Origin: Methanosarcinales archaeon
GTDB taxonomy: Bacteria; Omnitrophota; Gorgyraeia; Duberdicusellales; 4484-171
Direction: 5' to 3'
Length of the DNA stretch: 64,000 nucleotides
NCBI GenBank assembly: GCA_048634245.1
Contig: JAIWAR010000001.1
Coordinates: 13,889 to 77,888 of the forward strand
Part shown: in pieces, positions 1 through 64,000 of the stretch
How positions within the stretch are numbered: position 1 is the first letter of the stretch
How the letters are laid out: every line of letters starts with the position of its first letter
The notes under the pieces: generated by a model
Database searches by the model: none
Told to the model about the DNA's origin: nothing
Seen by the model: the letters and a program-made list of their open reading frames with translations, nothing else
Made by a program: the position numbers and the translations under genes

Positions 1-40
1 CTTTTGCCGATTTTTCAGATAAATTTAGGAATGTAAATTA

Positions 41-61
41 GTCCATAGTCCATAGTCCATG
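41..61 (+). repeat. Tandem heptamer (GTCCATA)x~3 ending in the palindrome GTCCATGGAC, about 30 nt upstream of the gspG start
   Basis: Read directly: gtccata gtccata gtccat g. GTCCATGGAC is self-complementary. Confidence 0.8.
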
Positions 62-87
62 GACGGGGGTTAAAAAAAGGGGGAGAG

Positions 88-525
88 ATGAGAAAAAAAC
101 AAAAGAAGTTATCGATTATCGACTATCGACTATCGACTAAACAGGGGTTTACCTTGATTGAGCTGGTATTGGTAGTAATTATCATCGGAGCTTTGGCTGC
201 GATGATAATGCCCAGGCTTGCCGGCCGTTCAGAACAGGCGAAGGTTGCCGTCGCTAAAACGGATATCAGCGCGAATATGGCTACGGCATTAGACCTTTAT
301 GAATTGGATAATGGCCGGTATCCGGGGAATCTTCAAATGCTTTTAACCGATCCCGGCGGATTAAGCAATTGGAATGGGCCTTATATTAAAAGAAAATCTA
401 TTGATCCTTGGGGACGTGAGTATCAATATAGATATCCTTCGTCTAAAGGCAGGGATTATGATTTGTATTCGTTAGGCCCGGACGGGGTAGAAAGCGGTGA
501 TGATATTACCAATTGGAAAGATTAG
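88..525 (+). CDS. gspG: Major pseudopilin, GspG / type IV pilin-like, with an unusually long 19 aa leader
   Basis: Prepilin N-methylation motif G-FTLIELVLVVIIIGALAA with Glu at +5. C-terminal GspG-like DPWG...Y.Y region. A GGGGGAGAG ribosome-binding site precedes the ATG. Confidence 0.8.
   Translation: MRKKQKKLSIIDYRLSTKQGFTLIELVLVVIIIGALAAMIMPRLAGRSEQAKVAVAKTDISANMATALDLYELDNGRYPGNLQMLLTDPGGLSNWNGPYIKRKSIDPWGREYQYRYPSSKGRDYDLYSLGPDGVESGDDITNWKD
110..139 (+). repeat. In-frame heptanucleotide array (TATCGAC)x4 plus TA inside the gspG leader-peptide coding region
   Basis: tatcgat tatcgac tatcgac tatcgac ta. Encodes LSIIDYRLST. A 29/30-identical copy lies at 35771..35800. Confidence 0.9.
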
Positions 526-958
526 TTTCGTCGCGCGCAAACGCAATACGAAAAACGGGGCTACTTTACTTGAAGTTATGATCAGTATTGTTGTTTTATC
601 AATGGGTTTGGTTTTAATCTTACAAGGATTTCTTTATTGTCTTAATTGTCTGCGAATTTCAGAAGACAATTTAAAGGCTAGCCTGGCGGCCGGAAATAAA
701 ATGGCTCAGGCACGAATACAGGCAAAAGAGGATTGGGATACTTTTGAGAGAGGATTAAACGAACGGTTTAAGTTTGAGGGTTTAAAATGTATCTGGGATA
801 TAGAGGTAGAGCAAGTTATCTGGGATTCAGAAGAGATACCTCAAAGCTATGAATACTTAAATGAGGTTAAAACTTCCTTGTCCTGGGAAGAGGGGAGAAG
901 AAAAGGCGCGATTTTTCTTACTACGTATATGAGGAGTCCCATTGAAGTTAATCCATAG
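497..958 (+). CDS. Minor pseudopilin (GspI/GspH-like); true start probably internal
   Basis: Prepilin cleavage/methylation motif NG-ATLLEVMISIVVLSMG followed by a hydrophobic helix. Confidence 0.55.
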   Translation: MMILPIGKISFVARKRNTKNGATLLEVMISIVVLSMGLVLILQGFLYCLNCLRISEDNLKASLAAGNKMAQARIQAKEDWDTFERGLNERFKFEGLKCIWDIEVEQVIWDSEEIPQSYEYLNEVKTSLSWEEGRRKGAIFLTTYMRSPIEVNP

Positions 959-1679
959 TTTAGAGTGTAGAGCCCGTCGAGAAAGAAAACTGTCGATTAA
1001 ACGAAGTTTTACACTAATAGAACTTCTTATAAGTATAACGATTTTTGCTTTAGCCGGTACGGCTGTTTATTCGGTTTTTGCCAGCGGCATGATTGCCTGG
1101 CGTAGAGGGAATAAAGATAAGACTTATGTGCGGAAGGTAAGGATTGCGGCCGAGTCAATGGAGAGAGACCTAAAAAATACTTTTGATTTTTCTGAGATTG
1201 CATTTGAGGGTAGAGAGGATTCGGTGCGGTTCACCGCTTTAATATCTAATGAATTTGATTCGGAGGGCGATGAGAGTGAAATATATTATGAGGTAGGCAG
1301 AATGGCATACTTTTACGACAAAGAGAAAGGGGCCTTATGCAAGGAAGAAAAAAATTTTCCTGATATTAGCCGGAAGAAAGAAGATAGTAGCATTGATTGG
1401 GGAGGGGAAGAAGATGGAAAGGTAAAAATTTTATTTGATAATCTTCGTGAATTAGAATTTAGCTATTGCTATCTTGATAATGTAACTGGTAGCTATAAAT
1501 GGAAAGATGATTGGAAAAAAGAAGAGCAAGACAGTATTCCTATAGCGGTGAAAATCCTGATGGTTTTTAAAAAAGAAATGAATCAAGGAGATTTTGAAAA
1601 GTTAGTATTTATTCCAATCGGTACCGGCGAGCAAAAAATAGAGATAGGCAGCGCAGTAAGGCAGGCAGAAACTAAATAA
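942..1679 (+). CDS. Minor pseudopilin (GspJ-like)
   Basis: N-terminal RS-FTLIELLISITIFALAG prepilin motif. Its size (245 aa) and position after the G and I genes fit GspJ. Confidence 0.55.
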   Translation: MKLIHSLECRARRERKLSIKRSFTLIELLISITIFALAGTAVYSVFASGMIAWRRGNKDKTYVRKVRIAAESMERDLKNTFDFSEIAFEGREDSVRFTALISNEFDSEGDESEIYYEVGRMAYFYDKEKGALCKEEKNFPDISRKKEDSSIDWGGEEDGKVKILFDNLRELEFSYCYLDNVTGSYKWKDDWKKEEQDSIPIAVKILMVFKKEMNQGDFEKLVFIPIGTGEQKIEIGSAVRQAETK

Positions 1680-1741
1680 AATCGCCGTGCGTTAAAAATC
1701 TTTTCACGCAATATGCAATACGATATACGCAATACGGAAAA

Positions 1742-2698
1742 ATGAAGTATAGAAAGGCAAGTATATTAATTCTTACACTTTGGGTATTAAGTTTTTTAGC
1801 TGTGTTTGCCGTTGGCCTTAGCCGTAGTGTTTCGGCTCAGCTGCGTTTGGCGGCCCATTTTCAGAATAGGTTGAAGATGTATTACTTGGCAAATGCCGGC
1901 ATAGAAAGGGCAATTGTTGAATTAAGAGCGGATGAGGACCTTGGGTGTGATAATCTAAGTGAAAAATGGGCAAATAGCGAGGAATTTGAAGAGATACCTC
2001 TTGGTGACGGGTATTTAGTGTTATCCATAGAGGATGAAGCCGGTAAGATAAATATAAATAAGGTGTCGTTGTCGGTACTCAAACGCGTATTAGAAAGTAC
2101 CGGTGGAATAGAGCCGGATGCAGCGGCCGATATTGCTAATGCTATTGTTGACTGGAGGGATGCGGATATTATTATTTCAACGGGGGGCGCAGAGAATGAT
2201 TATTATGAACATCTCCAGGCGCCTTATCCATGCAAGAATGGTGCGTTCCAAATTCCTGAGGAGGTATTATTAGTTAAAGGAATGACTCCTCAGATTTATT
2301 CGAAAATTGCGGGCGTAATTACAGTTTATGGCGGCGGGAAAGTTAATGTCAATACTGTTGATGCGGGCGTATTAGGGGCTTTGGGTTTAAGCGGTGAACT
2401 TGCTAATCGAATAGTTGAATTCCGCCGGGGTGATGATAAAATTGAAGGAACCGATGATGATAATGTTTTTAAGACGCCGGCTGAGATAAGAAATGTAGGC
2501 CCTTTGTTTACAGAAGAGGCTATAGAGATAAATCGCCTTACTTCCGGCAATGTACTTACTGTAAGGTCAAATACTTTTAGGATTTTTTCCACCGGCATTA
2601 TCAAAAAGGGCAAATATGATTTGCAAAGAAGTATTACTTGTGTTGTCCAAAGATTGGCGGATAAGCCTTTTGGAAAATTATATTGGCATGAAGATTAA
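1742..2698 (+). CDS. GspK-like minor pseudopilin
   Basis: N-terminal ASILILTLWVLSFLAVFAVGL hydrophobic segment typical of GspK, at 318 aa. It follows the G/I/J-like genes. Confidence 0.6.
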   Translation: MKYRKASILILTLWVLSFLAVFAVGLSRSVSAQLRLAAHFQNRLKMYYLANAGIERAIVELRADEDLGCDNLSEKWANSEEFEEIPLGDGYLVLSIEDEAGKININKVSLSVLKRVLESTGGIEPDAAADIANAIVDWRDADIIISTGGAENDYYEHLQAPYPCKNGAFQIPEEVLLVKGMTPQIYSKIAGVITVYGGGKVNVNTVDAGVLGALGLSGELANRIVEFRRGDDKIEGTDDDNVFKTPAEIRNVGPLFTEEAIEINRLTSGNVLTVRSNTFRIFSTGIIKKGKYDLQRSITCVVQRLADKPFGKLYWHED

Positions 2699-2703
2699 AT
2701 AAG

Positions 2704-4212
2704 ATGAAATTTTTATTTAAGTTTAAACACGAACTAAAAATGATTACGGTTTTGGAGATAAGCGGCGATTGGCTGAAAATAGTGCAAGCTCAATTTTCAG
2801 CAAAGGCATGGAAAATTCATAGAGTTATAGTAGAAGATGTGGCTTGTTTTCGGGATGCTCAGGATGAGAAAATTTCCGAACGAATCAGACGCTTACTTAA
2901 GGGTTTAAAGGTAGATCCCAGTACACTTATGGTTGTTATACCTTATCAAGTTGTAGCTATTAGAAATTTAGAATTCCCTTCTACAAATCCTGATGAGATA
3001 AAAAATATGGTAGAGCTGCAGATAGGCAAGCAAACGCCTTTTTCAATAGATGAAATGATTTATGATTACACGATTTTGAATATTGACGCGGAGGGATATA
3101 GCCGGGTGATGCTGGCTGTTGTGCATCAGGATGTCATCAGGCGGTATTTTAAAATATTAAAGGCTGCGAGATTAAAGGTGGAGAGGGTGGCTTTGAGTCC
3201 TGAAGGGTTACTCGCTTGGTATCGTTTTGCTCACAAAGAAAGCGTAAGCGATGAGTCGCATGTTTTAATTGATGTAGATTGCGGCAAAAGTAATTTTGCG
3301 GTCATTTCTAAAGACAAAGTAATATTTTATAGAAACCTTTCTGCTGGAAGCGCTAAGCCTTTAAACGAGATAGAAGGTTGGCAAGAAAAGTTTGTTAACG
3401 CGGTAAAGCATTCTATATATGCTTATCAAAATGAGAGTGAAATGGCTAATAAAGAGATAGACAAAATTGTTATTACCGGGGCAGAGAGTGTTCTTGAGTC
3501 GTTAGATCGAACTGCTTTAGAAGATAAGCTCGGCTTAGATATAGAGATTATATCTCAATTCAAAGATATTTCTGACGATGCGGACTTTTTAGCTCAGGAT
3601 AATAATAATGTTGTAAAAAGCACATCCGTCGCTCCTCTTTTGGGTTTCGCGCTTGCTCCGGCTGAGCAGAAGATCAATCTTATTCCTTTGCAGCTGCGGT
3701 TAGAGAAAGGAATGAGAGAGAGAGGAAAAGATTTGTATATGTGCGGTATATATTTAGCCGTTATCCTAATAACCATTTCAAGCATTTTTTTTGGAAAGGC
3801 CTATACCAAAAAGCAATATCTCACCCGGCTAAAAGAAGAGGCGTCTAAGGTTTCCGAGAAAGTTGATAAGTTAAGCGGCATGCTGGAAGAAATAGCGGGA
3901 GTGAGAGAACGTATTTTTAAAAGAGATTTTGCGCTTAATTTCATATATGAGATACACAAAGCAATTTTTCCTGAAATTTACCTGACATTGATTAATTTTG
4001 ACGGGGGGGATCAAGTAGTTTTACGCGGAGTATCCAGTGTTATGTCCGAAGTCTTCGAATTTATTAATGCCTTAGAAAAATCGGAATGTTTCCAAAATGT
4101 TAAGACAAAGTTTGTAACTACCCGCAAAATAAGGAATAAGGATTTGACAGAATTTGAGATAGTGTGCCCTATAGAGTCAGATTTCAAAAAGGAGAGGGCA
4201 GAGGATAAATGA
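2704..4212 (+). CDS. GspL-like assembly protein (cytoplasmic actin-like PilM domain + TM + periplasmic PilN-like domain)
   Basis: ITVLEISGDWLKIV resembles the PilM/FtsA N-terminal phosphate-1 loop. A single TM helix (IYLAVILITISSIFF) sits near residue 340, followed by a periplasmic domain. Confidence 0.6.
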   Translation: MKFLFKFKHELKMITVLEISGDWLKIVQAQFSAKAWKIHRVIVEDVACFRDAQDEKISERIRRLLKGLKVDPSTLMVVIPYQVVAIRNLEFPSTNPDEIKNMVELQIGKQTPFSIDEMIYDYTILNIDAEGYSRVMLAVVHQDVIRRYFKILKAARLKVERVALSPEGLLAWYRFAHKESVSDESHVLIDVDCGKSNFAVISKDKVIFYRNLSAGSAKPLNEIEGWQEKFVNAVKHSIYAYQNESEMANKEIDKIVITGAESVLESLDRTALEDKLGLDIEIISQFKDISDDADFLAQDNNNVVKSTSVAPLLGFALAPAEQKINLIPLQLRLEKGMRERGKDLYMCGIYLAVILITISSIFFGKAYTKKQYLTRLKEEASKVSEKVDKLSGMLEEIAGVRERIFKRDFALNFIYEIHKAIFPEIYLTLINFDGGDQVVLRGVSSVMSEVFEFINALEKSECFQNVKTKFVTTRKIRNKDLTEFEIVCPIESDFKKERAEDK

Positions 4213-4763
4213 GACATATTTTTTTCCGGATATTCCAATTGTCTAAGAGGAAGCGGTATACGTTTTATATTATAATAGTGATTCTTGTGGCTGTTTTTCT
4301 TGATAAGGTAGTTTTCCAGGCAGTTATGGGAAGAATGGATGAGTTAAACAGCGCAATTCTTGTCCAAGAGCGAAAGATGCAAAAGACTTTAGGCATCCTG
4401 TCAATGGAGGATTTAATTACCGAAGAGTATGCGAAATGTATTGAAGGTGTGGGGCGAAAGTATTCGGAGGAAGAAGAAAAATCGAAACTGCTTAGCGAAA
4501 TAGAAAGGCTGGCAAGAAGCTCCTTGGTTTCTCTTAAGAATATAAAACCGGGAGCAATAAAAAAAATAGGACCTTACGAAGAGTACACTATCAAAATAGA
4601 AGTGGAAGCGAAGATGAATTATTTAGTGGATTTTATTTATAAACTGGAAAGATCTTCCTGCTTGCTGAGAATGGAGAGTTTTCAATTAAGGACCAAGGAT
4701 AAGAAATCCCCAATTTTAAGGGGCCAGATGACAATTACAGAGATTTTAATTGGAAAAAAGTGA
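4209..4763 (+). CDS. GspM / PilO-like inner-membrane assembly protein
   Basis: N-terminal TM helix, coiled-coil region, C-terminal alpha/beta domain. Overlaps the upstream gene by 4 nt. Confidence 0.45.
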   Translation: MRHIFFRIFQLSKRKRYTFYIIIVILVAVFLDKVVFQAVMGRMDELNSAILVQERKMQKTLGILSMEDLITEEYAKCIEGVGRKYSEEEEKSKLLSEIERLARSSLVSLKNIKPGAIKKIGPYEEYTIKIEVEAKMNYLVDFIYKLERSSCLLRMESFQLRTKDKKSPILRGQMTITEILIGKK

Positions 4764-5247
4764 CATGAAAAAACTTTTAGTTTCTTTTCTCATCGTAATA
4801 CTTAGTTTAACTTCGGGCTGCCATAACATTCGAAAGAAGTTTATAAGAAAAAAGAGGTATGAGAAAGAAGTTCCGGTTTATGTAAACTTCAAAGAGTATC
4901 CTGCCAAATCTTCGCAGAAGGCGTATATTAATTACTATCTTTTTGTAAGAGGCTGGCTTGATGATTTAACGCAAGCCCTGAAGAAGGGTATTAGTCATAA
5001 AAGACAAAAAAGAGCAATTAACGAAGCAGTAATGAATTTAGAACAGATAATTACTTTTTATGACATTGAGGGAAAAGATAAGATTTATCCTCTTTATGAA
5101 GAGATGCAGGGCGTAAGAAGCGCGATACAAAAAGCCCCTAATATGAGTGAGATTAAGCGGAATTCTCTTATACGCAAGGTTGAACGGCTTAAGAGGAGGT
5201 TTGAGAAAGAGTTCAACTACATTGACGCGGAAAAATGGATGAGTTAA
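4750..5247 (+). CDS. Lipoprotein (possible PilP-like); start probably at MKKLL
   Basis: Signal peptide with lipobox LTSGC. At 165 aa, with no other recognisable motif. Confidence 0.4.
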   Translation: MEKSDMKKLLVSFLIVILSLTSGCHNIRKKFIRKKRYEKEVPVYVNFKEYPAKSSQKAYINYYLFVRGWLDDLTQALKKGISHKRQKRAINEAVMNLEQIITFYDIEGKDKIYPLYEEMQGVRSAIQKAPNMSEIKRNSLIRKVERLKRRFEKEFNYIDAEKWMS

Positions 5248-5870
5248 GTATAAAAACCTTTTGCCTGGGGGATCTTTTTAACAATTGTTACCTTATTTTT
5301 CATAAACAATCAAAGAAAGGATTTATGGTTGATGCGCCGGCGCCAACAGATGAAGTTAAAGAGTTCATCCACAGCCAAAATCTAGAAATCGTTTTTATCC
5401 TTTTAACTCACGCCCATTTTGATCATATTGGAGGTTTAGAAGATTATTCTTTTCCTTTTTATATCTACAAGAAAGATTTTCCTTTATTAAAGGATCCTCA
5501 ATTAAACGGTTCAGCATTTTTTAACCACCCAATCATAATTAGAAAAGAACCTTTGTTATATGAGTTAGATAAACCTCTATATTTTAATAGCTATTTGTGC
5601 CCTTTAGGGTATCCGATTGAGGTAATCCATACTCCCGGGCATACTCCGGGGTCAGTATCGTTAAAGCTGAATAAATGGCTTTTTAGCGGGGATACATTAT
5701 TTTTGGATTCAATAGGAAGAACTGACATTCCTCAAGCATCCCGGGAGACGCTTGTTAAATCAATAAAAGAGAATTTATTGATTTTGCCGCCGAATACATC
5801 TGTTTACCCGGGGCATGGCGCTTCGACTACTATAGCTAGAGAAGCTAAGTCAAATCCTTTTTTACGATAG
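5235..5870 (+). CDS. MBL-fold metallo-hydrolase
   Basis: THAHFDHIGG (HxHxDH) motif and a later TPGHTPG motif. Confidence 0.7.
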   Translation: MDELSIKTFCLGDLFNNCYLIFHKQSKKGFMVDAPAPTDEVKEFIHSQNLEIVFILLTHAHFDHIGGLEDYSFPFYIYKKDFPLLKDPQLNGSAFFNHPIIIRKEPLLYELDKPLYFNSYLCPLGYPIEVIHTPGHTPGSVSLKLNKWLFSGDTLFLDSIGRTDIPQASRETLVKSIKENLLILPPNTSVYPGHGASTTIAREAKSNPFLR

Positions 5871-5879
5871 TTAATCCAG

Positions 5880-6767
5880 ATGAAAGTTTATTTAGAAGCA
5901 TTCATTGATTATTTAAGGGTAGAGAAGGGCTTGGCGTCTAATTCCATTTGCGCTTATAGCGCGGATTTAAAAAAGTACGCAAAGTATCTAAAGAAGAGGG
6001 GGTTGAATGATCTCGGGAGCATAGCCCGCAAAGATATCATTGATTTTTTGTTTTTTATGCGCAAAAAGATATTACCCGTAAGTATTGCCCGGATTCTCTC
6101 GGCGATTAAAAGCTTTCATAAGTTTTTATTGAGAGAAAAAATAACTTCTCATGACCCTTCAGAGCTTATCGAAACACCAAAATTGGAGAAAAAAATACCC
6201 GATTTTTTGACTACTGATGAAGTAACCAGGATTTTAAGAGCGCCTAATTTGAAAAAGCTTCAGGGAATAAGAGAGAGAGCCATTTTAGAGCTGTTGTATG
6301 CGACCGGCCTGCGGGTTTCAGAGTTAGTAGGACTTAGAAGCTCAGATATAAATTTAGATGTAGGGTTTATTAAATGTAAGGGGAAAGGGTCTAAAGAGAG
6401 GATAGTCCCAATAGGGAAAATTGCCGGGCATTTTCTGAAAAAATATTTTGAAGAGGCTAGAAATAAACTTTTAGGTAAAAAAGTGAGCTCTTATATATTT
6501 CTTGCTCAAGGCGGCAGAGCCTTAAGCCGTCAGAGTGTATGGAAGATGATTAATAAAATGGTAAGCAAATCTCATATTAAAAAGCAAGTTAGCCCGCATA
6601 CGTTAAGGCATTCTTTTGCTACTCATCTTCTTGAGGGCGGAGCTAACTTAAGAAGCGTTCAGGAAATGTTGGGACATGCCAGTATAACCACTACTCAGAT
6701 TTATACCCACATCAATCAGAGTAGGTTAAAAAAGATTCATAGTCAATTTCATCCTCGGGCTAAATAA
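5880..6767 (+). CDS. Tyrosine site-specific recombinase, XerC/XerD family
   Basis: C-terminal catalytic region RHSFATHLLEGGANLRSVQEMLGHASITTTQIYTHI with the R..H..R..Y motifs. Confidence 0.85.
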   Translation: MKVYLEAFIDYLRVEKGLASNSICAYSADLKKYAKYLKKRGLNDLGSIARKDIIDFLFFMRKKILPVSIARILSAIKSFHKFLLREKITSHDPSELIETPKLEKKIPDFLTTDEVTRILRAPNLKKLQGIRERAILELLYATGLRVSELVGLRSSDINLDVGFIKCKGKGSKERIVPIGKIAGHFLKKYFEEARNKLLGKKVSSYIFLAQGGRALSRQSVWKMINKMVSKSHIKKQVSPHTLRHSFATHLLEGGANLRSVQEMLGHASITTTQIYTHINQSRLKKIHSQFHPRAK

Positions 6768-6831
6768 TTAAATGATGCTATGGCGATATTACAAAATAAA
6801 AAAGAAGCACGGGAATGACAAATACTAAATT

Positions 6832-8109
6832 ATGATAAACAGGTTAAAAAAATTATCCCCACAGTTTAGAAAGATTTTAAAGGTTTCTTCCGCGCTGGCC
6901 GATTCTTTAGGGTGCAGTATATATTTGATAGGAGGGGTAGTAAGAGATTTGATTTTGCGAAAAACCGTCTTTGATTTAGATATTGTTGTAGAAAATAACG
7001 CAATTGTTTTTACTGAGAAGTTAGCTAATCAGCTGGGGGTAAAGTTTGACCGGCATCATAGATTTGGCACAGCGACTCTATATTTTGACGGGCACAAAAT
7101 TGATTTTGCGACTGCCCGTACCGAAAAATATACTCATTGGGGGGCCTTGCCTAAGGTTAGATCCTCCTCTTTGTCTAAAGATCTTTTTCGCCGCGATTTT
7201 TCCATAAATGCCATGGCTATAAGTTTGAATAAGGCTGACTACGGGGTCCTTATTGATCTATATAATGGATTAGATGATTTAAAAAAAGGTTTAATCCGGA
7301 TTTTACATGCAAAGAGCTTTCAGGATGATCCTACCCGGATTCTAAGAGCTATAAGGTTTGAACAGAGGTTTTCTTTTAAGATTGATCCGAAAACTTTAGA
7401 ATTAATGAAAGAGGCTTTGAGGGTCCAGTCCTTAGAACTCGTTGGCCCCCATAGGCTTAGAGACGAGATTATTCTTACTCTGAAAGAGCCCAAGCCTTGC
7501 CGTTACATCAGGAGAATTAAAAGGTTATCCGGGTTTTCTTTTTTGGATAAAGGGATAAAGATAAATGAAGAAAGTTTGCGTCTTTTTTTCAGAATTGAAA
7601 AAGCTTGCTGTTATTATAAAAAGAGGTTTCAAAAGCGGAAAGAGCCGGAAACTTGGCTCTTGTATTTGGCAGCACTTTTGATTAAACTTCCTTCTTCAAA
7701 ATTAAATAAGTTTTTTCATGAGTTTGGATTTCGGAAAAAAGAGAGAGCTGTAATCTACTCCATAAGAGGGAATATTACGAAGATAAAAAAATTGAATAAA
7801 CAAACCAAAGCCAGCGCTATTTACCGGGCCCTGAGGCCTTATAGCTTCGAAAGCATCATTTTCTTTCATGCTTATCATCAGAATAAAAAGGTAAGAAAGA
7901 ATATCGAGTATTTTTTAGATGAGTTAGCAGATATCAGTTTGGAAATTAAGGGGAGAGACCTAATGAGAATGGGCTTAGAACCTTATAGCCTATACAGCAA
8001 AGTTCTTCTTCAAACTCTTTACTCCAAGATCGATAAAAAGTTAAAGGGTAAGCGTAAGGAAATTGAAGAGGCAAAGCGTATTTTTAAGTGTTACAACAAA
8101 AATGTTTGA
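6832..8109 (+). CDS. cca: CCA tRNA nucleotidyltransferase / poly(A) polymerase family (class II NTase)
   Basis: GGVVRDLIL...DLDIVV head-domain motif, and RRDFSINAMA. Confidence 0.7.
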   Translation: MINRLKKLSPQFRKILKVSSALADSLGCSIYLIGGVVRDLILRKTVFDLDIVVENNAIVFTEKLANQLGVKFDRHHRFGTATLYFDGHKIDFATARTEKYTHWGALPKVRSSSLSKDLFRRDFSINAMAISLNKADYGVLIDLYNGLDDLKKGLIRILHAKSFQDDPTRILRAIRFEQRFSFKIDPKTLELMKEALRVQSLELVGPHRLRDEIILTLKEPKPCRYIRRIKRLSGFSFLDKGIKINEESLRLFFRIEKACCYYKKRFQKRKEPETWLLYLAALLIKLPSSKLNKFFHEFGFRKKERAVIYSIRGNITKIKKLNKQTKASAIYRALRPYSFESIIFFHAYHQNKKVRKNIEYFLDELADISLEIKGRDLMRMGLEPYSLYSKVLLQTLYSKIDKKLKGKRKEIEEAKRIFKCYNKNV

Positions 8110-8172
8110 CATTTATCGGAAAGTTGATAAATTGCCATATTATCAGATTGGTAAATTAATAAAACTATAGGA

Positions 8173-8556
8173 TTGAAGATGTCATTACGAATGAAAAAAG
8201 TTAATCGCGAGTTACGAAAACAGATCATGGCGATAATCCAGAGAGAGGTTGATGATCCGGTAATGGATTTTTTATCAATAACCCGGGTGGAGACAACTAA
8301 AGATTTGCAGGAGAGTAAGGTTTATTATAGCCTGCTTAATGAAAATAATTATCTCAAGGCTAAAGAGGTATTGGCCCGGATGCGGGGATTTATCAGGGCA
8401 AAACTAGCTCGAGAAATAAGGTTAAAGACTTTGCCTCAATTAAACTTTGTGCCTGATGAATCGATGAGATATAGTGTTGATATTTATAAAAAAATCGATA
8501 AGATAAAAAAATCCGGTGAGGAAAATGAGAAAGAGATTGCTGAAGAGGATAGTTGA
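8173..8556 (+). CDS. rbfA: Ribosome-binding factor A
   Basis: RbfA-like sequence of 127 aa. Sits in an rbfA-nrnA-truB-ribF neighbourhood. Confidence 0.85.
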   Translation: MKMSLRMKKVNRELRKQIMAIIQREVDDPVMDFLSITRVETTKDLQESKVYYSLLNENNYLKAKEVLARMRGFIRAKLAREIRLKTLPQLNFVPDESMRYSVDIYKKIDKIKKSGEENEKEIAEEDS

Positions 8557-9502
8557 GAAGATAAAGGACGGCAAGAGTTTTTTAATTACCGCCCATATGA
8601 ATTTGGAGGGTGACGCATTGGGTTCGGAATTAGCCACCTATGCTTTGCTTAAGAAGCTTAAGAAAAGAGTGGTTATTTACAATAACGATCCTACGCCCGG
8701 TATTTATAAGTTTTTCCCTTTTAGCGGAGTTATAAAAAATACTTTAAAAGGAGAAAAGTTTGATGTAGCTTTGGTCTTAGATTGCTCTGATGCCTCCCGG
8801 GCCGGTAAGGTTAAAGATAGCCTGAGTAAAATTGACTGTGTTATCAATATCGACCATCACATTAGTAATACGTATTTTGGTGATATAAACTGGGTAGAAC
8901 CGACTTCATCCTCAGCAGCCCAGATGATTTATTCGCTTTGTGAGAAATTTAAGATTATGGATAAGAATATCGCTCTTTGCCTGTATACGGGGATTTTTAC
9001 CGATACAGGTAATTTTACTTACGCTAATACTGATAGCCAGACTCATAAAGTAGTCGCGAGTTTGATGAAATATGATCTTCAGCCGCATAAACTTTATGAT
9101 AGTATACATAGTTTATGTAAACCTGTTGACTTAAACTGTATTGGTAAAATTATTTCTTCTTTAAAGTACGATTCTTGCAGAAAAATATCCTGGGCAGCTA
9201 TAACTAACTGGCAGGATAAAGAGTATGACCTTACCGAAGTGGTTTTTTCTATAATGAGGTTGCTAAAAGATCCCGAAGTTTTTCTTTTTTTTAAACAAGT
9301 TGATAAGTGTAAGACCAGGGTCAACTTCCGTTCCCGGGGCCGGATTGATGTAAACAGAATCGCGAAATTCTTCGGCGGCGGCGGGCATAAAAATGCAAGC
9401 GGAGCTACCATTGAAGAACCCCTGAAGAAAGCTGAGAAAATGGTAATCTCTTTTATAAGAAGGCGCACCAACGGTATAAGAAAAGAGAAGGGGAGAGGAT
9501 GA
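8516..9502 (+). CDS. nrnA: DHH-family phosphoesterase (NrnA-like oligoribonuclease / pAp phosphatase)
   Basis: DHH motif (NIDHHISN) and GGGH motif. Located between rbfA and truB. Confidence 0.7.
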   Translation: MRKMRKRLLKRIVEKIKDGKSFLITAHMNLEGDALGSELATYALLKKLKKRVVIYNNDPTPGIYKFFPFSGVIKNTLKGEKFDVALVLDCSDASRAGKVKDSLSKIDCVINIDHHISNTYFGDINWVEPTSSSAAQMIYSLCEKFKIMDKNIALCLYTGIFTDTGNFTYANTDSQTHKVVASLMKYDLQPHKLYDSIHSLCKPVDLNCIGKIISSLKYDSCRKISWAAITNWQDKEYDLTEVVFSIMRLLKDPEVFLFFKQVDKCKTRVNFRSRGRIDVNRIAKFFGGGGHKNASGATIEEPLKKAEKMVISFIRRRTNGIRKEKGRG

Positions 9503-10167
9503 AGAGGGAAGGGATTATTCTTGTAGATAAACCTAAGGGGATTACCTCGCATGATGTAGTTGATATTGTGCGGAGGCGCCTTAAGATTAAAAAAGTAGGC
9601 CATGCAGGGACTCTTGATCCATTAGCTCAAGGGTTATTAATTATTCTGGTGGGTAAGTGTACGAAGCTATTTTCTAAATTTTCCGGTTTAGACAAAGAAT
9701 ATTCCGGAGTATTAAAGCTGGGGGAAGTTACGACCACAGGAGATTCTCAAGGGGAAGTTACCCAAAAGAAGGAGTGGGCTCAGATTAGCGAGGATAGGAT
9801 AAGGGAGGCATTTTCTTTGTTCATCGGCGAGACAAAGCAGGTTCCTCCTATGGTTAGCGCTTTAAGAGTAGGAGGTAAGAGGCTTTATAAGTTAGCCCGT
9901 CGCGGTATCGTGGTAGAAAGAACTCCTCGAAAAATAAAAATATATTCTTTGGAGATATTAAAGATAGATCTTCCTTTTGTTGAGTTTCGTCTCCATTGTT
10001 CTAAGGGGACATATGTAAGAAAGTTAGCTGAGGATATCGGTGAGAAATTGGGGTGCGGAGCTCATATGGTGAAAATATTACGCCTGAGCATAGGTTCTTT
10101 TGAACTGGGCAAGGCAATAGCTTTGGATGATATCAATGAAAGTCATCTCCAGCAGATTACCTTTTAA
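9499..10167 (+). CDS. truB: tRNA pseudouridine(55) synthase
   Basis: KPKGITSHDVVDIVRRRLKIKKVGHAGTLDPLAQGLL catalytic motif. Confidence 0.9.
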   Translation: MKREGIILVDKPKGITSHDVVDIVRRRLKIKKVGHAGTLDPLAQGLLIILVGKCTKLFSKFSGLDKEYSGVLKLGEVTTTGDSQGEVTQKKEWAQISEDRIREAFSLFIGETKQVPPMVSALRVGGKRLYKLARRGIVVERTPRKIKIYSLEILKIDLPFVEFRLHCSKGTYVRKLAEDIGEKLGCGAHMVKILRLSIGSFELGKAIALDDINESHLQQITF

Positions 10168-11152
10168 GAGGGTAAAGTGTGTAGCAACCGTAGGTGTTTT
10201 TGACGGAATTCATCTCGGGCATCAGTTTATTCTGAGAAAAGTAAAAGAGGCTGCCAAAAAAAAAGGAGTAGCTTCTTTAGTCATTACTTTTGATATTCCG
10301 CCTCAGCGATTCCTAGCTAAGAAAAACCTTACTTCGCATTGCCGGCCCAAAAAAGCATTTATCGGAGCCATAACCGATGCAGATGACAAAGCCGTTTTAA
10401 TAGGCGCATTAGGTATAGACTATCTTTGGTTTTTAAAAACCAGGGAATCTCTTTTGCGGCTATCAGCCCAGGGTTTTATAAGTTATATCCAGAGATATTT
10501 TAAAATAGAAGGGCTTATTGTTGGTCGTGATTTTCGTTTTGGACATCGGGGAGGAGGGGATCTAAGGGATTTGAAAAATCTAAGCAGTAAGCATAAATTT
10601 GAGTTATCAATAATAGGAAAGAAAAATAAAAATAAGCAAGTAGTGAGCAGTTCTTTGATCCGGCAGTTTATCCGGTGTGGGCAACTAAAGGAAGCGGAAC
10701 AGTTTTTAGGCCGAAGTTTTTCTTTAAAAGGAAAAGTATTTAAGGGGAGAGGCTTAGGGCTACAGTTTGGTTTCCCTACAGCGAACATCAAAGCCGATAA
10801 CTACGTTATTCCGATGCGGGGAGTATATGCGGCCTATGTGGTTTTAGGAAGAAAAGTATATCTCGCTGCGGTTAATGTGGGGTTGAGGCCTACTTGTGCC
10901 CGCAAGGGTGCCTGTGCCCGTCAGGGTACTTTTTCTGGAGTTATTGGCCCGGTTATAGAAGCTCATATTTTAAATCTGAAAAAAAATATTCTTGGAAAAA
11001 CCATTAAGATTATCTTTTTGGAAAAGATAAGAGAAGAGAAAAAGTTTTCTTCATTCGAGGCTTTAAAGAGTGCTATTGGTAAAGATATTGTCTGCCTGAC
11101 CTCAAAATATAGTGCTTCCCAGCTCCCACATCCACAACCCCTTGTGGTATAA
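10127..11152 (+). CDS. ribF: Bifunctional riboflavin kinase / FAD synthetase
   Basis: VGVFDGIHLGHQ nucleotidyltransferase motif plus a C-terminal riboflavin kinase domain. Confidence 0.9.
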   Translation: MISMKVISSRLPFKRVKCVATVGVFDGIHLGHQFILRKVKEAAKKKGVASLVITFDIPPQRFLAKKNLTSHCRPKKAFIGAITDADDKAVLIGALGIDYLWFLKTRESLLRLSAQGFISYIQRYFKIEGLIVGRDFRFGHRGGGDLRDLKNLSSKHKFELSIIGKKNKNKQVVSSSLIRQFIRCGQLKEAEQFLGRSFSLKGKVFKGRGLGLQFGFPTANIKADNYVIPMRGVYAAYVVLGRKVYLAAVNVGLRPTCARKGACARQGTFSGVIGPVIEAHILNLKKNILGKTIKIIFLEKIREEKKFSSFEALKSAIGKDIVCLTSKYSASQLPHPQPLVV

Positions 11153-11173
11153 GCATTTATTCATCAAAAATTC

Positions 11174-11202
11174 TTGACAACGGGTAAATTTTGTTCTATA
11201 TT
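11174..11202 (+). promoter_or_regulatory. Sigma70-type promoter of the dcw cluster (TTGACA - 17 nt - TATATT)
   Basis: -35 element at 11174..11179, 17 nt spacer, -10 element at 11197..11202. Confidence 0.6.
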
Positions 11203-11209
11203 CTTATTG

Positions 11210-11234
11210 TGGAGCAAAATGGAGTAAAGTGGAA
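11210..11234 (+). promoter_or_regulatory. MraZ operator: three TGGAR direct repeats with exact 10 bp periodicity
   Basis: TGGAG at 11210, TGGAG at 11220, TGGAA at 11230. They lie between the -10 element and the mraZ ATG, matching the MraZ box architecture known from E. coli. Confidence 0.55.
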
Positions 11235-11671
11235 TGTGGTATGGTGAATATATACACAAATTAGACGATAAGGATAGGTTTATCTTACCGGCTAAGTTTC
11301 GGGAAAAGATAAAAACTCTAAAAGAAAAGAAATTTTTTATTACCCGAGGCCTTGACGGTTGTCTTTTTCTGGTTCCTCAAGAAGCCTGGAAAAGATTAGA
11401 GGATAAATTAAGATCACTTCCCTTTACTAAAAAACAGTCAAGAACTTTTAACCGGCTATATTTTAGCGGGGCTTCAGAAATTGATATTGATACTCAGGGC
11501 CGGATAATCCTTCCTGAATATTTGAAAGAATTCGCCCGGATTCAAAGAGAAATAGTAATCATCGGGGTGGCCGATAGAATCGAGATCTGGGGTAAAGAAG
11601 GCTGGGATAGATTTTACCAGGAAAGCAAAAAGAGATTTGAAGAAATGGCTGAGAATCTTTTTGAAGAATAA
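11234..11671 (+). CDS. mraZ: Transcriptional regulator MraZ
   Basis: Duplicated MraZ/SpoVT-AbrB domains (DDKDRFILPAKFR and DTQGRIILP). Confidence 0.9.
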   Translation: MWYGEYIHKLDDKDRFILPAKFREKIKTLKEKKFFITRGLDGCLFLVPQEAWKRLEDKLRSLPFTKKQSRTFNRLYFSGASEIDIDTQGRIILPEYLKEFARIQREIVIIGVADRIEIWGKEGWDRFYQESKKRFEEMAENLFEE

Positions 11672-11707
11672 TTGAGGTGAATAACCTCTAAAAACAAGGG
11701 GGGGCTA

Positions 11708-11896
11708 ATGACAAGAGTAGTTGCCGGAACTCAAAAAGCTTCTTCAAGAACAAGAAAAGGCAATCTTTCAGGGTTATCTGTAGTTAGCTTATCAGGATTT
11801 CATATTTGCCAGATGGTTGATAAAAAACCCTTAAAAACCTCCCTGGCTGAGCGAAAAATATTAAAAGAGATAGTTTGGCCTAAGAAAAAAAGATGA
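11708..11896 (+). CDS. Small hypothetical protein (62 aa) between mraZ and rsmH
   Basis: G-rich ribosome-binding site. Its stop overlaps the rsmH ATG (ATGA). No recognisable motif. Confidence 0.25.
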   Translation: MTRVVAGTQKASSRTRKGNLSGLSVVSLSGFHICQMVDKKPLKTSLAERKILKEIVWPKKKR

Positions 11897-12816
11897 TTAT
11901 TTCCCAGGATCTTCCTATGATGATGAAAGAAGCGTATCACTATCCGGTTATGTATCGAGAAGTTTTAAGGTTTCTTGAGATAGAGACAAAGCGGATTGTT
12001 GTTGACTGTACTGTTGGCATTGGGTCTCATGCTTTGGGGCTGCTGGAGTCAGCGGCAGAAGACGCTTTTCTCATAGGTATTGACCGGGATCAAGATTCTC
12101 TGGATCTTGCTAAGGCGCGTCTTGAACCTTTTAGGGGAAGATTTATTCTTATTAAAGATAATTTTGCGAATTTAGACCGGATATTAGGGAAATTAGACAT
12201 AGAGGGAGTAGACGCTTTATTGTTCGATTTAGGGATTTCTACCTATCAATTAGGTAATCCCGCCCGGGGTTTTAGTTTCTTAAAAGAAGGGCCTTTGGAT
12301 ATGCGTATGGATAAGGATTCTTTTCTCTCAGCATATGATTTGGTAAATAATCTAAGTGAGATTGAGTTAGGGAATATTTTTAAGAAGTTTGGAGAAGAAC
12401 GTTATTCTCGAAGGGTGGCCCACTCTTTAGTTGAGTCAAGAAAGAATGAACCGATTTCTACGACTGTCCAGCTTGCAGATTTAATTATACGCTGTATTCC
12501 CGGTGAAGCTCGGTGGGGAAGGATTCATCCGGCAACGAGGATATTTCAGGCTTTAAGGATTGCTGTTAATAGAGAGCTGGAAGCTCTAAGAACGGCTCTC
12601 GTTCAGGCGATATCACACCTTAAATCCGGAGGAAGGATAGGGGTTATTTCTTTTCACTCTTTAGAAGACAGAATCGTTAAGCATACATATAAGGATTATT
12701 TTTCTAAGGGTATATTAAAAATTGTTACCAAGAAACCTCTTACTCCGACCGAAGAGGAGAAAAATGAAAATCCGCCGTCCCGTTCAGCTAAATTGCGGGT
12801 AGCGGAAAAGATTTAA
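11893..12816 (+). CDS. rsmH: 16S rRNA (cytosine1402-N4)-methyltransferase
   Basis: DCTVGIGSHALG SAM-binding motif. RsmH-like throughout. Confidence 0.9.
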   Translation: MIISQDLPMMMKEAYHYPVMYREVLRFLEIETKRIVVDCTVGIGSHALGLLESAAEDAFLIGIDRDQDSLDLAKARLEPFRGRFILIKDNFANLDRILGKLDIEGVDALLFDLGISTYQLGNPARGFSFLKEGPLDMRMDKDSFLSAYDLVNNLSEIELGNIFKKFGEERYSRRVAHSLVESRKNEPISTTVQLADLIIRCIPGEARWGRIHPATRIFQALRIAVNRELEALRTALVQAISHLKSGGRIGVISFHSLEDRIVKHTYKDYFSKGILKIVTKKPLTPTEEEKNENPPSRSAKLRVAEKI

Positions 12817-12826
12817 TATTTATCTT

Positions 12827-13282
12827 ATGAACTTCGTTAGAAATTTTGTTTTATCAAGCGGACAGAGCGGTATTCCTAATAAGGTAAAACCCGCTGGAGT
12901 TGCAATCTCTAACGGGATGAAAAAGCTGCTACCTTTAATTTTACCGGTTATTATATTCCTTTTCACATTGCTATATCTGCATCAAAAAGTCCAGCTTTAC
13001 GTTGAGGCCTATCGGTTGAGTAATACTTTTTATTGCCATAAGGAACTTATTGATAAGAGGGATTACTTGATGTATAATTTTGCCAAGGAAGCAACTCTGG
13101 CTAAAGTTAACCAATGGGCGATTCGAAAAGATTTTACTCCTATAGATAAAAACAGGGTAATGGCTTTGAATACGAAGAGGCAAGCACAGAGCATTAGTAA
13201 TAGCAGAGTAGCTTTATTACTTAGCCGAATCTTAAAAGCCTCAACGCCTACTTCAACCGCCTTGGCTGAAGAGAAAAGATAA
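12827..13282 (+). CDS. ftsL: Cell division protein FtsL (start probably at the internal MKKLLPL)
   Basis: Single TM helix plus a coiled-coil region. Located between rsmH and ftsI. Confidence 0.6.
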   Translation: MNFVRNFVLSSGQSGIPNKVKPAGVAISNGMKKLLPLILPVIIFLFTLLYLHQKVQLYVEAYRLSNTFYCHKELIDKRDYLMYNFAKEATLAKVNQWAIRKDFTPIDKNRVMALNTKRQAQSISNSRVALLLSRILKASTPTSTALAEEKR

Positions 13283-13319
13283 GGTTTCTTTCCGGAATCT
13301 TTAAAATTAAAAGCGAGAA

Positions 13320-14990
13320 GTGCGCAGAAAATATAATCAAAGAATAACCGGTGTATATTTTTTCTTCCTTATTTTGTTCTTTGGTATAGCTTTAAGAATC
13401 TTTTATTTACAGGTATTTAGAAGCAATTTTTTCCAGAGTTTAGCTCAAAACCAGCGTTATCGGCTCATAAATCTTCAAGGCAAAAGAGGCGATATCTTTG
13501 ATCGTCAAAAAAGGATTTTGGCTACCGGTATAAGTTGTTACTCTGTTTTTGCGGATCCGGCTTTGGTTAAAGAGCCTAATTCAACCGCAGAAATTCTTTC
13601 CGCTACTTTAAATTTGTCTAGAGAAAATTTACTTTCCAGGTTAAAGAGAAAAAAGAGGTTTATCTGGTTAAAAAGGAAAATTTCTTGGGCAGATAAAGAA
13701 AAGGTAAAATCGCATAAATTAGAAGGTATAGGTTTTATAAGGGAAGAGAGGCGATTTTATCCTCAAGATGATTTGGCCGCGGCAGTTACCGGTATTGTTA
13801 ATATCGACAACAAAGGCCTGGAGGGGCTGGAGCTGGTTTACAATGATTATTTGCACGGTAAAGATGGTTGGGTGAGAATTCTTCAGGATTCAGCTTCTCG
13901 GGAAATTATTCTTTCTTCGCAAATAATAACTCCTCAAGCAGGCGCTGATATCATCCTAAGCCTGGATGCTCAAATACAATATTGGGCTGAGGAGTATTTG
14001 GGGAGGACTGTTAAGGATTTTAAAGCGGTTTCCGGGGGCGTAGTGATAATGGATTCATCAAACGGAGAGATATTAGCTCTGGCTAATTACCCCGGCTTTA
14101 ACCCTAATGAGTTAGGAAGTATTTTACCACAGCAGATGCGTAATCGTACAGTATCAGACATGTTTGAGCCTGGCTCAGTATTTAAAGTAGCAACCCTTTT
14201 AGCCGCGGTTAATGAGAATAAAATTTCCAATGAAGATAAGTTTTTTTGTGAAAATGGTAAATTTAAAATTCCCGGTACGACTCTTCATGACTGGAAGCCT
14301 TACGGTGAGTTGACCTTTGAAGAGGTTTTTATGAAGTCAAGCAATATTGGTGTGGCAAAAATTGTTCAACTATTAGGCCCGGACATATTTTCCGGTTATT
14401 TGAAGCGGTTGGGGTTTGGCCGTTTAAGCGGTATTGATTTACCCGGAGAAGCAAAAGGTTTGGTTAAATCACTAGATAAGTGGTCGAGGACATCGGCCTA
14501 TATTATACCTATTGGCCAGGAGGTGGGGGTAAACCTTTTACAATTGGTACGTGCATTTGCCGCTGTTGTTAATGGCGGTTATTTAGTTAAGCCACATTTA
14601 GTAAAGAGTATTTGTTCTCAGGATTTTTGTGAGGAGAGTACTTTTACGAGTAAAAAGCGAATATTTCCGAAATCCAGCGCCGACAGGGCAAAAGACATTC
14701 TTATTGCTGTAGTGAGCGAAGGCACCGGAAAGCGAGCTCAAGTAAAGGGGCGCAAGATTGGCGGTAAAACCGGTACTGCTCAGAAATATGACACTAAGCT
14801 AAAGAGATATTCATCTTCGAAGTATCGAGCGACATTTGTCGGCTTTATTGCTGATTTAAATCCGCCTTTGGTAATTGGGGTTACTATAGATGAGCCTCAG
14901 CGTTCTCATTTTGGCGGAGTTGTGGCGGCGCCGGTTTTTAAAAATATTGCCCAGAAGGTTATTAAGTATATAGAAGGAGCGGGAAATTGA
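13320..14990 (+). CDS. ftsI: Peptidoglycan D,D-transpeptidase FtsI (class B PBP)
   Basis: N-terminal TM helix, then the SVFK (SxxK), SSN and KTGT motifs. Confidence 0.85.
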   Translation: MRRKYNQRITGVYFFFLILFFGIALRIFYLQVFRSNFFQSLAQNQRYRLINLQGKRGDIFDRQKRILATGISCYSVFADPALVKEPNSTAEILSATLNLSRENLLSRLKRKKRFIWLKRKISWADKEKVKSHKLEGIGFIREERRFYPQDDLAAAVTGIVNIDNKGLEGLELVYNDYLHGKDGWVRILQDSASREIILSSQIITPQAGADIILSLDAQIQYWAEEYLGRTVKDFKAVSGGVVIMDSSNGEILALANYPGFNPNELGSILPQQMRNRTVSDMFEPGSVFKVATLLAAVNENKISNEDKFFCENGKFKIPGTTLHDWKPYGELTFEEVFMKSSNIGVAKIVQLLGPDIFSGYLKRLGFGRLSGIDLPGEAKGLVKSLDKWSRTSAYIIPIGQEVGVNLLQLVRAFAAVVNGGYLVKPHLVKSICSQDFCEESTFTSKKRIFPKSSADRAKDILIAVVSEGTGKRAQVKGRKIGGKTGTAQKYDTKLKRYSSSKYRATFVGFIADLNPPLVIGVTIDEPQRSHFGGVVAAPVFKNIAQKVIKYIEGAGN

Positions 14991-16135
14991 AGAATCTAAA
15001 AATTATCGGTATTACCGGTACTAACGGCAAGACTACTACCGTATTTCTTGCTTATCACCTGCTTAAGGAAATGGGCCAGAAATCTTCATTAATAGGCACA
15101 ATAAAATATATTATTGGTTCAAAAGTATACAAAGCAAATCTTACTACTCCGGGTTTTATTGATCTTGGCAAGCTTTTAAAAAAAGCCGAAGATTCGGGCA
15201 GCCGCTTTGTGGTTATGGAAGTTTCATCTCACGCTCTTGCTCAAGGAAGGGTTAAGGGGCTAAAATTTTCTCGCTGTGTATTTACTAATTTAAGCCGAGA
15301 TCACCTTGATTACCATAAGACTTTAAATAATTATTTTAATACTAAAAAAAAGCTATTCTTTTCTCAAGGAACCCCATTTTCACTAATAAACGTTGACGAC
15401 CGATATGGGAAGAAGATATTTAAAAAAATAAAGCGGGGGTTGAGTTTTTCAATTGCAGAGCAATCTGACTTTAAGGCTGAGAATATAGTTTTAGGCAAGA
15501 GAGGTTCTTGTTTTGACCTGATCTTTTCGGGGAAGTCTTATCCGGTAAAAACCCGGCTCTGCGGGCGGCATAATGTTTTAAATATTTTAGGAGCTATAAG
15601 CCTGGTTTTTACTTTAGGTTTTTCTCTTCCAAAGTTAGTAAGAGCTGTAAGCAATTTTAAACCGGTGGAAGGAAGGTTAGAGCCGGCAGCTTCCGATATA
15701 TTTATTGACTATGCTCATACTCCCGATGCCTTGGATAATGCATTGAAAAGCCTGCGTGAGGCCGGTTACGAGAAGATTATTTGTGTTTTTGGCTGCGGTG
15801 GAGACAGGGATAAAGGTAAGCGGAGAGCAATGGGGCAAATAGCCGCGTATGAGGCGGATTTTACTTTTATCACCTCAGATAACCCTCGCAGTGAAGAACC
15901 GGGTAAGATTTGTTCTCAGGTAGAAAAAGGGTTTAAGAAGAATAACTATTTAATTATTGTTGATAGGCGCAAGGCAATAAGAGAAGCGATAAAAGTTTTT
16001 CTTAAAAATAAGGAGGGCAAATCCTGTCTTTTGATAGCGGGAAAAGGCCATGAGAATTATCAAATTATCAAGGATAAAAAGATACGATTTAGTGATAAAC
16101 GGGTAGTAAAAGAACTTTTAAACATGAAGCTATGA
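14987..16135 (+). CDS. murE: UDP-MurNAc-L-Ala-D-Glu:meso-DAP ligase lacking the usual N-terminal domain
   Basis: Starts directly at GITGTNGKTTT. Carries the MurE-specific DNPR motif. At 382 aa it is about 100 aa shorter than typical MurE. Overlaps the ftsI stop. Confidence 0.8.
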   Translation: MKNLKIIGITGTNGKTTTVFLAYHLLKEMGQKSSLIGTIKYIIGSKVYKANLTTPGFIDLGKLLKKAEDSGSRFVVMEVSSHALAQGRVKGLKFSRCVFTNLSRDHLDYHKTLNNYFNTKKKLFFSQGTPFSLINVDDRYGKKIFKKIKRGLSFSIAEQSDFKAENIVLGKRGSCFDLIFSGKSYPVKTRLCGRHNVLNILGAISLVFTLGFSLPKLVRAVSNFKPVEGRLEPAASDIFIDYAHTPDALDNALKSLREAGYEKIICVFGCGGDRDKGKRRAMGQIAAYEADFTFITSDNPRSEEPGKICSQVEKGFKKNNYLIIVDRRKAIREAIKVFLKNKEGKSCLLIAGKGHENYQIIKDKKIRFSDKRVVKELLNMKL

Positions 16136-16198
16136 TAAAATACTGTTTTTTCTCTTCCGGCACGATTTTCCCCTTCGGGTCGTCAAAAATTACCTAAA

Positions 16199-16235
16199 AA
16201 ACGCCTCCTAGCCTAACGGACTCGGCGTTTTTCTT
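16199..16235 (+). terminator. Hairpin plus T-run in the murE-murF gap (possible terminator or attenuator)
   Basis: AAACGCC...GGCGTTT forms a 7 bp stem with an 18 nt loop, followed by TTTTTC. A C(UUCG)G-type tetraloop hairpin lies just upstream at ~16170..16179. Confidence 0.3.
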
Positions 16236-16312
16236 AACGGTATTTTTTGACTAAAATCGTGGGTTGTTCAAAAACAGTATTTTATCATTGCGCTAAATAT
16301 AATATACAAAAA

Positions 16313-17680
16313 ATGATTATTTCAGATTTTAAAATTTTAGAGCGGCTCCTGAAGCCAAGCCAGATTTATAACCTCTATCATTTTAAATCTGTAAAAGGGT
16401 TTTCGCTTGACTCCCGCTCAATAGCCGGGGGTGAGGGTTTTGTGGCTGTCCGGGGTAAATACCACGATGGCCACGCTTTTATCAAAAAAGCTATAGCTAA
16501 AGGAGCCTCGTTTATTGTTGCCGAAGAGTATATACCGGTTAAGCCCAAAATTCCTTTTTTTGTTGTTGACGATACTTATCAGGCCTTAAGGTCAATTGCC
16601 GTCTATATACGTAAGAAAAAAAAGCCTTTTGTTTATGCGATTACCGGTTCGCTTGGTAAGACTACCACCAAGGAGATGCTTGGTTTTCTTCTTTCCCCTT
16701 ATTTCAAAGTTTTAACCAATAAAGGGACAGAAAATAATCTTCTCGGGGTGGTAAAGACAATTTTTTCACTTAGAGATGAGGAGATAATGATTTTGGAATT
16801 AGGAACAAATATGAAAGGAGAAATCGAGTCTTTAGCCGGGATTGCTCTTCCTGATGTAGGGGTAATTACCTTCATAAAGCCTGTCCATCTGGAAGGGCTG
16901 GGGAGTTTAAAGGGAGTTTTTAGTGAAAAAATTTCCTTGCTTAATGTTAATCCTAAGATGAAAGTTATTTTAAACCGTGATGACCCCTATTTGGCCGGGG
17001 TTAAAATGAACAAAATCTCTAACCGGGTTTATTGGTTTGGTAAAAAACGCGATAATCATCTTTTTGGGCGGCCAAGCAAAGGAATAAGCCGGAGTTCGAC
17101 TTTTCTCATTCAAGATAAGTATGAGTTAACTCTTCCTCGTTACTGCGAGGGATTTATTACTAATGTTTTAGCAGCGTTGCTTGCGGCAAGGATTGCCGGT
17201 ATTCCTTTAAAAGCGTTAGTTGAGAGAATGAATCATTTTCAGAATTTTTTGCCTTTAAGGATGCAGATAGATAAAATTAAAGGGTTTTCTATCCTAAATG
17301 ATGCTTATAATGCCAACCCTTATTCTTTTCAAGCGGCTTTTGAGAATTTGAAAAAGTGTTCTTTGAAAAAAGTAGCTGTAATCGGGGATATGTTGGAGTT
17401 GGGCAAAAGAAACAGGTATTATCATGAGCTTTTAGCCGGGCAGATTTTAAATTGTGAATTTAGCTATTGCTTAACTCTGGGAAAGCATACTTTATATTTA
17501 AACAAAAAGCTTCGAGGTTTAGGATATAAAAAAGCCTTCCATTTTATGTCTCAGGAGGCTATTGCTCAATTTATTAATAAGAGGATTGGCGTAAGCCCTC
17601 AAAACAAGAAAAGATATTTGATTTTTCTTAAAGGTTCGCGTAAGATGGAAACAGAGAAAATAATTAAATATTTAAGATGA
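16313..17680 (+). CDS. murF: UDP-MurNAc-tripeptide:D-Ala-D-Ala ligase (the ORF track starts at 16247; the conserved N-terminus begins at MIISDF)
   Basis: SLDSR...GEGFVAV and ITGSLGKTTTKEM motifs. Confidence 0.85.
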   Translation: MIISDFKILERLLKPSQIYNLYHFKSVKGFSLDSRSIAGGEGFVAVRGKYHDGHAFIKKAIAKGASFIVAEEYIPVKPKIPFFVVDDTYQALRSIAVYIRKKKKPFVYAITGSLGKTTTKEMLGFLLSPYFKVLTNKGTENNLLGVVKTIFSLRDEEIMILELGTNMKGEIESLAGIALPDVGVITFIKPVHLEGLGSLKGVFSEKISLLNVNPKMKVILNRDDPYLAGVKMNKISNRVYWFGKKRDNHLFGRPSKGISRSSTFLIQDKYELTLPRYCEGFITNVLAALLAARIAGIPLKALVERMNHFQNFLPLRMQIDKIKGFSILNDAYNANPYSFQAAFENLKKCSLKKVAVIGDMLELGKRNRYYHELLAGQILNCEFSYCLTLGKHTLYLNKKLRGLGYKKAFHFMSQEAIAQFINKRIGVSPQNKKRYLIFLKGSRKMETEKIIKYLR

Positions 17681-18759
17681 TTTATCACCTTCTTTACCCC
17701 CTAACCGAGTATTTTTCTATCTTTAATCTTACTAAATATATCACTTTCCGCAGCGGGTGCGCTTTTGTTACTTCTTTTATTGTTGTAATGATGCTTTGGA
17801 AAGTTACCTTAAAGAGATTGAAGAAACTAAAGATAGTAGAGAAAATAGATATGTACGGCCACGTTCATTTGGAAGCTCTTCATGAAGAGAAAAAAGGGAC
17901 TCCTACTATGGGTGGAGTTTTGATTCTTTTTGCAGTTTTGGTAACTACTCTTCTTTGGGGCAGATGGGATAATCATTTTATTTGGCTGGTTATCCTGGTC
18001 ACTATTTCTTTAGGCAGTTTGGGGTTATGCGATGATTTTCTAAAGGTTAAGCGGGGTAAAGGCCTAAGCCGGGGTAAGAAGCTATTTTGGCAGAGTTTAA
18101 TCGGAGTGTTGCTGGGGGTATTGATCGTAGCCAGCAAAAACTTTCCCACCACCTGGAGTTTTCCTTTTCTAAAGAAAGTGGTAGTCGATTTGGGTTATTT
18201 TTATATTTTCTGGGCCGCGCTTATGGTTGTGGCTGCCTCTAATGCGGTTAATTTTACTGACGGCCTTGACGGCCTGGCAATCGGAGCCTTAATCGGAAAC
18301 TTTTTAATTTTTGGATTTTTAAGTTATATTGTCGGGCATATGAAGTTTGCCGATTATCTCTTTATTCCTTACATAAAGGGCGCCGGGGAGTTAACTGTTT
18401 TTTGTTTTTCTCTGATGGGGGCCGGCTTAGCTTTCCTGTGGTTTAATTCTTATCCTGCCGAGGTTTTTATGGGGGATGTTGGCGCTTTAGCTTTAGGCGG
18501 AGCTATCGGGGCGATAGCCCTGCTAATAAAACAAGAATTTCTTCTTTTTATAAGCGGGGGATTATTTGTAATTGAGGCTTTAAGTGTTATTTTGCAGATG
18601 TTATCGGTAAAATTTAGAGGCAAGAGACTATTCAAAGCTGCTCCTTTGCACCATCATTTTCAAGTAGTGGGCTGGAAAGAGCCCAAGATAATTATTCGTT
18701 TTTGGATTGTTTCAATTCTGTGTGCAGTCATAGCTTTAATTACCCTTAAAGTACGGTGA
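17677..18759 (+). CDS. mraY: Phospho-N-acetylmuramoyl-pentapeptide transferase
   Basis: Polytopic membrane protein with the MraY motifs (GTPTMGG, NAVNFTDGLDGLA). Confidence 0.9.
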   Translation: MIYHLLYPLTEYFSIFNLTKYITFRSGCAFVTSFIVVMMLWKVTLKRLKKLKIVEKIDMYGHVHLEALHEEKKGTPTMGGVLILFAVLVTTLLWGRWDNHFIWLVILVTISLGSLGLCDDFLKVKRGKGLSRGKKLFWQSLIGVLLGVLIVASKNFPTTWSFPFLKKVVVDLGYFYIFWAALMVVAASNAVNFTDGLDGLAIGALIGNFLIFGFLSYIVGHMKFADYLFIPYIKGAGELTVFCFSLMGAGLAFLWFNSYPAEVFMGDVGALALGGAIGAIALLIKQEFLLFISGGLFVIEALSVILQMLSVKFRGKRLFKAAPLHHHFQVVGWKEPKIIIRFWIVSILCAVIALITLKVR

Positions 18760-20024
18760 GAATCGACGATTTTAAAGAGATCTGCGTTGTCGGTTGGGGG
18801 AGGAGTGGAATTTCCCTTTGCAATCTGCTTTTAAGATTGGGGAAAAAAGTGCGGATTAGTGAGATAGCAGAGGCCGGTTCTTTTCCCGATCAGCTGATTA
18901 ATGATTTTATTAAAAAAGGGGTAAAGGTTGAATTTGGCGGCCATAGCGAAAAGTTTATAAAAGCGGCCAAATTATTAGTTTTAAGCCCCGGAGTAAATCC
19001 GGATCGTTCTCCGCTTTCAGAGATTGCCCAAACCCACAATATACCTTGTGTAGGGGAGATAGAGTTTTCTTCCTGGTTAACCCGGGCAAAGCTAATAGCG
19101 ATTACAGGCACTAACGGCAAGACTACCACAGCCCATCTGATTTACCAGTTGCTTAAACAGAGGAAAAAACGGGTTTTTCTCGGAGGCAATATCGGCATTC
19201 CTTTTTCCTCTTTTGTCTTAGATGCTAAAAAAGGAGATTTTATCGTTTTAGAAGTGAGTTCTTTTCAACTGGAGACTATAGTTGAATTTAGGCCTTATGT
19301 GGCTGCCTTTTTGAATATTGAACCTGACCATCTTGATCGTTATCCGGATTTCAGGGATTATTTTCAGGCCAAGCTAAATATATTTAAAAATCAAGAAAAA
19401 GGCGATTGGGCTATCCTGAATAAAAATATGGATTTTTGTACGCAGGTTAAGAAAGCTGTAAAATGTCAAACAGTTTATTTTTCCGAAGAGTTTCCCAATG
19501 AAAATTTTTCCTGTGCTTATAGAATTGCCGCTGTTTTTGGTCTAGGAAAGGCTGACTGCGGCAGCATCTTCTCTCATTTTTTGGGCCTTCCACATCGCCT
19601 GCAGCAAATTCGGCAGATAAACAAAGTAACTTTTATTAATGATTCTAAAGCCACAAACCCTTCTTCTACAGCCTGGGCTCTTTCTAATACCAAGGCTCCG
19701 ATAATCCTTCTCGCCGGAGGCCGCGACAAGGGGTTAGATTACTCTTTAATCCCGTCCTTCTTAAAGAAGATAAAAAAGGTAAATCTTTTTGGAGAAGCTT
19801 CAGTCAAGATAAAAGAGGCTTTGGGCTTTAAGATAGAGGTTGAGATTTTTCCATCATTAGAGGAAGCGGTTTTGTCTTCTCACCGGGAAGCAGTGCCCGG
19901 AGATACGATTCTTCTTTCTCCCATGTGTGCCAGCTTTGATATGTTTTCCGATTACGAAGATAGAGGCAATAAGTTTACAGAAATCGTGAATAACCTTCCT
20001 TGCACCCCCGAGGTGCAAGGATAA
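18756..20024 (+). CDS. murD: UDP-MurNAc-L-Ala:D-Glu ligase
   Basis: N-terminal Rossmann motif VVGWGRSG and the ITGTNGKTTT motif. Confidence 0.9.
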   Translation: MRIDDFKEICVVGWGRSGISLCNLLLRLGKKVRISEIAEAGSFPDQLINDFIKKGVKVEFGGHSEKFIKAAKLLVLSPGVNPDRSPLSEIAQTHNIPCVGEIEFSSWLTRAKLIAITGTNGKTTTAHLIYQLLKQRKKRVFLGGNIGIPFSSFVLDAKKGDFIVLEVSSFQLETIVEFRPYVAAFLNIEPDHLDRYPDFRDYFQAKLNIFKNQEKGDWAILNKNMDFCTQVKKAVKCQTVYFSEEFPNENFSCAYRIAAVFGLGKADCGSIFSHFLGLPHRLQQIRQINKVTFINDSKATNPSSTAWALSNTKAPIILLAGGRDKGLDYSLIPSFLKKIKKVNLFGEASVKIKEALGFKIEVEIFPSLEEAVLSSHREAVPGDTILLSPMCASFDMFSDYEDRGNKFTEIVNNLPCTPEVQG

Positions 20025-20032
20025 TTTAAGTT

Positions 20033-21136
20033 ATGGTGGGTTTAAAGAGAGAGAGAAGATTTTTGGCTATAGCATTTCTGGCTTTAACTCTTTTTGGTAT
20101 TCTTATGATTTACGAATCATCAAGTGTATACGCGTTTAAGGCTGAAAAAGATGCCGCTTATTTTTTTAAACGGCAGTTTCTTTTCTTTCTTGTGGGCGTA
20201 TTTTTCTTCTTTATTACACTTTTAGCCGATTTAGAATTTTTAAGGCGGCATAGCAAGGAGTTTTTGCTTTTTACTTTCTTTTGCCTGGTGCTGATTATTT
20301 TTATTGGGAAGAAAGCCGGGGGAGCAAAGAGGTGGCTGCAATTAGGATCGTTTGGTTTTCAGCCTTCGGAAATGCTAAAGATTTCTTTTCTGCTTTATTG
20401 CGCGGATTATTGCCGAAGAAAACGAAGCCTTATAAAGAATGTTAGGCTGGGACTTTTTCCTTTGGGGATTGTTTTGTCCGCGGTATGCATTTTGCTTATT
20501 GTACAGCCGGATTTAGGAACAGCTGTTTTTTGGGTTCTTTGGACCATTCTTTTTCTTTTTCTCTTTGGTGCCCGGAAAAAGCATTTAGTTTTTGTTATTT
20601 TGACCGGAGCGACTATATCTTTTTTTCTTATAAAACTATATCCCTATCGTTTGAACCGAATCGTTGCTTATCTTAACCCCTTTGATGATCCCAGGGGGGC
20701 AGGGTTTCAATTGATTCAGTCTCAGATTGCTTATGGAGTTGGAGGTGTTTGGGGAGTGGGGTTAGGTGAAGGCTTGCAGAAGTTGCTTTTTTTGCCGGCG
20801 GCTCATACTGATTTTATTTTTTCAATTATTGCTGAGGAGTTTGGCCTTTGGGGTTCATTGGGTTTAATCTTTATCTTTTTTCTGATATTTCATAAGATGT
20901 CTAAAATCGCGGAATCTTCCCAGGATAGTTTTCGCAGGGGCCTTTTATGGGGCATAATCCTTATTTTTTTTCTAGAGATAGCGATAAATATTGGGGTTAG
21001 TTGCGGCCTTTTTCCTACCAAAGGGCTGCCTTTGCCTTTTATGAGCTACGGGGGAAGTAATTTAGTTGTTCACTGTATTCTTCTAGGCTTATTTTTTAAC
21101 GCTTCCCGCATTGACAAACCCAATACCGCTTATTGA
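20033..21136 (+). CDS. ftsW: SEDS-family peptidoglycan polymerase FtsW
   Basis: Ten-TM SEDS topology. Conserved FtsW/RodA motifs (PDLGTA, HTDFIFS, GLFPTKGLPLPF). Confidence 0.9.
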   Translation: MVGLKRERRFLAIAFLALTLFGILMIYESSSVYAFKAEKDAAYFFKRQFLFFLVGVFFFFITLLADLEFLRRHSKEFLLFTFFCLVLIIFIGKKAGGAKRWLQLGSFGFQPSEMLKISFLLYCADYCRRKRSLIKNVRLGLFPLGIVLSAVCILLIVQPDLGTAVFWVLWTILFLFLFGARKKHLVFVILTGATISFFLIKLYPYRLNRIVAYLNPFDDPRGAGFQLIQSQIAYGVGGVWGVGLGEGLQKLLFLPAAHTDFIFSIIAEEFGLWGSLGLIFIFFLIFHKMSKIAESSQDSFRRGLLWGIILIFFLEIAINIGVSCGLFPTKGLPLPFMSYGGSNLVVHCILLGLFFNASRIDKPNTAY

Positions 21137-21142
21137 GAATTT

Positions 21143-21167
21143 TTGATCAAAGCCAGGCTTTGATCAA
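21143..21167. promoter_or_regulatory. Perfect 25 bp palindrome TTGATCAAAGCC-A-GGCTTTGATCAA, 7 nt after the ftsW stop
   Basis: The 12 bp arms are exact reverse complements. A related copy lies at 39199..39223. Confidence 0.7.
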
Positions 21168-21198
21168 GATAAAAACAACTATAGCGTTAAAATAACCC

Positions 21199-21227
21199 TT
21201 GAACGAGGGCTACAATTTCTTTATAAT
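21199..21227 (+). promoter_or_regulatory. Putative internal sigma70-type promoter upstream of murG (TTGAAC - 17 nt - TATAAT)
   Basis: -35 element at 21199..21204, -10 element at 21222..21227. Confidence 0.45.
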
Positions 21228-21282
21228 ATTAAATACAGGTTCAATTTATCCCCGTAAAATAAGAGTTATTTTTGAAAGATAA

Positions 21283-22299
21283 ATGAAAGTATTATTAGCT
21301 TGCGAGAGAAGTGCCGGCCATATTTTTCCGGCTTTAGCGCTGGGTGAGAAAATAGAAAAAAAATCTAATATTTATTTTTTTGCTACTTCACCCTTTCTTA
21401 AAAAATACATCGAAAAACAAGGGTTTAATTGTTTTGGCAAGAGCTTAGTTTTCCGAAACTTAATTATTGAGGGTACCTGGCGTTTATTTGAGTCTATATA
21501 CCTTATTCTAAAATTGAGGCCGGAGAAAGTTATTGGATTCGGCGGCCGGGATTCATTTTTTCTGGTTTTATTCAGCTCTTTATTAAGGATAAGAACCGTT
21601 ATCTATGAGCCTAATATAAAGCTGGGAAAGGCAAACAGATTTCTTATGCCTTTTGTGGATGAGGTGTTGCGCGGTTTTGAAGGGGGAAGGGGTAAAAAGG
21701 GCAGAACTATCGGTATTCCTTTACGGAAAAATATAAAGAAAATAGATAAGTGCCAGGCTCGGAAGATTTTGAATTTTAAGGAGGAACCGGTTATCTTTTG
21801 TCTCGGAGGTAGTCAAGGTTCGTCTTTTCTTAATCATGTATTTGTAAGGTTTATCCAGAATTTTAAAGGGAATTGCCAGGTAATCCATCTTACCGGAAAG
21901 GATGAGTATCCGGAGATGCTATCCCGATATGCTGAAATAAAGAACAGGAGCTTTGTCAAAGATTTTTATTACCAGGTAGAGGTTTTATACAGCGCTGCTG
22001 ACTTAGTGGTTTCCCGGGCCGGAGCGGTTACTTTGGGAGAAATTTCATTTTATGGACTGCCGGTTATTTTGCTGCCTCATTTTAAGGCTGGCAGCCATCA
22101 GGTGGAAAATGCTTTGTATTTCGAAAGAAAAGGGGCAGCTAAGGTGTATTCGCAGGATGAGTTTTCTTTTGAAGATTTTAGCCGTTCGCTCAATAGGCTT
22201 ATCGAGGATAAGTGTTTGCGCCAAACTATGAAGGATAATTTAGGGAGGATAAAATTAGGGGTTAGCTATGAGGATTTTAATAATAGCAATTATTTTTAG
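21283..22299 (+). CDS. murG: Undecaprenyldiphospho-muramoylpentapeptide beta-N-acetylglucosaminyltransferase
   Basis: GT28 fold. N-terminal ERSAGHIFPALAL motif. Confidence 0.85.
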   Translation: MKVLLACERSAGHIFPALALGEKIEKKSNIYFFATSPFLKKYIEKQGFNCFGKSLVFRNLIIEGTWRLFESIYLILKLRPEKVIGFGGRDSFFLVLFSSLLRIRTVIYEPNIKLGKANRFLMPFVDEVLRGFEGGRGKKGRTIGIPLRKNIKKIDKCQARKILNFKEEPVIFCLGGSQGSSFLNHVFVRFIQNFKGNCQVIHLTGKDEYPEMLSRYAEIKNRSFVKDFYYQVEVLYSAADLVVSRAGAVTLGEISFYGLPVILLPHFKAGSHQVENALYFERKGAAKVYSQDEFSFEDFSRSLNRLIEDKCLRQTMKDNLGRIKLGVSYEDFNNSNYF

Positions 22300-23086
22300 T
22301 ATACTTACCAGTAGTTTCGGTTTCCGGAGAGAAGAAGGCGGGTGTGTTTTTGCAAAACAGAAAGAATTTAATCAGTTGCGCTCTGAACATTTTATAATTA
22401 GCTATAGAGAAGGTGTTGATAAATCATATGTTAGAAAGATAAAGAATATAGCTGAGAAGTATTATCGGATTATAACCCAGGCTTTTAATTTTCACCGGGA
22501 TGAATTCTGGATATGGGAGAATCGGGCTAAGGTTTTTATAGCTAATGACAGGGACGATTACTTAAATAGTTTTAGCTGCGCTCCCTGGTCAACCGCTTGT
22601 GTTCATCATCGCGTGAAGAAAATTTATATTTATCCCGACCAAAAGAATTTTGCCCCCGTTTTTATTCACGAGCTGACTCATATAATTTTTCGTGAACATA
22701 TAGGAGAAGGTGATTTTCCTCTTTGGCTGGATGAGGGGGTTGCTTGTTATATGGAAGATAAGTATGGAGATGGAAATTATAAGAGGGCGCTTAATTTTCT
22801 AAAGAGAAAAATAAAAGATGATACTTATATAAAATTTTCCCAACTAAATAAAGGGACAAGTGATAATTTAGGAGGGAAAGGTGAAGAATATATTAATCTT
22901 TTTTACCTGGAGTCGTTTTCCATAATTAATTTTATTATGAAAAGATATGGGAAGTATAGATTTTCCAGCTTCCTTCGTTTATTGAAGAAGGGGAAAAGAA
23001 TAGAAGAAGCAATGGCTAAGGTTTTTTACGATTTTAAGGATCTCGATAAGTTGGAGGCTAAGTGGAAGGATTACTATCTAAAGTAA
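22268..23086 (+). CDS. Secreted putative zinc metalloprotease (HExxH) inserted between murG and murC
   Basis: Signal peptide. HELTHIIF...EG gluzincin-like motif. No close family recognised. Confidence 0.45.
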   Translation: MRILIIAIIFSILTSSFGFRREEGGCVFAKQKEFNQLRSEHFIISYREGVDKSYVRKIKNIAEKYYRIITQAFNFHRDEFWIWENRAKVFIANDRDDYLNSFSCAPWSTACVHHRVKKIYIYPDQKNFAPVFIHELTHIIFREHIGEGDFPLWLDEGVACYMEDKYGDGNYKRALNFLKRKIKDDTYIKFSQLNKGTSDNLGGKGEEYINLFYLESFSIINFIMKRYGKYRFSSFLRLLKKGKRIEEAMAKVFYDFKDLDKLEAKWKDYYLK

Positions 23087-24459
23087 AGAATATTTATCTG
23101 GTAGGTATCGGCGGAATAGGTATGAGCGGTTTGGCTCTTCTTCTTAAAGATAGAGGCTTTCAGGTTAGAGGCTCAGATAGCAAGGATTCAACAAACGTAA
23201 GAATGTTAAGAGACCGGGGTATCAAAGTTTTTATCGGCCATAGAGAGAGCCAGGTTAGTCGTGATATTGATATTTTAGGCTATTCTTCGGCGGTAGATGA
23301 AGAGAACCCCGAGATCATTCAGGCAAAGAAAAAAGGTTTAAATATTTTTAAGAGAGCCGAACTTTTAGCTGAGCTTTGCAGGGGGAGAAAAACAATTGCT
23401 ATCTCCGGCAGTCACGGGAAGACTACTACTACTTCGTTATTAGGGTATCTTCTTACTTCTTTGGGATATAAGCCGGCAGTATTTGTAGGAGGAATATCTC
23501 TTAATTACTCCCGGGGGGCCTGGTGGGGAGATGATTATTTTGTTATTGAGGCTGATGAGAGTGACGGGAGTTATCTTTGTTTTGACCCCTGGGTGTCTAT
23601 AATTACTAATGTTGACCGTGAACACCTTGATTACTATGGGAGTTTAGAAAAGTTAAGAAAAAGCTTTTTAAAATTTGCTAAAGAAACTCGAGGTAAGGTT
23701 ATAGTTTTCGGTGATGACCCTCATTTAGCAGAAATTTTTTCAGGTATAGATATAGACGGAATTACTTTTGGCTGGGGGAAACAGAATACTTTAGGGGGGA
23801 TGAATTTTAGATTCGATGGTGAATTTAGCTGTTTTGATTTATATATAAAGGAAAAGTTTATTACTTCAGTCAAAACTCCTCTTGTAGGCAGGTACAATTG
23901 CCTTAACACCCTGGCTGTTTTTGCTTTTTTCTATTATTTAGGCGAAGATTTAGAGAAAGTCAAGCAAGCTCTTTTAGATTTTAAGGGAACGAAAAGGCGC
24001 TTTGAAGTAAAGGGGAAAATCAAAGGCGTGACTTTTATTGATGATTATGCTCATCATCCTACAGAAATCAAAGCGGTTTTAAGCGCCGGCAGGCTTTTAA
24101 ACCCTAAGCGTTTATTCGTAATTTTTCAGCCTCATCGTTTCTCGCGGGTTAGTTCATTAAGGCCTGAATTTGTCCAATGCTTTTTTGAAACAGACCACTT
24201 GGTGGTAACTGACATTTATACAGCCTCAGAAGAGAATACATTTGGGGTTAGTGCCAAGAAGCTGGCAGAAGAGACGGGTAAATGTTCAGCTGTTAAGGCA
24301 GAATATATTCCTAAGAATGAACTTATTGCCGGTATTACTTCCCGGCTTAAAGATGGGGATCTTGTATTGGCTTTAGGCGCCGGAGATATAAATATTATGA
24401 TGGAGGATATTCGCAGGTGTTTTCACGAAAGAACGGGTTTAAAAAAGACGTTGATTTAA
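23062..24459 (+). CDS. murC: UDP-N-acetylmuramate:L-alanine ligase
   Basis: GIGGIGMSGLA and ISGSHGKTTTT motifs. Confidence 0.9.
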   Translation: MEGLLSKVKNIYLVGIGGIGMSGLALLLKDRGFQVRGSDSKDSTNVRMLRDRGIKVFIGHRESQVSRDIDILGYSSAVDEENPEIIQAKKKGLNIFKRAELLAELCRGRKTIAISGSHGKTTTTSLLGYLLTSLGYKPAVFVGGISLNYSRGAWWGDDYFVIEADESDGSYLCFDPWVSIITNVDREHLDYYGSLEKLRKSFLKFAKETRGKVIVFGDDPHLAEIFSGIDIDGITFGWGKQNTLGGMNFRFDGEFSCFDLYIKEKFITSVKTPLVGRYNCLNTLAVFAFFYYLGEDLEKVKQALLDFKGTKRRFEVKGKIKGVTFIDDYAHHPTEIKAVLSAGRLLNPKRLFVIFQPHRFSRVSSLRPEFVQCFFETDHLVVTDIYTASEENTFGVSAKKLAEETGKCSAVKAEYIPKNELIAGITSRLKDGDLVLALGAGDINIMMEDIRRCFHERTGLKKTLI

Positions 24460-25271
24460 GAAATTACACTTCAATAAAGATAGGAGGCAGGGCAAAGTAT
24501 TTTTATACTGCCCTGGACCTTGATTGTTTGCGTAGGATTGTTCAGGATATCGGCTCAGATTTTTACCTTTTAGGTAAGGGATCTAATCTTCTTATAAAGG
24601 ATTGTCTGATCTGGAATCCGATAATAAAATTAGGAGATAATTTCAGTTTTATAAAAAAAAAAGGTAACTATTTAGAAGTAGGCGCTTCGACTCCCCTTTC
24701 TTCTTTAATTAAATATTGCCTGGAAAAAGATCTCTTAGGGTTAGAGAATTTAGCGGGTATCCCGGCTACGGTAGGGGGCCTTTTAGCTATGAATGCTGCT
24801 TCTTTTGGCAGAAGTATTTCCGCGGTTGTTGAAGAAGTTACTGTTATGAGCCGGGAGAGTGATATCAAGAAACTTAAAAGTTCGGAGATTTCCTTTGGGT
24901 ATAGGTCTTCAACTCTCGAGAAGTATATTGTTTTAGAGGCCAAATTTAAATTATTTTCAGGAAAAAATTTAAAGCAAAAGGTAGGTGAATTGCTGGCGAG
25001 GCGCCTTGGTCTACAAGACTTTGATTCTCCCAACTGCGGATGTATTTTTAAAAATACTCCGGAGTTTAGCGCGGGTTTTCTTGTTGATTCCTGTCATCTT
25101 AAGGGGCAGCGATGCGGTGGTGCCCAAATTTCTCCGCGGCACGCTAATTTTATTATTAATTTAGGTTCAGCTAAATATAAAGATGTTGCGTATCTGATTC
25201 AAAAGATTAAAGACCAAGTTTATAAAAAGCATAGTATAATCTTACAGGAAGAAATTAAACGCTGGAAATAA
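24417..25271 (+). CDS. murB: UDP-N-acetylenolpyruvoylglucosamine reductase
   Basis: FAD-binding N-terminus (NYTSIKIGGRAKYF). MurB-like C-terminus. Confidence 0.85.
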   Translation: MFSRKNGFKKDVDLRNYTSIKIGGRAKYFYTALDLDCLRRIVQDIGSDFYLLGKGSNLLIKDCLIWNPIIKLGDNFSFIKKKGNYLEVGASTPLSSLIKYCLEKDLLGLENLAGIPATVGGLLAMNAASFGRSISAVVEEVTVMSRESDIKKLKSSEISFGYRSSTLEKYIVLEAKFKLFSGKNLKQKVGELLARRLGLQDFDSPNCGCIFKNTPEFSAGFLVDSCHLKGQRCGGAQISPRHANFIINLGSAKYKDVAYLIQKIKDQVYKKHSIILQEEIKRWK

Positions 25272-25298
25272 AAGAGTTCATAGTACATAGAGCTAATT

Positions 25299-26225
25299 AT
25301 GAAGATAGGAATTTTAGGCGGAGGCATATCAACGGAGAGAGAGATTTCACTTACTTCGGCAAAACAAGCTTATGAAGCTTTGGTCAATAAAGGCCTGAAT
25401 GTTGTTTTTGTTGATATTTTTACTAAAGAGGAAAACGAAGTTAAAAAACTTATCCGCAGCCTAAATATTGATTTAGCTTTTATTGCTCTTCACGGAGAAT
25501 TTGGCGAAGATGGCCGGGTCCAGGAGATTTTAGAAAGTTTAGGTGTTGCTTATACCGGTTCAGGGCCGCGGGCGAGCGCTTTGGCAATGGACAAAATTTG
25601 CTCTAAAGAAGCCTTCAAAGCCAAGAAGGTTCCTAACCCCAATTTTTCAATTTGTTTGAAAGGAGAAAGCATTTGGGCAAAGATTGATTATCCGCTGGTG
25701 GTAAAACCCTGTTCCTCCGGTTCCAGTATAGGCGTTTCTATCGTAAGAGATAGGAGTTTTTTTAAACCGGCGCTTGAGCTGGCTTTTTCTTATTCGGACA
25801 GAGTGATTTTAGAGGAGTATATTGAAGGTAGAGAATTGACGGTTGGGATTTTGGATGATCAGCCTTTAACAATAGTTGAAATTCTTCCTAAAAAAGAACA
25901 TTTTGATTTTGATGCTAAATATAGCAAAGGGATGTGTGATTTTATTGCTCCGGCTTCCTTAGATGAGAGTCTCAGCAGCCAAATCAAGAGTGTAGGTTTA
26001 GCTGCTTATAAGGCTTTGGGGTGCCGGCATTTTTCCCGCGTAGATATCCGTTTAGACAAAAACAACTCTCCCTTTGTTTTAGAGGTTAATACGATACCAG
26101 GGCTGACTCTTCACAGTCTTTTTCCGCTGGCAGCTAAGTGTGCGGGAATCAATTTTGATAATTTAATTCTTAAAATGGTAGAGTTAGCTTTACCCCGTTA
26201 CAAATTAGGAGCGGTAACGGGGTAA
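25299..26225 (+). CDS. ddl: D-alanine--D-alanine ligase
   Basis: ATP-grasp fold. Ddl motifs (HGEFGEDG, VKP...GSSIGV). Confidence 0.9.
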   Translation: MKIGILGGGISTEREISLTSAKQAYEALVNKGLNVVFVDIFTKEENEVKKLIRSLNIDLAFIALHGEFGEDGRVQEILESLGVAYTGSGPRASALAMDKICSKEAFKAKKVPNPNFSICLKGESIWAKIDYPLVVKPCSSGSSIGVSIVRDRSFFKPALELAFSYSDRVILEEYIEGRELTVGILDDQPLTIVEILPKKEHFDFDAKYSKGMCDFIAPASLDESLSSQIKSVGLAAYKALGCRHFSRVDIRLDKNNSPFVLEVNTIPGLTLHSLFPLAAKCAGINFDNLILKMVELALPRYKLGAVTG

Positions 26226-26250
26226 GTTTGATATTTGTAACGGAGGTTGC

Positions 26251-27051
26251 ATGAGAAGAAAGAAGCGCAAAAGGTTTAAGCAATTTAATTTTCATTTAGA
26301 TCCTAAACTAAGCCGATGGGGGAGCCTGGCCTTTTGTTGCCTTATCCTTCTTATCGGAATAGGGTATGCTATCTATACCTCCGGTGTTTTCAAAATAAAA
26401 AAAGAAGATATAAAATCTAACCTTTTTTTGAGTAGGAGCTTAAAAGAAAAAATAAAGGGTAAATCTTTATTCGATGTAGATATTAAATCGCTTTCTTCAA
26501 CCTTCGTAAGAGCGCACCCCGAATATAAAGAAGTCTATGTTTATCGGGTGTTTCCTTCTTGTTTAAAAATTGACGGAGTCGAGAGAATACCTTTTGCCCA
26601 GATAAAAGATAGAAGATTTTACCCGGTAGATAAGGAAGCGATTGTATTAAATGAAGGCAGCCGCCAACTCCTGGATAATCTTATTTTAATAGAGATTGGC
26701 AGTAATAGCCGTAGCCTTAAAAAAGGAAGTAGTGTCAAAAGCAGGAGATTAGAGTATGCTTTTGATTTAATTGAAGCCATAAATGAAGAGGATTTTCTTA
26801 ATGAAGGCCGGGTTGCGCTGATAAACGCCAGTAGCTTAGAGGCTATTGATTTTATCTTTATCCGGAAAAGTTGTGATGCCGGAGACGGCCTTAGCTGTAG
26901 CGGAATAAGGGTAAAAGTGGGCAGGGGTGATTTCAAGCGGAAACTCAAGCTCTTTAAAAACCTTATGGATGATGAGTTAGAAGGCAAGATGTCCTTACTT
27001 AAGTATATAGACCTAAGGTTTAAGAAAGTATATATGGATTTTAAAAGATGA
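26251..27051 (+). CDS. ftsQ: Cell division protein FtsQ/DivIB
   Basis: N-terminal TM helix plus POTRA-like region. Located between ddl and ftsA. Confidence 0.7.
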   Translation: MRRKKRKRFKQFNFHLDPKLSRWGSLAFCCLILLIGIGYAIYTSGVFKIKKEDIKSNLFLSRSLKEKIKGKSLFDVDIKSLSSTFVRAHPEYKEVYVYRVFPSCLKIDGVERIPFAQIKDRRFYPVDKEAIVLNEGSRQLLDNLILIEIGSNSRSLKKGSSVKSRRLEYAFDLIEAINEEDFLNEGRVALINASSLEAIDFIFIRKSCDAGDGLSCSGIRVKVGRGDFKRKLKLFKNLMDDELEGKMSLLKYIDLRFKKVYMDFKR

Positions 27052-28193
27052 GAGGAGTTTGTGCTATTGCTCTAGACAGAGATAAAACTTTTATCTCTTT
27101 TGCGCGCCTCAAGCGAGGTCAGCTTACTTTTCTTGAAGAATCAGAAATTCCTGTTGTAAATTCCGGCGACGATATCGTTTTTTTCTTAAAAGAGAATTTT
27201 GAAACTTTAGATCGAAGGATAAAAGAAGTCGAAGGGAAGTATTCTTGCCGGTGTGAGAAGATTTTTTTAGAATTACCCTGGGAGGCCGCTAAGAGCAAAA
27301 TTGTTGAAGAGACAGTTACTTTAAAGGCACGAAAGAAAATTACTTCCGGGGATATCTCGCGGGCCAAAAAGTACATTGAAGACAAATTTCTCAGCTGGGA
27401 TGATTTTTGTATTCATAATATTGTTATAAACTATGGAATAGAGGACCTTAACTACGAGAAGCCCCCTTTAGGAGTATGGGCAAAGAAGATTAAATTGCAA
27501 TTACTTCTGGTTTGGATTAAAGATAAGATACAAAGGGAGACCGAAGATATTTTTGATAATTTAGATAGAAAATTTGGTGCTATGATTGCTCCCCAAATTA
27601 GTAGATTTTCTTCTGTTTTCACCGGTAAGGATAAAGGGCAGGGTGTGGTTAGCATTGATTACGACCAAAGCCGATTTATAGCCAGAAGCAAAAATAATTT
27701 TATTTTTGGCAAAGGATTCAGTTTTTCTTTTCGCGGAGTAATTGAGCAATTGGCAAAGAGATTTATCCTGGGAACTTCTTTGGCTGAGGAAATATTCCAG
27801 CGCTATATCTCCTTTAAAGAGATACCGTATTTTAAGGAGATAACAGTTAAAGACGCATCCGGCTATGTAAATCTAAGTATTCAGGCTCTCAATTCGTTTA
27901 TTAAAAATTATATTAAGGGTGAAATTTGTTACATCTTGCAAGAAATAAGAGAAGATGTTACCAACGATGATTTTACGATTTCATTCGTTGGCAGATTAAA
28001 CGCTAAAGAGGGGTTTTATGGGTTTTTAAAAAATCACATTCCCTACCCTTTTAAAACTCCGCTTCAGAGATTAACAATTTCGTCTTCTTACGGATGCTTA
28101 CGCTACGGGGTATCTCGTTTTTTAGAAGTTGATCATAAAAATAATGGGTCAGGGTTTCGCCGCATTTTGGATATATATCGTGAATATTTTTAA
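27048..28193 (+). CDS. ftsA: FtsA-like actin-fold protein with degenerate nucleotide-binding motifs
   Basis: CAIALDRDKT resembles the phosphate-1 loop. The region matching phosphate-2 (DIGGGTTD in canonical FtsA) reads VVSIDYDQSRF. C-terminal FSFRGVIEQLAKRFILGTSLAEEIFQRY matches the FtsA adenosine motif region. Confidence 0.55.
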   Translation: MRGVCAIALDRDKTFISFARLKRGQLTFLEESEIPVVNSGDDIVFFLKENFETLDRRIKEVEGKYSCRCEKIFLELPWEAAKSKIVEETVTLKARKKITSGDISRAKKYIEDKFLSWDDFCIHNIVINYGIEDLNYEKPPLGVWAKKIKLQLLLVWIKDKIQRETEDIFDNLDRKFGAMIAPQISRFSSVFTGKDKGQGVVSIDYDQSRFIARSKNNFIFGKGFSFSFRGVIEQLAKRFILGTSLAEEIFQRYISFKEIPYFKEITVKDASGYVNLSIQALNSFIKNYIKGEICYILQEIREDVTNDDFTISFVGRLNAKEGFYGFLKNHIPYPFKTPLQRLTISSSYGCLRYGVSRFLEVDHKNNGSGFRRILDIYREYF

Positions 28194-28213
28194 TATAGAG
28201 ACACACAGATTTT

Positions 28214-30148
28214 ATGGCTAATAAGAATAATATTTATGGTAATTTTTTAAAGGGCCTTCAGGTAGCTCTTACCAATACTTCGGTCTATTTTAAAGAACAC
28301 CCTTTTTTTGTAAGGTCTGTAGAGAACTTACGAAAGAATATTGATGAGCTTTTATTGTCAGTAAATCCTTTAATAATGGGTGTTACCTCAGATTCTTTAT
28401 CCTTTGGTGAGGAATATTTAAAAGGAGAAAAAGTATACGAAAAAATAGCTGTTTTTTTTCACCGCCGAAAGGTAAAGGTGATAAGGTTTAATCAAGGAGT
28501 GCGCAACGAGGAATTAATTACTTTTCTTACCAACGCGAATTTATCACCTAAAGATATTTTGTTAAGGGGAGGGCTAAGCAGTATTTTAAGAGAAGCCCGT
28601 CTTGAGCACATTGTAGTTGAAGATTTGGATTATTCACAGCTTTTAAAGGGTAATGATGGGGAAGAATCTAGCGATATCTGGTTATATTTACTGAAGAAGA
28701 GCCTTACCCAGGGTGATTTTAAGAAAATAGACGAGCTGGCTGACGGTTTTCAAAAAGTATTAACGGGGTTTCAAGTCAAAGATTTGGCGGATAGCGAAGA
28801 GATAAAAGGGAATATCAATGAACTTTTCAGTTATCTTAAAAATAAAGATAAGAGCAGGTTTTCTCAATGTTCAAAGGCTTTAACAAGGGCGATTTTAAAG
28901 AGTGGAGGCCGATTAAAAAAAGGTGAGGTTGATAAGTTGAGAATATTCTTGAAGGATTTAAACGCGGAAGATATTTCCAGTGTTTTACTGGAGCAATTTC
29001 AGGGTAAAGGTGAATTAGATCCTTTAAGCCTTAATTTATTTTCCAAACTCATTAACAAAGGAAAGCATGAAGAAGTTGCCGTGTCTTTAGCCAAGAGTTT
29101 AGAAGATGATGAGAGGTTAACGAAAAATACCAAGGTAGCAGCCGGTATTAGAGAGCTGATCTTTTTGCCGGATTCCTCAACCTACGAATCAAAAATTTAC
29201 CATGACCGCCTGGCTTCGATTTTAGGAAATATTACTCTGGGTGCGGGTTTATCTTTTGACCGCAGCCATGTTGAAGGAAACTACCGTCTTATTCTCCTTG
29301 ATTTATTTATCTTAGAACTAAGCTCAAAGAGGCTGGGGCTGGTTCTAGATAGCATTTTGCATGAGCTTGATAAGGTGCCGGAAGAGGCAAGCCCGGAATA
29401 TGTGGAAAGTTTCATAAAAGCGTTGAAGGAAAAGAAGAAAAAAACACCGGAATTTAATTCTCTTTTTCCGGAAGTAAATAAACACATAGCTGCTTTTGCG
29501 GAAAAAGTCATCCTTAGCCAAGATCGCTTTTCGGATCCGGAGGCCTTAATAGATATTATAGATTCCAGCAGCGAGGGAGCAGAATTTTATCTGGATAAAA
29601 TATTTAAGGAAGATAAAGTTAGTCCTTATATTCTAAAATTATTTTTTAAGCTTTTCCCGGACCAACTACCGCTTTTCTGCCAAAATTTTGACAAAAAGAT
29701 TTCTAATATCCGGTTTGTTGAAAAAATTATGGAAAATTTGTTTACTCTGAAGCCGGCTTTGAGCCTTGAGATTCTTAAGCACATCTTTTCTTTGTCCAAT
29801 GGCTTTTTAAAGGTAGAGGCTTTGAAAAAAATGAAAGAATTACATTTAGAGGACGAGGGACTTTTGCTTTCTGTTCTTGATAAAGGAGATTTTTTGCAGC
29901 GCAAGCAAGCCCTTTTAGCTATGCTTGGTAATTCTTTTTTGCTCTCTAAAGCCGCCGGAATGCTTCTGGCCATTTCCAATCCTTTGGGATTGAAGAGCAA
30001 GGTTATTGAAAAAAATTTAAAGCTTATAGGCGAAATTCCTTTTTCCCAAGCCAAGGTGTATTTACATGCGTTAAGTAAATATAAGTTTTTTTGGAATAGG
30101 AGTATAAGAAGAAAGGCTAAAAAGATTTTAGAGAAAAATGGAATTTGA
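28214..30148 (+). CDS. Alpha-helical repeat protein with an N-terminal domain paralogous to that of the downstream HD-GYP protein; function unknown
   Basis: N-terminal ~100 aa alignable with the N-terminus of 30138..31475 (FLK.L......Y..EH..F..S...). The remainder is helical and Leu/Lys-rich. Overlaps the next gene by 11 nt. Confidence 0.5.
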   Translation: MANKNNIYGNFLKGLQVALTNTSVYFKEHPFFVRSVENLRKNIDELLLSVNPLIMGVTSDSLSFGEEYLKGEKVYEKIAVFFHRRKVKVIRFNQGVRNEELITFLTNANLSPKDILLRGGLSSILREARLEHIVVEDLDYSQLLKGNDGEESSDIWLYLLKKSLTQGDFKKIDELADGFQKVLTGFQVKDLADSEEIKGNINELFSYLKNKDKSRFSQCSKALTRAILKSGGRLKKGEVDKLRIFLKDLNAEDISSVLLEQFQGKGELDPLSLNLFSKLINKGKHEEVAVSLAKSLEDDERLTKNTKVAAGIRELIFLPDSSTYESKIYHDRLASILGNITLGAGLSFDRSHVEGNYRLILLDLFILELSSKRLGLVLDSILHELDKVPEEASPEYVESFIKALKEKKKKTPEFNSLFPEVNKHIAAFAEKVILSQDRFSDPEALIDIIDSSSEGAEFYLDKIFKEDKVSPYILKLFFKLFPDQLPLFCQNFDKKISNIRFVEKIMENLFTLKPALSLEILKHIFSLSNGFLKVEALKKMKELHLEDEGLLLSVLDKGDFLQRKQALLAMLGNSFLLSKAAGMLLAISNPLGLKSKVIEKNLKLIGEIPFSQAKVYLHALSKYKFFWNRSIRRKAKKILEKNGI

Positions 30149-31475
30149 AAGGATTGAACTTTTTTTAAAGAATCTAATGTCTTCCTGGGGGGCGGCTCGG
30201 GTGTACGGCACTGAACACAAGCTGTTCATAGGGTCTCTTGATGCGGTTTGTGATAGCTTAACGGCTGAATTGGCTGATAAAGATGAGCTGGTTATAGGCA
30301 TATTGGGCCAGGAGTTAGCTAGTGGTGAGAATATATTTTTTGAATTAAGTAAAAAAACAGTTCAGTCTGTTGAACACCTAAAGAAGATAAATATTGAGAA
30401 AATAACCTTTCATAGGGGTATAACCAAAGAAGAGTTAAGCAAATTTATTTCTTTTCTCATCACTCCGGCAGAAAAAATACAATCTGCGCCTCAAGAGTAT
30501 TCGTTAGCATTAGGAATAAGAAATATTGAGGTGAATAAAATTAAAGCTCCCGCAGAGAGTTCTTTTGGCCGGAGCGAAGCAGAAAAAATCGAATTTGTAT
30601 GCTATAAAAATTGCCTGCAAAAGCTTTCTCAGTCTTTCGAAGCCTTAGTTAGCGATGATGCGGTTGATAATTTGAGTTTAAGATTTATTGTTAAGGATAT
30701 TATGGAAAACTTAAGCGGTAAGTATCAGATTTTTTCTAAACTTAGGCAGACAAAGAGCTATGATATGAGTACTTTTATGCACCTTTTAAATGTAAGCATT
30801 CTTTCAATTTATTTTTCGCATGAACTGGGGTTTTCCCGTGATGATTGTCTGAGTATTGGTATTGCCGGGTTATTCCATGATATTGGTAAGCTTTATATTG
30901 CTAAGAAAATACTTCAGAAAAAGGATAAATTAAGCGAAGAAGAGTTTGATAGAGTGAAGAACCACTCCACCCTCGGCGCAGAAATTCTCTTGAGGCATGT
31001 AGATACTTTAACAACTCTGCCGGTAGTGGTTGCTTTTGAGCATCATTTGAGGTACGATTTAGGAGGTTATCCTAAGCTGTTTTTTCGGCATAAACTCCAC
31101 ATAGCTTCTTCAATTATTACGATATGTGATGTTTATGATGCCCTTACGTTGAGAAGGTCTTATAAGCGGGATTATTCTCCCGAGAGGATTTATGAGATAA
31201 TGATGAAAGATAAGGGTAAGAGGTTTGACCCTCGTCTTTTGGATAAATTTTTTAAGGTAATGGGAGTTTGGCCTATAGGGACAATCGTTGAGCTTACAGA
31301 CACAAGGGTAGGGATTGTAAGAAGCCAGAATGAAGATGATATGTTTTCTCCGGTGGTCGAGACGGTTAACGGAGTTAAAGATGAGCACATAAATTTGAAG
31401 ATTAAAAAAGAGATAAAGATAAAACACTCGCTTAATCCCTTAGGAAAAGGTAAAGAGTACCTTAATTTGATTTAG
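30138..31475 (+). CDS. HD-GYP domain phosphodiesterase (c-di-GMP family) with an N-terminal domain of unknown function
   Basis: HD motif (LFHDIGK) and HHLRYDLGGYPK (the HD-GYP signature). Confidence 0.8.
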   Translation: MEFERIELFLKNLMSSWGAARVYGTEHKLFIGSLDAVCDSLTAELADKDELVIGILGQELASGENIFFELSKKTVQSVEHLKKINIEKITFHRGITKEELSKFISFLITPAEKIQSAPQEYSLALGIRNIEVNKIKAPAESSFGRSEAEKIEFVCYKNCLQKLSQSFEALVSDDAVDNLSLRFIVKDIMENLSGKYQIFSKLRQTKSYDMSTFMHLLNVSILSIYFSHELGFSRDDCLSIGIAGLFHDIGKLYIAKKILQKKDKLSEEEFDRVKNHSTLGAEILLRHVDTLTTLPVVVAFEHHLRYDLGGYPKLFFRHKLHIASSIITICDVYDALTLRRSYKRDYSPERIYEIMMKDKGKRFDPRLLDKFFKVMGVWPIGTIVELTDTRVGIVRSQNEDDMFSPVVETVNGVKDEHINLKIKKEIKIKHSLNPLGKGKEYLNLI

Positions 31476-31479
31476 GTAA

Positions 31480-32598
31480 ATGAAAAAGAAAGTTCATATT
31501 TTTCATATTTCGGAATTTGGGGGACATAACAAAGCGGCCCAAAATTTGAAAGAAGCTCTTCTTTATAAGAATCCTCAAATAGATGTTTTAAGCCTAAACG
31601 GATTAGGCTATTTTTACCCCCGGGGGGAGAAAGTAGTCAACTCTATTTATACTACAGTCATAAAACACTTTCCATATCTTTGGGGCAGCATTTATGACCG
31701 TCGCAAAGTGATAAAGACCCTGACTCCTTACCGTAAATTAATAAATAGATTTGCTTTTTCCCGATTCAGTAAGCTTATATCCCGATATCCGCCGGATTGT
31801 TTTGTGGCTACTCAGGCTTTTCCTTGCGGTTTGATTGCTGATTTTAAAGAGAGGGAGGCTTTGGACATTCCTTTAGTCGCGATAGTAACCGATTACCATC
31901 CTCATCGTTTCTGGGTTCATCCTTGCGTTGACCGGTATATTGTTGCCTGCGGCGAGGCAAAAGATGTTTTGATCAGGGAAGGCGTGGATAAAGAAAAGAT
32001 AAAAATACTGGGAATACCCATATCAGTAAAATTTTTAACCACTTATCCTAAGAAGCAGATAGCTCAGGAATTAGGTTTTGTGAGTGGTTTAGATTCTGTA
32101 TTGATAATGGGGGGTGGATTAGGCATCGGGCCAATAAAAAGTATTGCTAAAAAATTAGATTCCCTTTCGCATAGTTTTCAGATTATAGTAGTGTGCGGCC
32201 AAAATGAAAAACTTCGTAAGTGGTTTATTAAAAACAAGGCAAAATTCAAAAAACCGATTTTTGTTTTTGGGTATACGGAAAATATTCATAAAATAATGGA
32301 TTTTTCAGATATGATTATTACTAAAGGCGGAGGCATAACAATTTCGGAGGCTTTAGCTAAAGGTTTATGTATAATTGTTACTCACCCAATTCCCGGCCAA
32401 GAAGAAAGAAACCTCACCTATCTTTCTAAAATGCAGGCAGTGGTAGATGTCAAGCTTGCTAAAGATATAGGGGGGATTGTCGATTGGTTACTTCAAAATA
32501 AGAAAAAAATGTATTTTTTAAGAGAAAAGGCTAAAGAAAACTCTTTTATTGATTCTTCTTTGAGAATAGTTGATTTGATTTTAGAATTAATAAGTTAA
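31480..32598 (+). CDS. MGDG-synthase-like (GT28) diacylglycerol glycosyltransferase
   Basis: N-terminal HIFHISEFGGHNKAAQNLKEAL (MGDG_synth motif) plus a C-terminal GT28 domain. Confidence 0.75.
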   Translation: MKKKVHIFHISEFGGHNKAAQNLKEALLYKNPQIDVLSLNGLGYFYPRGEKVVNSIYTTVIKHFPYLWGSIYDRRKVIKTLTPYRKLINRFAFSRFSKLISRYPPDCFVATQAFPCGLIADFKEREALDIPLVAIVTDYHPHRFWVHPCVDRYIVACGEAKDVLIREGVDKEKIKILGIPISVKFLTTYPKKQIAQELGFVSGLDSVLIMGGGLGIGPIKSIAKKLDSLSHSFQIIVVCGQNEKLRKWFIKNKAKFKKPIFVFGYTENIHKIMDFSDMIITKGGGITISEALAKGLCIIVTHPIPGQEERNLTYLSKMQAVVDVKLAKDIGGIVDWLLQNKKKMYFLREKAKENSFIDSSLRIVDLILELIS

Positions 32599-33446
32599 TG
32601 TATTATCTCTATCTCTTCGGCAAAGCAATAACTTCAATTCTTCCCCGAAATTTTTGTTATCTATCTGCCAGATTTATCGCGGTAGCTCATTATTATCTTT
32701 CCAAAAAGGACCGTGAAGCGGTAATTTATAATCTTTCTCCAGTGGTTGAGGATAAGAGTAAATTAAAAAATTATGCCCGGAATGTATTTGTCAACTTTGC
32801 TTATTACCTGGTAGATTTTTTTCGCTATTCAAAGCTAAACCGGAATTTTATAAAAAGATATGTAAAGATAAGCGGCCGCCAGAATCTGGAAATGGCTTTA
32901 GGAAAGGGAAAGGGAGTTATTGTCCTTGCCGCTCATTTAGGAAATTATGAACTAGCCGGAGCAATTTTGGCTCTTTTAGGTTACCCTCTTTCGGTAGTCG
33001 CGCTTTCACATAAAGATAAGCGAATAAATAGATTTTTTGATAACCAGCGTCAAAGAACGGGGATAAAAGTAATTCCTACAGGAGCAGCTATCCGCGGCTG
33101 CTTTTCTGCTCTTAAACGGGGAGACATGCTTGCTCTTTTAGGGGATAAGAATTTTTCCGGCCAGGGCGTAAAGCTCGAAATGTTTTCTAAATATGCTTAT
33201 TTTCCCCGGGGAATATCCTTTTTCGCTTTAAAAGCTAAAGCACCTATTGTTTCTATTGTTTTAGTTCGTGAGAATAAGTATTTTTATCATCTGATTATCA
33301 GCGAAGCTATTCCTTACAGTTTGGATGAACAAGATGAGACAGTCGTAATTAAGCAATGCAACAAGGTGTTAGAAAAATACATAAAAAAATATCCTCAGCA
33401 GTGGTATATGTTTCAGAAGCACTGGCTAGACAAGGAGAAAAGGTAA
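32598..33446 (+). CDS. Lysophospholipid / lipid A-type acyltransferase (LPLAT, HtrB-like)
   Basis: AHLGNYELAG HX4D-like acyltransferase motif. N-terminal membrane anchor. Confidence 0.7.
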   Translation: MYYLYLFGKAITSILPRNFCYLSARFIAVAHYYLSKKDREAVIYNLSPVVEDKSKLKNYARNVFVNFAYYLVDFFRYSKLNRNFIKRYVKISGRQNLEMALGKGKGVIVLAAHLGNYELAGAILALLGYPLSVVALSHKDKRINRFFDNQRQRTGIKVIPTGAAIRGCFSALKRGDMLALLGDKNFSGQGVKLEMFSKYAYFPRGISFFALKAKAPIVSIVLVRENKYFYHLIISEAIPYSLDEQDETVVIKQCNKVLEKYIKKYPQQWYMFQKHWLDKEKR

Positions 33447-33449
33447 AGA

Positions 33450-34133
33450 ATGAAGGATGATGCGGAGGGAATGAGAGTCTGGGTGATAATTCCCGCTTAC
33501 AATGAGAGATTTAGTTTAGCTGGTATTTTGGAAGAACTAAAGAACAAGAATCTTTCCGTTTTGGTAGTGGATGATGGCTCAATAGATAATACCTACGAAG
33601 TAGCCAAAAACAAGGCTGATTCTGTTATTAGGAATGATAAGAATTTAGGCAAAGGGGTATCCTTGAAAAAAGGAGTTGAGTATCTTCTCAAAAAAACTAA
33701 CTTTGAGTATTTAATTACCATGGATGCTGATGGCCAGCACTCACCTTCAGATTTAGATGAATTTTTTCAGCAAGCATCCTCCGGAGCGCATTTTGTTGTT
33801 GGCAACCGGATGTCTAACCATTTGGGGATGCCGGGATTACGGGTTATCACTAATAAGTTTATGTCTTGGTTTATTTCCCGGATATCCGGGCAGAGGATAC
33901 CGGATACTCAGTGTGGTTTCCGTCTGATTAAGAGAGAAGTTTTGGAGAAGATAAGAATAAATACGAATAATTTTGAGATTGAATCCGAAATTCTTATAAA
34001 AGCTGCCCGGTTGGGTTTTTCCATAAAGAGCATACCGGTAAAGAGTATTTATTTTAAAAGTTTGCGCAGCAGAATAAATCCTTTTGTGGATACAATAAGG
34101 TTTATAAAATTTATTTTACAATTAAAGAAATGA
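33450..34133 (+). CDS. Family 2 glycosyltransferase (Dpm1-like)
   Basis: VVDDGSIDNT and DADGQH motifs. Confidence 0.8.
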   Translation: MKDDAEGMRVWVIIPAYNERFSLAGILEELKNKNLSVLVVDDGSIDNTYEVAKNKADSVIRNDKNLGKGVSLKKGVEYLLKKTNFEYLITMDADGQHSPSDLDEFFQQASSGAHFVVGNRMSNHLGMPGLRVITNKFMSWFISRISGQRIPDTQCGFRLIKREVLEKIRINTNNFEIESEILIKAARLGFSIKSIPVKSIYFKSLRSRINPFVDTIRFIKFILQLKK

Positions 34134-34780
34134 AAAAAGATTCTTTTGCCGGTTTAAGAGAAGAAATGGTTTCTTATCAAATTCTTAACCGGGGAATTAA
34201 TGATGAGAAGGTTTTGGAAGCTTTTCGGAATATCCCTCGTCATCTTTTTGTTCCTGAAGATCAAAAGAGGCTTTCCTATAGTGATTCACCTCTTCCTGTT
34301 GGCTGCGGTCAGACTATTTCTCAGCCCTACATGGTGGCTTTAATGACTTTGCATTTAAACCTCAGCCCGGGGATGTCAGTTTTAGAGATAGGAACCGGCA
34401 GCGGCTATCAGGCGGCAATCCTTGCTTTTTTAGGAGCTCAGGTTTATACTGTGGAAAGGTTTTCTTCTTTGGCGAAAAAAGCAAAGAAAGTCCTGAATTC
34501 TTTAAGTATAGAGGTTGAGATGAAAGTTGGGGACGGGACTTTAGGCTGGCTTGAACATTCTCCTTATGACCGAATAATTGTTACTGCCGGCTCTCCCCGG
34601 ATACCGGCACCGTTTATCGAACAGCTTAAGATAGGGGGAAGGATGATAATTCCAAAGGGTGTGAGATTCCATCAGAATTTAATTGTAGCAGATAAGATTT
34701 CTCAAGATAAAATAAATGAAAAGCAGGTTTGTGAATGTATATTTGTTCCTTTAATAGGTGAGCATGGTTGGGGTGAATGA
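34130..34780 (+). CDS. pcm: Protein-L-isoaspartate O-methyltransferase
   Basis: VLEIGTGSGYQAAILA SAM-binding motif. PIMT family length. Confidence 0.9.
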   Translation: MKKDSFAGLREEMVSYQILNRGINDEKVLEAFRNIPRHLFVPEDQKRLSYSDSPLPVGCGQTISQPYMVALMTLHLNLSPGMSVLEIGTGSGYQAAILAFLGAQVYTVERFSSLAKKAKKVLNSLSIEVEMKVGDGTLGWLEHSPYDRIIVTAGSPRIPAPFIEQLKIGGRMIIPKGVRFHQNLIVADKISQDKINEKQVCECIFVPLIGEHGWGE

Positions 34781-35225
34781 GCTTAAAGTAATTGGGGTAG
34801 CGGCTTTACCCATTTTTGAGCTGCGCGGTGCTATTCCTCTGGGAGTGTCTTTAGGTATGCCCTTAGGACGTATCTACTTTTTGTCTCTTTTAGGTAATTT
34901 AATTCCCGTTCTACCTTTATTATTACTCTTTAAATATTTTTTTCATCATTTACAGAATATAAAATTCGTCGGTAAGTTTTTTGAGTGGTGGTTTTACAGG
35001 GTAGAGAAAAAGTCAAAGCTTGTTGAGCGTTGGGGTTTTTGGGGTTTAGTCCTTTTTGTGGCAATACCAATGCCGGTAACCGGAGCCTGGACCGGAACGG
35101 CAGCGGCAACGTTATTTGAGCTGTCAACGAGAAAAGCCTTTTTGGCGATCTTAATAGGTGTTGCTATCGCCGGGATAATAGTAAGTTTAGTGGCTAATTG
35201 CGCGGGGGCATTGATAGCCGGGTGA
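34758..35225 (+). CDS. Small polytopic membrane protein (COG2426-like)
   Basis: Four predicted TM helices. PIFELRGAIPLG motif. Confidence 0.5.
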   Translation: MSMVGVNELKVIGVAALPIFELRGAIPLGVSLGMPLGRIYFLSLLGNLIPVLPLLLLFKYFFHHLQNIKFVGKFFEWWFYRVEKKSKLVERWGFWGLVLFVAIPMPVTGAWTGTAAATLFELSTRKAFLAILIGVAIAGIIVSLVANCAGALIAG

Positions 35226-36073
35226 ATTGTAAAATGGCAGAAATAGTAGAGAAAAGAATCTTAGTCGATAGTTTAGGGGTAAGAATTATCCAATTGAAGG
35301 TAAGAGCTCCTTCTATTGCTGAAAAAGCAAAACCAGGCCAGTTTGTGGTTCTGATGACGGGCGAGGAAGGAGAAAGGATACCGTTAACTGTGGTTGAGGG
35401 GGACACAAAGAAGGGTGTTATTACCTTAATTGTTCAAGAAGCGGGGTTAACTACCAAGCTTTTAGGCGCTTTAGAGGTGGGAAAATCCCTTTACGCTTTA
35501 GTCGGCCCCCTAGGACATGCCACTGAGATGAAAAAATACGGAAAAGTAATTTTGGTGGGAGGCGGAGTTGGCATTGCCGAGATTTATCCCGTAGCAAAAG
35601 GGCTGAATAAAGCTGGAAATCACATAACTACTATATTAGGAGCAAGGACAAAAGATCTGTTAATTCTGGAAGAAGAGTTAGGGGCGATATCCGATCAGTT
35701 GCTTATTGCTACCGATGATGGTTCTTATGGGCAAAAAGGCTTTACCACTGATATCCTGAAGAATCTTCTCTATCGACTATCGACTATCGACTATCGACTA
35801 ATTTACGCTGTCGGCCCTATTCCCATGATGAGAAATGTCTCTTTAGTTACTAAAGATTCAGGGATAAAAACTTTGGTATCTTTAAATTCTTTAATGGTTG
35901 ATGCTACCGGTATGTGCGGAAGCTGCCGGGTTACTGTGGGCGGTGAGGTTAAATTTACTTGCGTAGACGGTCCGGAATTTGACGCTTCTTTAGTTGATTG
36001 GGATGAATTAACCAAGAGAAATAAAATATACGCTGAAAAAGAAAAACATATCTGTAATCTTTATAAATTATGA
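35198..36073 (+). CDS. nfnA: NfnA / sulfide dehydrogenase beta-like (PyrK-family FAD/[2Fe-2S] subunit); start probably at MAEIVEK (35233)
   Basis: FNR-like fold with a C-terminal CGSC...C cluster motif. Paired with the downstream GltD-like gene. Contains the heptamer array at 35771..35800. Confidence 0.75.
   Translation: MRGGIDSRVNCKMAEIVEKRILVDSLGVRIIQLKVRAPSIAEKAKPGQFVVLMTGEEGERIPLTVVEGDTKKGVITLIVQEAGLTTKLLGALEVGKSLYALVGPLGHATEMKKYGKVILVGGGVGIAEIYPVAKGLNKAGNHITTILGARTKDLLILEEELGAISDQLLIATDDGSYGQKGFTTDILKNLLYRLSTIDYRLIYAVGPIPMMRNVSLVTKDSGIKTLVSLNSLMVDATGMCGSCRVTVGGEVKFTCVDGPEFDASLVDWDELTKRNKIYAEKEKHICNLYKL
35771..35800 (+). repeat. In-frame heptanucleotide array (TATCGAC)x4 plus TA inside nfnA
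   Basis: 29/30 identical to 110..139. Encodes YRLSTIDYRL in the same codon phase. Confidence 0.9.
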
Positions 36074-37491
36074 GAAAAGAACCGGTAAAAGTAAAAGAAG
36101 TAGATCCGGGCCTTCGGGTGGGCAATTTTGACGAGGTTGTCTTAGGCTACAGCGAGGAAGATGCTCTTATCGAAGCTAACCGGTGTATTCAGTGCAAGAA
36201 TCCTACTTGTATTGCCGGTTGTCCCGTGGCTATTGATATAAAAAAATTTATCTATCAAATTACTCAAAAAGACTATACCGGTGCTTACTTTACAATTAGA
36301 GAAAGGAATGATTTTCCTTCTATTTGCGGAAGGATTTGTCCGGCTGAATATCAATGCCGTAAAGCCTGTGTATTTAGCAAAAAGGGCCAGCCTTTTGCCT
36401 CTAAAGAAGCAATAAATATTCATTTGCTAGAGCGGTTTATTGGCGATTATGGGATAAAGCATTGTAGCCAGGCTCAACACTCAACGACTAACGCTCAACA
36501 TAACAAGAAAGTAGCAATCGTAGGTTCCGGGCCGGCTGGTTTGTGTGTAGCCGGAGAGCTAGGCCGTCAAGGTATAAAATCAATTATTTTTGAAGGACTG
36601 CATAAGACCGGAGGAGTTCTCAGATATGGTATACCGCCTTTTAGGCTGCCCCGGGATATTTTGGATTTTGAGATAGATTATCTTAAAAAGCTAGGGGTTG
36701 AATTTGCGCTTAATGTTATTATAGGGAGGACGAAGACTTTGGACGAACTCTTCTTGGATAATTTTTCAGCTGTGTTTCTAGGCTTGGGTGCCGGGGTGCC
36801 GTCTTTTTTAAAGATAAAGGGCGAGAACTTATGTAATGTTTATTCGGCTAATGAGTTTTTAACCCGCAATAATCTTATGTCGGCATATAAATTTCCTCAA
36901 TTTCATACTCCGATTAATGTCGGTGAGCATATAATTGTTATTGGCGGAGGCAATACCGCCATGGATGCGGCCAGAGTTGCTCTTCGTTTGCAGAAGATAA
37001 GAGGAATTAAACCGAATACTACAGTTTTTTACCGGCGTACTGAGACGGAGATGCCGGCAAGGCGCTTGGAAATAGAGCATGCTAAGGAAGAAGGTATAAA
37101 CTTTAAATTTTTAGTTCAGCCAAGAGGGTTTATTGGCGATGAGTCGGGATTTGTAAGGAAAATAGAGTGCTTAGAGTGCTATTTGGGCGAAGAAGATTCG
37201 TCGGGGAGAAGAAGGCCTGTGCCTATTGAGGGAAGTGAATTTATAAAAGATTGCGATGTGGCTATTGTAGCAGTTGGTTTGGGTGCAAATACTATTCTTA
37301 CCGGTGTTACTCCTCAATTGAAGGTTGATAAATATTCGGATTTAATAGTTGATTCTAAGACTATGCAGACTTCGCTTAAAGGTGTTTATGCCGGGGGAGA
37401 TATAGTTGGTGGTGAAGGCACTGTTATTGAAGCAATGGGCATGGCTAAGATTGCAGCCAAAAGTATTATCGGTTATCTTTTAAATAAATAA
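36070..37491 (+). CDS. nfnB: NfnB / glutamate synthase small-chain-like NADPH oxidoreductase (2x[4Fe-4S], FAD)
   Basis: CIQCKNPTCIAGCP ferredoxin-like cysteines. VAIVGSGPAGL dinucleotide-binding motif. GltD/SudA family. Confidence 0.8.
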   Translation: MRKEPVKVKEVDPGLRVGNFDEVVLGYSEEDALIEANRCIQCKNPTCIAGCPVAIDIKKFIYQITQKDYTGAYFTIRERNDFPSICGRICPAEYQCRKACVFSKKGQPFASKEAINIHLLERFIGDYGIKHCSQAQHSTTNAQHNKKVAIVGSGPAGLCVAGELGRQGIKSIIFEGLHKTGGVLRYGIPPFRLPRDILDFEIDYLKKLGVEFALNVIIGRTKTLDELFLDNFSAVFLGLGAGVPSFLKIKGENLCNVYSANEFLTRNNLMSAYKFPQFHTPINVGEHIIVIGGGNTAMDAARVALRLQKIRGIKPNTTVFYRRTETEMPARRLEIEHAKEEGINFKFLVQPRGFIGDESGFVRKIECLECYLGEEDSSGRRRPVPIEGSEFIKDCDVAIVAVGLGANTILTGVTPQLKVDKYSDLIVDSKTMQTSLKGVYAGGDIVGGEGTVIEAMGMAKIAAKSIIGYLLNK

Positions 37492-37511
37492 TAAAATAAA
37501 AGGTCTCCTTT

Positions 37512-39047
37512 TTAGAGCAGGGGGAGGTATTTTTTAAGTTCGTGCTGAGTGATCTGGATTCGATACTCTTCCCACTCTTTCTTTTTATTGAATAGAAATC
37601 TGCTAAAGATATGTTCACCAAGAGTATCACGTACAAACTTGCTATTTTCAGTTTCCGTGATAGCTTCAAGAAGATTCCCCGGTAAAGACGTAAGCCCTCT
37701 TCTTTCTCTTTCTTCCATAGCCATATGGTAGATATTAGGTTCAACCGGCGGGGTAAGCTTATATTTTTTTTCTATGCCTTCTAGCCCGGCAGCCAGCATT
37801 ACAGCAAAGGCAAGATAGGGGTTGCAAGCCGGATCCGGACATCTTAGTTCTACCCGGGTTGCTTTTTCATTTCCCGGCCGATATGAGGGAACGCGAAGCA
37901 GGGCAGTGCGGTTTTTTTGAGCCCAAGAAGCGTATACCGGAGCTTCAAAACCCGTAACCAGCCGTTTGTAGGAGTTTACCCACTGAGCAGTCAAAGAACA
38001 AATTTCCCGGGCATGTTTTAACTGTCCGGCAATAAAGCTTTTAGCAATTGTTGATAAGTGATGTTTGTCTTTTTTGTCGAAAAAAGCATTTTGCTTTTTC
38101 GTAAATAGAGATTGATGGACATGCATTCCTGAACCATTCACTCCAAAGAGGGGTTTTGGCATAAAAGTAGCGTATACGCCATTCTGCTGAGCGATTTCTT
38201 TAATTACGTATTTACTGGTTATTACAGCATCAGCCATGGTAAGGGCATCGTTATATTTAAGGTCGATTTCATGCTGGGATGGCGCAACTTCGTGGTGGCT
38301 TGCTTCCATAGGTATGCCTAGCTGTTCTAAGGTTCTTACGGTTCTATTTCTTAAGGTATTGGCTAAATCATTAGGTATTAATTCAAAATAAGAACCTTCA
38401 TCAATAATTTCCGGTTTTTTGTCAGATTTAAAATAAAAATATTCTATTTCCGGCCCCACATAGAATGTAAGGCCCATTTTTTCAGTCCTTGCCATTATCC
38501 GTTTTAAAACATGGCGGGGGTCACCGGCATAAGGAGTGTGGTCAGGATTGAGTATGTCGCAGAACATTCTGACAATTGGGTCTGTTTCTGTTGTCCAGGG
38601 TAATATTTTAAAAGTAGTTGGGTCCGGTAAGGCAATGATATCAGATTCTTGAGCTTCGGCAAACCCGGTAACTGAAGAACCATCAAAGCCTTTTCCGTGT
38701 TCTAAGGCATCCTTTAATTCCCCTTGAGTGATAGAGACGCACTTTAGAGTTCCTAAGATGTCTGCGAACCAAAGCTGTATTATTTTTATGTCGCTTCTAT
38801 ACACTTTCTCCAAGACTTCTTTTATAGCTTCTTTTCTGGGTTTTTTATCCGAAAGAACAAGCTGTGTTTGAGAGTATTTTTCTGTTTTGATTTCTCTTTC
38901 TGAATGAACCTGGTTTTTAGGTATTATGTATCGGTTTCCTACTTTTTCAGCATACAGATTTCCGTTTTTTATACGCTCTACAACAGCTTGACGGGAAATC
39001 CTTAAGATCTTTGCGGCTTGGGCCGGGCTTAAATATTCTTGTTCCAT
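37512..39047 (-). CDS. glnA: Glutamine synthetase catalytic protein fused to an N-terminal excisionase/MerR-type HTH
   Basis: N-terminus LSPAQAAKILRISRQAVVERIKNGNL (HTH). GS signature KPLFGVNGSGMHVHQSLF and a beta-grasp region. It is the only minus-strand gene in the window. Confidence 0.85.
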   Translation of the reverse strand: MEQEYLSPAQAAKILRISRQAVVERIKNGNLYAEKVGNRYIIPKNQVHSEREIKTEKYSQTQLVLSDKKPRKEAIKEVLEKVYRSDIKIIQLWFADILGTLKCVSITQGELKDALEHGKGFDGSSVTGFAEAQESDIIALPDPTTFKILPWTTETDPIVRMFCDILNPDHTPYAGDPRHVLKRIMARTEKMGLTFYVGPEIEYFYFKSDKKPEIIDEGSYFELIPNDLANTLRNRTVRTLEQLGIPMEASHHEVAPSQHEIDLKYNDALTMADAVITSKYVIKEIAQQNGVYATFMPKPLFGVNGSGMHVHQSLFTKKQNAFFDKKDKHHLSTIAKSFIAGQLKHAREICSLTAQWVNSYKRLVTGFEAPVYASWAQKNRTALLRVPSYRPGNEKATRVELRCPDPACNPYLAFAVMLAAGLEGIEKKYKLTPPVEPNIYHMAMEERERRGLTSLPGNLLEAITETENSKFVRDTLGEHIFSRFLFNKKKEWEEYRIQITQHELKKYLPLL

Positions 39048-39101
39048 CTCTTAATCTCCTTTGTAAAGTAAAATATAGTAATACATTACAAGTGTAAAGC
39101 A

Positions 39102-39120
39102 TAATTTTACATTTGTCAAG
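39102..39120. promoter_or_regulatory. Inverted repeat TGTAAA-N7-TTTACA in the glnA/carB divergent region
   Basis: Resembles the TnrA/GlnR-type TGTNA-N7-TNACA nitrogen operators. Further TGTAAA/TTTACA copies lie at 39062, 39146, and the palindrome GTAAT-AC-ATTAC at 39078..39089. Confidence 0.4.
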
Positions 39121-39198
39121 TATTTTTTATAGTTTTTTTACATTTTGCTAAAATAGAAGCAAATATTAGCCTTTTTAAGGGTTTTTAAGGAAAAACTG

Positions 39199-39223
39199 TT
39201 GATTAAAGCCTGGCTTTGACCAG
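39199..39223. promoter_or_regulatory. Second, imperfect copy of the AAAGCCWGGCTTT-core palindrome
   Basis: TTGATTAAAGCC-T-GGCTTTGACCAG, with 9/12 arm matches, followed by GATAAAGA as at 21168. Confidence 0.6.
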
Positions 39224-39266
39224 GATAAAGAGTTTATGAGGTGGGTGTTATAAAGATAATATTTTT

Positions 39267-39295
39267 CTTGACTGAATGGTAAAAATGTTGGATAA
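39267..39295 (+). promoter_or_regulatory. Putative carB promoter (TTGACT - 17 nt - GATAAT)
   Basis: -35 element at 39267..39272, -10 element at 39290..39295. Confidence 0.4.
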
Positions 39296-39315
39296 TCATT
39301 TCCAATGTGGATAAA

Positions 39316-39365
39316 GGCGTCCTTTCTGCTTACAATGAAGTAGAAGGGGCGCTTTTTCTGTTTTT
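39316..39365 (+). terminator. Terminator-like hairpin plus T-run inside the carB 5' leader (candidate attenuator)
   Basis: GGCGTCCTTTCT - 14 nt loop - AGAAGGGGCGCT (a 12 bp stem including 3 G-U pairs), followed by TTTTTCTGTTTTT. Lies ~35 nt before the carB ribosome-binding site. Confidence 0.45.
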
Positions 39366-39397
39366 AGGAAAATATATTTTATTATGGAGGGAAAGCT

Positions 39398-42300
39398 ATG
39401 CCGCGATATGAAGATATTAAGAAAATTTTAATTATTGGTTCTGGGCCGATAATAATCGGACAAGCTTGCGAGTTTGATTATTCCGGCACCCAGGCCTGCA
39501 AAGCTTTGAAAGAGGAAGGGTATGAGGTTGTTTTGGTTAATTCCAATCCTGCCACCATTATGACTGACCCGGGTATGGCTGATAAAACTTATATTGAGCC
39601 GCTTACTATCGAAAGCTTAGAAATGATTATTGAGAAAGAGAGGCCTGATGCGCTTCTTCCTAATTTAGGCGGCCAGACCGCCCTTAATCTAACTTCTGGC
39701 CTTCACAAGGCGGGAATTTTAGAGAAATACGGAGTTAAAATTATTGGCGTTGCGGTTGATGCTATTGAACGCGGAGAAGATCGTCTTGCTTTTAAAGAGA
39801 CAATGAATGAACTAAATATCCCTCTTCCGAAATCTGAAATCAGCCATTCTGTTGAGGAGGCTGAAGCTATAGCGCAAGATATAGGGTATCCGGTAGTCTT
39901 GCGGCCGGCTTATACAATGGGAGGAACCGGCGGAGGAATTGTTTATAACGTAGAAGAGTTAAGAACCATTGCGACTAGAGGATTGGCTGTAAGCCTTGTT
40001 CATCAAATTTTAGTTGAAGAAGCGGTTATAGGGTGGGAAGAGTTAGAGTTGGAAGTTGTACGGGATCACAAGAATCAGAAGATTACCGTATGCTTTATTG
40101 AGAATATTGATGCTATGGGTGTGCATACCGGGGATAGCTTTTGTTCGGCCCCTATGCTTACTGTAAAAGAAGAGATACAGAAGAAATTGCAAGAATATTC
40201 TTACCGAATAGTTGACGCAATCGGCGTTGTCGGCGGAACAAATGTTCAATTTGCCCACAATCCTAAGGATGATAGGTTGGTAGTTATAGAGATTAATCCC
40301 AGGACATCCCGTTCTTCAGCCCTTGCCTCAAAAGCAACCGGTTTTCCTATAGCGCGTATTTCGGCAAAGTTAGCTGTTGGGATATCAATGGATGAAATTC
40401 CTTATTGGAAGGAAGGAACGCTGGAGAAGTATGAACCCGGTGGTGATTATGTTGTTATTAAATTTGCCCGCTGGGCGTTTGAGAAGTTTCCTAAAGCAAA
40501 GGATGTTTTGGGAACACAAATGAAGGCTGTTGGCGAGGTAATGAGTATTGGAAAAACATTTAAGGAAGCATTTCAGAAGGCCATTCGTTCTTTGGAGATA
40601 GGCCGGTATGGTTTAGGGGTTGAAAAATTCAAAGCTCTTTCTCTGGGAAAATTAAAAGAAAGGTTAAGCGTACCTTCAAGTGAGCGGATATTCTTGATGT
40701 ATGAAGCCTTGCGTAAAGGTGTTTCTGTTGATGAGTTACACAAAGTTACCCATATTCATCCTTGGTTTATTCAGGAGATGAAGGATCTTGTTGATTTTGA
40801 AGAAGAGATAGCTAAAGATGGATGGAAGGGGTTATCTGATAAAAGGTTAATCAAGGCAAAGGAGTGGGGATTTTCAGATAAGTATTTAGCCGGTTTTTTT
40901 AAGATAAAAGAGAAAGAGGTAAGAGAAAGGAGGACAGGGCTTGGAAAGATTTCTCACTACAATGCGGTTCCGGTTAGCGGGGTAAAAAATGCGGCTTATT
41001 ATTACTCTAGCTATAGTGGAGAAGATGAGGTGCCGGTATCACGGAATAAGAAAATATTAATTTTGGGCGGCGGGCCTAACCGAATTGGCCAGGGTATAGA
41101 GTTTGATTATACTTGTGTCCACGCGGCCTTTGCTTTACGGGATGAGGGGTATGAATCAGTCATGGTAAATTGTAATCCTGAGACGGTATCTACCGATTAT
41201 GATACTTCCAGCAAACTTTACTTTGAACCTCTGACAGTAGAAGATGTGTTGACTATTTACGAAAAAGAAAAACCTGACGGGGTAATTGTCCAATTTGGCG
41301 GACAAACGCCTTTAAATATTGCTCAAGAGCTAGAAGATAACGGTGTAAAAATTTTAGGCACAACGCCGAAGAATATTCGTTTAGCAGAAGACAGAGAATA
41401 TTTTAAGGAGAGGATGATTGCTCTTGATATTCTTCAGCCTGAGAGCGGCATAGCGCGGTCATTGGATGAGGCTGTAGAAATCGCCGGGGAAATCGGTTAC
41501 CCTCTTATGGTACGTCCTTCTTTTGTTTTAGGGGGGAGGGGCATGGAAATTATTTATAATGAGGGAATGCTGCGAAAATATGCCGAACGCGCCATTAAGG
41601 TAAATCCGGAATTCCCCATGCTTATTGATAGATTTCTCGAGCATGCCATTGAGGCGGAAGTCGATGCTCTTTCTGATGGAGAGGATGTACACGTTGCTGC
41701 CGTGATGGAACATATAGAGTTTGCCGGGGTTCATTCCGGTGATTCTGCTTGTGCTATTCCGACCAGGACCATAAAGCAAAAGCATCTAAAGATTATTGAG
41801 GAATATACTGTTAAAATAGCCAAAGAGCTTAGGGTTGCCGGGCTTATGAATATCCAGTATGCTATATGCGATGATAAAGTTTATGTATTGGAAGCTAATC
41901 CCAGAGCATCCCGGACAGTGCCTTTGGTTTCAAAAATTATGGGGCTTTCTATGGCACGCATAGCAACGCAGTTGATGCTTGGTAAAAAAATAAAAGATTT
42001 CCCGGAGCTTAAAAAACCTCGTAAGATTCCTTATGTAGGCGTTAAAGAAGCAGTTTTTCCTTTTAATATGTTTCCTGAAGTTGACCCCTTGTTGGGGCCC
42101 GAGATGAGGGCTACGGGAGAGGTTATGGGAATTGCTGATACTTTTGGGCTCGCTTTTTATAAAGCTCAGGTAGCCGCAAATTTAAAGCTTCCCCTGGAGG
42201 GAAATATCCTGTTTACCGTAACTGATAAAGATAAACCTGAAGTACTTCATGTAGCTAAAGGGTTTAATAAGCTGGGATTTAATATTTACGCTACAGAAGG

Positions 42301-42604
42301 AACCAGCCGTTTTCTTAAAGAAAACGGAATAAGCAATATAGAGGTAAAAAAACTTCACCAGGGAAGACCTAATCTTGCTGATATGATTAAAAACGGAGAT
42401 ATTCATCTTGTGATAAATACGCCTATTGGAAGTAATAGTAAATATGATGATAGCTATATTCGTATTATGGCTATACAGCAGAAGATTCCTTATATAACAT
42501 CCATGGCTGCCGCTCTTGCCAGTCTTGAGGGCGTGGAGGCTCTTAGAAAGGAAAAAACTTTACCAAAGTCTCTTCAGGAATATCATAAAGAGATTAAGGA
42601 TTAA
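39398..42604 (+). CDS. carB: Carbamoyl-phosphate synthase large subunit
   Basis: Two ATP-grasp halves and an MGS-like C-terminal domain over 1068 aa. No carA is adjacent. Confidence 0.95.
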   Translation: MPRYEDIKKILIIGSGPIIIGQACEFDYSGTQACKALKEEGYEVVLVNSNPATIMTDPGMADKTYIEPLTIESLEMIIEKERPDALLPNLGGQTALNLTSGLHKAGILEKYGVKIIGVAVDAIERGEDRLAFKETMNELNIPLPKSEISHSVEEAEAIAQDIGYPVVLRPAYTMGGTGGGIVYNVEELRTIATRGLAVSLVHQILVEEAVIGWEELELEVVRDHKNQKITVCFIENIDAMGVHTGDSFCSAPMLTVKEEIQKKLQEYSYRIVDAIGVVGGTNVQFAHNPKDDRLVVIEINPRTSRSSALASKATGFPIARISAKLAVGISMDEIPYWKEGTLEKYEPGGDYVVIKFARWAFEKFPKAKDVLGTQMKAVGEVMSIGKTFKEAFQKAIRSLEIGRYGLGVEKFKALSLGKLKERLSVPSSERIFLMYEALRKGVSVDELHKVTHIHPWFIQEMKDLVDFEEEIAKDGWKGLSDKRLIKAKEWGFSDKYLAGFFKIKEKEVRERRTGLGKISHYNAVPVSGVKNAAYYYSSYSGEDEVPVSRNKKILILGGGPNRIGQGIEFDYTCVHAAFALRDEGYESVMVNCNPETVSTDYDTSSKLYFEPLTVEDVLTIYEKEKPDGVIVQFGGQTPLNIAQELEDNGVKILGTTPKNIRLAEDREYFKERMIALDILQPESGIARSLDEAVEIAGEIGYPLMVRPSFVLGGRGMEIIYNEGMLRKYAERAIKVNPEFPMLIDRFLEHAIEAEVDALSDGEDVHVAAVMEHIEFAGVHSGDSACAIPTRTIKQKHLKIIEEYTVKIAKELRVAGLMNIQYAICDDKVYVLEANPRASRTVPLVSKIMGLSMARIATQLMLGKKIKDFPELKKPRKIPYVGVKEAVFPFNMFPEVDPLLGPEMRATGEVMGIADTFGLAFYKAQVAANLKLPLEGNILFTVTDKDKPEVLHVAKGFNKLGFNIYATEGTSRFLKENGISNIEVKKLHQGRPNLADMIKNGDIHLVINTPIGSNSKYDDSYIRIMAIQQKIPYITSMAAALASLEGVEALRKEKTLPKSLQEYHKEIKD

Positions 42605-42616
42605 GGAGGAATAGTA

Positions 42617-44134
42617 ATGGCTAGACGGATAGGTTTTGATAATCAAAAGTACCTTAACGAACAAACAGAAGCTATACTGGAGAGAGTAGGGAGATTCAAC
42701 AATAAGCTTTACCTTGAATTCGGGGGTAAGATTATTTTTGACTATCATGCTTCAAGAGTCCTGCCGGGTTTTAATCACAATGTGAAGATGATGCTTTTAC
42801 AAAAACTAAAGGATAAAGCTGATATTATCCTTTGTATATATGCCGGTGATATTGCCCGAAGAAAAGTTAGGGCGGATTTCGGAATTACTTATGATGCAGA
42901 TACTTTAAAACTGATTGATGATTTGCGGAGCTGGGGCATTAATATGGCCGCGGTGGTAATAACCCGTTTTGATAACCAGCCGGCAGCTGAAATATTTAAA
43001 AACAAATTAGAACGCAGAGGCGTAAAGGTTTATACTCATTCTTTTACAAAAGGCTATCCTACTGATGTGGATTTGATTGTAAGCGATGAAGGTTATGGGA
43101 TAAATACTTACATCGAAACTGAAAAGCCTTTAGTTGTAGTTACCGGCCCCGGCCCGGGAAGCGGAAAACTTGCTACTTGCCTTTGCCAGCTTTATCATGA
43201 ATATAAAAGAGGAGTAAAGGCGGGGTATGCAAAGTTTGAAACTTTTCCTATTTGGAATATCCCTCTTAAGCACCCGGTTAATATAGCTTATGAAGCGGCT
43301 ACAGCTGATTTAAGAGATTTTAATCTTGTTGATCCTTTTCATCTGGAAACTTACCAGAAAACGGCAATTAATTATAACCGGGATGTTGAGGCTTTTCCTC
43401 TTGTTGAACGTATATTGGGAAAAATTACCGGGATTGGGAAAATGTATAAATCTCCTACGGATATGGGGGTGAATAAGGCCGGTTTTGGGATTATAGATGA
43501 TGATGTAGTAAAAGATGCCGCAAAACAGGAGATCATTCGCAGGTTTTTTAGGTATAAGTGTGAATACGCAATGGGTCTTTGTGATAAAGGGACAGTCCAG
43601 CGGGTAGAGCTGATTATGAAAGAACTCGGCCTTCAATCTGAAGATCGCTGCGTGGTCAAACCGGCCAATGATGCTCTTTGTGAGGCTGAGAAAAAAAATA
43701 AAGGGCATGAAGGTGTTTTTTGCGGTGCTGCCATAGAGCTTGAAAACAGTTCTGTAATTACAGGAAAGAACTCAGACCTTATGCATGCAGCAGCTAGTCT
43801 TGTGTTTAATGCTATAAAGAAGTTAGCCGGGATACCGGACAAGATTCATCTTTTGTCTCCGGCCATAATAGAGTCAATAGGAAACTTGAAGAAAAATATT
43901 TCAGGTGTAAAAACAATAAGTTTGGATTTAGAAGAGGCTTTGATCGCTTTAAGTATCAGTGCTACTACAAATCCAACAGCCCAATTGGCTATGGAGAAAC
44001 TTAAAGAACTTGGGGGGTGTGAGGTTCATACTACTCATATGCCTACTTCCGGTGATGAAGCCGGCCTGCGTAAGCTGGGAGTCAATCTTACTAGTGCGCC
44101 GAATTTTTCTTCCAAAAGTCTTTTTATAGTATAA
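42617..44134 (+). CDS. Conserved hypothetical protein (505 aa) with a glycine-rich GPGPGSGK loop
   Basis: No confident family assignment by eye. Tightly linked (12 nt gap) to carB. Confidence 0.5.
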
Positions 44135-44230
44135 ATAAAAAAGGGGAGGCTTCTATTTTTTTTAAAAAGATAATCGTAGACGCAAAAAAACAGAAACGTC
44201 CCCTTTTTTTCAAATGATGGAGGTAACAAG

Positions 44231-45655
44231 ATGAGCGGAATGTTTGGTGTGGTTTCAAAGGATGACTGTGCGGATCTTTTGTTTTATTCTACAGATTATC
44301 ACTCCCACTTGGGAACTGAATATGGGGGCTTGGCGATTCTTGGAGACGAATTTGAGCGGCAGATACATAAAATATCTCAGAGTCAATTTAAATCGAAATT
44401 CTATGATGACTATAAGCAGATGAAAGGGAATAAAGGTATTGGCGTTATCAGCGCTCTTGAAGAACAGCCGATATATTTAAATTCTAAATTTGGCCCGTTC
44501 TGTATAGTTACCAATGGGTTTATCGAGAATGCTGAAGAATTAGTAGAAGGCCTTTTTAAAAAAGGGATTTCTTTTGCGGAGGTAATTAAAGGCGGAGTCA
44601 ATACAACAGAACTCATAGCAAAGCTTATTGGCCAGGGAGATAGCATAATAGATGGCATAGAGAAGATGTTCTGCCGGATAAAAGGATCTTGCTCTCTTTT
44701 ATTGCTGAATAAAGACGGGGTATATGCGGCAAGAGACAGATTCGGGTATACGCCTCTTGTAGTCGGAAAACGTGATGGCGTTTTCGCTGTTACTTCTGAA
44801 ACTTGCGCTTTTCCAAATAATGATATTAAGATAACCAAATACGTAGAACCGGGTGAAATAATTTTGATAAGCGAAAGGGGTATAGAGCAGAAAAAATCCG
44901 GCGGAGATGTAAGCCAAATTTGCGCGTTTTTGTGGATTTATGCTGGATTTCCGGCATCAAGCTATGAAGGAATAAATACCGAAGTTGTAAGGGAAAGATG
45001 CGGACATCTTTTGGCTAAACGTGATAAAGATATAAAAGCGGATGTAGTTTCCGGGGTTCCGGATTCAGGAACGGCCCATGCAATAGGATATGCTATTGAG
45101 AGCCGTAGCCCTTACAGAAGGCCGTTGGTAAAATATACTCCCGGGTATGGTAGAAGCTATACTCCACCCTCTCAGGAGACGCGCGACTTGATCGCTAAAA
45201 TGAAGCTTATCGCGATAAAAGAGATAATTGACGGCAATAGAATTATCGTTTGTGATGACTCTGTGGTAAGAGGGACCCAGCTTAAGAATTTTACTGTAAA
45301 GAAGCTTTGGGAGTCAGGTGCCAAAGAAGTTCACGTAAGGCCTGCTTGTCCGCCTTTAATGTTTCCTTGTAAATTCAATTTATCTACGCGCAGCATTCAG
45401 GAACTTGCCGCCAGAAGAGCTATTCGGAATATCGAAGGAGATGATTTAGAAGATGTTTCTGAATACGTTGACTGCGGTTCTGAAAAATATAAAAAAATGG
45501 TAGAGTGGATTGCTAATGATTTAGGAGTTACTACGCTTAGATATCAAACAGTGGATGATATGGTTGAGGCGATCGGCCTGCCTAAAGAGAAACTTTGTCT
45601 TTACTGCTGGACCGGGAAATGTTCAAGGACAACAAAACGCGCGAAAGAGAAGTAA
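44231..45655 (+). CDS. PurF-like Ntn amidotransferase-PRTase with Ser in place of the canonical N-terminal Cys
   Basis: N-terminus MSGMFGV (canonical PurF is MCGIVG). Type I PRTase motif IIVCDDSVVRGTQ. C-terminal CxxC cysteines. Confidence 0.65.
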   Translation: MSGMFGVVSKDDCADLLFYSTDYHSHLGTEYGGLAILGDEFERQIHKISQSQFKSKFYDDYKQMKGNKGIGVISALEEQPIYLNSKFGPFCIVTNGFIENAEELVEGLFKKGISFAEVIKGGVNTTELIAKLIGQGDSIIDGIEKMFCRIKGSCSLLLLNKDGVYAARDRFGYTPLVVGKRDGVFAVTSETCAFPNNDIKITKYVEPGEIILISERGIEQKKSGGDVSQICAFLWIYAGFPASSYEGINTEVVRERCGHLLAKRDKDIKADVVSGVPDSGTAHAIGYAIESRSPYRRPLVKYTPGYGRSYTPPSQETRDLIAKMKLIAIKEIIDGNRIIVCDDSVVRGTQLKNFTVKKLWESGAKEVHVRPACPPLMFPCKFNLSTRSIQELAARRAIRNIEGDDLEDVSEYVDCGSEKYKKMVEWIANDLGVTTLRYQTVDDMVEAIGLPKEKLCLYCWTGKCSRTTKRAKEK

Positions 45656-45679
45656 AAAGGATCTTAGTGGATATTTTTC

Positions 45680-45708
45680 TTTACAAGTTAATGTTGGTAT
45701 TGTATAAT
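45680..45708 (+). promoter_or_regulatory. Strong sigma70-type promoter upstream of hisG (TTTACA - 17 nt - TATAAT)
   Basis: -35 element at 45680..45685, -10 element at 45703..45708, with TG immediately upstream of the -10. Confidence 0.55.
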
Positions 45709-45729
45709 TTGGTTCGCTAAGGATTAAAA

Positions 45730-46605
45730 ATGAAGACATTAAAGTTAGGAATACCTAAAGGGAGTTTGCAGGAGAAGACCTTAGAGCTTTTTCGTATGGG
45801 GGGCTTTAATATCTATCTGAGCCCAAGGTCTTATTTTCCTTCTATCGATGATAGTGAGATCAAAATTGTGCTTATACGGGCTCAGGAGATGTCACGCTAT
45901 GTTGAAGAAGGGGTTTTAGATTGCGGGATTACCGGTGAGGATTGGATTTTAGAGAATGGTTCAAGTGTTTTAAAAGTAGCCCAGCTGTCTTATGCTAAAA
46001 GAACCCTTAATCCGGTAAAATGGGTGGTGGCGGTAAGAGAGGACTCTCGGATAAAGAAATTAAAAGATTTAAAAGGAAAGAGAGTGGCGACAGAGCTGCT
46101 AAAGTACACCAAAAGGTTTTTTAAAGCTAAAAAGATAAATGTGGAAGTGGAATTTAGCTGGGGCGCTACTGAGGTTAAGGTAAAAAGCGGCCTTGTGGAT
46201 GCAATAGTCGAGCTTACCGAAACCGGAGAAAGCCTGAAGGCTAATGGTTTGAAGGTAATTGATGTGGTGTGCTCTTCAACTACACAATTTATCGCTAATA
46301 AGTCTTCTTATAAGAATAATTGGAAGAAGAAAAAAATACAGCAAATTTTGCTGCTGCTTAAAGGAGCTCTGGAAGCCAGGGCTAAAGTCGGCCTTAAACT
46401 GAATATAAAAGAAGAAAGTTTGACTAAGATTTTAGCTATTCTTCCGGCCTTGAAGAAGCCGACGATTTCCCATTTGACTCTAAAGAATTGGGTTGCTTGT
46501 GAGGTTGTTGTGGAAGAGAGCCAGGTGCGTAAAATTTTGCCTTTGTTGAAAGAAAATGGGGCTCAAGGAATAATAGAGTACCCTTTGAATAAAGTAATAT
46601 ATTAG
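45730..46605 (+). CDS. hisG: ATP phosphoribosyltransferase, long form
   Basis: LKLGIPKGSL and DCGITGED motifs. C-terminal regulatory domain. 291 aa. Confidence 0.8.
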   Translation: MKTLKLGIPKGSLQEKTLELFRMGGFNIYLSPRSYFPSIDDSEIKIVLIRAQEMSRYVEEGVLDCGITGEDWILENGSSVLKVAQLSYAKRTLNPVKWVVAVREDSRIKKLKDLKGKRVATELLKYTKRFFKAKKINVEVEFSWGATEVKVKSGLVDAIVELTETGESLKANGLKVIDVVCSSTTQFIANKSSYKNNWKKKKIQQILLLLKGALEARAKVGLKLNIKEESLTKILAILPALKKPTISHLTLKNWVACEVVVEESQVRKILPLLKENGAQGIIEYPLNKVIY

Positions 46606-46655
46606 TAGGGGTTAGTTCTTGTACCGGCCCGGATCAATCATCTTTTGGAGATAAT

Positions 46656-46745
46656 ATGCCTTGCGGGAAGAAAAAAAAATTAAAGAAAGTAAAAAGACAC
46701 TGGTTTAAAAAGAGAAGAAAACAGCAAAGACATAAGGCGAAATAA
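46656..46745 (+). CDS. Unannotated 29 aa highly basic peptide (MPCGKKKKLKKVKRHWFKKRRKQQRHKAK)
   Basis: GGAG ribosome-binding site 6 nt upstream of the ATG. Absent from the ORF track because of its length. Ribosomal-protein-like composition. Confidence 0.3.
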   Translation: MPCGKKKKLKKVKRHWFKKRRKQQRHKAK

Positions 46746-46751
46746 TCAGTA

Positions 46752-47720
46752 ATGAGATTTTTTCTGATATTAATTATTTCCTGCTTCATTACTCCTTTAT
46801 CCTTTTCTCAAAGTCAAAGGCCTCTCACCGTTCTTTACAGCCATTATTTAAAAGGCCTGGTTTATGTCGAAAAAGGGGAATATCTTCAGGGATTAAAAGA
46901 ATTGGAAATTGCCAAAGCCCAAGACCCTAAATCTGCCCATATTCGTTTAAAAATAGCCTCGGTTTTAATTCGTCTGAATCGCCTTGAGCAAGCCGAAATA
47001 GTTCTAAAGGAAGCTAAAGCAATTGATCCTGATAACCTGGATATTCCTTTAGCTTTAATTTTGGTTTACTCTTACGGAGAAAAGAATGAAGAGCTGGAGG
47101 AGGAATATGAAGAATTTCTAAGTAAAGCTCATGAAAAGAAACCCGAAGACATAGGTATATCCGAATATTTAGCTCAATTTTATTTTTATAAAAAAAGGCC
47201 TCAAGAAGCGATTAAAGCATATGAGAAAATCTTAGAAATTAATCCTAATTATGTGGAAGCGTTTTTTTGGCTGGGTTTTCTTTATGATGAGTGCGGCCAA
47301 CACGAAAAAGCCTTAAAGACCTGGGAAAGAGGCAGGGATATTGATCCTTCTTTTGCTCCCATTTTAAATTGCTTAGGTTATGCTTATGCTCAGGCGGGGA
47401 TAAATCTGGATGAAGCTTTAGGGATGGTAAAAAAAGCCCTGGAAAAAGAGCCGAAAAACGGGGCTTACCTAGACAGCTTAGGGTGGGTGTATTTCAAAAA
47501 AGGGGAATTGGAGAAAGCCAAAAAGTATATTATTGAAGCTCTGGATTTGGTTAAGGATCCTGATATTTATGAACACCTGGGAGATATTTATATTGAGATG
47601 GGTGATAGGGAGACAGGGGTTGATTATTATAAAAAAGGGCTTTTGCAATTCTCTGATTCTGAAGATTTAAAATTAAAAGTCAAAAGATATGAAAAAGAAG
47701 ATAAACCTTCTGAAGAGTAA
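46752..47720 (+). CDS. Secreted TPR-repeat protein
   Basis: Signal peptide followed by multiple 34-aa TPR repeats. Confidence 0.7.
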   Translation: MRFFLILIISCFITPLSFSQSQRPLTVLYSHYLKGLVYVEKGEYLQGLKELEIAKAQDPKSAHIRLKIASVLIRLNRLEQAEIVLKEAKAIDPDNLDIPLALILVYSYGEKNEELEEEYEEFLSKAHEKKPEDIGISEYLAQFYFYKKRPQEAIKAYEKILEINPNYVEAFFWLGFLYDECGQHEKALKTWERGRDIDPSFAPILNCLGYAYAQAGINLDEALGMVKKALEKEPKNGAYLDSLGWVYFKKGELEKAKKYIIEALDLVKDPDIYEHLGDIYIEMGDRETGVDYYKKGLLQFSDSEDLKLKVKRYEKEDKPSEE

Positions 47721-48522
47721 AGCCAATATAATCAGAAAGTCGATTATCAAGATGCTAGCTGAGGCTAAGAGCGGGCATCCCGGAGGATCTCTTTCCGCGA
47801 CCGAAATTGTTACTTGTCTTTATTTTGAAATTATGAATCACAGGCCTAAGGAACCGGATTGGCCGGATAGAGACCGGTTTCATCTTTCTAAAGGGCATTG
47901 CTGTCCTGTTGTTTATTCGGCTTTAGCATTGAGCGGGTATTTTTCTGCTGATAAGCTGATGAGTTTGCGAAAACTTGGTTGTCTTCTCCAGGGCCATCCT
48001 GACCGAAATACTCCCGGTATAGAAGCAGCCAGCGGTTCTTTGGGCCAAGGTTTATCTATTGCTTCGGGTATGAGCTTAGCAGCTAAGATTGATAAGAGAG
48101 ATTATCGTGTTTATTGCCTCATGGGGGATGGCGAACTTCAGGAAGGGAATATTTGGGAAGCAGCGATGTCAGCAGCTCATTTTAAATTAGATAATCTTTG
48201 CGGAATTGTGGATTATAATCACTTTCAGATTGATGGAAGAATTGAAGAGATAATGGAGTTAGCGCCGTTGGTAGATAAATGGGAATCTTTTGGCTGGTAT
48301 GTTATTCAGTGTGATGGACATAATATAGAAGAATTACTTAAGGCGTTTGCAAAAGCAAAAACTATTAAGCAAAAACCTACGGTAATTATTGCCGATACGA
48401 TCAAGGGTAAGGGGGTATCGTTTATGGAAGGCGTGGTTGATTTTCACGGGAGAGCTCCCACTGAAGAAGAAAAAAGCATTGCTTTAGGCGAGTTGGACAA
48501 AAACGATAAAGAGGAAGAGTAA
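47689..48522 (+). CDS. Transketolase, N-terminal (TPP-binding) subunit
   Basis: GHPGGSLS and GDGELQEGN TPP motifs. Split-gene form. Confidence 0.9.
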   Translation: MKKKINLLKSKANIIRKSIIKMLAEAKSGHPGGSLSATEIVTCLYFEIMNHRPKEPDWPDRDRFHLSKGHCCPVVYSALALSGYFSADKLMSLRKLGCLLQGHPDRNTPGIEAASGSLGQGLSIASGMSLAAKIDKRDYRVYCLMGDGELQEGNIWEAAMSAAHFKLDNLCGIVDYNHFQIDGRIEEIMELAPLVDKWESFGWYVIQCDGHNIEELLKAFAKAKTIKQKPTVIIADTIKGKGVSFMEGVVDFHGRAPTEEEKSIALGELDKNDKEEE

Positions 48523-49448
48523 TGGAAAAGGTATATTCTCGTGATACTTACGGAAAAACGCTTCTGGAATTGGGTAAAAAAGATAAGGACGTAATAGTTT
48601 TAGATGCTGATCTTTCCGGCTCAACGCGTACTTCTTTTTTTCGTCGAGAATTTCCTGAGAGATTTTTTAATTTTGGCGTTGCTGAACAAAATATGATGGC
48701 TACCGCCGCCGGTCTGGCTAGTTGCGGTAAGATTGTTTTTGTTTCTACATTTGCCATGTTCGCTACAGCCAGAGCCTTAGATCAGGTAAGGAATTCAATC
48801 TGTTATAATAATTTTAATGTTAAAATTGTAGCTACACATAGCGGAATAACTGTAGGTGAAGACGGTGCGTCACATCAGGCCTTAGAAGATATTAATTTTG
48901 TCAGGGCAATCCCCAATATAAAGATAATTGTTCCTGCTGATGCTCCTCAGGCCAAAGATGCAGTTATTGCCGCGTATGAAAACCCCGGGCCGTTTTATAT
49001 TCGTTTAGGCCGTTCAAAGATTCCTACGCTTAAGATAAAGGATAAGTTTATTTGTGGAAAGGGACAGGTAATCGAAGAGGGTAAAGAATTAGCAATAATT
49101 GCCTGCGGTATTATGGTCTATGAAGCGCTAAAGGCGCGGGAAATTTTAAAAGAAAAAGGAATATCAGCAACAGTAGTGAATCTTCATACCATAAAGCCGA
49201 TTGACGAGGATTTACTTGTAAATATCGCTGCTTCGCATAAGAAGATTCTTGTTTGTGAAGAGCATCAGGTTACCGGCGGCCTTTTTTCAGCTGTATCTGA
49301 GGTGTTGATTCGCAAGCGTCCGACACAGATTGAGCGTATCGGGATAGAGGATGAATTTGGCCAATCCGGTTCACCTCAGGAGTTGATGGATTTTTATGGC
49401 CTCTCCGCTAATTGTATCGCTGAGAAAGCACAAAAATTTTTGCGGTAG
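48522..49448 (+). CDS. Transketolase, C-terminal subunit
   Basis: Pyrimidine-binding and C-terminal transketolase domains. Contiguous with the N-terminal subunit gene. Confidence 0.9.
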   Translation: MEKVYSRDTYGKTLLELGKKDKDVIVLDADLSGSTRTSFFRREFPERFFNFGVAEQNMMATAAGLASCGKIVFVSTFAMFATARALDQVRNSICYNNFNVKIVATHSGITVGEDGASHQALEDINFVRAIPNIKIIVPADAPQAKDAVIAAYENPGPFYIRLGRSKIPTLKIKDKFICGKGQVIEEGKELAIIACGIMVYEALKAREILKEKGISATVVNLHTIKPIDEDLLVNIAASHKKILVCEEHQVTGGLFSAVSEVLIRKRPTQIERIGIEDEFGQSGSPQELMDFYGLSANCIAEKAQKFLR

Positions 49449-50400
49449 CAAAATCAAGATTCTAAGCCCTGCTAAAATAAACCTCTACCTTAATATAAGA
49501 GGAAAATATCCCGGTGGATTCTGTCGCCTAGAAAGTATCGTTGAGCGTATTTCTTTATGCGATGAGATTTCAATTATAGTAAAATCTCCTTCTGCGATAA
49601 ATATATCCTCAAACGATAAAAACTTAGAAACCAGCGAGAATCTTGCGTTTAAGGCAGCCTATCTTCTAAAACGGCGGCTTAAGATTCCTTTTGGTTTTGA
49701 TATTTTTCTTAAAAAAAATATCCCCATAGGTTCAGGATTGGGAGGCGGTTCTTCCAATGCCGCCAGTACTCTTTTGGGGTTGAATGAATTGCTTAATTTA
49801 GAGTTGGGAAAACAAGAACTCTATTCTTTAGGCGCTAAATTAGGCAGCGATGTTAATTTTTTCCTTTCCCAGAGTCAATTCGCTTTTCTAGAGGGAAGAG
49901 GTGAAAAAATAACTCCTTTTAGGGTAAAGAATAAATTTCATCATTTTATTATCTGGCCGGGAATAGCTATATCTACAAAAAAGGTCTATGCCGCTTTGAA
50001 AGTAAACCTTGCCGGAAGTATCTCGCTCGCCAATAAAAAGAGTAAACTTTGTAACGGGGCAAAATTGACAAAATTTTTTAATAATGATAAGATATTGAGG
50101 TATGCTCTTAAGAAAGGGGATATTTTTTTGATTAAAAAAAATATCTATAATACTTTAGAAAAAAAGGCTTTTGGCTTAAGCGGGAAGTTAAGGAAGGCGA
50201 AAACATTCTTAAAGAGGCAGGGTGTATTTTCAAAAGTAACCGGTTCAGGAAGTGCGCTTTATACGGTCGGCAATGTTATTTCTTTATCTAAGATAAACCC
50301 CGTTAGAGATGGGGTGTCTTTAGACGGCCGTTTATCTCTAAGCGGGGTAAAAAGATTGGTACCCAAAAAGTGGGTTGTATTTGAAGTTATAACTTTTTAA
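49396..50400 (+). CDS. ispE: 4-diphosphocytidyl-2-C-methyl-D-erythritol kinase (start uncertain; possibly an internal non-ATG codon)
   Basis: PAKINLYLNI and GHMP motif PIGSGLGGGSSNAAS. Confidence 0.8.
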   Translation: MASPLIVSLRKHKNFCGSKIKILSPAKINLYLNIRGKYPGGFCRLESIVERISLCDEISIIVKSPSAINISSNDKNLETSENLAFKAAYLLKRRLKIPFGFDIFLKKNIPIGSGLGGGSSNAASTLLGLNELLNLELGKQELYSLGAKLGSDVNFFLSQSQFAFLEGRGEKITPFRVKNKFHHFIIWPGIAISTKKVYAALKVNLAGSISLANKKSKLCNGAKLTKFFNNDKILRYALKKGDIFLIKKNIYNTLEKKAFGLSGKLRKAKTFLKRQGVFSKVTGSGSALYTVGNVISLSKINPVRDGVSLDGRLSLSGVKRLVPKKWVVFEVITF

Positions 50401-50415
50401 CTGGAGGTCAATTCT

Positions 50416-50823
50416 ATGGAGATTACAGAAGTCAGGGTTTCTCTTCGAGAAAGTGAAGGCAAAAGGCTTAAAGCTTATGCGACAATTACCTTTGATAATT
50501 CTTTTGTAGTAAGAAATATCAAGGTTATTGAAGGCAACAACGGTTTATTTGTCGCAATGCCGGCAAGAAAATTAAAACAATTCTGTCCTCGGTGTGGCAA
50601 GAAGGTCGATGTGGGCGGCCAGTATTGTAGCCATTGCGGAGTGCAATTACCTCCCTCTTCTCCTTCCCGGGATACTGAAGACAGCCGGCACGCAACGCAT
50701 CAAGATTTAGCGCATCCTATTAATCAGGAATTTCGTGATTATTTGCAGAGTAAAGTTTTAGATGCTTACCATAACGAAAAATCATCATCGAAAAGTGAGC
50801 CTGCAAATGAAGAGGCCGCATAG
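50416..50823 (+). CDS. spoVG: SpoVG-family protein carrying an inserted C4 zinc ribbon
   Basis: N-terminus MEITEVRV...FVVRNIKVIEGNNGLFVAMP and C-terminal LAHPINQEFRDYLQSKVLDAYHNE are canonical SpoVG. Between them lies CPRCGKK...CSHCG. Confidence 0.8.
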   Translation: MEITEVRVSLRESEGKRLKAYATITFDNSFVVRNIKVIEGNNGLFVAMPARKLKQFCPRCGKKVDVGGQYCSHCGVQLPPSSPSRDTEDSRHATHQDLAHPINQEFRDYLQSKVLDAYHNEKSSSKSEPANEEAA

Positions 50824-50843
50824 CTTATAGTTTAAAAACAAGC

Positions 50844-50918
50844 TGCCCGGTGGTGTAATCGGTAACACATCAGGTTTTGGATCTGAGTTTCCTGGTTCGA
50901 GTCCAGGCCGGGCAACCA
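50844..50918 (+). tRNA. tRNA-Gln (anticodon UUG), CCA encoded
   Basis: Manual fold: acceptor stem TGCCCGG/CCGGGCA, D-arm GTGT/ACAC, anticodon stem TCAGG/TCTGA with loop TTTTGGA, T-arm CCTGG-TTCGAGT-CCAGG, discriminator A, then CCA. Confidence 0.85.
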
Positions 50919-50969
50919 ATTTCTTACTTTTTTTAGTAGTTGATTTTGTGAATAAAAAGCAAAATAATT

Positions 50970-51105
50970 TTCCCGGTGGTGTAATCGGTAACACATCAGG
51001 TTTTGGATCTGAGTTTCCTGGTTGAGCGACCGAGCGACGTGCGATAAAAGAAGGCGAGTTAAGCGAGGGAGTGCCGGGTAATCTCGGCGCCAGGCCCGGC
51101 AACCA
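50970..51105 (+). pseudogene. Second tRNA-Gln(UUG) copy disrupted by a ~68 nt replacement inside the T-loop, with two acceptor-stem mismatches
   Basis: The 5' end through the anticodon arm and the T-stem 5' half is identical to the upstream tRNA. After CCTGGTT the sequence diverges (GAGCGACCGAGCGACG...) before rejoining at CAGGCCCGGCAACCA. Confidence 0.5.
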
Positions 51106-51148
51106 TTTTTTTACCTACACTATAATACCCTCCAATGAAAAAATAGAG

Positions 51149-52975
51149 ATGAGTGTATTAATTAATCAAGATAAACAGCAAATATACAGGCTCTTACATA
51201 AGTACTGGGGGTATAACTCATTTCTTCCTTTACAGGAAGAAACGATTTTATCCATATTACAGGGTGAAGATAGCTTGACCTTGCTGCCTACAGGCGGCGG
51301 TAAATCTTTGTGTTTTCAATTACCGGCTTTATTAAAGAAAGGCATGGCTGTGGTTGTTTCTCCTTTGATTTCTCTGATGAAGGATCAGGTAGATAATCTT
51401 AAAAGTATGGGAGTAGCTTCGGTCTATTTAAATTCCAGTTTATCTTACGAGCAGCAAGCATTAGCTATGGAACAAATTTATCAAGGGAAGATAAAGCTTT
51501 TATATATTTCTCCTGAACGGTTACAAAATGAGCTGACTATAGAATTACTGGAATCTACCGCGCTTTCTTTTTTTGTAATTGATGAAGCTCATTGCGTAAG
51601 CCATTGGGGGCATGATTTCAGAGCGGACTATCGAAACCTTAAGACGATCAAAGAAAAATTTAACTCTGTAAGCGTCCACGCTTTTACTGCTACTGCAGTT
51701 CGGGAAGTGCAGGTTGATATTATAGAGCAATTAAAGTTTATCAATCCCAAAATTCATATTGGCCGGGTGGACCGTCCTAATTTAGTTTATAGAGTATTAC
51801 CGCGTAAGCAAATATTAAAACAGATAATCGATGTTTTAAATAAACACCGTGATGAAGCCGGTATTATATATTGTTTGCGGCGCAAAGATGTAGATAGCAT
51901 TTCAGGTGATTTAAAAAATCTTGGGATTAAAAATGTCAGCTATCATGCCGGCATGTCAGATAAAGAACGCCATATGGCTCAGGAGAAATTTGCCCGTGAA
52001 GAGATAAATATAATTGTAGCTACAATAGCCTTTGGTATGGGGATTGACCGTTCTAATATTCGTTTTATTATTCATACCGGTATGCCCAAGAGCATTGAGC
52101 ACTATCAACAGGAGACAGGACGGGCCGGAAGGGATGGCCTTTTGGCTTCTTGTTATTTGTTTTACGGCGGAGGGGATTATCGATTATGGAGTTTTTTTGC
52201 TGAAGAATCTTCTGAGCGGAAAGTGTTGATAGAAAAGTTACGTTCTATGTATAATTTTTGCACTCAGCCCCAATGCCGGCACAGAGTATTGGTGAATTAT
52301 TTTAATCAGAGTTATAATAAACATTCTTGTTGTGCGTGTGATTATTGCTTAAATGAGCTTGAGATGGTTGATAACGCGCTTGTTATAGGACAGAAAGTAT
52401 TATCTTGTGTGACTGATGTAAGATATGAGCATTATGGTTTTGGCGCAGGTTATGTGACAGATGTATTAAAAGGCAAACTTACTGAGAAGATAAAATATGC
52501 AGGGCATCATAATCTATCAGTTTTCGGCACAATGCAAGAAGAGTCAGAACCTTTTATCCGGTATATGATTGAACAATTAACCGGCCAGGGCTTTTTATCT
52601 AAAGAAAGGGAGTTTTCCACGCTCCTGGTAACTGATACAGGAAAACAATTGTTAAACGGGGAGCTGCTTCCGATGCTGGCTAAGCCTTTGCTGAGAACTA
52701 AGAAAAAAGAGACTACAAAAAAGAGTAGGGAAAAACGGGAGATAGAATGGAGCGGGGTAGATCAGGAGTTATTCCAAATATTACGCGAAAAAAGAACAGA
52801 ACTTGCCAAAAAAAAAGGTGTTCCGGCATATATTATATTCGGTGATAAACCACTAAGAGATATGGCGGCAAAAAAGCCTTTAACCAAAGAAGCTTTTTCT
52901 GGTATTTACGGTGTAGGCGAGAATAAATTAAAATCTTACGCCGATATATTTATTAAAATCATTAGAGATTATTAG
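51149..52975 (+). CDS. recQ: ATP-dependent DNA helicase RecQ (the ORF track start at 51071 overlaps the tRNA relic; M at 51149 is preferred)
   Basis: Motif I LPTGGGKSLCFQLPAL, DEAH box (VIDEAHCVSHWGHDFR), RecQ zinc-binding cysteines, and a C-terminal HRDC domain. Confidence 0.85.
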   Translation: MSVLINQDKQQIYRLLHKYWGYNSFLPLQEETILSILQGEDSLTLLPTGGGKSLCFQLPALLKKGMAVVVSPLISLMKDQVDNLKSMGVASVYLNSSLSYEQQALAMEQIYQGKIKLLYISPERLQNELTIELLESTALSFFVIDEAHCVSHWGHDFRADYRNLKTIKEKFNSVSVHAFTATAVREVQVDIIEQLKFINPKIHIGRVDRPNLVYRVLPRKQILKQIIDVLNKHRDEAGIIYCLRRKDVDSISGDLKNLGIKNVSYHAGMSDKERHMAQEKFAREEINIIVATIAFGMGIDRSNIRFIIHTGMPKSIEHYQQETGRAGRDGLLASCYLFYGGGDYRLWSFFAEESSERKVLIEKLRSMYNFCTQPQCRHRVLVNYFNQSYNKHSCCACDYCLNELEMVDNALVIGQKVLSCVTDVRYEHYGFGAGYVTDVLKGKLTEKIKYAGHHNLSVFGTMQEESEPFIRYMIEQLTGQGFLSKEREFSTLLVTDTGKQLLNGELLPMLAKPLLRTKKKETTKKSREKREIEWSGVDQELFQILREKRTELAKKKGVPAYIIFGDKPLRDMAAKKPLTKEAFSGIYGVGENKLKSYADIFIKIIRDY

Positions 52976-53053
52976 TATTATTTACGAAGCGTGATTGATG
53001 TCTGTTTCTTTTTCTTGCAATTAGGGGTGGTAGTGGGTAGAATTTAGGTAAGT

Positions 53054-54349
53054 ATGGAAAATTTTACAGCGATAATTTTAGCCGGCGGAGAGGGTAAGAG
53101 GATGAAGTCAACTTCTGCCAAAGCTCTTTATGATTTGATGGGCCAGCCGTTAATCTATTATCCCTTAAAAGAAGCATTGAGGTTAAAGAAATATATTAAA
53201 GAGATAATTGTTGTAACAGGACATGAGGCTGCGCTGGTTGAGGAGAAAGTAAGAAAATGCTTTTTGGGCAAGGGTAAAATAAAATTTGTCTATCAACCCC
53301 AAAGATTAGGGACCGCTAATGCTTTGGAGATAGCTTACAAAAAAGCAAAGTATCAGAACACTTTGGTTCTTTGCGTAGATACTCCTTTGATAAGGGCTCA
53401 GACTCTTAGGGCATTTATGCTGTCTTTTTTAAAGCAGAAATCATCTTGCTCAGTGCTTACTGCTGATATGGTTTCAGAAAATTCGCTTGGGGTTATTTTA
53501 AAAGGTGAGAAGGGAGAGCTAAGGGCTATTAGAGAAAAAATTTCGTCTAATTTTAAAGCAGAAAAAAGCGGTTTAAAGGATATTAGCGAAGAGGTGAATA
53601 GCGGAATATATTGCTTTAAGCGTAAGGCGTTAAAAAAGAATATATTTCGGATAAAAAAGAATAAAGTGAAGAACGAATATTTTCTCACTGATATAGTGGA
53701 AATTCTTTATAAGCAAGGGGAGAAGCCGGATACTTATTTTTTAGATAATTTTGAGGAAATTTCAGGTATAAATACTCAAAAAGACCTTTGGAAAGCAGCT
53801 AAAGCGATGCGTTACAGGCTGTTAGAAGAATTTGCAGCCTCGGGAGTTAAGATTATTGACCCGGAAACTACTTTTGTTGAGACTGGGGTGGTAATCGGGA
53901 AAAATACCATAATTTACCCCTTTACCTTCATTGAAAAAGGTGTTATAATTGGCAGCAATTGTTCCCTGGGTCCATATATACGGTTACGAGGAGGCAGCTT
54001 TATTGGGAATGATACTCAGGTGGGCAACTTTCTGGAAATAAACCGTACCCGAATAGGAAGAAAAGTGAAGGTAAAGCACTTTGGTTATTTGGGGGATACA
54101 CAAATAGCTGAGGGAGTTAATATTGGTGCCGGAACAGTAGTAGCTAACTACGACGGTAAATCAAAACAAAAGACCAAAATTAACAAAGGCGCTTTTATCG
54201 GGTCCGATACTGTTTTAGTGGCGCCGGTTAAAGTGGGTGAAGGCGCGGTTACCGGAGCCGGGAGTGTGGTAATTAAAGATATTAAGCCTAATACGATAGT
54301 AGTGGGTGTTCCGGCAAAGAAGTTAAGAAAAAAGGGAAAAAGAGGGTAG
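53054..54349 (+). CDS. glmU: Bifunctional GlcNAc-1-P uridyltransferase / GlcN-1-P acetyltransferase
   Basis: AIILAGGEGKRMKS pyrophosphorylase motif. C-terminal left-handed beta-helix hexapeptide repeats. Confidence 0.85.
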   Translation: MENFTAIILAGGEGKRMKSTSAKALYDLMGQPLIYYPLKEALRLKKYIKEIIVVTGHEAALVEEKVRKCFLGKGKIKFVYQPQRLGTANALEIAYKKAKYQNTLVLCVDTPLIRAQTLRAFMLSFLKQKSSCSVLTADMVSENSLGVILKGEKGELRAIREKISSNFKAEKSGLKDISEEVNSGIYCFKRKALKKNIFRIKKNKVKNEYFLTDIVEILYKQGEKPDTYFLDNFEEISGINTQKDLWKAAKAMRYRLLEEFAASGVKIIDPETTFVETGVVIGKNTIIYPFTFIEKGVIIGSNCSLGPYIRLRGGSFIGNDTQVGNFLEINRTRIGRKVKVKHFGYLGDTQIAEGVNIGAGTVVANYDGKSKQKTKINKGAFIGSDTVLVAPVKVGEGAVTGAGSVVIKDIKPNTIVVGVPAKKLRKKGKRG

Positions 54350-54352
54350 GAT

Positions 54353-55291
54353 ATGGATAAGATGGTAGTTTTTAGCGGTACAGCCAATAAGAAATTAGCT
54401 GAGAAGATTTCTAAGAGTTTAAAGGTCAAACTGGGAAAATTAGCTGTTTCCCGCTTTAGCGATGGAGAAGTCGGGGTAAAGGTTTATGAGAACGTAAGAG
54501 GAAAAGATGTTTTTATTATCCAGTCTACTTGTACGCCGGTAAATGAAAATTTAATGGAGTTGTTAATTATTCTTGATGCTTTGCGCCGGGCTTCTGCTTC
54601 CAGAATAACCGTAGTAATTCCTTACTTTGGCTATGCTCGCCAAGATAGAAAAGACCAGCCCAGGGTTCCGATTACCGCTAAGCTGGTAGCTAATATTTTA
54701 GATAGTGCCGGAGCGAATCGAGTATTAACTTTGGATTTACACGCCGGGCAGATTCAGGGTTTTTTTGATATCCCCGTGGATCATCTCTACGGAATTAATA
54801 CTATTGTGGATTATTTTCGGAGAATAAAGATTAATAATTTAACAATTGTTTCTCCTGATGTGGGAGGAATAAAGATGGCCCGGGCTTATGCTAAAAGATT
54901 TCGGGCCGGGTTGGCGATTGTTGATAAGAGAAGGAATACTCCCGAAGCTACAGAGGTTATGCATATATTAGGAGAGGTTGAAGGCAAGAATGTTATTATA
55001 GTTGATGATATAGTCGCTACCGGTTCATCTTTAATCGAGGCGGCTAAAGCTTTAAAGAAATCCGGAGCAAAGAAGATATTTGCCGCTATTACTCACGGCA
55101 TTTTGTCTAACGGCGCGGCAGATAAAATAGATAAATCTTGCATTGATTCGTTGATAATCACCGATTCTATTCCTTTGGACGGGAGTAAGAAGTCTAAAAA
55201 GATAAAGGTTGTTTCCGTAGGCAGTCTTTTTGCCGAGGCAATAAAGAGAATCCATTTTGAAAAATCAATAAGTGTACTTTTTGATCAATAG
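54353..55291 (+). CDS. prs: Ribose-phosphate pyrophosphokinase
   Basis: Prs family. PRPP-binding loop DDIVATGSSL. Confidence 0.9.
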   Translation: MDKMVVFSGTANKKLAEKISKSLKVKLGKLAVSRFSDGEVGVKVYENVRGKDVFIIQSTCTPVNENLMELLIILDALRRASASRITVVIPYFGYARQDRKDQPRVPITAKLVANILDSAGANRVLTLDLHAGQIQGFFDIPVDHLYGINTIVDYFRRIKINNLTIVSPDVGGIKMARAYAKRFRAGLAIVDKRRNTPEATEVMHILGEVEGKNVIIVDDIVATGSSLIEAAKALKKSGAKKIFAAITHGILSNGAADKIDKSCIDSLIITDSIPLDGSKKSKKIKVVSVGSLFAEAIKRIHFEKSISVLFDQ

Positions 55292-55303
55292 GGAGATAAT
55301 ATT

Positions 55304-55993
55304 ATGGAAAGGGTAAAAATTAAGGTTGAGAAGAGAGAAATAACAGGTAAGGGAGGCGTAAAAAGATTACGCGGACAAAATCTTTTACCGGCGGTAGTGT
55401 ATAGTGAGGATATTAATATTATTTTGACTATTTCCGTAGACAGCTTAAAAATTTTGCGAAGAATGCATTTTTCTGAGAGCACTGTAATTGATATGGAAAT
55501 AGCCGGCGATAAGAAGCTTAAACCCCTTCAGGTTCTTATCAAAGACATCCAATATCACCCTCTTACTGAAAAAATTATCCATATTGATTTTTTAAAGGTT
55601 TCTTTAAAGGAAAAGATAAAAGTGCATGTTTCTATAGTTCTTAAAGGAGAACCAAAAGGAGTTAAGGAAGAGGGGGGAGTCCTGGAGCAGACTTTAAGAG
55701 AGCTAGAGGTAGAAGGTTTGCCTTTAGATATTCCTGAAAAAATAGAGCTGGATGTTTCAGAATTAGGCATTGGGCATTCACTGCATGTTTCTGATTTGGC
55801 TATTTCCGGCAATATAACAGTTATAACTGACCCTCAGTCACCGGTAGTTACAGCTTTAGCGAAGAAAGAAGAAGTTGAGGAAGAGGTTTTGGCTGAAGAA
55901 GGAGAACCTGTTGCGGAACCCGAAGTCATTAAGGAGAAAAAAGAAACCCCGGGGCAGGAATCCGGTAAAGAAGAGGAAAAGAAAAAAGAATAA
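55304..55993 (+). CDS. rplY: Ribosomal protein L25 / general stress protein Ctc
   Basis: L25/Ctc N-terminal and C-terminal domains followed by an acidic tail. Located in a prs-ctc-pth neighbourhood. Confidence 0.85.
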   Translation: MERVKIKVEKREITGKGGVKRLRGQNLLPAVVYSEDINIILTISVDSLKILRRMHFSESTVIDMEIAGDKKLKPLQVLIKDIQYHPLTEKIIHIDFLKVSLKEKIKVHVSIVLKGEPKGVKEEGGVLEQTLRELEVEGLPLDIPEKIELDVSELGIGHSLHVSDLAISGNITVITDPQSPVVTALAKKEEVEEEVLAEEGEPVAEPEVIKEKKETPGQESGKEEEKKKE

Positions 55994-55995
55994 TT

Positions 55996-56583
55996 TTGCA
56001 TAGAGTGAAGATTATCTTTGGCTTAGGCAATCCCGGCTCCAAATATAAGAATAATCGGCATAATGTTGGCTATATGGTTGTTGATAGCCTGGCGGTTAGC
56101 CAGGGTATAGCGTTTAAAAAAAGCTTTAACGCGAAAGCCTATATAGCTAAGAAAAAAGAGCCTCAAGGCTGGATTTTTTTGGTTAAACCCCGTACTTTTA
56201 TGAATAATTCGGGGTTATGCGTAAAGAAAGTTTTAGATAAATATAAGGTTTTAAAGGAAGATGTTTTGATAATTTACGATGATGCTGACTTGTCTCTGGG
56301 AATGATTCGTCTTAGGGCTTGCGGTTCTTGCGCCGGGCATCGAGGCATGACATCGATAAAAGATGAACTTGGGAGTGAGGAGATTAGCAGATTAAGAATA
56401 GGCATCGGCAACTCTAAGAATATTGAATTATCCGATCATGTTCTTTCTGACTTTTTTCCATCAGAAAAAGGGATTTTAAAGAGTGCTGTTCAGGAAGCGG
56501 TATCCGCGACCGGGGATTGGATTGATAATGGAATTGATTTTGTAATGAGAAAATACAATAAGCGAGGAGGAAATAGTGAATAG
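55996..56583 (+). CDS. pth: Peptidyl-tRNA hydrolase
   Basis: IFGLGNPGSKYKNNRHNVG N-terminal motif. Confidence 0.9.
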   Translation: MHRVKIIFGLGNPGSKYKNNRHNVGYMVVDSLAVSQGIAFKKSFNAKAYIAKKKEPQGWIFLVKPRTFMNNSGLCVKKVLDKYKVLKEDVLIIYDDADLSLGMIRLRACGSCAGHRGMTSIKDELGSEEISRLRIGIGNSKNIELSDHVLSDFFPSEKGILKSAVQEAVSATGDWIDNGIDFVMRKYNKRGGNSE

Positions 56584-56914
56584 GGATTACGAGAGTATGA
56601 TGATTGTAGGGCCGGATCTGGAAGATCAAGCACGGGAAGATATTTTCGCTAAAATTACCAAACAAATTAAGGATTTAGGCGGAGAAATTTTAGCTTCTAA
56701 AATATGGGCTAAGGAGAGAAAATTTTATTATTTTTTACAAGGAAGAGACGCTGAGAAAAAGAAGTACGACAAAGGTTGTTATTGGCTTATTAATTTTGCC
56801 CTGGACAAAGATAAGCTTTTAGAGTTAAAGGAAACGATAAGGTTAGAGGAGAGAATATTGCGAAACCTTATTATAAATCGGGAAGGTAAAATTAAGTCCG
56901 AAATTATTAGTTAG
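56576..56914 (+). CDS. rpsF: 30S ribosomal protein S6
   Basis: MNRDYESMMIV N-terminus. Sits in rpsF-ssb-rpsR-rplI order. Confidence 0.85.
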   Translation: MNRDYESMMIVGPDLEDQAREDIFAKITKQIKDLGGEILASKIWAKERKFYYFLQGRDAEKKKYDKGCYWLINFALDKDKLLELKETIRLEERILRNLIINREGKIKSEIIS

Positions 56915-56932
56915 TTTAGGTAGGGGGCAGAA

Positions 56933-57358
56933 ATGGTTGAACTTAATAAGGTACTGTTAATAGGGAATCTGACTCGGGATCCAGAGTTAAGGTATACACC
57001 GCAAGGCACAGCAGTTACAACTATTGGGATGGCCTTGAATAGTTCGTTTAAAGATAAAAGCGGCCAGATGCAAAAGGATACTTGTTTTATTAATGTTGTT
57101 GTCTGGGCGTATTTGGCTGAAGTTTGTAATCAATATTTGCAAAAAGGAAGGCTTATTTTTGTTGAAGGAAGGCTTAAATCAAGAAGCTGGCAAAATAACG
57201 AAGGTAAAAACAGAAGTGTTTTGGAAGTGGTGGCTTCAAGAGTGCAATTTATGTCCCAAGGCGTAAAGCAAGAGGCCCAGGAGGTAGATTTGGGAGAAGA
57301 ACCTCAAGAGCCGGTAAGTTTAGAAAACAACAGTGAAAAAATAGGAGAGGCGATTTAA
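56933..57358 (+). CDS. ssb: Single-stranded DNA-binding protein
   Basis: OB-fold N-terminus ([21 protein letters not shown]) and an acidic C-terminal tail. Confidence 0.9.
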
Positions 57359-57359
57359 A

Positions 57360-57629
57360 ATGTTAAGGAAAAAACCAAAAGAGGGTAAAAGAGCTCCCCG
57401 AAGAGATAGCAGGGTTAAAGTTAAGAAGGATTGTGTTTTTTGCAAAAATGATTTAGATATAGATTACAAAAATATCGAACTTCTTGAACGCTATATTTCT
57501 TCTCGAGGGAAGATTCTTTCCCGGAATATTAGCGGTAATTGCGCTAAGCACCAGCGGAAAGTAGCCCGGGAAGTTAAACGGGCGAGATTTCTTAACTTGA
57601 TCCCTTATACCGGGAGAGTTTTCTCTTAA
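57360..57629 (+). CDS. rpsR: 30S ribosomal protein S18
   Basis: [30 protein letters not shown]18 motif. Confidence 0.9.
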
Positions 57630-57671
57630 AATATTGGTTGAAGCCGGGGCTCAATCAAGGGGGCGTAGAGG

Positions 57672-58115
57672 ATGAAGGTAATTCTTCTTAAAGATTCAAA
57701 AAAACTGGGTAAAGTTGGGGATACGGTAAAGGTTAAAGATGGCTATGGCCGCAATTACCTTATCCCTCAAGGGTTAGCTCTTACGGCTATAGAGAAAAAT
57801 TTCAAACGGACTGAAGAGTTAAAAAGAGTCAAAGCCAAGTCAGAAGATAAGAAAAAACAAGGGTTCCTTGAGCTAAAAGAGAAGATTGGAAAAATTTCTT
57901 TAACTATTGCCGCTGAGGTAAAAGATGATGAAAGGCTTTACGGAACTATTGGCGAGCCTCAAATTTTAAAACTTTTGCAGTCTGAAGGGGTAGAGTTAAA
58001 TAAGAATACCTTAATAATAGAGGAGCCGATAAATAAGCTGGGAGTTTATAATTTAAAAGTAAACCTTTATCTTGGGGTAGAGGCGGTTTTGCGCGTTTGG
58101 ATTGTGAAAAAGTAA
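57672..58115 (+). CDS. rplI: 50S ribosomal protein L9
   Basis: MKVILLKDSKKLGKVGDTVKVKDGYGRNYLIPQGLA. Confidence 0.9.
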   Translation: MKVILLKDSKKLGKVGDTVKVKDGYGRNYLIPQGLALTAIEKNFKRTEELKRVKAKSEDKKKQGFLELKEKIGKISLTIAAEVKDDERLYGTIGEPQILKLLQSEGVELNKNTLIIEEPINKLGVYNLKVNLYLGVEAVLRVWIVKK

Positions 58116-58176
58116 TTAACCTGTAAGATATATATTTTAGTCAAAAAATTGAGTAAATATAAGAAAAACTTACAAG

Positions 58177-59529
58177 ATGAGTGTAGATAGTCCCACCCGG
58201 CACTTAGATAAAATTCCGCCTCAAAATATTGAAGCAGAGATGGCTACTTTGGGGGCAATGCTTCTTGATGAAAAAATTATAGCAGAAGTTCTTGAGTTTA
58301 TCGATGAAGAGTCTTTTTATAAAACAGAACACCAGATAATTTTCAAAACCATTCTTTCCCTCTTTGATACCCGTAAAAAAATAGATATCCTAACGGTTTC
58401 CGAAGCCTTAAGCAAAAAGAAGGTATTGGAGAAAGTGGGGGGCAGCGTTTATTTAGCTACTCTAGCCGATTTTGTTCCCACCTCTGCTAATGCCGCTCAT
58501 TACGCGCGTATTATTAAAGAAAAAGGAATTTTACGTTCTTTGATAGATAGCGCCAATAAAATCGCTTCCTCTGTTTATAAGGAGCAGGAAGATGTCAGTA
58601 GTATTTTAGATAGGGCCGAGAAACTGATTTTTGAAATAAGCGATCGCCGGGTAGAAGGCAGCTACGTTCATATAAAGGATATAATTAAAGATGGTATAGA
58701 ACTTATTGAGTCTCTTTATCATAAAAAATCACGGGTGACAGGAGTGCCTACGGGATTTAAAGATTTTGACTTAAAGACCGCCGGCTTACAAAAAGGTGAT
58801 TTGATAATTGCCGCCGGCAGGCCTTCAATGGGTAAAAGTGCCTTTGTCACTTCTATTGCCGGTTATGTTGCCATAGAAGAAAAAATACCGGTAGCTATTT
58901 TTAGCTTAGAGATGTCTAAGGAGCAGCTTATGCAGCGCTTTTTATGCGCGGAGGCAAAGGTTGAGATTAACCGGGTTAGAACCGGATTTCTTGCTCCTTC
59001 AGAGTGGCCCATTTTAACTAATGCTGCCGGAAAATTATCTGAGGCTCCTATCTACATTGATGATACCCCGGCTATGAATATTTTTGAAATAAGAGCAAAG
59101 GCAAGGCGATTAAAGGCGCACCATAATATTCAACTTCTCCTTGTAGATTATCTGCAGTTAATTAGAGGTACGCGCAAGGGCGATAATCGCCAGCAGGAAA
59201 TATCAGATATCTCTCAGAGCCTGAAAGCCTTAGCCAAAGAACTGAATCTTCCGGTGATTGCTGTAAGCCAGTTATCACGGGCTGTTGAGTCACGGGAAGG
59301 CCATCGTCCTAAACTATCGGATTTAAGAGAATCGGGAGCGATTGAGCAAGATGCCGATGTAGTTGTTCTTTTGTTTAGAGAGGAATATTATAAGCCTACT
59401 GATGAAAATATTGGCGTAGCAGATGTTAACATTGCCAAACAGAGAAATGGGCCGGTGGGAACCATTAAATTGACTTTTTTGAAGGAGTATACCAAGTTTG
59501 CTGATATGGCCAGAGAAAAGGAGGATTGA
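58177..59529 (+). CDS. dnaB: Replicative DNA helicase
   Basis: N-terminal DnaB domain and RecA-like C-terminus with a Walker A motif (GRPSMGKSAF). Confidence 0.9.
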   Translation: MSVDSPTRHLDKIPPQNIEAEMATLGAMLLDEKIIAEVLEFIDEESFYKTEHQIIFKTILSLFDTRKKIDILTVSEALSKKKVLEKVGGSVYLATLADFVPTSANAAHYARIIKEKGILRSLIDSANKIASSVYKEQEDVSSILDRAEKLIFEISDRRVEGSYVHIKDIIKDGIELIESLYHKKSRVTGVPTGFKDFDLKTAGLQKGDLIIAAGRPSMGKSAFVTSIAGYVAIEEKIPVAIFSLEMSKEQLMQRFLCAEAKVEINRVRTGFLAPSEWPILTNAAGKLSEAPIYIDDTPAMNIFEIRAKARRLKAHHNIQLLLVDYLQLIRGTRKGDNRQQEISDISQSLKALAKELNLPVIAVSQLSRAVESREGHRPKLSDLRESGAIEQDADVVVLLFREEYYKPTDENIGVADVNIAKQRNGPVGTIKLTFLKEYTKFADMAREKED

Positions 59530-61835
59530 CTTTGATAAATAATATCTTTATAATAGTTAAAATGATTCGAAAATTCCTTTTATTCTTACTGCTTTTTTGT
59601 TTTGCTTTAACAGCATACCCCAATGACTTTATACTTCGTATTGATATTGAGGGAAATGAGCTTGTCAGCGATGCTACCATTATTTCTAAAATCAAGATTC
59701 GCGCCAGCCAAATCTACAATGAAAATGTGATTAATGAAGATGTAAAAAATCTTTATACTACGGGTTTTTTCGAAACCGTAGAGGCCCAGAAAGAAGATAC
59801 TTCGGAAGGGGTTGTTGTTCTTTTCAAGGTTAGAGAGAAGCCCCTTCTCAAAGGTATAAGTATTGAAGGGATGCGTTTTATTCGTAAGAATAAGATTTTG
59901 GATTCGCTGGATATAAAAGAAGGGTCTTTTATTGACGAATATAAGGTGAGGGAGTCGGTAAGGAAAATAAAAGATCTTTATAGTGCTAGAGGTTTTTCTC
60001 AGGCTGAAGTTGTTTATCAAATAATTCCTCTAAAGGATGAGAATAAAGTTACAGTAAAGCTGGTTATTAGCGAGAAAGGAGTTTTAAAAGTCAGAAGTGT
60101 AAAAGTTAGAGGGAATAAGAGCCTAACTGCGCGTAGAATTATAAAATTAATGAAAACCAGAAAAGCCTGGTTATTCAATCGGGGAGTTTTCAAGGAAGAA
60201 GTTTTAAAAGATGATAAAAGAAGGATAACCGATTTTTATAAATTAAAAGGGTTCAGCGATATGCTTGTGGATATTGATATTGAATATTTACCCAAAGGGG
60301 TATACCTTACTGTTAATGTTGACGAAGGCAGGTGTTATCGCGTAGGGCAGATAAGCATAGAGGGCGTAAGAGAGATTTCCCTTGAAAGCGTAGTTTCAGC
60401 TATGGAATTAAAAAAAGAAAGCATTTTTAGCGAACAAGCTGTCTACATAGACTCTTCACTCATAAGAGAGGTCTACGTAAATAAGGGCTATATATTTTCT
60501 CAGGTTGATTCTATTAGCTTCTTTAACCCCGAAACCGAAAGAGTGGATATTACTTATAAGGTTATTGAAAATGATATTGCTTATATTGAGGATATAAATA
60601 TTAAGGGAAATATTAAGACTAAAGATAAGGTGATTCGGAGAGAATTAAGGGTTTATCCCGGAGAAAGGTTTGATGGTGAGAGGGTAAGAAAGAGCAAGGA
60701 AAGATTGGAGAATTTAGGTTTTTTTGAAGAAATAAGATTTGGTACCGAACCGGGGTCGCAGCCCAATAATGTTGATTTAGTTGTTGATGTGAAAGAAGCA
60801 AAAACAGGATATTTTAGTTTTGGGGGAGGGTATAGTTCTATTGATGAGTTTATGGGATTTATAGAAGTACGGCAGCGTAATTTTGACTATAGAAATTTTT
60901 CTACTTTTACCGGAGCCGGCCAGGATTTAAGTATAATGTTTAGTATGGGAACTTTGACTGAACGCTATCAATTAAGCTTTACCAATCCCTGGATATTTGA
61001 TAAACCGGTTTCATTTGGGTTTGATGTGTATAAGCGTGGGCATAAGCAGGATGATAATGTCGGTTATGCTTATGATGAAGAGATAAAGGGTGGAGCATTG
61101 CGCTTGGGTAAAGAATTTAACGATTATTGGAGGGGTGGGATTGCTTACAGGTTTGAAGAAGTTACGATTAGCGATCTCGTCGAAGATGCCTCTTTGGGGC
61201 TTAGAGCTGAGGTTGGGACTACTGACTTAAGCAGCGGCGAAACATATATAAGTTATGATAACCGTGATAATGTTTTTTCTCCTTTAAAAGGAATTTATAC
61301 GCGAAATACTTTTCAGCTTTTCGGAGGGCCTTTTGGCGGGGACAAGGATTTTCTTAAATGCTTTGGACGGATAAGTTTTTATATTCCCGTGCCCAATAAA
61401 GCGGTAGTAGAGCTAAGGCTTCGAGGTGGCATTGCCGAATATTTTGGTGATACCAAAGAAATACCTATTTACGAGAGGTTTTTTGCCGGCGGCGCTTCCA
61501 CTGTTCGCGGCTATCGGGAGAGAAAAGTGGGGCCTGTCTATACGGACAGTTTAGATCCGGCCGGCGGCGACAGGATGATTATAGCTAACGTCGAGTATAC
61601 TTATCCTTTGGCTGACTTTCTTAAAGTTGCTACTTTCTTTGATAGCGGAAAAGTTTGGGGAAATAAAAGCAGTGGTGTTGAGGATGGCGAATTTAAATCC
61701 AGCATTGGTTTAGGTTTTCGGGTAAAGACTCCTATAGGGCCGGTAAGTGTTGATTATGGATGGCCTCTGGATAAGGAACAAGGCGAAGAAGGTAAAGAGG
61801 GAAGGTTTCATTTTAATGTAAGCAGAGCATTTTAG
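59526..61835 (+). CDS. bamA: Outer membrane protein assembly factor BamA
   Basis: Signal peptide, repeated POTRA domains, a C-terminal 16-strand barrel region ending in an aromatic residue (F). Confidence 0.85.
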   Translation: MTLINNIFIIVKMIRKFLLFLLLFCFALTAYPNDFILRIDIEGNELVSDATIISKIKIRASQIYNENVINEDVKNLYTTGFFETVEAQKEDTSEGVVVLFKVREKPLLKGISIEGMRFIRKNKILDSLDIKEGSFIDEYKVRESVRKIKDLYSARGFSQAEVVYQIIPLKDENKVTVKLVISEKGVLKVRSVKVRGNKSLTARRIIKLMKTRKAWLFNRGVFKEEVLKDDKRRITDFYKLKGFSDMLVDIDIEYLPKGVYLTVNVDEGRCYRVGQISIEGVREISLESVVSAMELKKESIFSEQAVYIDSSLIREVYVNKGYIFSQVDSISFFNPETERVDITYKVIENDIAYIEDINIKGNIKTKDKVIRRELRVYPGERFDGERVRKSKERLENLGFFEEIRFGTEPGSQPNNVDLVVDVKEAKTGYFSFGGGYSSIDEFMGFIEVRQRNFDYRNFSTFTGAGQDLSIMFSMGTLTERYQLSFTNPWIFDKPVSFGFDVYKRGHKQDDNVGYAYDEEIKGGALRLGKEFNDYWRGGIAYRFEEVTISDLVEDASLGLRAEVGTTDLSSGETYISYDNRDNVFSPLKGIYTRNTFQLFGGPFGGDKDFLKCFGRISFYIPVPNKAVVELRLRGGIAEYFGDTKEIPIYERFFAGGASTVRGYRERKVGPVYTDSLDPAGGDRMIIANVEYTYPLADFLKVATFFDSGKVWGNKSSGVEDGEFKSSIGLGFRVKTPIGPVSVDYGWPLDKEQGEEGKEGRFHFNVSRAF

Positions 61836-61901
61836 ACCCCTCGGAATACTCGGGGTTAATTTTCTCAATTTGGCAATTTCGAAAACTAAGGAGGTATAAA
61901 T

Positions 61902-62411
61902 ATGAAAAAGATTTTTGGTTGTTTATTAGTTTTTGCAGTGATAATGTCATTTTCTTCTACCTGTTTTTCTAAGGATTTAAAAATCGGATATGTGGATATA
62001 TTTAAGGTTTTTAATGATTATGAAAAGACTAAAGATTACGATAAAAAATTAGAGAAGAAGAAAAATGATGTTGAAAAAAACCTAGAGGCGAAAAAAACGG
62101 TTATCGAAAAGCTGCAGAATAAAATGAGCTTGCTTAAAGAGAATAAAAAAGCCAAGGAAGAAGAAAAACTTAAAAAAGAGATTCAAGAATATCGGGAGGT
62201 AGAAAGAGAAGCATTTACTGATATAAAGAAAGAAAGAGACGAGAAAATGAAGAATATAGTCGAGGATATTGATAAAATAATCGAGGATTACGCTAAGAAG
62301 AACGATTTTGACTTAGTGGTTAATTCAAATGCTATTCTTTATGGGGCGAAAACCATGGATATTACTTCGCAAATTCTTAAGATTTCCAACAAGAAATACA
62401 AAGAAAAATAA
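61902..62411 (+). CDS. skp: Periplasmic chaperone Skp (OmpH)
   Basis: Signal peptide, followed by a K/E-rich coiled-coil of ~150 aa. Lies between bamA and lpxD. Confidence 0.75.
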   Translation: MKKIFGCLLVFAVIMSFSSTCFSKDLKIGYVDIFKVFNDYEKTKDYDKKLEKKKNDVEKNLEAKKTVIEKLQNKMSLLKENKKAKEEEKLKKEIQEYREVEREAFTDIKKERDEKMKNIVEDIDKIIEDYAKKNDFDLVVNSNAILYGAKTMDITSQILKISNKKYKEK

Positions 62412-62423
62412 GCTTAAGAAAAG

Positions 62424-63467
62424 ATGAAATTTACTCTTAAAGAAATCGCGCGCTTAGTCGGCGGAGAAGTAGTTGGCGATCCCAATATCGTTATTACCGG
62501 TATTTCGGGAATCACAGAAGCTAAAGGCGGGGATATAACTTTTTTGGCTAATTCCAAGTATTTTCCTTTAGCAAAAACAACCGAGGCAACGGCAATAATC
62601 ACTTCCCGGGAGGATATCGAAATTACCAAACCCGTGATTAAGGTTGATGATCCTTCAATGGCTTTTACTAAGGTAGTCGGCCTAGCCGCTTCAAATGGGA
62701 TCAAACATCCTCAGGGGATTCATCCTACCGCGGTAATTTCTTCCGGCGCTCATATTGCAAAGGATGTAGCTATTGGTGCTTATGCGGTTATCGCCGAAGG
62801 TGTTGAAATAGGGCAGGGAACAATTATTTATGGCGGATGCTATCTTGGTGCTCATACTAAAGTAGGTAGAGATTGCCTTATTTACCCTCATGTAACTTTG
62901 CGAGAACAGACAGAGGTTGGTAATCGAGTGATTATTCATTCAGGAGCTGTAATCGGCAGCGATGGGTTTGGGTTTGCTATAGTGGAGGGAGTGCAGGAGA
63001 AGATACCGCAAATCGGAATTGTTTTTATAGAGGATGATGTAGAAATCGGCGCGAATGTTACCATTGATAGGGCTAGGTTTGATAAGACCCTTATCGGTAA
63101 AGGTACTAAAATAGACAATCTTGTTCAAATCGCCCACAATGTAGTTACCGGAGAGCATTGTATTATTGTTGCTCAAGCCGGTATTTCAGGAAGTACTGTT
63201 TTAGGTAAAGGAGTAATTTTAGCCGGGCAAGCCGGAATAGTAGGGCATATTCGTATTGGCGATAAAGCGGTTGTGGCAGCTCAGGCCGGAGTAACGAAAT
63301 CTGTTGCTGCCGGTGTCAAAGTTTCCGGATATCCGGCAAAGCCCCATGAGGCGGCACTAAGGGTGAATGCTTGTTTGCAGCGCTTGCCCGAACTTTATAA
63401 GAAAATAAAAGAACTCGAAAAAAAGGTAAAAAGCTTAGAGGGAGACTTAAAGAATGCCAACGGATAG
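62424..63467 (+). CDS. lpxD: UDP-3-O-acylglucosamine N-acyltransferase
   Basis: LpxD N-terminal domain followed by left-handed beta-helix hexapeptide repeats. Confidence 0.9.
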   Translation: MKFTLKEIARLVGGEVVGDPNIVITGISGITEAKGGDITFLANSKYFPLAKTTEATAIITSREDIEITKPVIKVDDPSMAFTKVVGLAASNGIKHPQGIHPTAVISSGAHIAKDVAIGAYAVIAEGVEIGQGTIIYGGCYLGAHTKVGRDCLIYPHVTLREQTEVGNRVIIHSGAVIGSDGFGFAIVEGVQEKIPQIGIVFIEDDVEIGANVTIDRARFDKTLIGKGTKIDNLVQIAHNVVTGEHCIIVAQAGISGSTVLGKGVILAGQAGIVGHIRIGDKAVVAAQAGVTKSVAAGVKVSGYPAKPHEAALRVNACLQRLPELYKKIKELEKKVKSLEGDLKNANG

Positions 63468-64000
63468 ACAAAGAACGATTAAAGGTAAAATATTATTAGA
63501 GGGCGTTGGCCTTCATACCGGGAAAAAAACTAAGTTAGAACTTTTGCCGGCATCCGCGGATACAGGAATAACTTTCTTAAGGAAGGACATTGAATCTTCT
63601 TTTTTGATTAAAGCCAATTCTTATTCTGTTTTAGACCCTAACGCATTCCCCCGGCGTACTTCTATAGGCGTAAATGGAATGAACGTGCATACTGTGGAGC
63701 ATTTGATGGCAGCTTTGCATCTTTTAGGTATTGATAATATACAGATAAATATTTGGGGAGAGGAAATCCCCGGCTTAGATGGTAGTGCTAAAGATTTTGT
63801 AGAAAAGATAAGAGAAGTTGGCTGGCAGGATCAGGAACCTTCGCGTAACCGCTTAATGGTAAGAGAACCTCTATGGGTTGAAGAAGATTCCGGCAGTATT
63901 GTTATTTTGCCTTATCATAGTCTGCGTATATCTTATGTTTTAAACTATGATAATCCGGTAGTTGGTGCCGGTTATATCGATGTAACAATTAAAGATGACT
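63464..64000 (+). CDS. lpxC: UDP-3-O-acyl-GlcNAc deacetylase, 5' partial (runs off the window)
   Basis: TIKGKILLEGVGLHTGK and HTVEHLMAAL motifs. In frame to the window end. Not in the ORF track because it has no stop codon. Confidence 0.85.

Follow-up and report, generated by a model that had tools for sequence, protein, structure and literature searches.

The window, i.e. the whole 64-kb stretch of DNA analysed here, carries a nearly identical block of tandem heptamers in two unrelated genes, gspG and nfnA, together with several related arrays (Table 1). The 30-bp block noticed in a previous reading made from the letters alone (hereafter the sequence-only reading) is real: both copies lie on the same strand and are identical at 29 of 30 positions, the gspG copy starting with TATCGAT before three TATCGAC units and a final TA, and the nfnA copy being perfect (31 bp when the preceding C is counted). 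The repeat (TATCGAC)n is equivalent to (GACTATC)n, one among several units with a GACT core. In the window, TRF detects period-7 arrays at 39-60, 110-139, 1706-1736, 35770-35800 and 36473-36500, and a lag scan finds three strong regions at lag 7 and none at lags 6 and 8-11. Altogether, the window holds two TATCGAC sites, one related inverted array and three ACGCAAT-type sites. The 14-mer (TATCGAC)2, with at most one mismatch, is matched six times in the window for 0.01 expected, and none of 100 shuffles reached six. Rfam and tRNA scans gave no match at the gspG or nfnA block. The organism was assigned to Omnitrophota from named orthologues; an exact-sequence search with the GspG of the window gave no match, and a homology search recovered this protein as P0121.

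Table 1. Heptamer arrays of the window and the genes or spacer associated with them.
Feature	Position	Strand	Evidence
(TAGTCCA)x3.1 array, left inverted arm	39..60	+	TRF, perfect-repeat scan, lag-7 scan, pair polarity
49-nt spacer of the inverted pair	61..109	+	Sequence; search of fetched loci
gspG, major pseudopilin ORF, 145 aa	88..525	+	Pfam T2SSG + N_methyl; PDB GspG matches
(TATCGAC)x4.3 array, GACT-oriented right arm	110..139	+	TRF, lag-7 scan, ORF translation
1.4-unit remnant ACGCAATACG, leader of the following pseudopilin (ORF 497-958)	541..550	+	Strain comparison
Degenerate (ACGCAAT)x4.4 array	1706..1736	+	TRF; strain comparison
nfnA, PyrK-like small subunit of NADH-dependent ferredoxin:NADP oxidoreductase	35198..36073	+	PDB, Pfam
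Perfect (TATCGAC)x4+TA, YRLSTIDYRL in NfnA	35771..35800	+	TRF, lag-7 scan, ORF translation, PDB comparison
nfnB, large subunit, host of the linker array	36070..37491	+	Pfam Fer4_20 + Pyr_redox_2
Degenerate TCAACAC-like x4 array, NfnB inter-domain linker	36473..36502	+	TRF; strain comparison

The block had also been said to stand in the same codon phase in both genes, which is wrong, as it begins at codon position 2 in gspG and at codon position 1 in nfnA. Related peptides are indeed encoded by the two genes (LSIIDYRLST in the GspG prepilin leader), as cyclic permutations of IDYRLST, but only because a 7-nt unit cycles through the three frames every 21 nt. The distant orthologue P0073 contains HRPSTIDYRL. 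The claim that one unit more or less would shift the frame holds: in simulations, adding or removing one unit truncates both GspG (stops near codon 20) and NfnA (stops at codons 199-221).

The GspG leader, previously taken to be 19 aa long, is 20 aa long (MRKKQKKLSIIDYRLSTKQG followed by F), the mature F corresponding to residue 21 in the PDB GspG matches. Leaders of GspG orthologues are mostly much shorter (mode 6-7 aa), and some of the long ones display a 7-aa periodicity, e.g. (ACGCNNN)x5 in L243. A third array, (TAGTCCA)x3 at 39-60, had been overlooked; it makes up an inverted pair with the gspG array. When written as (GTCCATA)n, its unit has an AGTC core and is one mismatch away from the reverse complement of TATCGAC. 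This array is intergenic and begins 3 nt past the stop codon of gspF (34-36), whose 3' end was recognised through its identity to L242 and L243. The spacer between the two arms, which holds the SD-like GGGGGAGAG (79-87), the gspG ATG (88) and the codons for MRKKQKK, has no relatives in any fetched locus. The stretch 37-141 is non-homologous to L242, a relative with 97% ANI, although both flanks match. Folding of the gspG region does pair the two arms; a selected RNA hairpin was nevertheless rejected as weak (one C-C mismatch per unit, dG of -23 kcal/mol, z = -1.5), and elsewhere the arms are not kept complementary.

Two further sites lie downstream in the same region. At the residual site in the leader of the next pseudopilin, the 97%-ANI relative is 42 bp longer, including (ACGCAAT)x4.4. 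The degenerate array at 1706-1736 occupies the 62-nt gap between ORF 942-1679 and ORF 1742-2698, the L242 counterpart of the latter carrying T2SSK_1st. It stops 5 nt ahead of the ATG at 1742, without a clear SD, and the module formed by the array, ACGAAAAA and the ATG is also found upstream of an ATP-synt_DE_N gene in L242.

NfnA, whose start codon is uncertain (TTG 35198 or ATG 35231), has Nfn small subunits as its best PDB matches (5jca_S, E=5.7e-88; 4ylf_A) and carries the Pfam domains DHODB_Fe-S_bind and NAD_binding_1. Its array spans the end of a helix, a turn and the start of the strand that precedes the AVGP motif; in an AF2 model, the segment is placed at the helix end and turn with a pLDDT of 75, the two sides reaching 92-94. 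The block does not amount to a clean 10-aa insertion, as it represents a net gain of 2 aa relative to solved homologues and of 3 aa relative to short-loop orthologues, and its 3' end re-encodes the conserved Y-x-L that opens a beta-strand. Across 120 Omnitrophota orthologues of NfnA, this loop is hypervariable, with for example (NAACTTA)x5 in L271 and (GGGTWCA)x7.4 in L244. Both host sites were thus correctly described as tolerant to insertion, one being a cleaved leader and the other a hypervariable loop of lower model confidence. In the pyrK genes of two other Omnitrophota (L118 and L035), a TATCGAC array occupies the homologous loop. Their products are 30% identical to the NfnA of the window, and the two genes are 58% identical to each other, the array being their only identical 33-mer. 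A perfect array in genes of such divergence implies active maintenance or repeated acquisition. The nfnA loop and the gspG leader are recurrent hosts, where orthologues carry arrays made of other units.

We compared the arrays between strains. The nfnA array is exactly 30 bp long in all four independent sequences (window, L239, L240 and L241; 83-97% related genomes). The refuting condition set by the sequence-only reading had an intermediate outcome: orthologues do possess the segment, but in repetitive codons, perfect or slightly decayed, and not in the non-repetitive ones that the sequence-only reading would have taken for an ancient conserved sequence. The perfect 31-mer is common to the window and L241, whose flanks are about 80% identical; of the 31-nt windows compared between them, only 1.9% are identical. 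Relatives with 97% ANI differ by 3 substitutions in 30 at nfnA. The nfnB array, which encodes QHSTTNAQHN in the window, shows 13 differences in 30 at 97% ANI, with parallel changes in each unit and no change in length; in the 97%-ANI relative L239, it is a perfect (GCAATAC)x4 of equal length. Between 97%-ANI strains, the gspG 5' region is replaced wholesale, and unit count is not what changes. The sole length difference at an array between the compared strains is the one of 42 bp at the second pseudopilin leader, i.e. 6 units or 14 codons, so that the reading frame is kept; no frameshifting copy-number variant was seen among the strain sequences compared. More generally, within ORFs the length of arrays changes by 21 or 42 bp at a time. 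Two coding sites show the array written over the native sequence at nearly constant length instead of added to it. At orthologous positions (nfnA, nfnB, the leader of the minor pseudopilin and the 5' region of gspG), arrays differ between close relatives in sequence or in length, and no donor-to-recipient conversion event was observed directly among the compared loci.

These arrays are not specific to gspG or nfnA and are probably a property of the genomes that carry them. In the Omnitrophota loci (191 kb), 28 of the 33 tandem repeats are of period 7 and most are about 30 bp long. At least eight different units are represented, 21 of the 28 arrays have 4.0-4.7 copies, and the preference for about four units holds for intergenic arrays too. 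About half of the arrays in these loci are translated (leaders, loops, linkers), i.e. they are not mostly intergenic, which sets them apart from the known heptanucleotide families in habit but not in kind. The sites occupied in Omnitrophota are regions just upstream of start codons, prepilin leaders, variable loops and linkers; the hosts include nfnA, nfnB, pyrK and a KDO-transferase-like gene, and arrays also lie upstream of rpsP and atpC-like genes. More than 118 genome contigs and over 120 metagenome contigs, from many phyla, carry (TATCGAC)x3, often several times per genome; other genomes have 5-15 contigs each with the TATCGAC target. Isolate genomes and a complete chromosome are among the carriers (complete carriers include Omnitrophota CP070837.1), and the arrays are often located at contig ends. 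In 1.6 Mb of flanking sequence, there are 153 other period-7 arrays (153 + 258 period-7 arrays in the flanks of all matches together) against at most 48 for any other period, array densities being biased because the loci were collected for containing the target. Of the units located at least 150 bp away, 23% are within one mismatch of the target (1.8% in the null) and 35% contain GACT. Viral contigs give 17 matches to the target, compared with 4 and 4 for two composition-matched controls.

The orientation of the arrays relative to genes is constrained. Read antisense, TATCGAC arrays meet a TAG in every frame, and reverse open frames of 120 aa or more contain none of 243 arrays, coding status outside Omnitrophota being assigned by a crude open-frame rule. 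An enrichment of ORF starts downstream of arrays was considered and dropped (28% vs. 29% at random positions), this comparison being uninformative since internal ATG and GTG codons of long ORFs give an equal rate at random positions. We found no literature on the TATCGAC unit, its peptide or heptamer repeats in Omnitrophota.

About a quarter of the arrays form inverted pairs and three quarters are solo. The inverted partner was found upstream in 50 of 202 arrays and downstream in none (50 vs. 0), the order being AGTC arm, spacer, GACT arm; arrays on opposite strands always face outward (about 60 vs. 0). This fixed polarity is displayed by the gspG-region pair and by 45 non-redundant pairs elsewhere, and it extends to other units; the nfnA array is solo. 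Spacers are mutually unrelated and measure 5-187 nt, half of them being shorter than 40 nt. An origin of the polarity in stop codons was rejected, as 17 pairs obey it although their units lack stops in either orientation. The idea that the arrays are sense-oriented 5' elements of divergent genes was rejected too, only 3 of 37 pairs lying between divergent genes and 27 between co-directional ones, and the spacers being so often short. Neither stop codons nor the orientation of flanking genes explains the outward-facing pairs.

Several readings of these data were weighed. That the blocks are an assembly or sequencing artefact, or a chance duplicate, is effectively refuted already: the frequent position of arrays at contig ends in MAGs indicates that assemblers struggle with them, but independent assemblies from other samples have the array at the equivalent place (L241; degenerate in L239 and L240), isolate genomes and a complete chromosome carry arrays too, the reading frames are intact on both sides, and no shuffle reached the observed count. 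The sequence-only reading had first suggested a slipped-strand contingency locus, in which the gain or loss of one unit would switch GspG and, separately, NfnA on and off in the population. A unit that is not a multiple of 3 inside ORFs, with stops following a change of one unit, is what such a locus would have, and pilins are classic phase-variable targets. Heptanucleotide contingency repeats are known in Haemophilus, for example in hmw1A of Haemophilus influenzae (PMC8262952, PMC2651432). We nevertheless hold this reading to be highly improbable, given that the array has the same 30 bp in the four nfnA sequences, that the one observed indel is in frame, that arrays have only about four units, that the gspG strains differ by the whole 5' region, and that arrays also occur in central-metabolism (housekeeping) genes, in untranslated DNA and in many phyla. 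The other suggestion, a tiny in-frame insertion element copied between genes, comes closer. The blocks do belong to a dispersed multi-copy family, but one without defined ends, target-site duplication or conserved interior, and with several unit families. In a more elaborate form, a discrete MITE- or REPIN-like element would have heptamer arrays as termini and a transposase acting in trans, solo arrays being remnants. Inverted pairs of strict polarity, for TATCGAC and other units, mostly between co-directional genes, would suit such an element, as would the presence or absence of the pair and its spacer (37-141) as a block between 97%-ANI strains, the patchy phylogenetic distribution and the arrays on viral contigs. 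It is nonetheless very unlikely. Three quarters of the arrays are solo, and those in coding sequence replace native sequence without changing its length; the spacers of different copies are unrelated to one another and often hold a native SD and ATG or terminator-like hairpins; the arms are not kept complementary (e.g. AGTCCAT or AGTCGTT opposite GACTATC); and the borders show no target-site duplication (GTAAAT ... AACAGG for the gspG module, CTTCTC ... ATTTAC for nfnA). A conserved mobile element was rejected because the spacer of the gspG pair has no relatives.

The arrays could also serve as cis-acting binding platforms for a protein contacting nucleic acid every 7 nt (e.g. a cold-shock-domain or S1-like OB-fold protein), with an effect on mRNA close to translation starts; those located in protein loops would be tolerated spill-over. 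A tally against gene calls places about 16 of the 28 arrays from Omnitrophota shortly before a start codon or inside the first 20 or so codons: 5 nt before ATG 1742, before the atpC-like gene in L242, in three pseudopilin leaders, 5-10 nt before the ATG of a pilB/gspE-like gene in L039 and L097, and, in L100, upstream of rpsP. No clear SD comes after the (ACGCAAT)n-ACGAAAAA module, and a GACT core with three variable positions, a fixed period and about four units would fit a protein footprint. Exactly this was proposed for TAACTGA repeats by MacGregor 2015 (PMC4679880), where it is noted that CspB binds heptamers, one protein per unit. However, the arrays of nfnA, nfnB, pyrK and the KDO-transferase-like gene are hundreds of nucleotides from any start codon, single intergenic arrays outside Omnitrophota show no clear bias in their orientation relative to flanking genes by a crude measure (25 sense vs. 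21 antisense), close strains rewrite the array sequence, which would be odd for a conserved operator, and no candidate protein emerged. Binding platforms are rather unlikely.

We infer that the blocks are probably copies of a dispersed heptanucleotide family, shaped by copying at the DNA level and by selection on the host proteins, with no peptide function and no switch. Arrays would arise and stay homogeneous through out-of-register (lag-7) copying of DNA: within an array by slippage of replication or by template switching, and between arrays probably by gene conversion. They would settle most easily at places with a prior resemblance to a unit: in NfnA, the native codons for Y-D-L, TAC GAC CTT, compare with TATCGAC TA and may have seeded the array in this way. 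Selection on the host protein would then leave only sense-strand, stop-free arrays of in-frame length at permissive positions, i.e. where some ten residues without a stop can be accommodated, the encoded IDYRLST peptide having no function of its own. The arrays are indeed seen in a cleaved prepilin leader, a variable loop, an inter-domain linker and untranslated regions. Heptamers have been presented as the most abundant class of long SSRs in bacteria, with polymerase slippage proposed as their origin (Mrazek 2007, as relayed in PMC4679880 and PMC4692102). Simple slippage, however, would not lead one to expect the recurrence across phyla of one unit with a conserved GACT core, the preference for about four units or the strict polarity of the inverted pairs (50 vs. 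0). It is conceivable, although unlikely, that GACT-core arrays are written or maintained by a dedicated, horizontally spreading activity. Acting in a sequence-specific manner, it would write some four 7-nt units, by adding or copying them, and proceed outward from a site to both sides. It would jointly explain the unviolated polarity, the size of about 30 nt whatever the unit and the recurrence of one unit in Omnitrophota, Acidobacteria, Bacteroidota, Deinococcota and Cyanobacteria. If it exists, it would represent a new class of self-propagating DNA, the coding copies being collateral overwrites of permissive loops.

To our knowledge, no function or mechanism has gained acceptance for heptanucleotide repeats since the description of STRRs in 1990. 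The four-unit preference, the outward-facing pairs and the arrays embedded in genes are constraints that make this question more testable. Arrays in conserved enzymes offer natural before-and-after comparisons, with length-neutral overwriting and concerted switching of units within a species at 97% ANI, and culturable carriers exist, such as Calidithermus chliarophilus DSM 9957 and Spirosoma telluris. On the practical side, MAG assemblies break at these arrays, which then end up at contig ends; start-codon calling is confused, signal peptides become longer, and unrelated proteins acquire a spurious resemblance through IDYRLST or its permutations.

The arrays join a known but unexplained class of dispersed heptanucleotides (STRR, TAACTGA, GGGAATC), by pattern only, since STRRs have no established function or mechanism. 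The STRR heptanucleotides of heterocystous cyanobacteria, reportedly described by Mazel et al. in 1990 (cited in PMC4692102), are likewise tandem heptamers dispersed over the genome in several unit families; their description is as intergenic repeats. (TATCGAC)n occurs in Tolypothrix genomes, where 22 of 35 repeats in the collected loci have a period of 7, including GTCCCCA, the CCCCAGT family. STRR arrays differ in being usually longer (5-22 copies in the Tolypothrix loci). REPINs and REP elements (Bertels and Rainey 2011) are also short dispersed repeats that form inverted doublets of fixed polarity, mainly between co-directional genes. REPs are imperfect palindromes of about 20-35 nt, with conserved doublet spacing and a link to RAYT transposases, whereas the arms here are tandem heptamers and the spacers are unrelated. 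With the hmw1A contingency repeats of Haemophilus, our arrays share a 7-nt tandem unit in or beside a surface-structure gene, where a change of one unit would alter expression; they differ by the absence of unit-count polymorphism in the strains compared, the short tracts, the housekeeping hosts and the spread over many phyla.

The heptameric repeats GGGAATC and GGGGA(C/T)T of Xanthomonas and Nostoc (Rehm et al. 2015, PMC4692102) also stand at orthologous positions with sequence and length differing widely between close relatives, and occasionally form inverted pairs. The Nostoc unit GGGGACT shares the GACT core of TATCGAC-type units, and the preference for about four units is also found in Xanthomonas. 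In that genus, however, the repeats are G-rich and the four-unit preference was ascribed to G-quadruplex formation; TATCGAC and ACGCAAT cannot form G4 and yet have a mode of about four units, which undercuts this explanation. Similarities are numerous with the TAACTGA direct repeats of marine Beggiatoaceae, Cyanobacteria and Bacteroidetes (MacGregor 2015, PMC4679880): one favoured heptamer in short sets of direct repeats (2-6 copies there) at very many sites per genome, a patchy distribution across phyla with suspected horizontal spread and no known mechanism, and many sets located a few nucleotides upstream of start codons, often without SD. Moreover, only the stop-free orientation is used in ORFs; the resulting 7-aa repeat (LSVISYQ there, IDYRLST here) is located mostly at the periphery of the proteins. 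The present arrays are distinguished from them by TATCGAC and other GACT-core units in an Omnitrophota host, by several coexisting unit families (related heptamers are rare in Beggiatoa), by their location inside conserved enzymes at recurrent loops, and by about 25% of inverted pairs, for one indirect (inverted) repeat reported there.

The two heptamer blocks singled out by the sequence-only reading, in the gspG leader and in nfnA, are real: they lie on the same strand and are identical at 29 of 30 positions. With at most one mismatch, the doubled unit has 6 matches in the window vs. 0.01 expected, a number reached by none of 100 shuffles. A third perfect heptamer array, closely upstream of gspG, had escaped that reading. 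The blocks had been said to share a codon phase, but they begin at codon position 2 in gspG and at position 1 in nfnA; since a 7-nt repeat passes through all three frames every 21 nt, they encode permutations of one heptapeptide. The GspG leader has 20 residues, not the 19 first counted, and the block in nfnA cannot be read as a simple gain of ten residues: in the nfnA DNA of every lineage, the final unit of the array extends over the conserved Tyr codon of Y-x-L-I-Y. The gene for the Nfn large subunit lies directly 3' of nfnA.

Heptamer arrays and associated genes in the window
Feature	Position	Strand	Sequence or evidence
Third heptamer array	39-60		perfect (TAGTCCA)x3
gspG pseudopilin ORF, 145 aa	88-525	+	Pfam T2SSG and N_methyl; solved GspG structures align from F21
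Block in gspG leader	110-139	+	TATCGAT, (TATCGAC)x3, TA
Degenerate period-7 array, ACGCAAT unit	1706-1736		repeat detection in the window
nfnA, small PyrK-like subunit of Nfn-type oxidoreductase, 291 aa	35198-36073	+	best PDB match 5jca_S, E = 5.7e-88
Block in nfnA	35771-35800	+	(TATCGAC)x4, TA
Degenerate period-7 array in NfnB linker	36473-36502		repeat detection in the window
Glutamine synthetase gene	37512-39047	-	N-terminal HTH_17 (excisionase-like DNA-binding) domain

Every strong tandem repeat of the window has a period of 7, with three regions at this lag as against none at lags 6 and 8-11. Eleven loci of other Omnitrophota genomes were added to the window, making a pool of 191 kb. Of the 33 tandem repeats counted in it (2.8 copies or more), 28 have period 7, some of these 28 arrays being one site seen in related genomes, and 21 of the 28 comprise 4.0-4.7 copies (about 30-33 bp) irrespective of the unit (TATCGAC, ACGCAAT, GTCCATM, ACCCAAA, AGCTGAG, AGTTCAC, GGGTWCA and others). 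Because most pooled loci were chosen for holding an array, array densities are biased upward; loci were ascertained by the target sequence, and the source genome was sampled by the 64-kb window only. From called genes and Pfam checks, arrays were assigned to three settings. Some lie directly 5' of start codons, e.g. 5 nt before the ATG at 1742 in the window, before an atpC-like gene in the 97%-ANI relative L242, upstream of rpsP in L100, and 5-10 nt before a pilB/gspE-like ATG in L039 and L097. Others lie within the prepilin leader peptides of gspG and the next pseudopilin in several genomes, or in internal loops and linkers (nfnA, nfnB, pyrK and a KDO-transferase-like gene).

Among 120 Omnitrophota orthologues of NfnA, the segment between LKELL and LIYAVGP is hypervariable, with a short class (G-K-E-K-Y-D), longer classes of 9-10 residues that resemble translated heptamers, and a few larger still. 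The resemblance was confirmed by the DNA of two other loci, (NAACTTA)x5 in L271 and (GGGTWCA)x7.4 in L244. Native short-class DNA reads AAA TAC GAC CTT ATT TAT. In the AlphaFold model of NfnA (mean pLDDT 87.9), the array residues form a helix end, a turn and the first strand residues, and are the least confident of their region (pLDDT 75 vs. 92-94 on either side). Segments of the window type (HRPSTIDYRL, HRPSTMDYRL) occur in orthologues down to 69% identity. The nfnA of L241 contains a perfect 31-mer identical to that of the window, while the surrounding 5 kb is only about 79% identical and 1.9% of 31-nt windows are identical. In the 97%-ANI relatives L239 and L240, the array is decayed at the same length (TGTCGAC, CATCGAC, TATTGAC, TATCGAC, TA).

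The homologous PyrK loop, before IYACGP, holds a perfect 33-nt TATCGAC array in two other Omnitrophota, L118 (complete chromosome CP070837.1) and L035; true pyrK adjoins pyrD, which was confirmed for L118. L118 PyrK is only 30% identical to the window NfnA, and DNA identity between the two pyrK genes is 58%, the array being the only 33-mer in common. Both also have a second in-frame array, built of another unit and lying in a different loop, (AGTTCAC)x4.4 encoding IVHSSQFIVHS at 3961-3991 of L118 and (ACCCAAA)x4.7 encoding PKPKTQNPKP at 191-223 of L035, so that one small gene can house two arrays.

Around nfnA, the stretch at about 34843-35946, which runs from the end of the membrane-protein gene upstream through much of nfnA, is clearly more diverged from L239 and L240 than its surroundings, with about 94% identity in nfnA vs. 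about 97% overall and several windows with 9-19 differences in 30. This pattern suggests a recombination tract. Downstream, the fusion of HTH_17 to glutamine synthetase is kept in L239, L240, L270 and L271 (precomputed Pfam matches).

GspG leaders have 6-7 residues in most orthologues and a 7-aa periodicity in a few long ones; the one long leader examined as DNA, in L243, is (ACGCNNN)x5. In L242, the leader is MKNRKG/F, and the sequence between the gspF stop and the cleavage-site codons GGG TTT ACC has no homology to that of the window, both flanks matching closely. The nfnB array has flanks identical between strains and is 30 bp long in the window, L239 and L240; it is a perfect (GCAATAC)x4 in L239 and TCAACAC-like in the other two, with 13 differences in 30, several parallel across units. 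In more distant relatives, the NfnB linker is non-repetitive but of exactly equal length (17 residues). The minor pseudopilin leader of L242 is longer by 42 bp (six units, or fourteen codons), the window retaining 1.4 units. The array sites rank among the 30-nt windows that differ most from strain to strain, other such windows also existing. No frameshifting unit-count variant was seen at any array compared among assembled relatives.

Several other features of these regions were observed. A terminator-like hairpin (AAATACTTGCACCCCGGGGGTGCAAGTATTT) occupies the gspF-gspG gap of L242 (about 9880-9940) where the window (37-87) has the heptamer pair, and the two strains may differ in gspF-gspG co-transcription. 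The GspG orthologues P0155 and P0221 have long leaders with a KGFAPLE motif upstream of the real G/FTL(I/V)EL; this motif looks like a second, degenerate prepilin cleavage/N-methylation site and may be left over from a signal duplication. In L242 (6533-9875) and L243 (6620-9954), upstream of the DNA that corresponds to window position 1, a gspE/pilB-like ATPase gene (MshEN and T2SSE) lies between F-ATPase beta-subunit-like and epsilon-subunit (ATP-synt_DE_N) genes and is followed by gspF-gspG. An ATP synthase operon is thus interleaved with secretion/pilus genes, a synteny kept in these two fairly distant Omnitrophota. Two length differences are not heptamer-like: at least 30 extra nt in the window near about 6789-6818 relative to the 97%-ANI relatives, and about 120 nt in L239 vs. 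about 6 nt in the window near about 39061, downstream of glnA.

Exact (TATCGAC)x3 was found in the species-representative genome set (more than 118 contigs) and in metagenomes (more than 120 contigs). Among the matches listed, carriers include Acidobacteriota, Bacteroidota, Gemmatimonadota, Chloroflexota, Planctomycetota, CPR lineages, Deinococcota (Calidithermus), Spirochaetota (Brachyspira), the cyanobacterium Tolypothrix and at least six Omnitrophota; a genome often has many array-bearing contigs, and arrays are frequent at contig ends, i.e. assembly breakpoints. Coding calls outside Omnitrophota are heuristic. The flanks of the matches (1.6 Mb) contain 153 further perfect period-7 arrays vs. 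at most 48 for any other period. Units at least 150 bp from the target array are within one mismatch of it in 23% of cases (null 1.8%) and contain GACT in 35% (about 5% expected); neighbouring units are related to the target far above chance. In small scans of viral contigs, the target had 17 matches, and two control heptamers of matched composition had 4 each: arrays can thus form from any heptamer, with TATCGAC moderately favoured. The Tolypothrix loci are rich in period-7 arrays, among them members of the classical CCCCAGT/GGGGACT family.

Many MAG contigs have a (TATCGAC)n array exactly at one end, for example in Chitinophagales MAG-100 (L018, L022, L023, L049, L068 and others), L002 and L078; (TATCGAC)n is a systematic assembly breakpoint in some genomes, where arrays must be long and numerous. 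The viral or proviral carriers of (TATCGAC)x3 or longer are IMG/VR contigs (L245-L261), seven of the seventeen from sample 3300045988.

To count polarity, every target array was oriented to read TATCGAC and a partner was searched within 250 bp. An inverted (GTCGATA)-like array lies upstream of 50 of 202 internal target arrays and downstream of none, while twelve control heptamers gave 0-2. In the 45 non-redundant pairs, the left arm is AGTC-core (AGTCGAT, AGTCGTT, AGTCCAT, AGTCAAT, AGTCGGA), the right arm a GACT-core heptamer, and the spacer (5-187 nt) is unrelated among pairs; arm complementarity is not maintained. The third array and the gspG block of the window form one such pair, whose arm combination recurs in Planctomycetales (L006, L110) and L176 and whose RNA fold is unremarkable (z = -1.5). 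The rule holds in 11 of 11 non-target pairs with a recognisable core, and also in 17 pairs with units stop-free both ways, which rules out stop codons as its cause. Nor does gene orientation account for it, pairs lying between co-directional genes in 27 of 37 cases and divergent ones in 3 of 37 (a crude longest-ORF measure).

The blocks are members of a dispersed, multi-phylum family of GACT-core heptanucleotide arrays, which occur in ORFs in the stop-free orientation only and at permissive positions. One and the same position repeatedly hosts arrays built from different units. The turnover of arrays far outpaces that of their flanks, although genes that are deeply diverged can still have identical arrays; within ORFs, array length changes in frame. 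Arrays would arise and homogenise by lag-7 out-of-register copying (slippage or template switching within arrays), with conversion between arrays also homogenising them; they would nucleate at native sequence resembling a unit, and selection on the host protein would filter which persist. As far as the summaries in PMC4679880 and PMC4692102 convey it, slippage as the origin of heptamer repeats is Mrazek's proposal, and our explanation is essentially this with added inter-array conversion. We consider a repeat family with slippage and conversion the probable explanation overall. That the blocks represent a repeat family, and nothing peculiar to single genes, is near-certain. The mechanism itself is much less so, since none of the shared GACT core, the mode of about four units and the polarity follows from simple slippage.

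The start-codon-proximal arrays and the conserved core would suit a nucleic-acid-binding protein that reads heptads and for which arrays close to translation starts serve as platforms, as MacGregor suggested for TAACTGA (PMC4679880), but internal coding copies and rapid rewriting do not fit, and we find this unlikely. Still less likely is a MITE/REPIN-like element: the polarity agrees with it, as does the gspG module being present or absent as a block, but spacers are not conserved, arms are not kept complementary and there is no target-site duplication. The contingency locus proposed by the sequence-only reading, switching by unit gain or loss, is highly improbable, since the lack of unit-count polymorphism among the relatives compared and the gene spectrum are against it and it keeps a single, formal prerequisite, namely truncation of the protein when a unit is gained or lost. 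An artefact is excluded by independent assemblies and isolate genomes.

Our literature search returned no report of the TATCGAC unit, its peptide, or heptamer repeats in Omnitrophota. Three features appear to be unreported before: that paired arrays follow a polarity rule and face outward, that units unable to form G-quadruplexes also show the four-unit mode, and that homologous loops of conserved enzymes are occupied recurrently and in a length-neutral way. Cyanobacterial STRRs are among the closest described phenomena, as are two further kinds of repeat. TAACTGA direct repeats (PMC4679880) resemble TATCGAC arrays in their scattered phylogeny, their sites directly upstream of start codons and their in-ORF copies in the stop-free orientation only. 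GGGAATC/GGGGAYT repeats (PMC4692102) share the four-unit preference, the inverted pairs, and orthologous positions with variable sequence.

Follow-up and report, generated by a model that had tools for sequence, protein, structure and literature searches.

Two intergenic spacers in a 64,000-nt stretch of DNA (hereafter, the window) carry closely similar copies of a 25-bp palindrome, which we interpret, with a probability of about 55%, as a young, lineage-specific, low-copy, REP-like dispersed extragenic repeat of one Omnitrophota species. At least three copies exist, two in the window and one in a third locus represented by the near-identical metagenomic contigs L021 and L030; all are extragenic and, as far as can be seen, the motif is confined to a single species-level lineage. 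Relatives keep the functional promoter and operator blocks of these spacers almost base for base, whereas the 25-mers are found in one lineage only, which makes recent copying the best explanation of their distribution. We class the palindrome among the known short dispersed extragenic palindromes, an ordinary feature, and not as a RAYT-associated REP, a MITE, a terminator or an operator.

Copies of the palindrome and their genomic context

Copy 1 (TTGATCAAAGCC-A-GGCTTTGATCAA) has two 12-nt arms of perfect complementarity around a single central nucleotide. Six nucleotides separate it from the stop codon of ftsW (ORF 20033-21136; TIGR02614), and the ATG of murG (ORF 21283-22299) lies 115 nt further on. 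Copy 2 (TTGATTAAAGCC-T-GGCTTTGACCAG), a 23/25 match to copy 1, occupies the spacer between the divergent glnA (ORF 37512-39047, minus strand), whose product is a glutamine synthetase of type I bearing an excisionase-type HTH domain at its N-terminus, and carB (ORF 39398-42604); it is the sole copy that cannot sit in a 3' UTR. It is also the most decayed of the copies: relative to copy 1, it carries three transitions in the arms, none of them compensated, in addition to the central A/T exchange. Both copies are directly followed by GATAAA, which may be part of the repeat unit or a preferred target. The gene calls, the start of the palindrome at the seventh nucleotide past ftsW and ahead of the murG promoter, and the second copy with its common core and flank had all been proposed from the sequence alone, and they hold (Table 1). 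The MurG and HTH-GlnA homologues belong to Candidatus Omnitrophica/Omnitrophota, including Ca. Susulua stagnicola at 64% identity, and assign the window to this phylum.

Table 1. Palindrome copies and neighbouring elements in the window
Feature	Position	Strand	Remarks
Copy 1	21143..21167	.	ftsW-murG spacer; perfect 25-bp palindrome
GATAAA flank	21168..21173	+	directly after copy 1, common to copy 2
murG promoter, TTGAAC-17-TATAAT, sigma-70-like	21199..21227	+	31 nt past copy 1; kept in relatives
Copy 2	39199..39223	.	divergent HTH-glnA / carB spacer
GATAAA flank	39224..39229	+	directly after copy 2, common to copy 1
carB promoter, TTGACT-17-GATAAT, sigma-70-like	39268..39296	+	44 nt past copy 2; kept in relatives
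Possible decayed copy, TTGGTTGAAGCCGGGGCTCAATCAA	57634..57658	.	rpsR-rplI spacer; 19/25, ungapped

When JGI metagenome contigs were scanned with TGRTYAAAGCCWGGCTTTRAYCA, four stretches matched, three of them cyanobacterial coding sequence. The fourth, L021 (NKAJ01002055.1), carries TTGATTAAAGCCAGGCTTTGATCAA, a 24/25 match, and its proteins fall into clusters named Omnitrophota. L030, a 99% twin of L021, comes from SRR19020600, a sister run of the source of L001, a Logan contig of the window's species. L021 and L030 probably belong to that species as well, judging from a GC content equal to that of the window (0.387), the origin in sister SRA runs and a matching pattern of relatives, the next relatives of L021 deriving from the same samples as those of the window; tetranucleotide composition does not discriminate in this respect. 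The L030 palindrome begins 2 nt past the stop codon of the upstream gene and ends 27 nt before a conserved promoter, TTGACA-17-TAATAT, which serves a GGDEF/MshEN/type IV pilus operon. The immediate flanks are AATTT/GATAAA for copy 1, AACTG/GATAAA for copy 2 and TTAATT/AATAAG for the L030 copy, and xTGxTxAAAGCC is kept in all six half-sites of the three copies.

Neither chance nor misassembly accounts for these sequences. At up to 3 mismatches, a 24-mer pattern matches only copies 1 and 2 in the window and nothing in 100 dinucleotide shuffles, and by our own arithmetic a perfect 12+12 palindrome is expected ~0.004 times per 64 kb (64,000 x 4^-12); a chance origin of the pair is thereby ruled out. 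The 13-bp core alone, with 2 mismatches, yields seven matches in the window against 4.1 expected, which is not above chance, so the signal resides in the full 25-mer. Copy 1 is also present in the independent contig L001, which is 99.94% identical to the window over 3,175 nt, and the third-locus copy is found in both L021 and L030, which excludes an assembly artefact. According to an ORF-based map, 96.5% of the window is coding, and the exclusively intergenic placement is therefore non-random: copies 1 and 2, as well as a weak candidate on the rplI side, all fall within the 2,238 intergenic nucleotides (3.5% of 64,000).

This weak candidate had been placed at 57637..57663 in the sequence-only reading. 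A related sequence before rplI is indeed possible, although the better, ungapped alignment is the one given in Table 1, starting 4 nt past the rpsR stop codon. At six mismatches, the window holds three matches where mononucleotide shuffles predict 0.1, two of the three being in coding sequence, and the predicted fold of the candidate is weak (-8.7 kcal/mol, z = -0.8); we regard it as a possible decayed copy.

The same-species contigs available for comparison (L001; L032, 99.3%; L033, 97.7%) are all short. L032 starts at window position 21184, 16 nt past the first palindrome, and L033 ends at 39155, 44 nt before the second, possibly owing to a low-coverage coincidence or to graph breaks at a repeat. 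Palindromic tetramers are under-represented across the window (GATC, 110 versus 221 expected; CTAG, 42 versus 120; GTAC, 59 versus 115), which suggests restriction-modification pressure; copy 1 nonetheless holds two GATC sites and a central CCWGG. Among other repeats, runs of tandem heptamers occupy window positions 33-65, 108-140 and 35757-35801: TATCGAC, in three to four units, is found within two coding regions, namely, a prepilin-like N-terminus and ORF 35198-36073, and a related run of three GTCCATA units lies directly upstream of the first heptamer ORF. The runs match one another both directly and inverted. The window further encodes a tRNA-Gln(TTG) (50844-50918), whose 5' portion recurs 126 nt on as a duplicate of ~55 nt with 94% identity (50961-51023), which ARAGORN does not call as a tRNA and which may be an integration or rearrangement scar.

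Orthologous spacers in related genomes

The closest available relatives, at 70-89% protein identity, keep the flanking genes and the promoter blocks and lack the palindrome at all three loci. In the ftsW-murG spacer, it is absent from both L002 (79% identity in MurG) and L003 (70%), whereas the block GTTAAAATAACCCTTGAA.GAGGGCTA...TTTCTTTATAATA, which holds the predicted murG promoter, is nearly invariant in the two. The distance from the ftsW stop codon to this block is 12-15 nt in the relatives versus 48 nt in the window, and the surplus of ~33-36 nt corresponds to the palindrome with its immediate flank. Similarly, no palindrome is found in the glnA-carB spacers of L025 (89% identity in GlnA), L027 (88%) and L026 (81%), all of which keep the glnA promoter/operator block as well as the carB promoter and leader hairpin; the segment that carries the palindrome in the window is unalignable or deleted in these three contigs.

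The spacer ahead of the GGDEF operon is devoid of the palindrome in L031 (78%) and in L034 and L035 (81%). The alignment of L030 with L034 runs to the stop codon and resumes at AATAAGCAGC, directly after the palindrome, so that the unit at this locus is the bare 25-mer; homology with the relative breaks within 1-2 nt of the right-hand edge. The AATAAG/A-rich flank of the L030 copy is ancestral, as it is present in L034, which is without the palindrome. No flanking direct duplication and no clean empty site are visible at any copy. At two loci, the spacers of the relatives are as long as, or longer than, the palindrome-bearing ones, so that what is seen there is replacement and not simple insertion. 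Flanking gene order around the window copies is identical to that in the relatives.

These comparisons bear directly on the proposal, made from the sequence alone, that the palindrome may be a site for a dimeric DNA-binding protein, for which lack of conservation in orthologous intergenic regions had been named as the refuting outcome. All three loci lack the palindrome in the relatives, next to promoter blocks that are nearly invariant, and the proposal is disfavoured. The absence of the palindrome where the neighbouring promoters are kept argues against an established operator and for a repeat element.

The conserved parts of the glnA-carB spacer have features of their own. An HTH_17/excisionase-type domain is found on the glutamine synthetase in essentially all of the best 120 Omnitrophota homologues, and the glnA promoter region at 39070-39135, with its TTACA/TGTAA repeats (ATTACAAGTGTAAAGCATAATTTTACATTTGTCAAG), has stayed nearly unchanged in three relatives; judged from sequence, HTH-GlnA and this block are a candidate auto-regulatory pair of protein and operator. 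Binding of copy 2 by the HTH-GlnA fusion is unsupported, given that the conserved operator-like block differs from the palindrome and that the palindrome itself is not conserved. On the opposite side of the spacer, the carB 5' leader (39297-39375, plus strand) forms a long hairpin followed by a U-run, which four genomes have in common, the changes among them being mostly one-sided. The leader is a candidate attenuator responding to pyrimidines; the match to the Rfam PyrR-binding site is sub-threshold (21.1 bits versus a gathering score of 54).

Outside these loci, a scan for GRTYAAAGCCWGGCTTTRAYC of one genome per species (185,579 species) produced no match in any record titled Omnitrophota and 17 scattered matches with unrelated flanks, in taxa such as Pseudomonas, Deltaproteobacteria and Bacillota. 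The scans took exact matches to a degenerate pattern, such that diverged copies would be missed. About 115 kb of the relatives' loci contain no match with fewer than five mismatches, whereas a viral scan gave two unrelated matches of 64% GC, and BLAST of a 35-mer against plasmids and phages returned only matches with E >= 0.1 inside unrelated genes. Three Deltaproteobacteria MAG contigs (L005, position 6609; L008, 4474; L012, 2420) have in common a GGTCAAAGCCAGGCTTTGATC palindrome with identical longer flanks, which is an unrelated conserved or repeated element of that group.

Relation to known repeats and alternative explanations

REP elements of the RAYT type are defined by a GT(A/G)G head, a palindrome that is rich in G+C and broken by 2-4 bases, a number of tens to hundreds of copies and a RAYT gene flanked by two inverted copies (Nunvar et al. 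2010, PMC2817692); REPs and REPINs are mobilised by RAYT Y1 transposases (PMC2817692; Bertels & Rainey 2011, PMC3116915). The Omnitrophota palindrome resembles them in being short (within the REP range of 20-40 nt), hairpin-forming and strictly extragenic, all copies being non-coding; in its species-specific sequence, absent from the orthologous spacers and from the fetched loci of relatives; and in the frequent position of copies directly past stop codons. The differences are equally clear. No GTAG or GTGG adjoins any copy on either strand, and the stem is AT-rich outside, with only the 6-bp core being richer in G+C (TTGATCAAAGCC has 5/12 G/C), and is interrupted by a single central nucleotide. 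Furthermore, three copies are known here versus tens to hundreds, and no inverted doublets of the REPIN/BIME kind were seen; the metagenome scan, which added one copy (L021) and not dozens, argues against a high-copy REP. A tblastn search for a Y1_Tnp gene in the window was negative.

REP/RAYT systems do exist in the clade, with a sequence different from that of the palindrome, as indicated by L034, the relative from the sample that also gave L027. This contig encodes a RAYT-like Y1_Tnp protein of 172 aa (279-836; 25.6 bits versus a gathering score of 23), directly upstream of which lies a classical GTAG-headed REP, GTAGGGACAGGTCGTGACCTGTCC, with an inverted copy inside the ORF, between the HUH and Tyr motifs. 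A MITE is ruled out, as the unit is the bare 25-bp palindrome: there are no terminal inverted repeats around an internal segment of ~50-500 bp and no flanking direct duplication that would mark a target site. The sequence-only reading had left the choice between a protein-binding site and a REP/MITE-like element. The repeat-like option is the one favoured here, the operator being disfavoured by its absence from the orthologous spacers, and the label proves loosely right as far as REP-like is concerned; its MITE part falls with the bare 25-bp unit, and a RAYT-type REP with the missing GT(A/G)G head and the stem that is not GC-rich.

We consider it unlikely that the palindrome is an operator for a recently acquired dimeric DNA-binding protein, be it a transcription factor or a nucleoid or segregation protein, recognising two TTGATYAAAGCC half-sites. 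The perfect or near-perfect dyad symmetry and the half-site positions retained in six of six cases would suit such a protein, as would the location of the three copies 27-44 nt upstream of a conserved sigma-70-like -35 element and, with the RATAA flank taken into account, in a common orientation towards the downstream gene; copy 2 has moreover kept its sequence despite a compromised hairpin, which fits recognition of duplex DNA. However, relatives that retain the core promoters and other operator-like blocks lack the palindrome in the orthologous promoters, and the genes downstream of the copies (murG, carB, GGDEF/type IV pilus) have no common function or pathway. The distance from the palindrome centre to the -35 element is 44 nt for murG, 57 nt for carB and 40 nt for the GGDEF operon, that is, it varies by 4-17 bp without helical phasing, so that neither a single helical face nor a fixed activator position is defined. 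Thus, at none of the three loci did we find the retention in orthologous promoters and the consistent promoter position that characterise a regulon. The copies are more alike than sites of a single regulon usually are, the species-representative scan revealed no similar motif in another Omnitrophota genome, and a literature text search with the core and arm sequences returned primers only and no matching operator. By inspection, there is no convincing -24/-12 element of a sigma-54 site downstream of copies 1 and 2.

Comparison with known palindromic sites leads to a similar picture. FNR/CRP-type operators consist of TTGAT...ATCAA boxes with a 4-nt spacing, and KorB binds the 13-bp OB, TTTAGCSGCTAAA. 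The palindrome resembles these in dyad symmetry, in the outer TTGAT/ATCAA pentamers and in the 6+1+6 core, but the pentamers are 15 nt apart versus 4, the core sequence is unrelated to the KorB OB, and the palindrome is neither kept in orthologous promoters nor accompanied by any regulon logic. DNA uptake sequences occur as inverted pairs behind genes in Neisseria (DUS) and Haemophilus (USS), and the palindrome could be likened to them, being a 12-mer and its inverted counterpart placed behind genes. Yet isolated half-sites are not over-represented: with up to one mismatch, TTGATYAAAGCC has five matches in the window, three of them inside palindromes, leaving two outside versus 1.35 expected, and a DUS-like half-site is accordingly rejected.

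The palindrome folds as RNA into a stem of 11-13 bp with a 3-nt loop, and not the 1-nt loop suggested by its symmetry in the sequence-only reading. The copy 1 hairpin reaches -15.1 kcal/mol as RNA (z = -4.3) and -10.1 kcal/mol as DNA, and that of the L030 copy -9.9 kcal/mol in the sense and -13.6 in the antisense orientation (z about -4), whereas the palindrome hairpin of copy 2 is weakened, another fold having the lowest energy. A stable hairpin directly past a stop codon, as in two of the three copies, is reminiscent of an intrinsic terminator, but the real terminators of this genome combine a G+C-rich stem with a T-run (e.g., 44137-44209, 61840-61870 and the carB leader), and no U-tract follows the palindrome at any copy (tails GATAAAAAC, GATAAAGAG and AATAAGCAG). 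The palindromes were not called in a terminator scan, and copy 2 lies between divergent genes with no gene upstream. We thus agree with the sequence-only reading that an intrinsic terminator is unlikely. A known RNA family is rejected, since, at gathering thresholds, only tRNA was detected in the window and the two spacers gave only noise (E up to 5).

Another role at the RNA level, be it in stabilising the 3' end, in terminating or insulating transcription units without a U-tract or in modulating translation termination near the stop codon, appears rather improbable as the reason for the palindrome. E. coli REPs within a few nucleotides of the stop codon reportedly modulate translation termination, and the distances observed here (6 nt past ftsW for copy 1, 2 nt in L030 and 4 nt past rpsR for the weak copy), the stability of the two better hairpins and the independent promoter after each copy are in line with a role of this kind. 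It sits poorly with copy 2, which has no upstream ORF and a broken hairpin, with the L030 copy, the better hairpin of which is on the antisense strand, with the lack of a U-tract in a window that does contain canonical terminators, and with the relatives, which have no hairpin of any sort at the ftsW-murG and GGDEF-operon positions. Far more improbable is a tyrosine recombinase core site with 9-bp arms (TTGATCAAA) and a 7-bp spacer (GCCWGGC), or the solo end of a decayed mobile element. By inspection, the arm-spacer-arm geometry is compatible with such a site, and the truncated tRNA-Gln duplicate hints at past integration in the window; nevertheless, the spacer is itself palindromic and hence lacks directionality, no recombinase or transposase gene is found nearby, the gene order is that of the relatives and plasmid and phage collections yielded no relevant match.

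Possible origin and implications

Returning to the preferred interpretation of the palindrome as a young REP-like repeat, copies of a single short hairpin-forming unit would have entered several intergenic spacers in their unconstrained part. The spread would have occurred by transposition or by recombination-mediated movement of a hairpin-forming single strand, and not through independent selection for a protein-binding site; the mobiliser could most plausibly be a hairpin-recognising HUH/Y1 enzyme of the kind encoded by L034. Given that 96.5% of the window is coding, the only places to tolerate copies would be a long divergent spacer or the gap from a stop codon to the following promoter, and the position right behind stop codons probably reflects where insertion is tolerated. 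When transcribed at mRNA ends, as may be the case behind ftsW and behind the gene that precedes the GGDEF operon, a hairpin of -10 to -15 kcal/mol at 2-6 nt from the stop codon could happen to shield the 3' end or influence translation termination, which we would regard as a side effect and not as the element's reason to exist.

The practical value of this case is mainly one of caution. A palindrome this striking and perfect, ahead of murG and carB, readily suggests a regulon, whereas the relatives show that it is a recent lineage-specific addition beside truly conserved promoter and operator blocks. To our knowledge, no REP-like repeats have been described in Omnitrophota. If the palindrome has been mobilised, it would provide a small data point on such repeats in a phylum without a cultured model and could serve as a strain marker, although no long-standing question is opened thereby. 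A more specific and quite speculative possibility is that the palindrome represents a hitherto undescribed class of headless, AT-rich hairpin mini-repeats in Omnitrophota, which an HUH/Y1 enzyme would move in single-stranded form and insert beside a YTTATY target; TTTATC, TTTATC and CTTATT precede the copies on one strand, the last being ancestral flank. If this were true, REP/RAYT-type domesticated transposition would extend to an uncultivated phylum, with a different recognition grammar.

Follow-up and report, generated by a model that had tools for sequence, protein, structure and literature searches.

Canonical FtsA, as seen in the structures from E. coli (7Q6D), Vibrio maritimus (7Q6F), S. 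aureus (3WQT) and T. maritima (4A2A), has an actin-like fold with an SHS2/1C subdomain, together with phosphate-1, phosphate-2 and adenosine motifs, and its gene is the next one after ftsQ, where the dcw cluster ends. Its closest relative in fold outside FtsA itself is PilM, which also has a 1C-like subdomain but binds PilN and sits in pilus operons. TsaB/YeaZ, a catalytically dead member of the actin/HSP70/sugar-kinase fold, serves as a protein-binding scaffold after motif loss; it belongs to an unrelated subfamily with an unrelated function and is useful here as an analogy only. Within the PVC superphylum, the Chlamydiae and Planctomycetes lack ftsZ and keep peptidoglycan and divisome genes; ftsA and sepF are reported to be lost there too, whereas the Omnitrophota retain FtsA. 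Chlamydial division relies on MreB/RodZ.

For the Omnitrophota, published surveys describe a loss of ftsZ with retention of peptidoglycan and divisome genes (ftsI, ftsW, ftsQ, mur genes); against this, a 2025 paper finds the dcw genes highly conserved across the phylum. In 421 genomes, ftsZ was absent phylum-wide (Seymour 2023, supplementary note), the single copy encountered being an archaeal-like contaminant, 89% identical to an archaeal protein; the tables of the same study give orthology numbers for mreB, mreC, ftsI and ftsQ in two genomes. An independent comparison found no FtsZ in four of five 'Omnitrophica' genomes, three of which keep FtsA, and credited it to the fifth, OLB16 (Pende 2021, figure legend). 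Two PVC reviews attribute FtsZ to the Omnitrophica, and both rest on OLB16. The conflict in the PVC literature is resolved because OLB16 is presently classified in the Hinthialibacterota, a different phylum. The absence of ftsZ is an already published trait of the Omnitrophota, not an unnoticed oddity of one genome.

The dcw cluster and the search for ftsZ

The DNA analyzed here, a stretch of 64 kb that we call the window, comes from a Candidatus Omnitrophota bacterium. It carries the following dcw genes, all on the forward strand:

11234-26225, +, canonical dcw cluster, mraZ to ddl (Pfam)
11234, +, mraZ, and 11893, +, rsmH (Pfam)
12827, +, 151-aa ORF at the ftsL position, without a Pfam match
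13320, +, ftsI (Pfam)
14987 and 16247, +, two Mur ligases at the murE and murF positions (Pfam)
17677, mraY; 18756, murD; 20033, ftsW; 21283, murG; all + (Pfam)
22268-23086, +, extra Peptidase_MA_2 gene, inserted between murG and murC (Pfam)
23062, murC; 24417, murB; 25299, ddl; all + (Pfam)
26251-27051, +, ftsQ, 266 aa (FtsQ_DivIB_C, E 2.8e-5; POTRA_1 weak)
27048-28193, +, degenerate ortholog of FtsA, 381 aa; no further division gene of the cluster is recognisable after it (profile, fold, position)

The initial annotation had described the order from mraZ through ddl and ftsQ as canonical and tight, and the Pfam assignments and junction spacing agree with it: neighbouring genes mostly overlap or have a few bases between them, and the range 26251-28193 consists of two genes, ftsQ and the FtsA-like gene, which overlap by 4 bases. 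The same order, including the Peptidase_MA_2 insert, recurs in other Omnitrophota loci. Named homologues of the 27048-28193 protein are all from Omnitrophota, bar one labelled Candidatus Babeliales. The 33 genome loci come from metagenome-assembled Omnitrophota, or from genomes labelled 'uncultured Planctomycetia' with the same synteny, and include two complete chromosomes (CP070797.1, CP070807.1).

It had also been claimed that the gene following the FtsA-like gene is not ftsZ and that no tubulin loop occurs in the window, and both statements hold. A tblastn search of the 64 kb with E. coli FtsZ gave a best E-value of just 1.1, the tubulin signature had no match in any of the six frames, and Pfam scans of 59 of the larger ORFs of the window detected no member of the Tubulin/FtsZ family. 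When the E. coli and B. subtilis FtsZ sequences were searched by tblastn against 809 kb in 44 sequences (43 related loci and the window), no match appeared at E ≤ 0.1. At this locus, where the annotation had proposed to inspect related genomes, these were equally negative: no ftsZ lies closer than about 10 kb to the orthologous gene at some 40 related loci, and six more distant loci of Omnitrophota FtsA have no Tubulin/FtsZ family member in their gene tables. P0279, the locus intended as a canonical-FtsA control, does not lie in a dcw cluster and so offers no positive control for ftsZ adjacency.

A conventional explanation would place ftsZ elsewhere in the genome, with canonical division and the FtsA-like gene encoding a fast-evolving but ordinary FtsZ tether. 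The window covers 64 kb and some bacteria separate ftsZ from ftsA, and FtsZ has been attributed to the Omnitrophica in the two reviews mentioned above. Against this stand the survey of 421 genomes with its one archaeal-like copy, the four of five genomes lacking FtsZ together with the reclassification of the fifth, and the roughly 40 loci without ftsZ near ftsA, and we consider the explanation very unlikely.

An FtsA ortholog under purifying selection

The product of 27048-28193 is identified as an FtsA ortholog by its profile match, its predicted fold, the position of its gene and the amphipathic helix at its C-terminus. A family profile compared with the PDB using HMMER matched FtsA structures with an E-value of 4.6e-9 and PilM with 0.5, and BLASTP gave E 4e-10 against P0225, a protein that carries the NCBI name FtsA of Candidatus Omnitrophota. 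The match to TIGR01174 is collinear (E 7.8e-9) and, at 35.1 bits, does not reach the curated cut-off of 175.85; SHS2_FTSA matches residues 82-155 with 18.8 bits, below its cut-off of 25.4, and the Pfam FtsA family (PF14450) gave no match to the 381-aa protein in a Pfam scan. The AlphaFold model (pLDDT 89.4, pTM 0.87) has an actin-like fold, with the SHS2/1C subdomain standing in for subdomain 1B. In Foldseek, ranks 1-19 are all FtsA chains (E 4e-25 to 2e-19, TM 0.63-0.72, 366-391 aligned columns), with PilM at about 1e-15 and TM of about 0.5 and MreB at about 1e-10. Sequence identity to canonical FtsA in the structural alignments is just 12-16%, yet the conserved S..G...YG helix near the C-terminus is common to both, as are the flexible linker and the subsequent amphipathic helix ending ...(K/R)E(Y)F. 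Wherever a related locus reaches into the upstream region, the gene likewise comes after ftsQ and closes the dcw cluster.

The annotation had left undecided whether this is FtsA, PilM or MreB. A divergence so great that Pfam yields just a sub-threshold SHS2_FTSA match could suggest a protein other than FtsA, that is, PilM, MreB or another actin-fold protein that is by chance a neighbour of ftsQ. The PilM gene of the window is however located elsewhere:

2704-4212, PilM-PilN fusion, separate from the FtsA-like gene

Since PilM is, in addition, the weaker match by both profile and fold, and the EYF tail (see below) and gene position are common to the 381-aa protein and the Omnitrophota proteins that pass Pfam FtsA, the identification as PilM or MreB is effectively refuted, any unrelated actin is scarcely credible, and the question is settled in favor of an FtsA derivative.

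The closest comparison is with the more conventional FtsA proteins of other Omnitrophota, of which P0225 is an example. They share the dcw context, including the Peptidase_MA_2 insert, and are likewise cluster-final with no ftsZ after them, but they are about 400-415 aa long and pass both Pfam FtsA and SHS2_FTSA, whereas the subfamily of the window protein measures about 381 aa.

The initial annotation regarded a retained, degenerate FtsA as an intermediate state, which the conservation of the gene contradicts. The length of about 381 aa is kept in nearly all of 85 homologues, down to 37% identity, no frameshifts or stops are present in the FtsA-like gene, and a 42-sequence alignment contains 13 invariant and 40 nearly invariant positions. 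For pairs with unsaturated synonymous changes, dN/dS is about 0.12-0.16. Against the closest relative, which is 98.4% identical, the ratio is 0.32, similar to murB and murG and higher than ftsW, murC and mraY, so that constraint may be somewhat relaxed. The loss of the catalytic motifs (see below) and this higher ratio, above that of core genes, could be taken as signs of a functionless relic decaying since ftsZ was lost; with an intact reading frame, constant length, invariant positions and the low ratios of the better-sampled pairs on the other side, a relic is highly improbable, and the pseudogene interpretation of 27048-28193 was rejected on dN/dS. Because of its near-constant length, its 13 invariant residues and a dN/dS of about 0.12-0.16, the motif-less FtsA is a stable, selected state and not a decaying intermediate.

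Nucleotide-binding loops and the C-terminal helix

Three stretches of the FtsA-like protein correspond to the nucleotide-binding motifs of canonical FtsA, and two further stretches stand out by their conservation or composition:

27063-27095, +, phosphate-1 remnant AIALDRDKTFI, in place of (D/E)-I-G-T/S-x-K
27645-27677, +, phosphate-2 remnant VVSIDYDQSRF (residues 200-210), in place of VVDIGGGTMDI
27978-28016, +, adenosine motif remnant ISFVGRLNAKEGF, in place of VLTGGAAQIEGL
27801-27851, +, most conserved stretch of the subfamily, RYISFKEIPYFKEITVK, aligned to the E. coli FtsA KVRHGCALGS stretch
28149-28190, +, C-terminal amphipathic helix SGFRRILDIYREYF, candidate membrane-targeting sequence (alignment, hydrophobic moment, AlphaFold)

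The altered phosphate-2 region had already been noticed, and the alignment of VVSIDYDQSRF to VVDIGGGTMDI of E. coli FtsA, on which HMMER (PDB 7q6d) and MAFFT agree, bears this out; the degeneration is however wider than first described. In the MAFFT alignment, GLEIGTAKV of the E. coli phosphate-1 loop corresponds to AIALDRDKT, and the core of the adenosine motif, LTGGAAQIEG in E. coli, to FVGRLNAKEG. The window protein thus contains none of the intact motifs (phosphate-1, phosphate-2 DxGGGT, adenosine GG), and the replacing residues in all three glycine-rich loops are bulky or charged (D, R, K, Y, Q, L). The same is true of its subfamily: among 58 representatives chosen at 50% identity, phosphate-1 [DE][ILVM]G is kept in none, phosphate-2 DxGGG in none (a vestigial DxG is present in 6) and the adenosine GG in one. 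In the more conventional Omnitrophota FtsA, by comparison, phosphate-1 [DE][ILVM]G is found in 57/75 and the adenosine GG in 55/75, and phosphate-2 is already reduced to DIG(A/S)xxT.

Judging from these replacements, ATP binding has probably been lost in the window protein. A remodelled pocket that still binds ATP or another nucleotide, so that the protein polymerises and cycles like an ordinary FtsA, would be compatible with the overall fold, which is kept at high model confidence, with the vestigial DxG in a few subfamily members, and with the phosphate-1 and adenosine motifs retained by the more conventional Omnitrophota proteins. We regard such a pocket as unlikely, given the replacement of all three glycine-rich loops across practically the entire set of 58 and the failure of Pfam FtsA to recognise the protein.

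The C-terminus has fared differently from the nucleotide-binding loops. The segment SGFRRILDIYREYF aligns, by MAFFT, to the membrane-targeting sequence SWIKRLNSWLRKEF of E. coli FtsA and has a hydrophobic moment of 0.72, versus 0.57 for the E. coli helix; AlphaFold predicts a helix at residues 369-380, downstream of a linker with pLDDT below 50. The window protein thus has, as a predicted feature, an amphipathic helix after a flexible linker, through which we infer that it binds the membrane. All members of the 42-sequence alignment end in YF, and nearly all have the E before it. An EYF tail is present in 56 of the 58 subfamily representatives and in 64 of the 75 more conventional ones, which share the form ...Y-x-(E/D)-Y-F with the subfamily, and its restriction to the Omnitrophota is judged from just two named proteins and from dcw synteny with the Peptidase_MA_2 insert. 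In the literature searched, we found no description of this C-terminal ...EYF tail common to Omnitrophota FtsA, of the loss of all three motifs in the subfamily of the window protein, of the reduction of phosphate-2 to DIG(A/S)xxT in most Omnitrophota FtsA, or of purifying selection on a motif-less FtsA subfamily.

These features suggest a job for FtsA that needs neither FtsZ nor, probably, ATP. Our preferred reading, to which we assign a probability of roughly 0.6, is that the window FtsA acts as a membrane-anchored, nucleotide-independent divisome scaffold in the Omnitrophota, a phylum reported to lack FtsZ. The FtsA of this lineage has retained its place after ftsQ, the SHS2/1C fold and the C-terminal amphipathic helix, and has lost the glycine-rich phosphate-1, phosphate-2 and adenosine loops. 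Located at the cytoplasmic face of the membrane and requiring no nucleotide, the scaffold would, in the absence of a Z ring, aid the assembly or activation of the complex of FtsQ, FtsW and FtsI that synthesises the septal wall, and another factor, perhaps MreB as in Chlamydia, would place and drive constriction. An mreB gene was found near the dcw cluster at one related locus (L038).

In the Omnitrophota, FtsZ is by the published surveys gone and FtsA is kept under purifying selection, with an ATP-binding site whose erosion is partial in some members of the phylum and complete in others. Such a natural series makes it possible to test what FtsA does independently of FtsZ, as a membrane scaffold and in activating septal wall synthesis, apart from its FtsZ-tethering and ATP-dependent roles.

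Downstream genes and possible partners

Four genes follow the FtsA-like gene in the same direction:

28214-30148, +, 644-aa protein, alpha/beta domain at the N-terminus (residues 1-145), then a helical solenoid of HEAT/ARM-like type
30138-31475, +, HD-GYP-type protein (HD_5, E 1.3e-17, 64.5 bits)
31480-32598, +, MGDG-synthase-like glycosyltransferase (Pfam)
32598-33446, +, lipid A acyltransferase-like gene (Pfam)

The first had been annotated as a 644-aa helical protein, correctly in that it is mostly helical; it is a helical-repeat scaffold that matches no Pfam family, and every match carrying a phylum name is from the Omnitrophota. The second has the HD-GYP signatures HDIGK at residue 247 (30876) and GGYPK at residue 309 (31062) and is of the HD-GYP phosphodiesterase type, with putative activity. 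The two proteins are linked by BLASTP cross-matches, and over its N-terminal 136 residues the HD-GYP protein shares homology with the domain at the N-terminus of the 644-aa protein (hhalign between the two families, probability 96.9%, E 1.5e-10). The annotation spoke of an FtsA followed by signalling proteins. Such proteins are indeed present here, but of the 30 species loci with sequence beyond the FtsA-like gene, 24 have the 644-aa/HD-GYP pair next to it, which makes the pair a frequent and not an obligatory part of the arrangement. Downstream of the FtsA-like gene, the neighbours kept most constantly from one species locus to the next are the MGDG-synthase-like and acyltransferase-like genes. 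No convincing terminator separates the FtsA-like gene from the next one, and the promoter and terminator scan was not clearly enriched over shuffles.

This neighbourhood raises the possibility that the FtsA-like protein was co-opted from division into c-di-GMP signalling or envelope biogenesis, working with the 644-aa and HD-GYP proteins or with the lipid enzymes. The tight, co-directional packing without a convincing terminator would fit such a change of role, as would the frequency of the 644-aa/HD-GYP pair, the constancy of the two lipid genes and the occurrence of a response regulator and an HD-GYP gene in the next positions at two other loci (L018, L019). The pair is however missing at four loci (L011, L012, L014, L015) and replaced at another (L027), the genes downstream of the more distant Omnitrophota FtsAs are unrelated, and the constant partner of the gene is upstream, in ftsQ and the dcw cluster. 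Co-option thus appears doubtful.

A more specific version of the divisome role can be formulated around the conserved stretch that aligns to KVRHGCALGS. This stretch presumably lies near the start of subdomain 2B, which we take to be the part of canonical FtsA that binds the FtsZ tail, and it contains a strongly conserved motif, RYISFKEIPYFKEIT, that differs from canonical FtsA. The nucleotide-independent FtsA might be the cytoplasmic organiser of a Z-ring-free divisome, clustering or polymerising on the membrane through its EYF helix, contacting FtsQ, FtsW and FtsI through 1C and holding a new partner at the RYISFKEIPYFKEIT surface, which would correspond to the presumed FtsZ-tail site of canonical FtsA. 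Candidate partners would be the 644-aa HEAT-like scaffold, which is specific to the phylum, and its HD-GYP paralog, and if these dock on FtsA, constriction would come under c-di-GMP control. We offer this elaboration as a speculative one, with the odds well against it in its full form. The window protein, with no FtsZ partner nearby or, according to the literature, in its phylum, differs from canonical FtsA in failing both family models. Since its subfamily falls below the cut-offs of Pfam FtsA and TIGR01174 and its members are named 'hypothetical protein' at NCBI, FtsA is under-called in these genomes.

Gene order and absence of ftsZ

The genes of the dcw cluster are co-directional and tightly packed in the ORF listing and Pfam scans, confirming the canonical, tight order from mraZ to ddl-ftsQ that the initial annotation had described; the range 26251-28193 on which it focused comprises two genes, ftsQ and the FtsA-like gene.

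Genes of the dcw cluster and immediately downstream (assigned by Pfam unless otherwise stated)
start 11234, +, mraZ
start 11893, +, rsmH
start 12827, +, 151-aa ORF in the ftsL position (by position; no Pfam match)
start 13320, +, ftsI
14987-16135, +, Mur ligase in the murE position
start 16247, +, Mur ligase in the murF position
start 17677, +, mraY
start 18756, +, murD
start 20033, +, ftsW
start 21283, +, murG
22268-23086, +, Peptidase_MA_2 gene, extra to the cluster, in the murG/murC interval
start 23062, +, murC
start 24417, +, murB
start 25299, +, ddl
26251-27051, +, ftsQ
27048-28193, +, FtsA-like gene, 381 aa, overlapping ftsQ by 4 bases (identity discussed below)
28214-30148, +, 644-aa protein (no Pfam domain)
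30138-31475, +, HD_5/HD-GYP protein
31480-32598, +, MGDG-synthase-like glycosyltransferase
32598-33446, +, lipid A acyltransferase-like gene

The Mur ligase in the murE position, counted from a TTG start 4 bases upstream of the ftsI stop, has only 382 aa, with the middle and C-terminal Mur ligase domains present and the N-terminal domain absent. The Peptidase_MA_2 insert between murG and murC is shared by the window and related loci L002, L036-L039, L041 and L043; since it occurs in almost all Omnitrophota dcw loci with gene tables examined, distant lineages included, it looks like a phylum-level signature. At this position L040 encodes a 671-aa protein without a Pfam match.

As initially noted, no ftsZ follows the FtsA-like gene or occurs elsewhere in the window: tblastn with E. 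coli FtsZ gave a best E-value of 1.1, the tubulin signature has zero matches in any reading frame, and Pfam scans of 59 of the larger ORFs detected no FtsZ, Min, SepF or ZapA families. The proposed check of related genomes gave the same result, with no match to E. coli or B. subtilis FtsZ at E ≤ 0.1 in 44 sequences totaling 809 kb (43 fetched loci and the window; tblastn) and no ftsZ in the gene tables of six loci with a more conventional Omnitrophota FtsA (L036-L041). In the loci examined, ftsZ is missing at the FtsA locus across the phylum.

A lack of FtsZ is not an oddity of one genome but a state already published for the phylum, neither prominently nor consistently. A figure legend in Pende et al. 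2021 (PMC8178401) gives Planctomycetes, Omnitrophica and Chlamydiae as lacking FtsZ, and Planctomycetes and Chlamydiae as also lacking FtsA and SepF; in the table of that paper, FtsZ is absent from four of five 'Omnitrophica', three of which have FtsA. According to a supplementary note in Seymour et al. 2023 (PMC10066038; 421 genomes), the only ftsZ in Omnitrophota is a single copy with 89% identity to an archaeal protein, and the supplementary orthology lists for two genomes include mreB, mreC, ftsI and ftsQ but not ftsZ, with ftsA called in one of the two. Against this, two PVC reviews by Rivas-Marin and Devos (PMC5147048, PMC5945725) credit Omnitrophica with FtsZ on the basis of OLB16 (NCBI taxid 1617433), the fifth 'Omnitrophica' genome, since moved to Candidatus Hinthialibacterota at NCBI. 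A 2025 paper describes dcw genes as highly conserved in Omnitrophota; no description of the state of the retained FtsA was found in the literature searched.

An FtsA ortholog without nucleotide-binding motifs

Taken alone, the 381-aa protein reaches only a sub-threshold 18.8 bits with SHS2_FTSA and a collinear but weak 35 bits with TIGR01174 (cut-off 175.85). A profile of 42 family sequences retrieves FtsA structures best (E. coli 7Q6D, 4.6e-9), PilM scoring only E 0.5. In Foldseek searches with the AlphaFold model (pLDDT 89.4, pTM 0.87), 19 FtsA chains rank first (E 4e-25 to 2e-19, TM 0.63-0.72), ahead of PilM (~1e-15, TM ~0.5) and MreB (~1e-10), and BLASTP aligns the protein with P0225, an NCBI-named FtsA of Candidatus Omnitrophota, at E 4e-10. 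Because of these results, and because the window encodes a distinct PilM-PilN, identities as PilM or MreB were rejected and the protein is shown to be an FtsA ortholog, as its position had suggested. The PilM-PilN is a 502-aa fusion (2704-4212) in a cluster (88-4763) that also contains T2SS G/J/K-like pseudopilins and a PilO-like gene.

The altered phosphate-2 region noted earlier is confirmed by MAFFT alignment to E. coli FtsA (the middle part of the E. coli sequence being independently confirmed by HMMER alignment to 7Q6D), in which all nucleotide-binding motifs are replaced.

Nucleotide-binding motifs in E. coli FtsA and the window protein
phosphate-1: GLEIGTAKV; AIALDRDKT
phosphate-2: VVDIGGGTMDI; VVSIDYDQSRF
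adenosine motif: LTGGAAQIEG; FVGRLNAKEG

Other features are retained, including the S..G...YG helix and a flexible linker followed by a C-terminal helix, SGFRRILDIYREYF. This helix lines up with the membrane-targeting sequence of E. coli FtsA, SWIKRLNSWLRKEF, and by hydrophobic moment (0.72 vs 0.57) is no less amphipathic. The most conserved stretch of the subfamily, RYISFKEIPYFKEITVK (residues 252-268), aligns to KVRHGCALGS of E. coli FtsA, which probably lies close to the beginning of subdomain 2B; in canonical FtsA, this subdomain binds the FtsZ tail. Judged from its sequence, the window protein probably no longer binds ATP and may bind the membrane through its amphipathic C-terminal helix.

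Selection, graded motif erosion and possible role

The protein has 85 homologs (37-97% identity), almost all of ~381 aa; those with names belong to Candidatus Omnitrophota/Omnitrophica, except one labelled Candidatus Babeliales. A scan in which each GTDB species was represented by a single genome yielded 33 loci, all from Omnitrophota metagenome-assembled genomes, some labelled 'uncultured Planctomycetia' with the same synteny. Candidatus Susulua stagnicola, at 69% identity, is among them, as are the complete chromosomes CP070797.1 and CP070807.1. Constant length, invariance at 13 positions and near-invariance at 40, and dN/dS of 0.12-0.16 in pairs with unsaturated synonymous changes (L003-L005, L004-L006, L005-L007) indicate purifying selection rather than decay. 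Against a 98.4%-identical relative dN/dS is 0.32, close to the values for murB (0.27) and murG (0.23) and above those for ftsW, murC and mraY. The observation of a degenerate FtsA without a following ftsZ stands, and its interpretation is supported in part; the reading as an intermediate state is not supported.

A HMMER search of 1.84 billion representative proteins with the family profile gave 1334 matches at E ≤ 1e-3 (71 at ≤ 1e-30), the best 150 of which fall into two groups. Among 58 full-length representatives of the window's subfamily, none has the phosphate-1 signature [DE][ILVM]G or phosphate-2 DxGGG and one has the adenosine GG, with 56 ending in ...YF. The more conventional group (75 representatives, ~400-415 aa, 66-115 bits; the two named members are both Omnitrophota) keeps phosphate-1 in 57 and the adenosine GG in 55, and 64 end in ...Y-x-(E/D)-Y-F; phosphate-2 is nearly always DIG(A/S)xxT, with DxGGG in only two members, both without the tail. 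Omnitrophota FtsA proteins that pass the Pfam FtsA threshold (P0211-P0288, L036-L041) likewise nearly all carry this tail and DIG(A/S)xxT in place of DIGGGT, which look like phylum-wide peculiarities. Six conventional-group loci have the same dcw cluster, and all but one of them carry the Peptidase_MA_2 insert. Five of the six clusters stop at ftsA and are followed by unrelated genes (radical SAM, RHS toxin, YggS-like, MgtE or response regulator), and the L041 contig ends ~500 bases past ftsA. The FtsZ-less state of Omnitrophota had already been documented; a putative pseudo-ATPase FtsA subfamily, with motifs eroded to different degrees within the phylum, had not been described in the literature searched.

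The ortholog is the last gene of a complete cluster for peptidoglycan synthesis and the divisome. In E. coli, FtsA touches late divisome proteins through its 1C subdomain, and the window protein probably supports FtsQ, FtsW and FtsI from the cytoplasmic side, as their scaffold or activator, corresponding to the FtsZ-independent side of FtsA function in E. coli, with positioning perhaps left to MreB or another system.

Downstream genes

The next gene does encode a 644-aa helical protein, as first described: its model (pLDDT 86, pTM 0.47) has an N-terminal alpha/beta domain (1-145) and an all-helical solenoid, for which structure searches gave generic HEAT/ARM/ENTH-like repeats only. None of its 61 homologs has a Pfam domain, and all those with a phylum name are Omnitrophota. 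The N-terminal domain is related to the first 136 residues of the HD-GYP protein (hhalign 96.9%, E 1.5e-10; BLASTP cross-hits); this shared domain of ~135 residues matches no Pfam family.

Of the 33 species loci fetched, 30 extend past the FtsA-like gene (the other three end too early), and 24 of these 30 have the 644-aa/HD-GYP pair behind it. The pair is absent from L011, L012, L014 and L015, replaced by a response regulator and a different HD-GYP protein in L018 and L019, and L027 is arranged differently; the pair thus often adjoins the FtsA-like gene, with at most a putative link to division. Downstream, the MGDG-synthase-like and acyltransferase genes are the neighbours that vary least; in the window they are followed by housekeeping genes. 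Response regulator and HD-GYP genes lie just downstream in L018 (CP070797.1, 11331-12986) and L001/L026 (CP070807.1, 14582-16176), so that c-di-GMP-type signalling genes repeatedly adjoin the end of the dcw cluster.

Farther along the window, the glutamine synthetase at 37512-39047 (-), the sole large minus-strand gene in its stretch, carries an N-terminal HTH_17 DNA-binding domain, and a SpoVG homolog (50416-50823), just upstream of tRNA-Gln (50844-50918), has a zinc-ribbon insertion (~residues 52-77) within the SpoVG domain.
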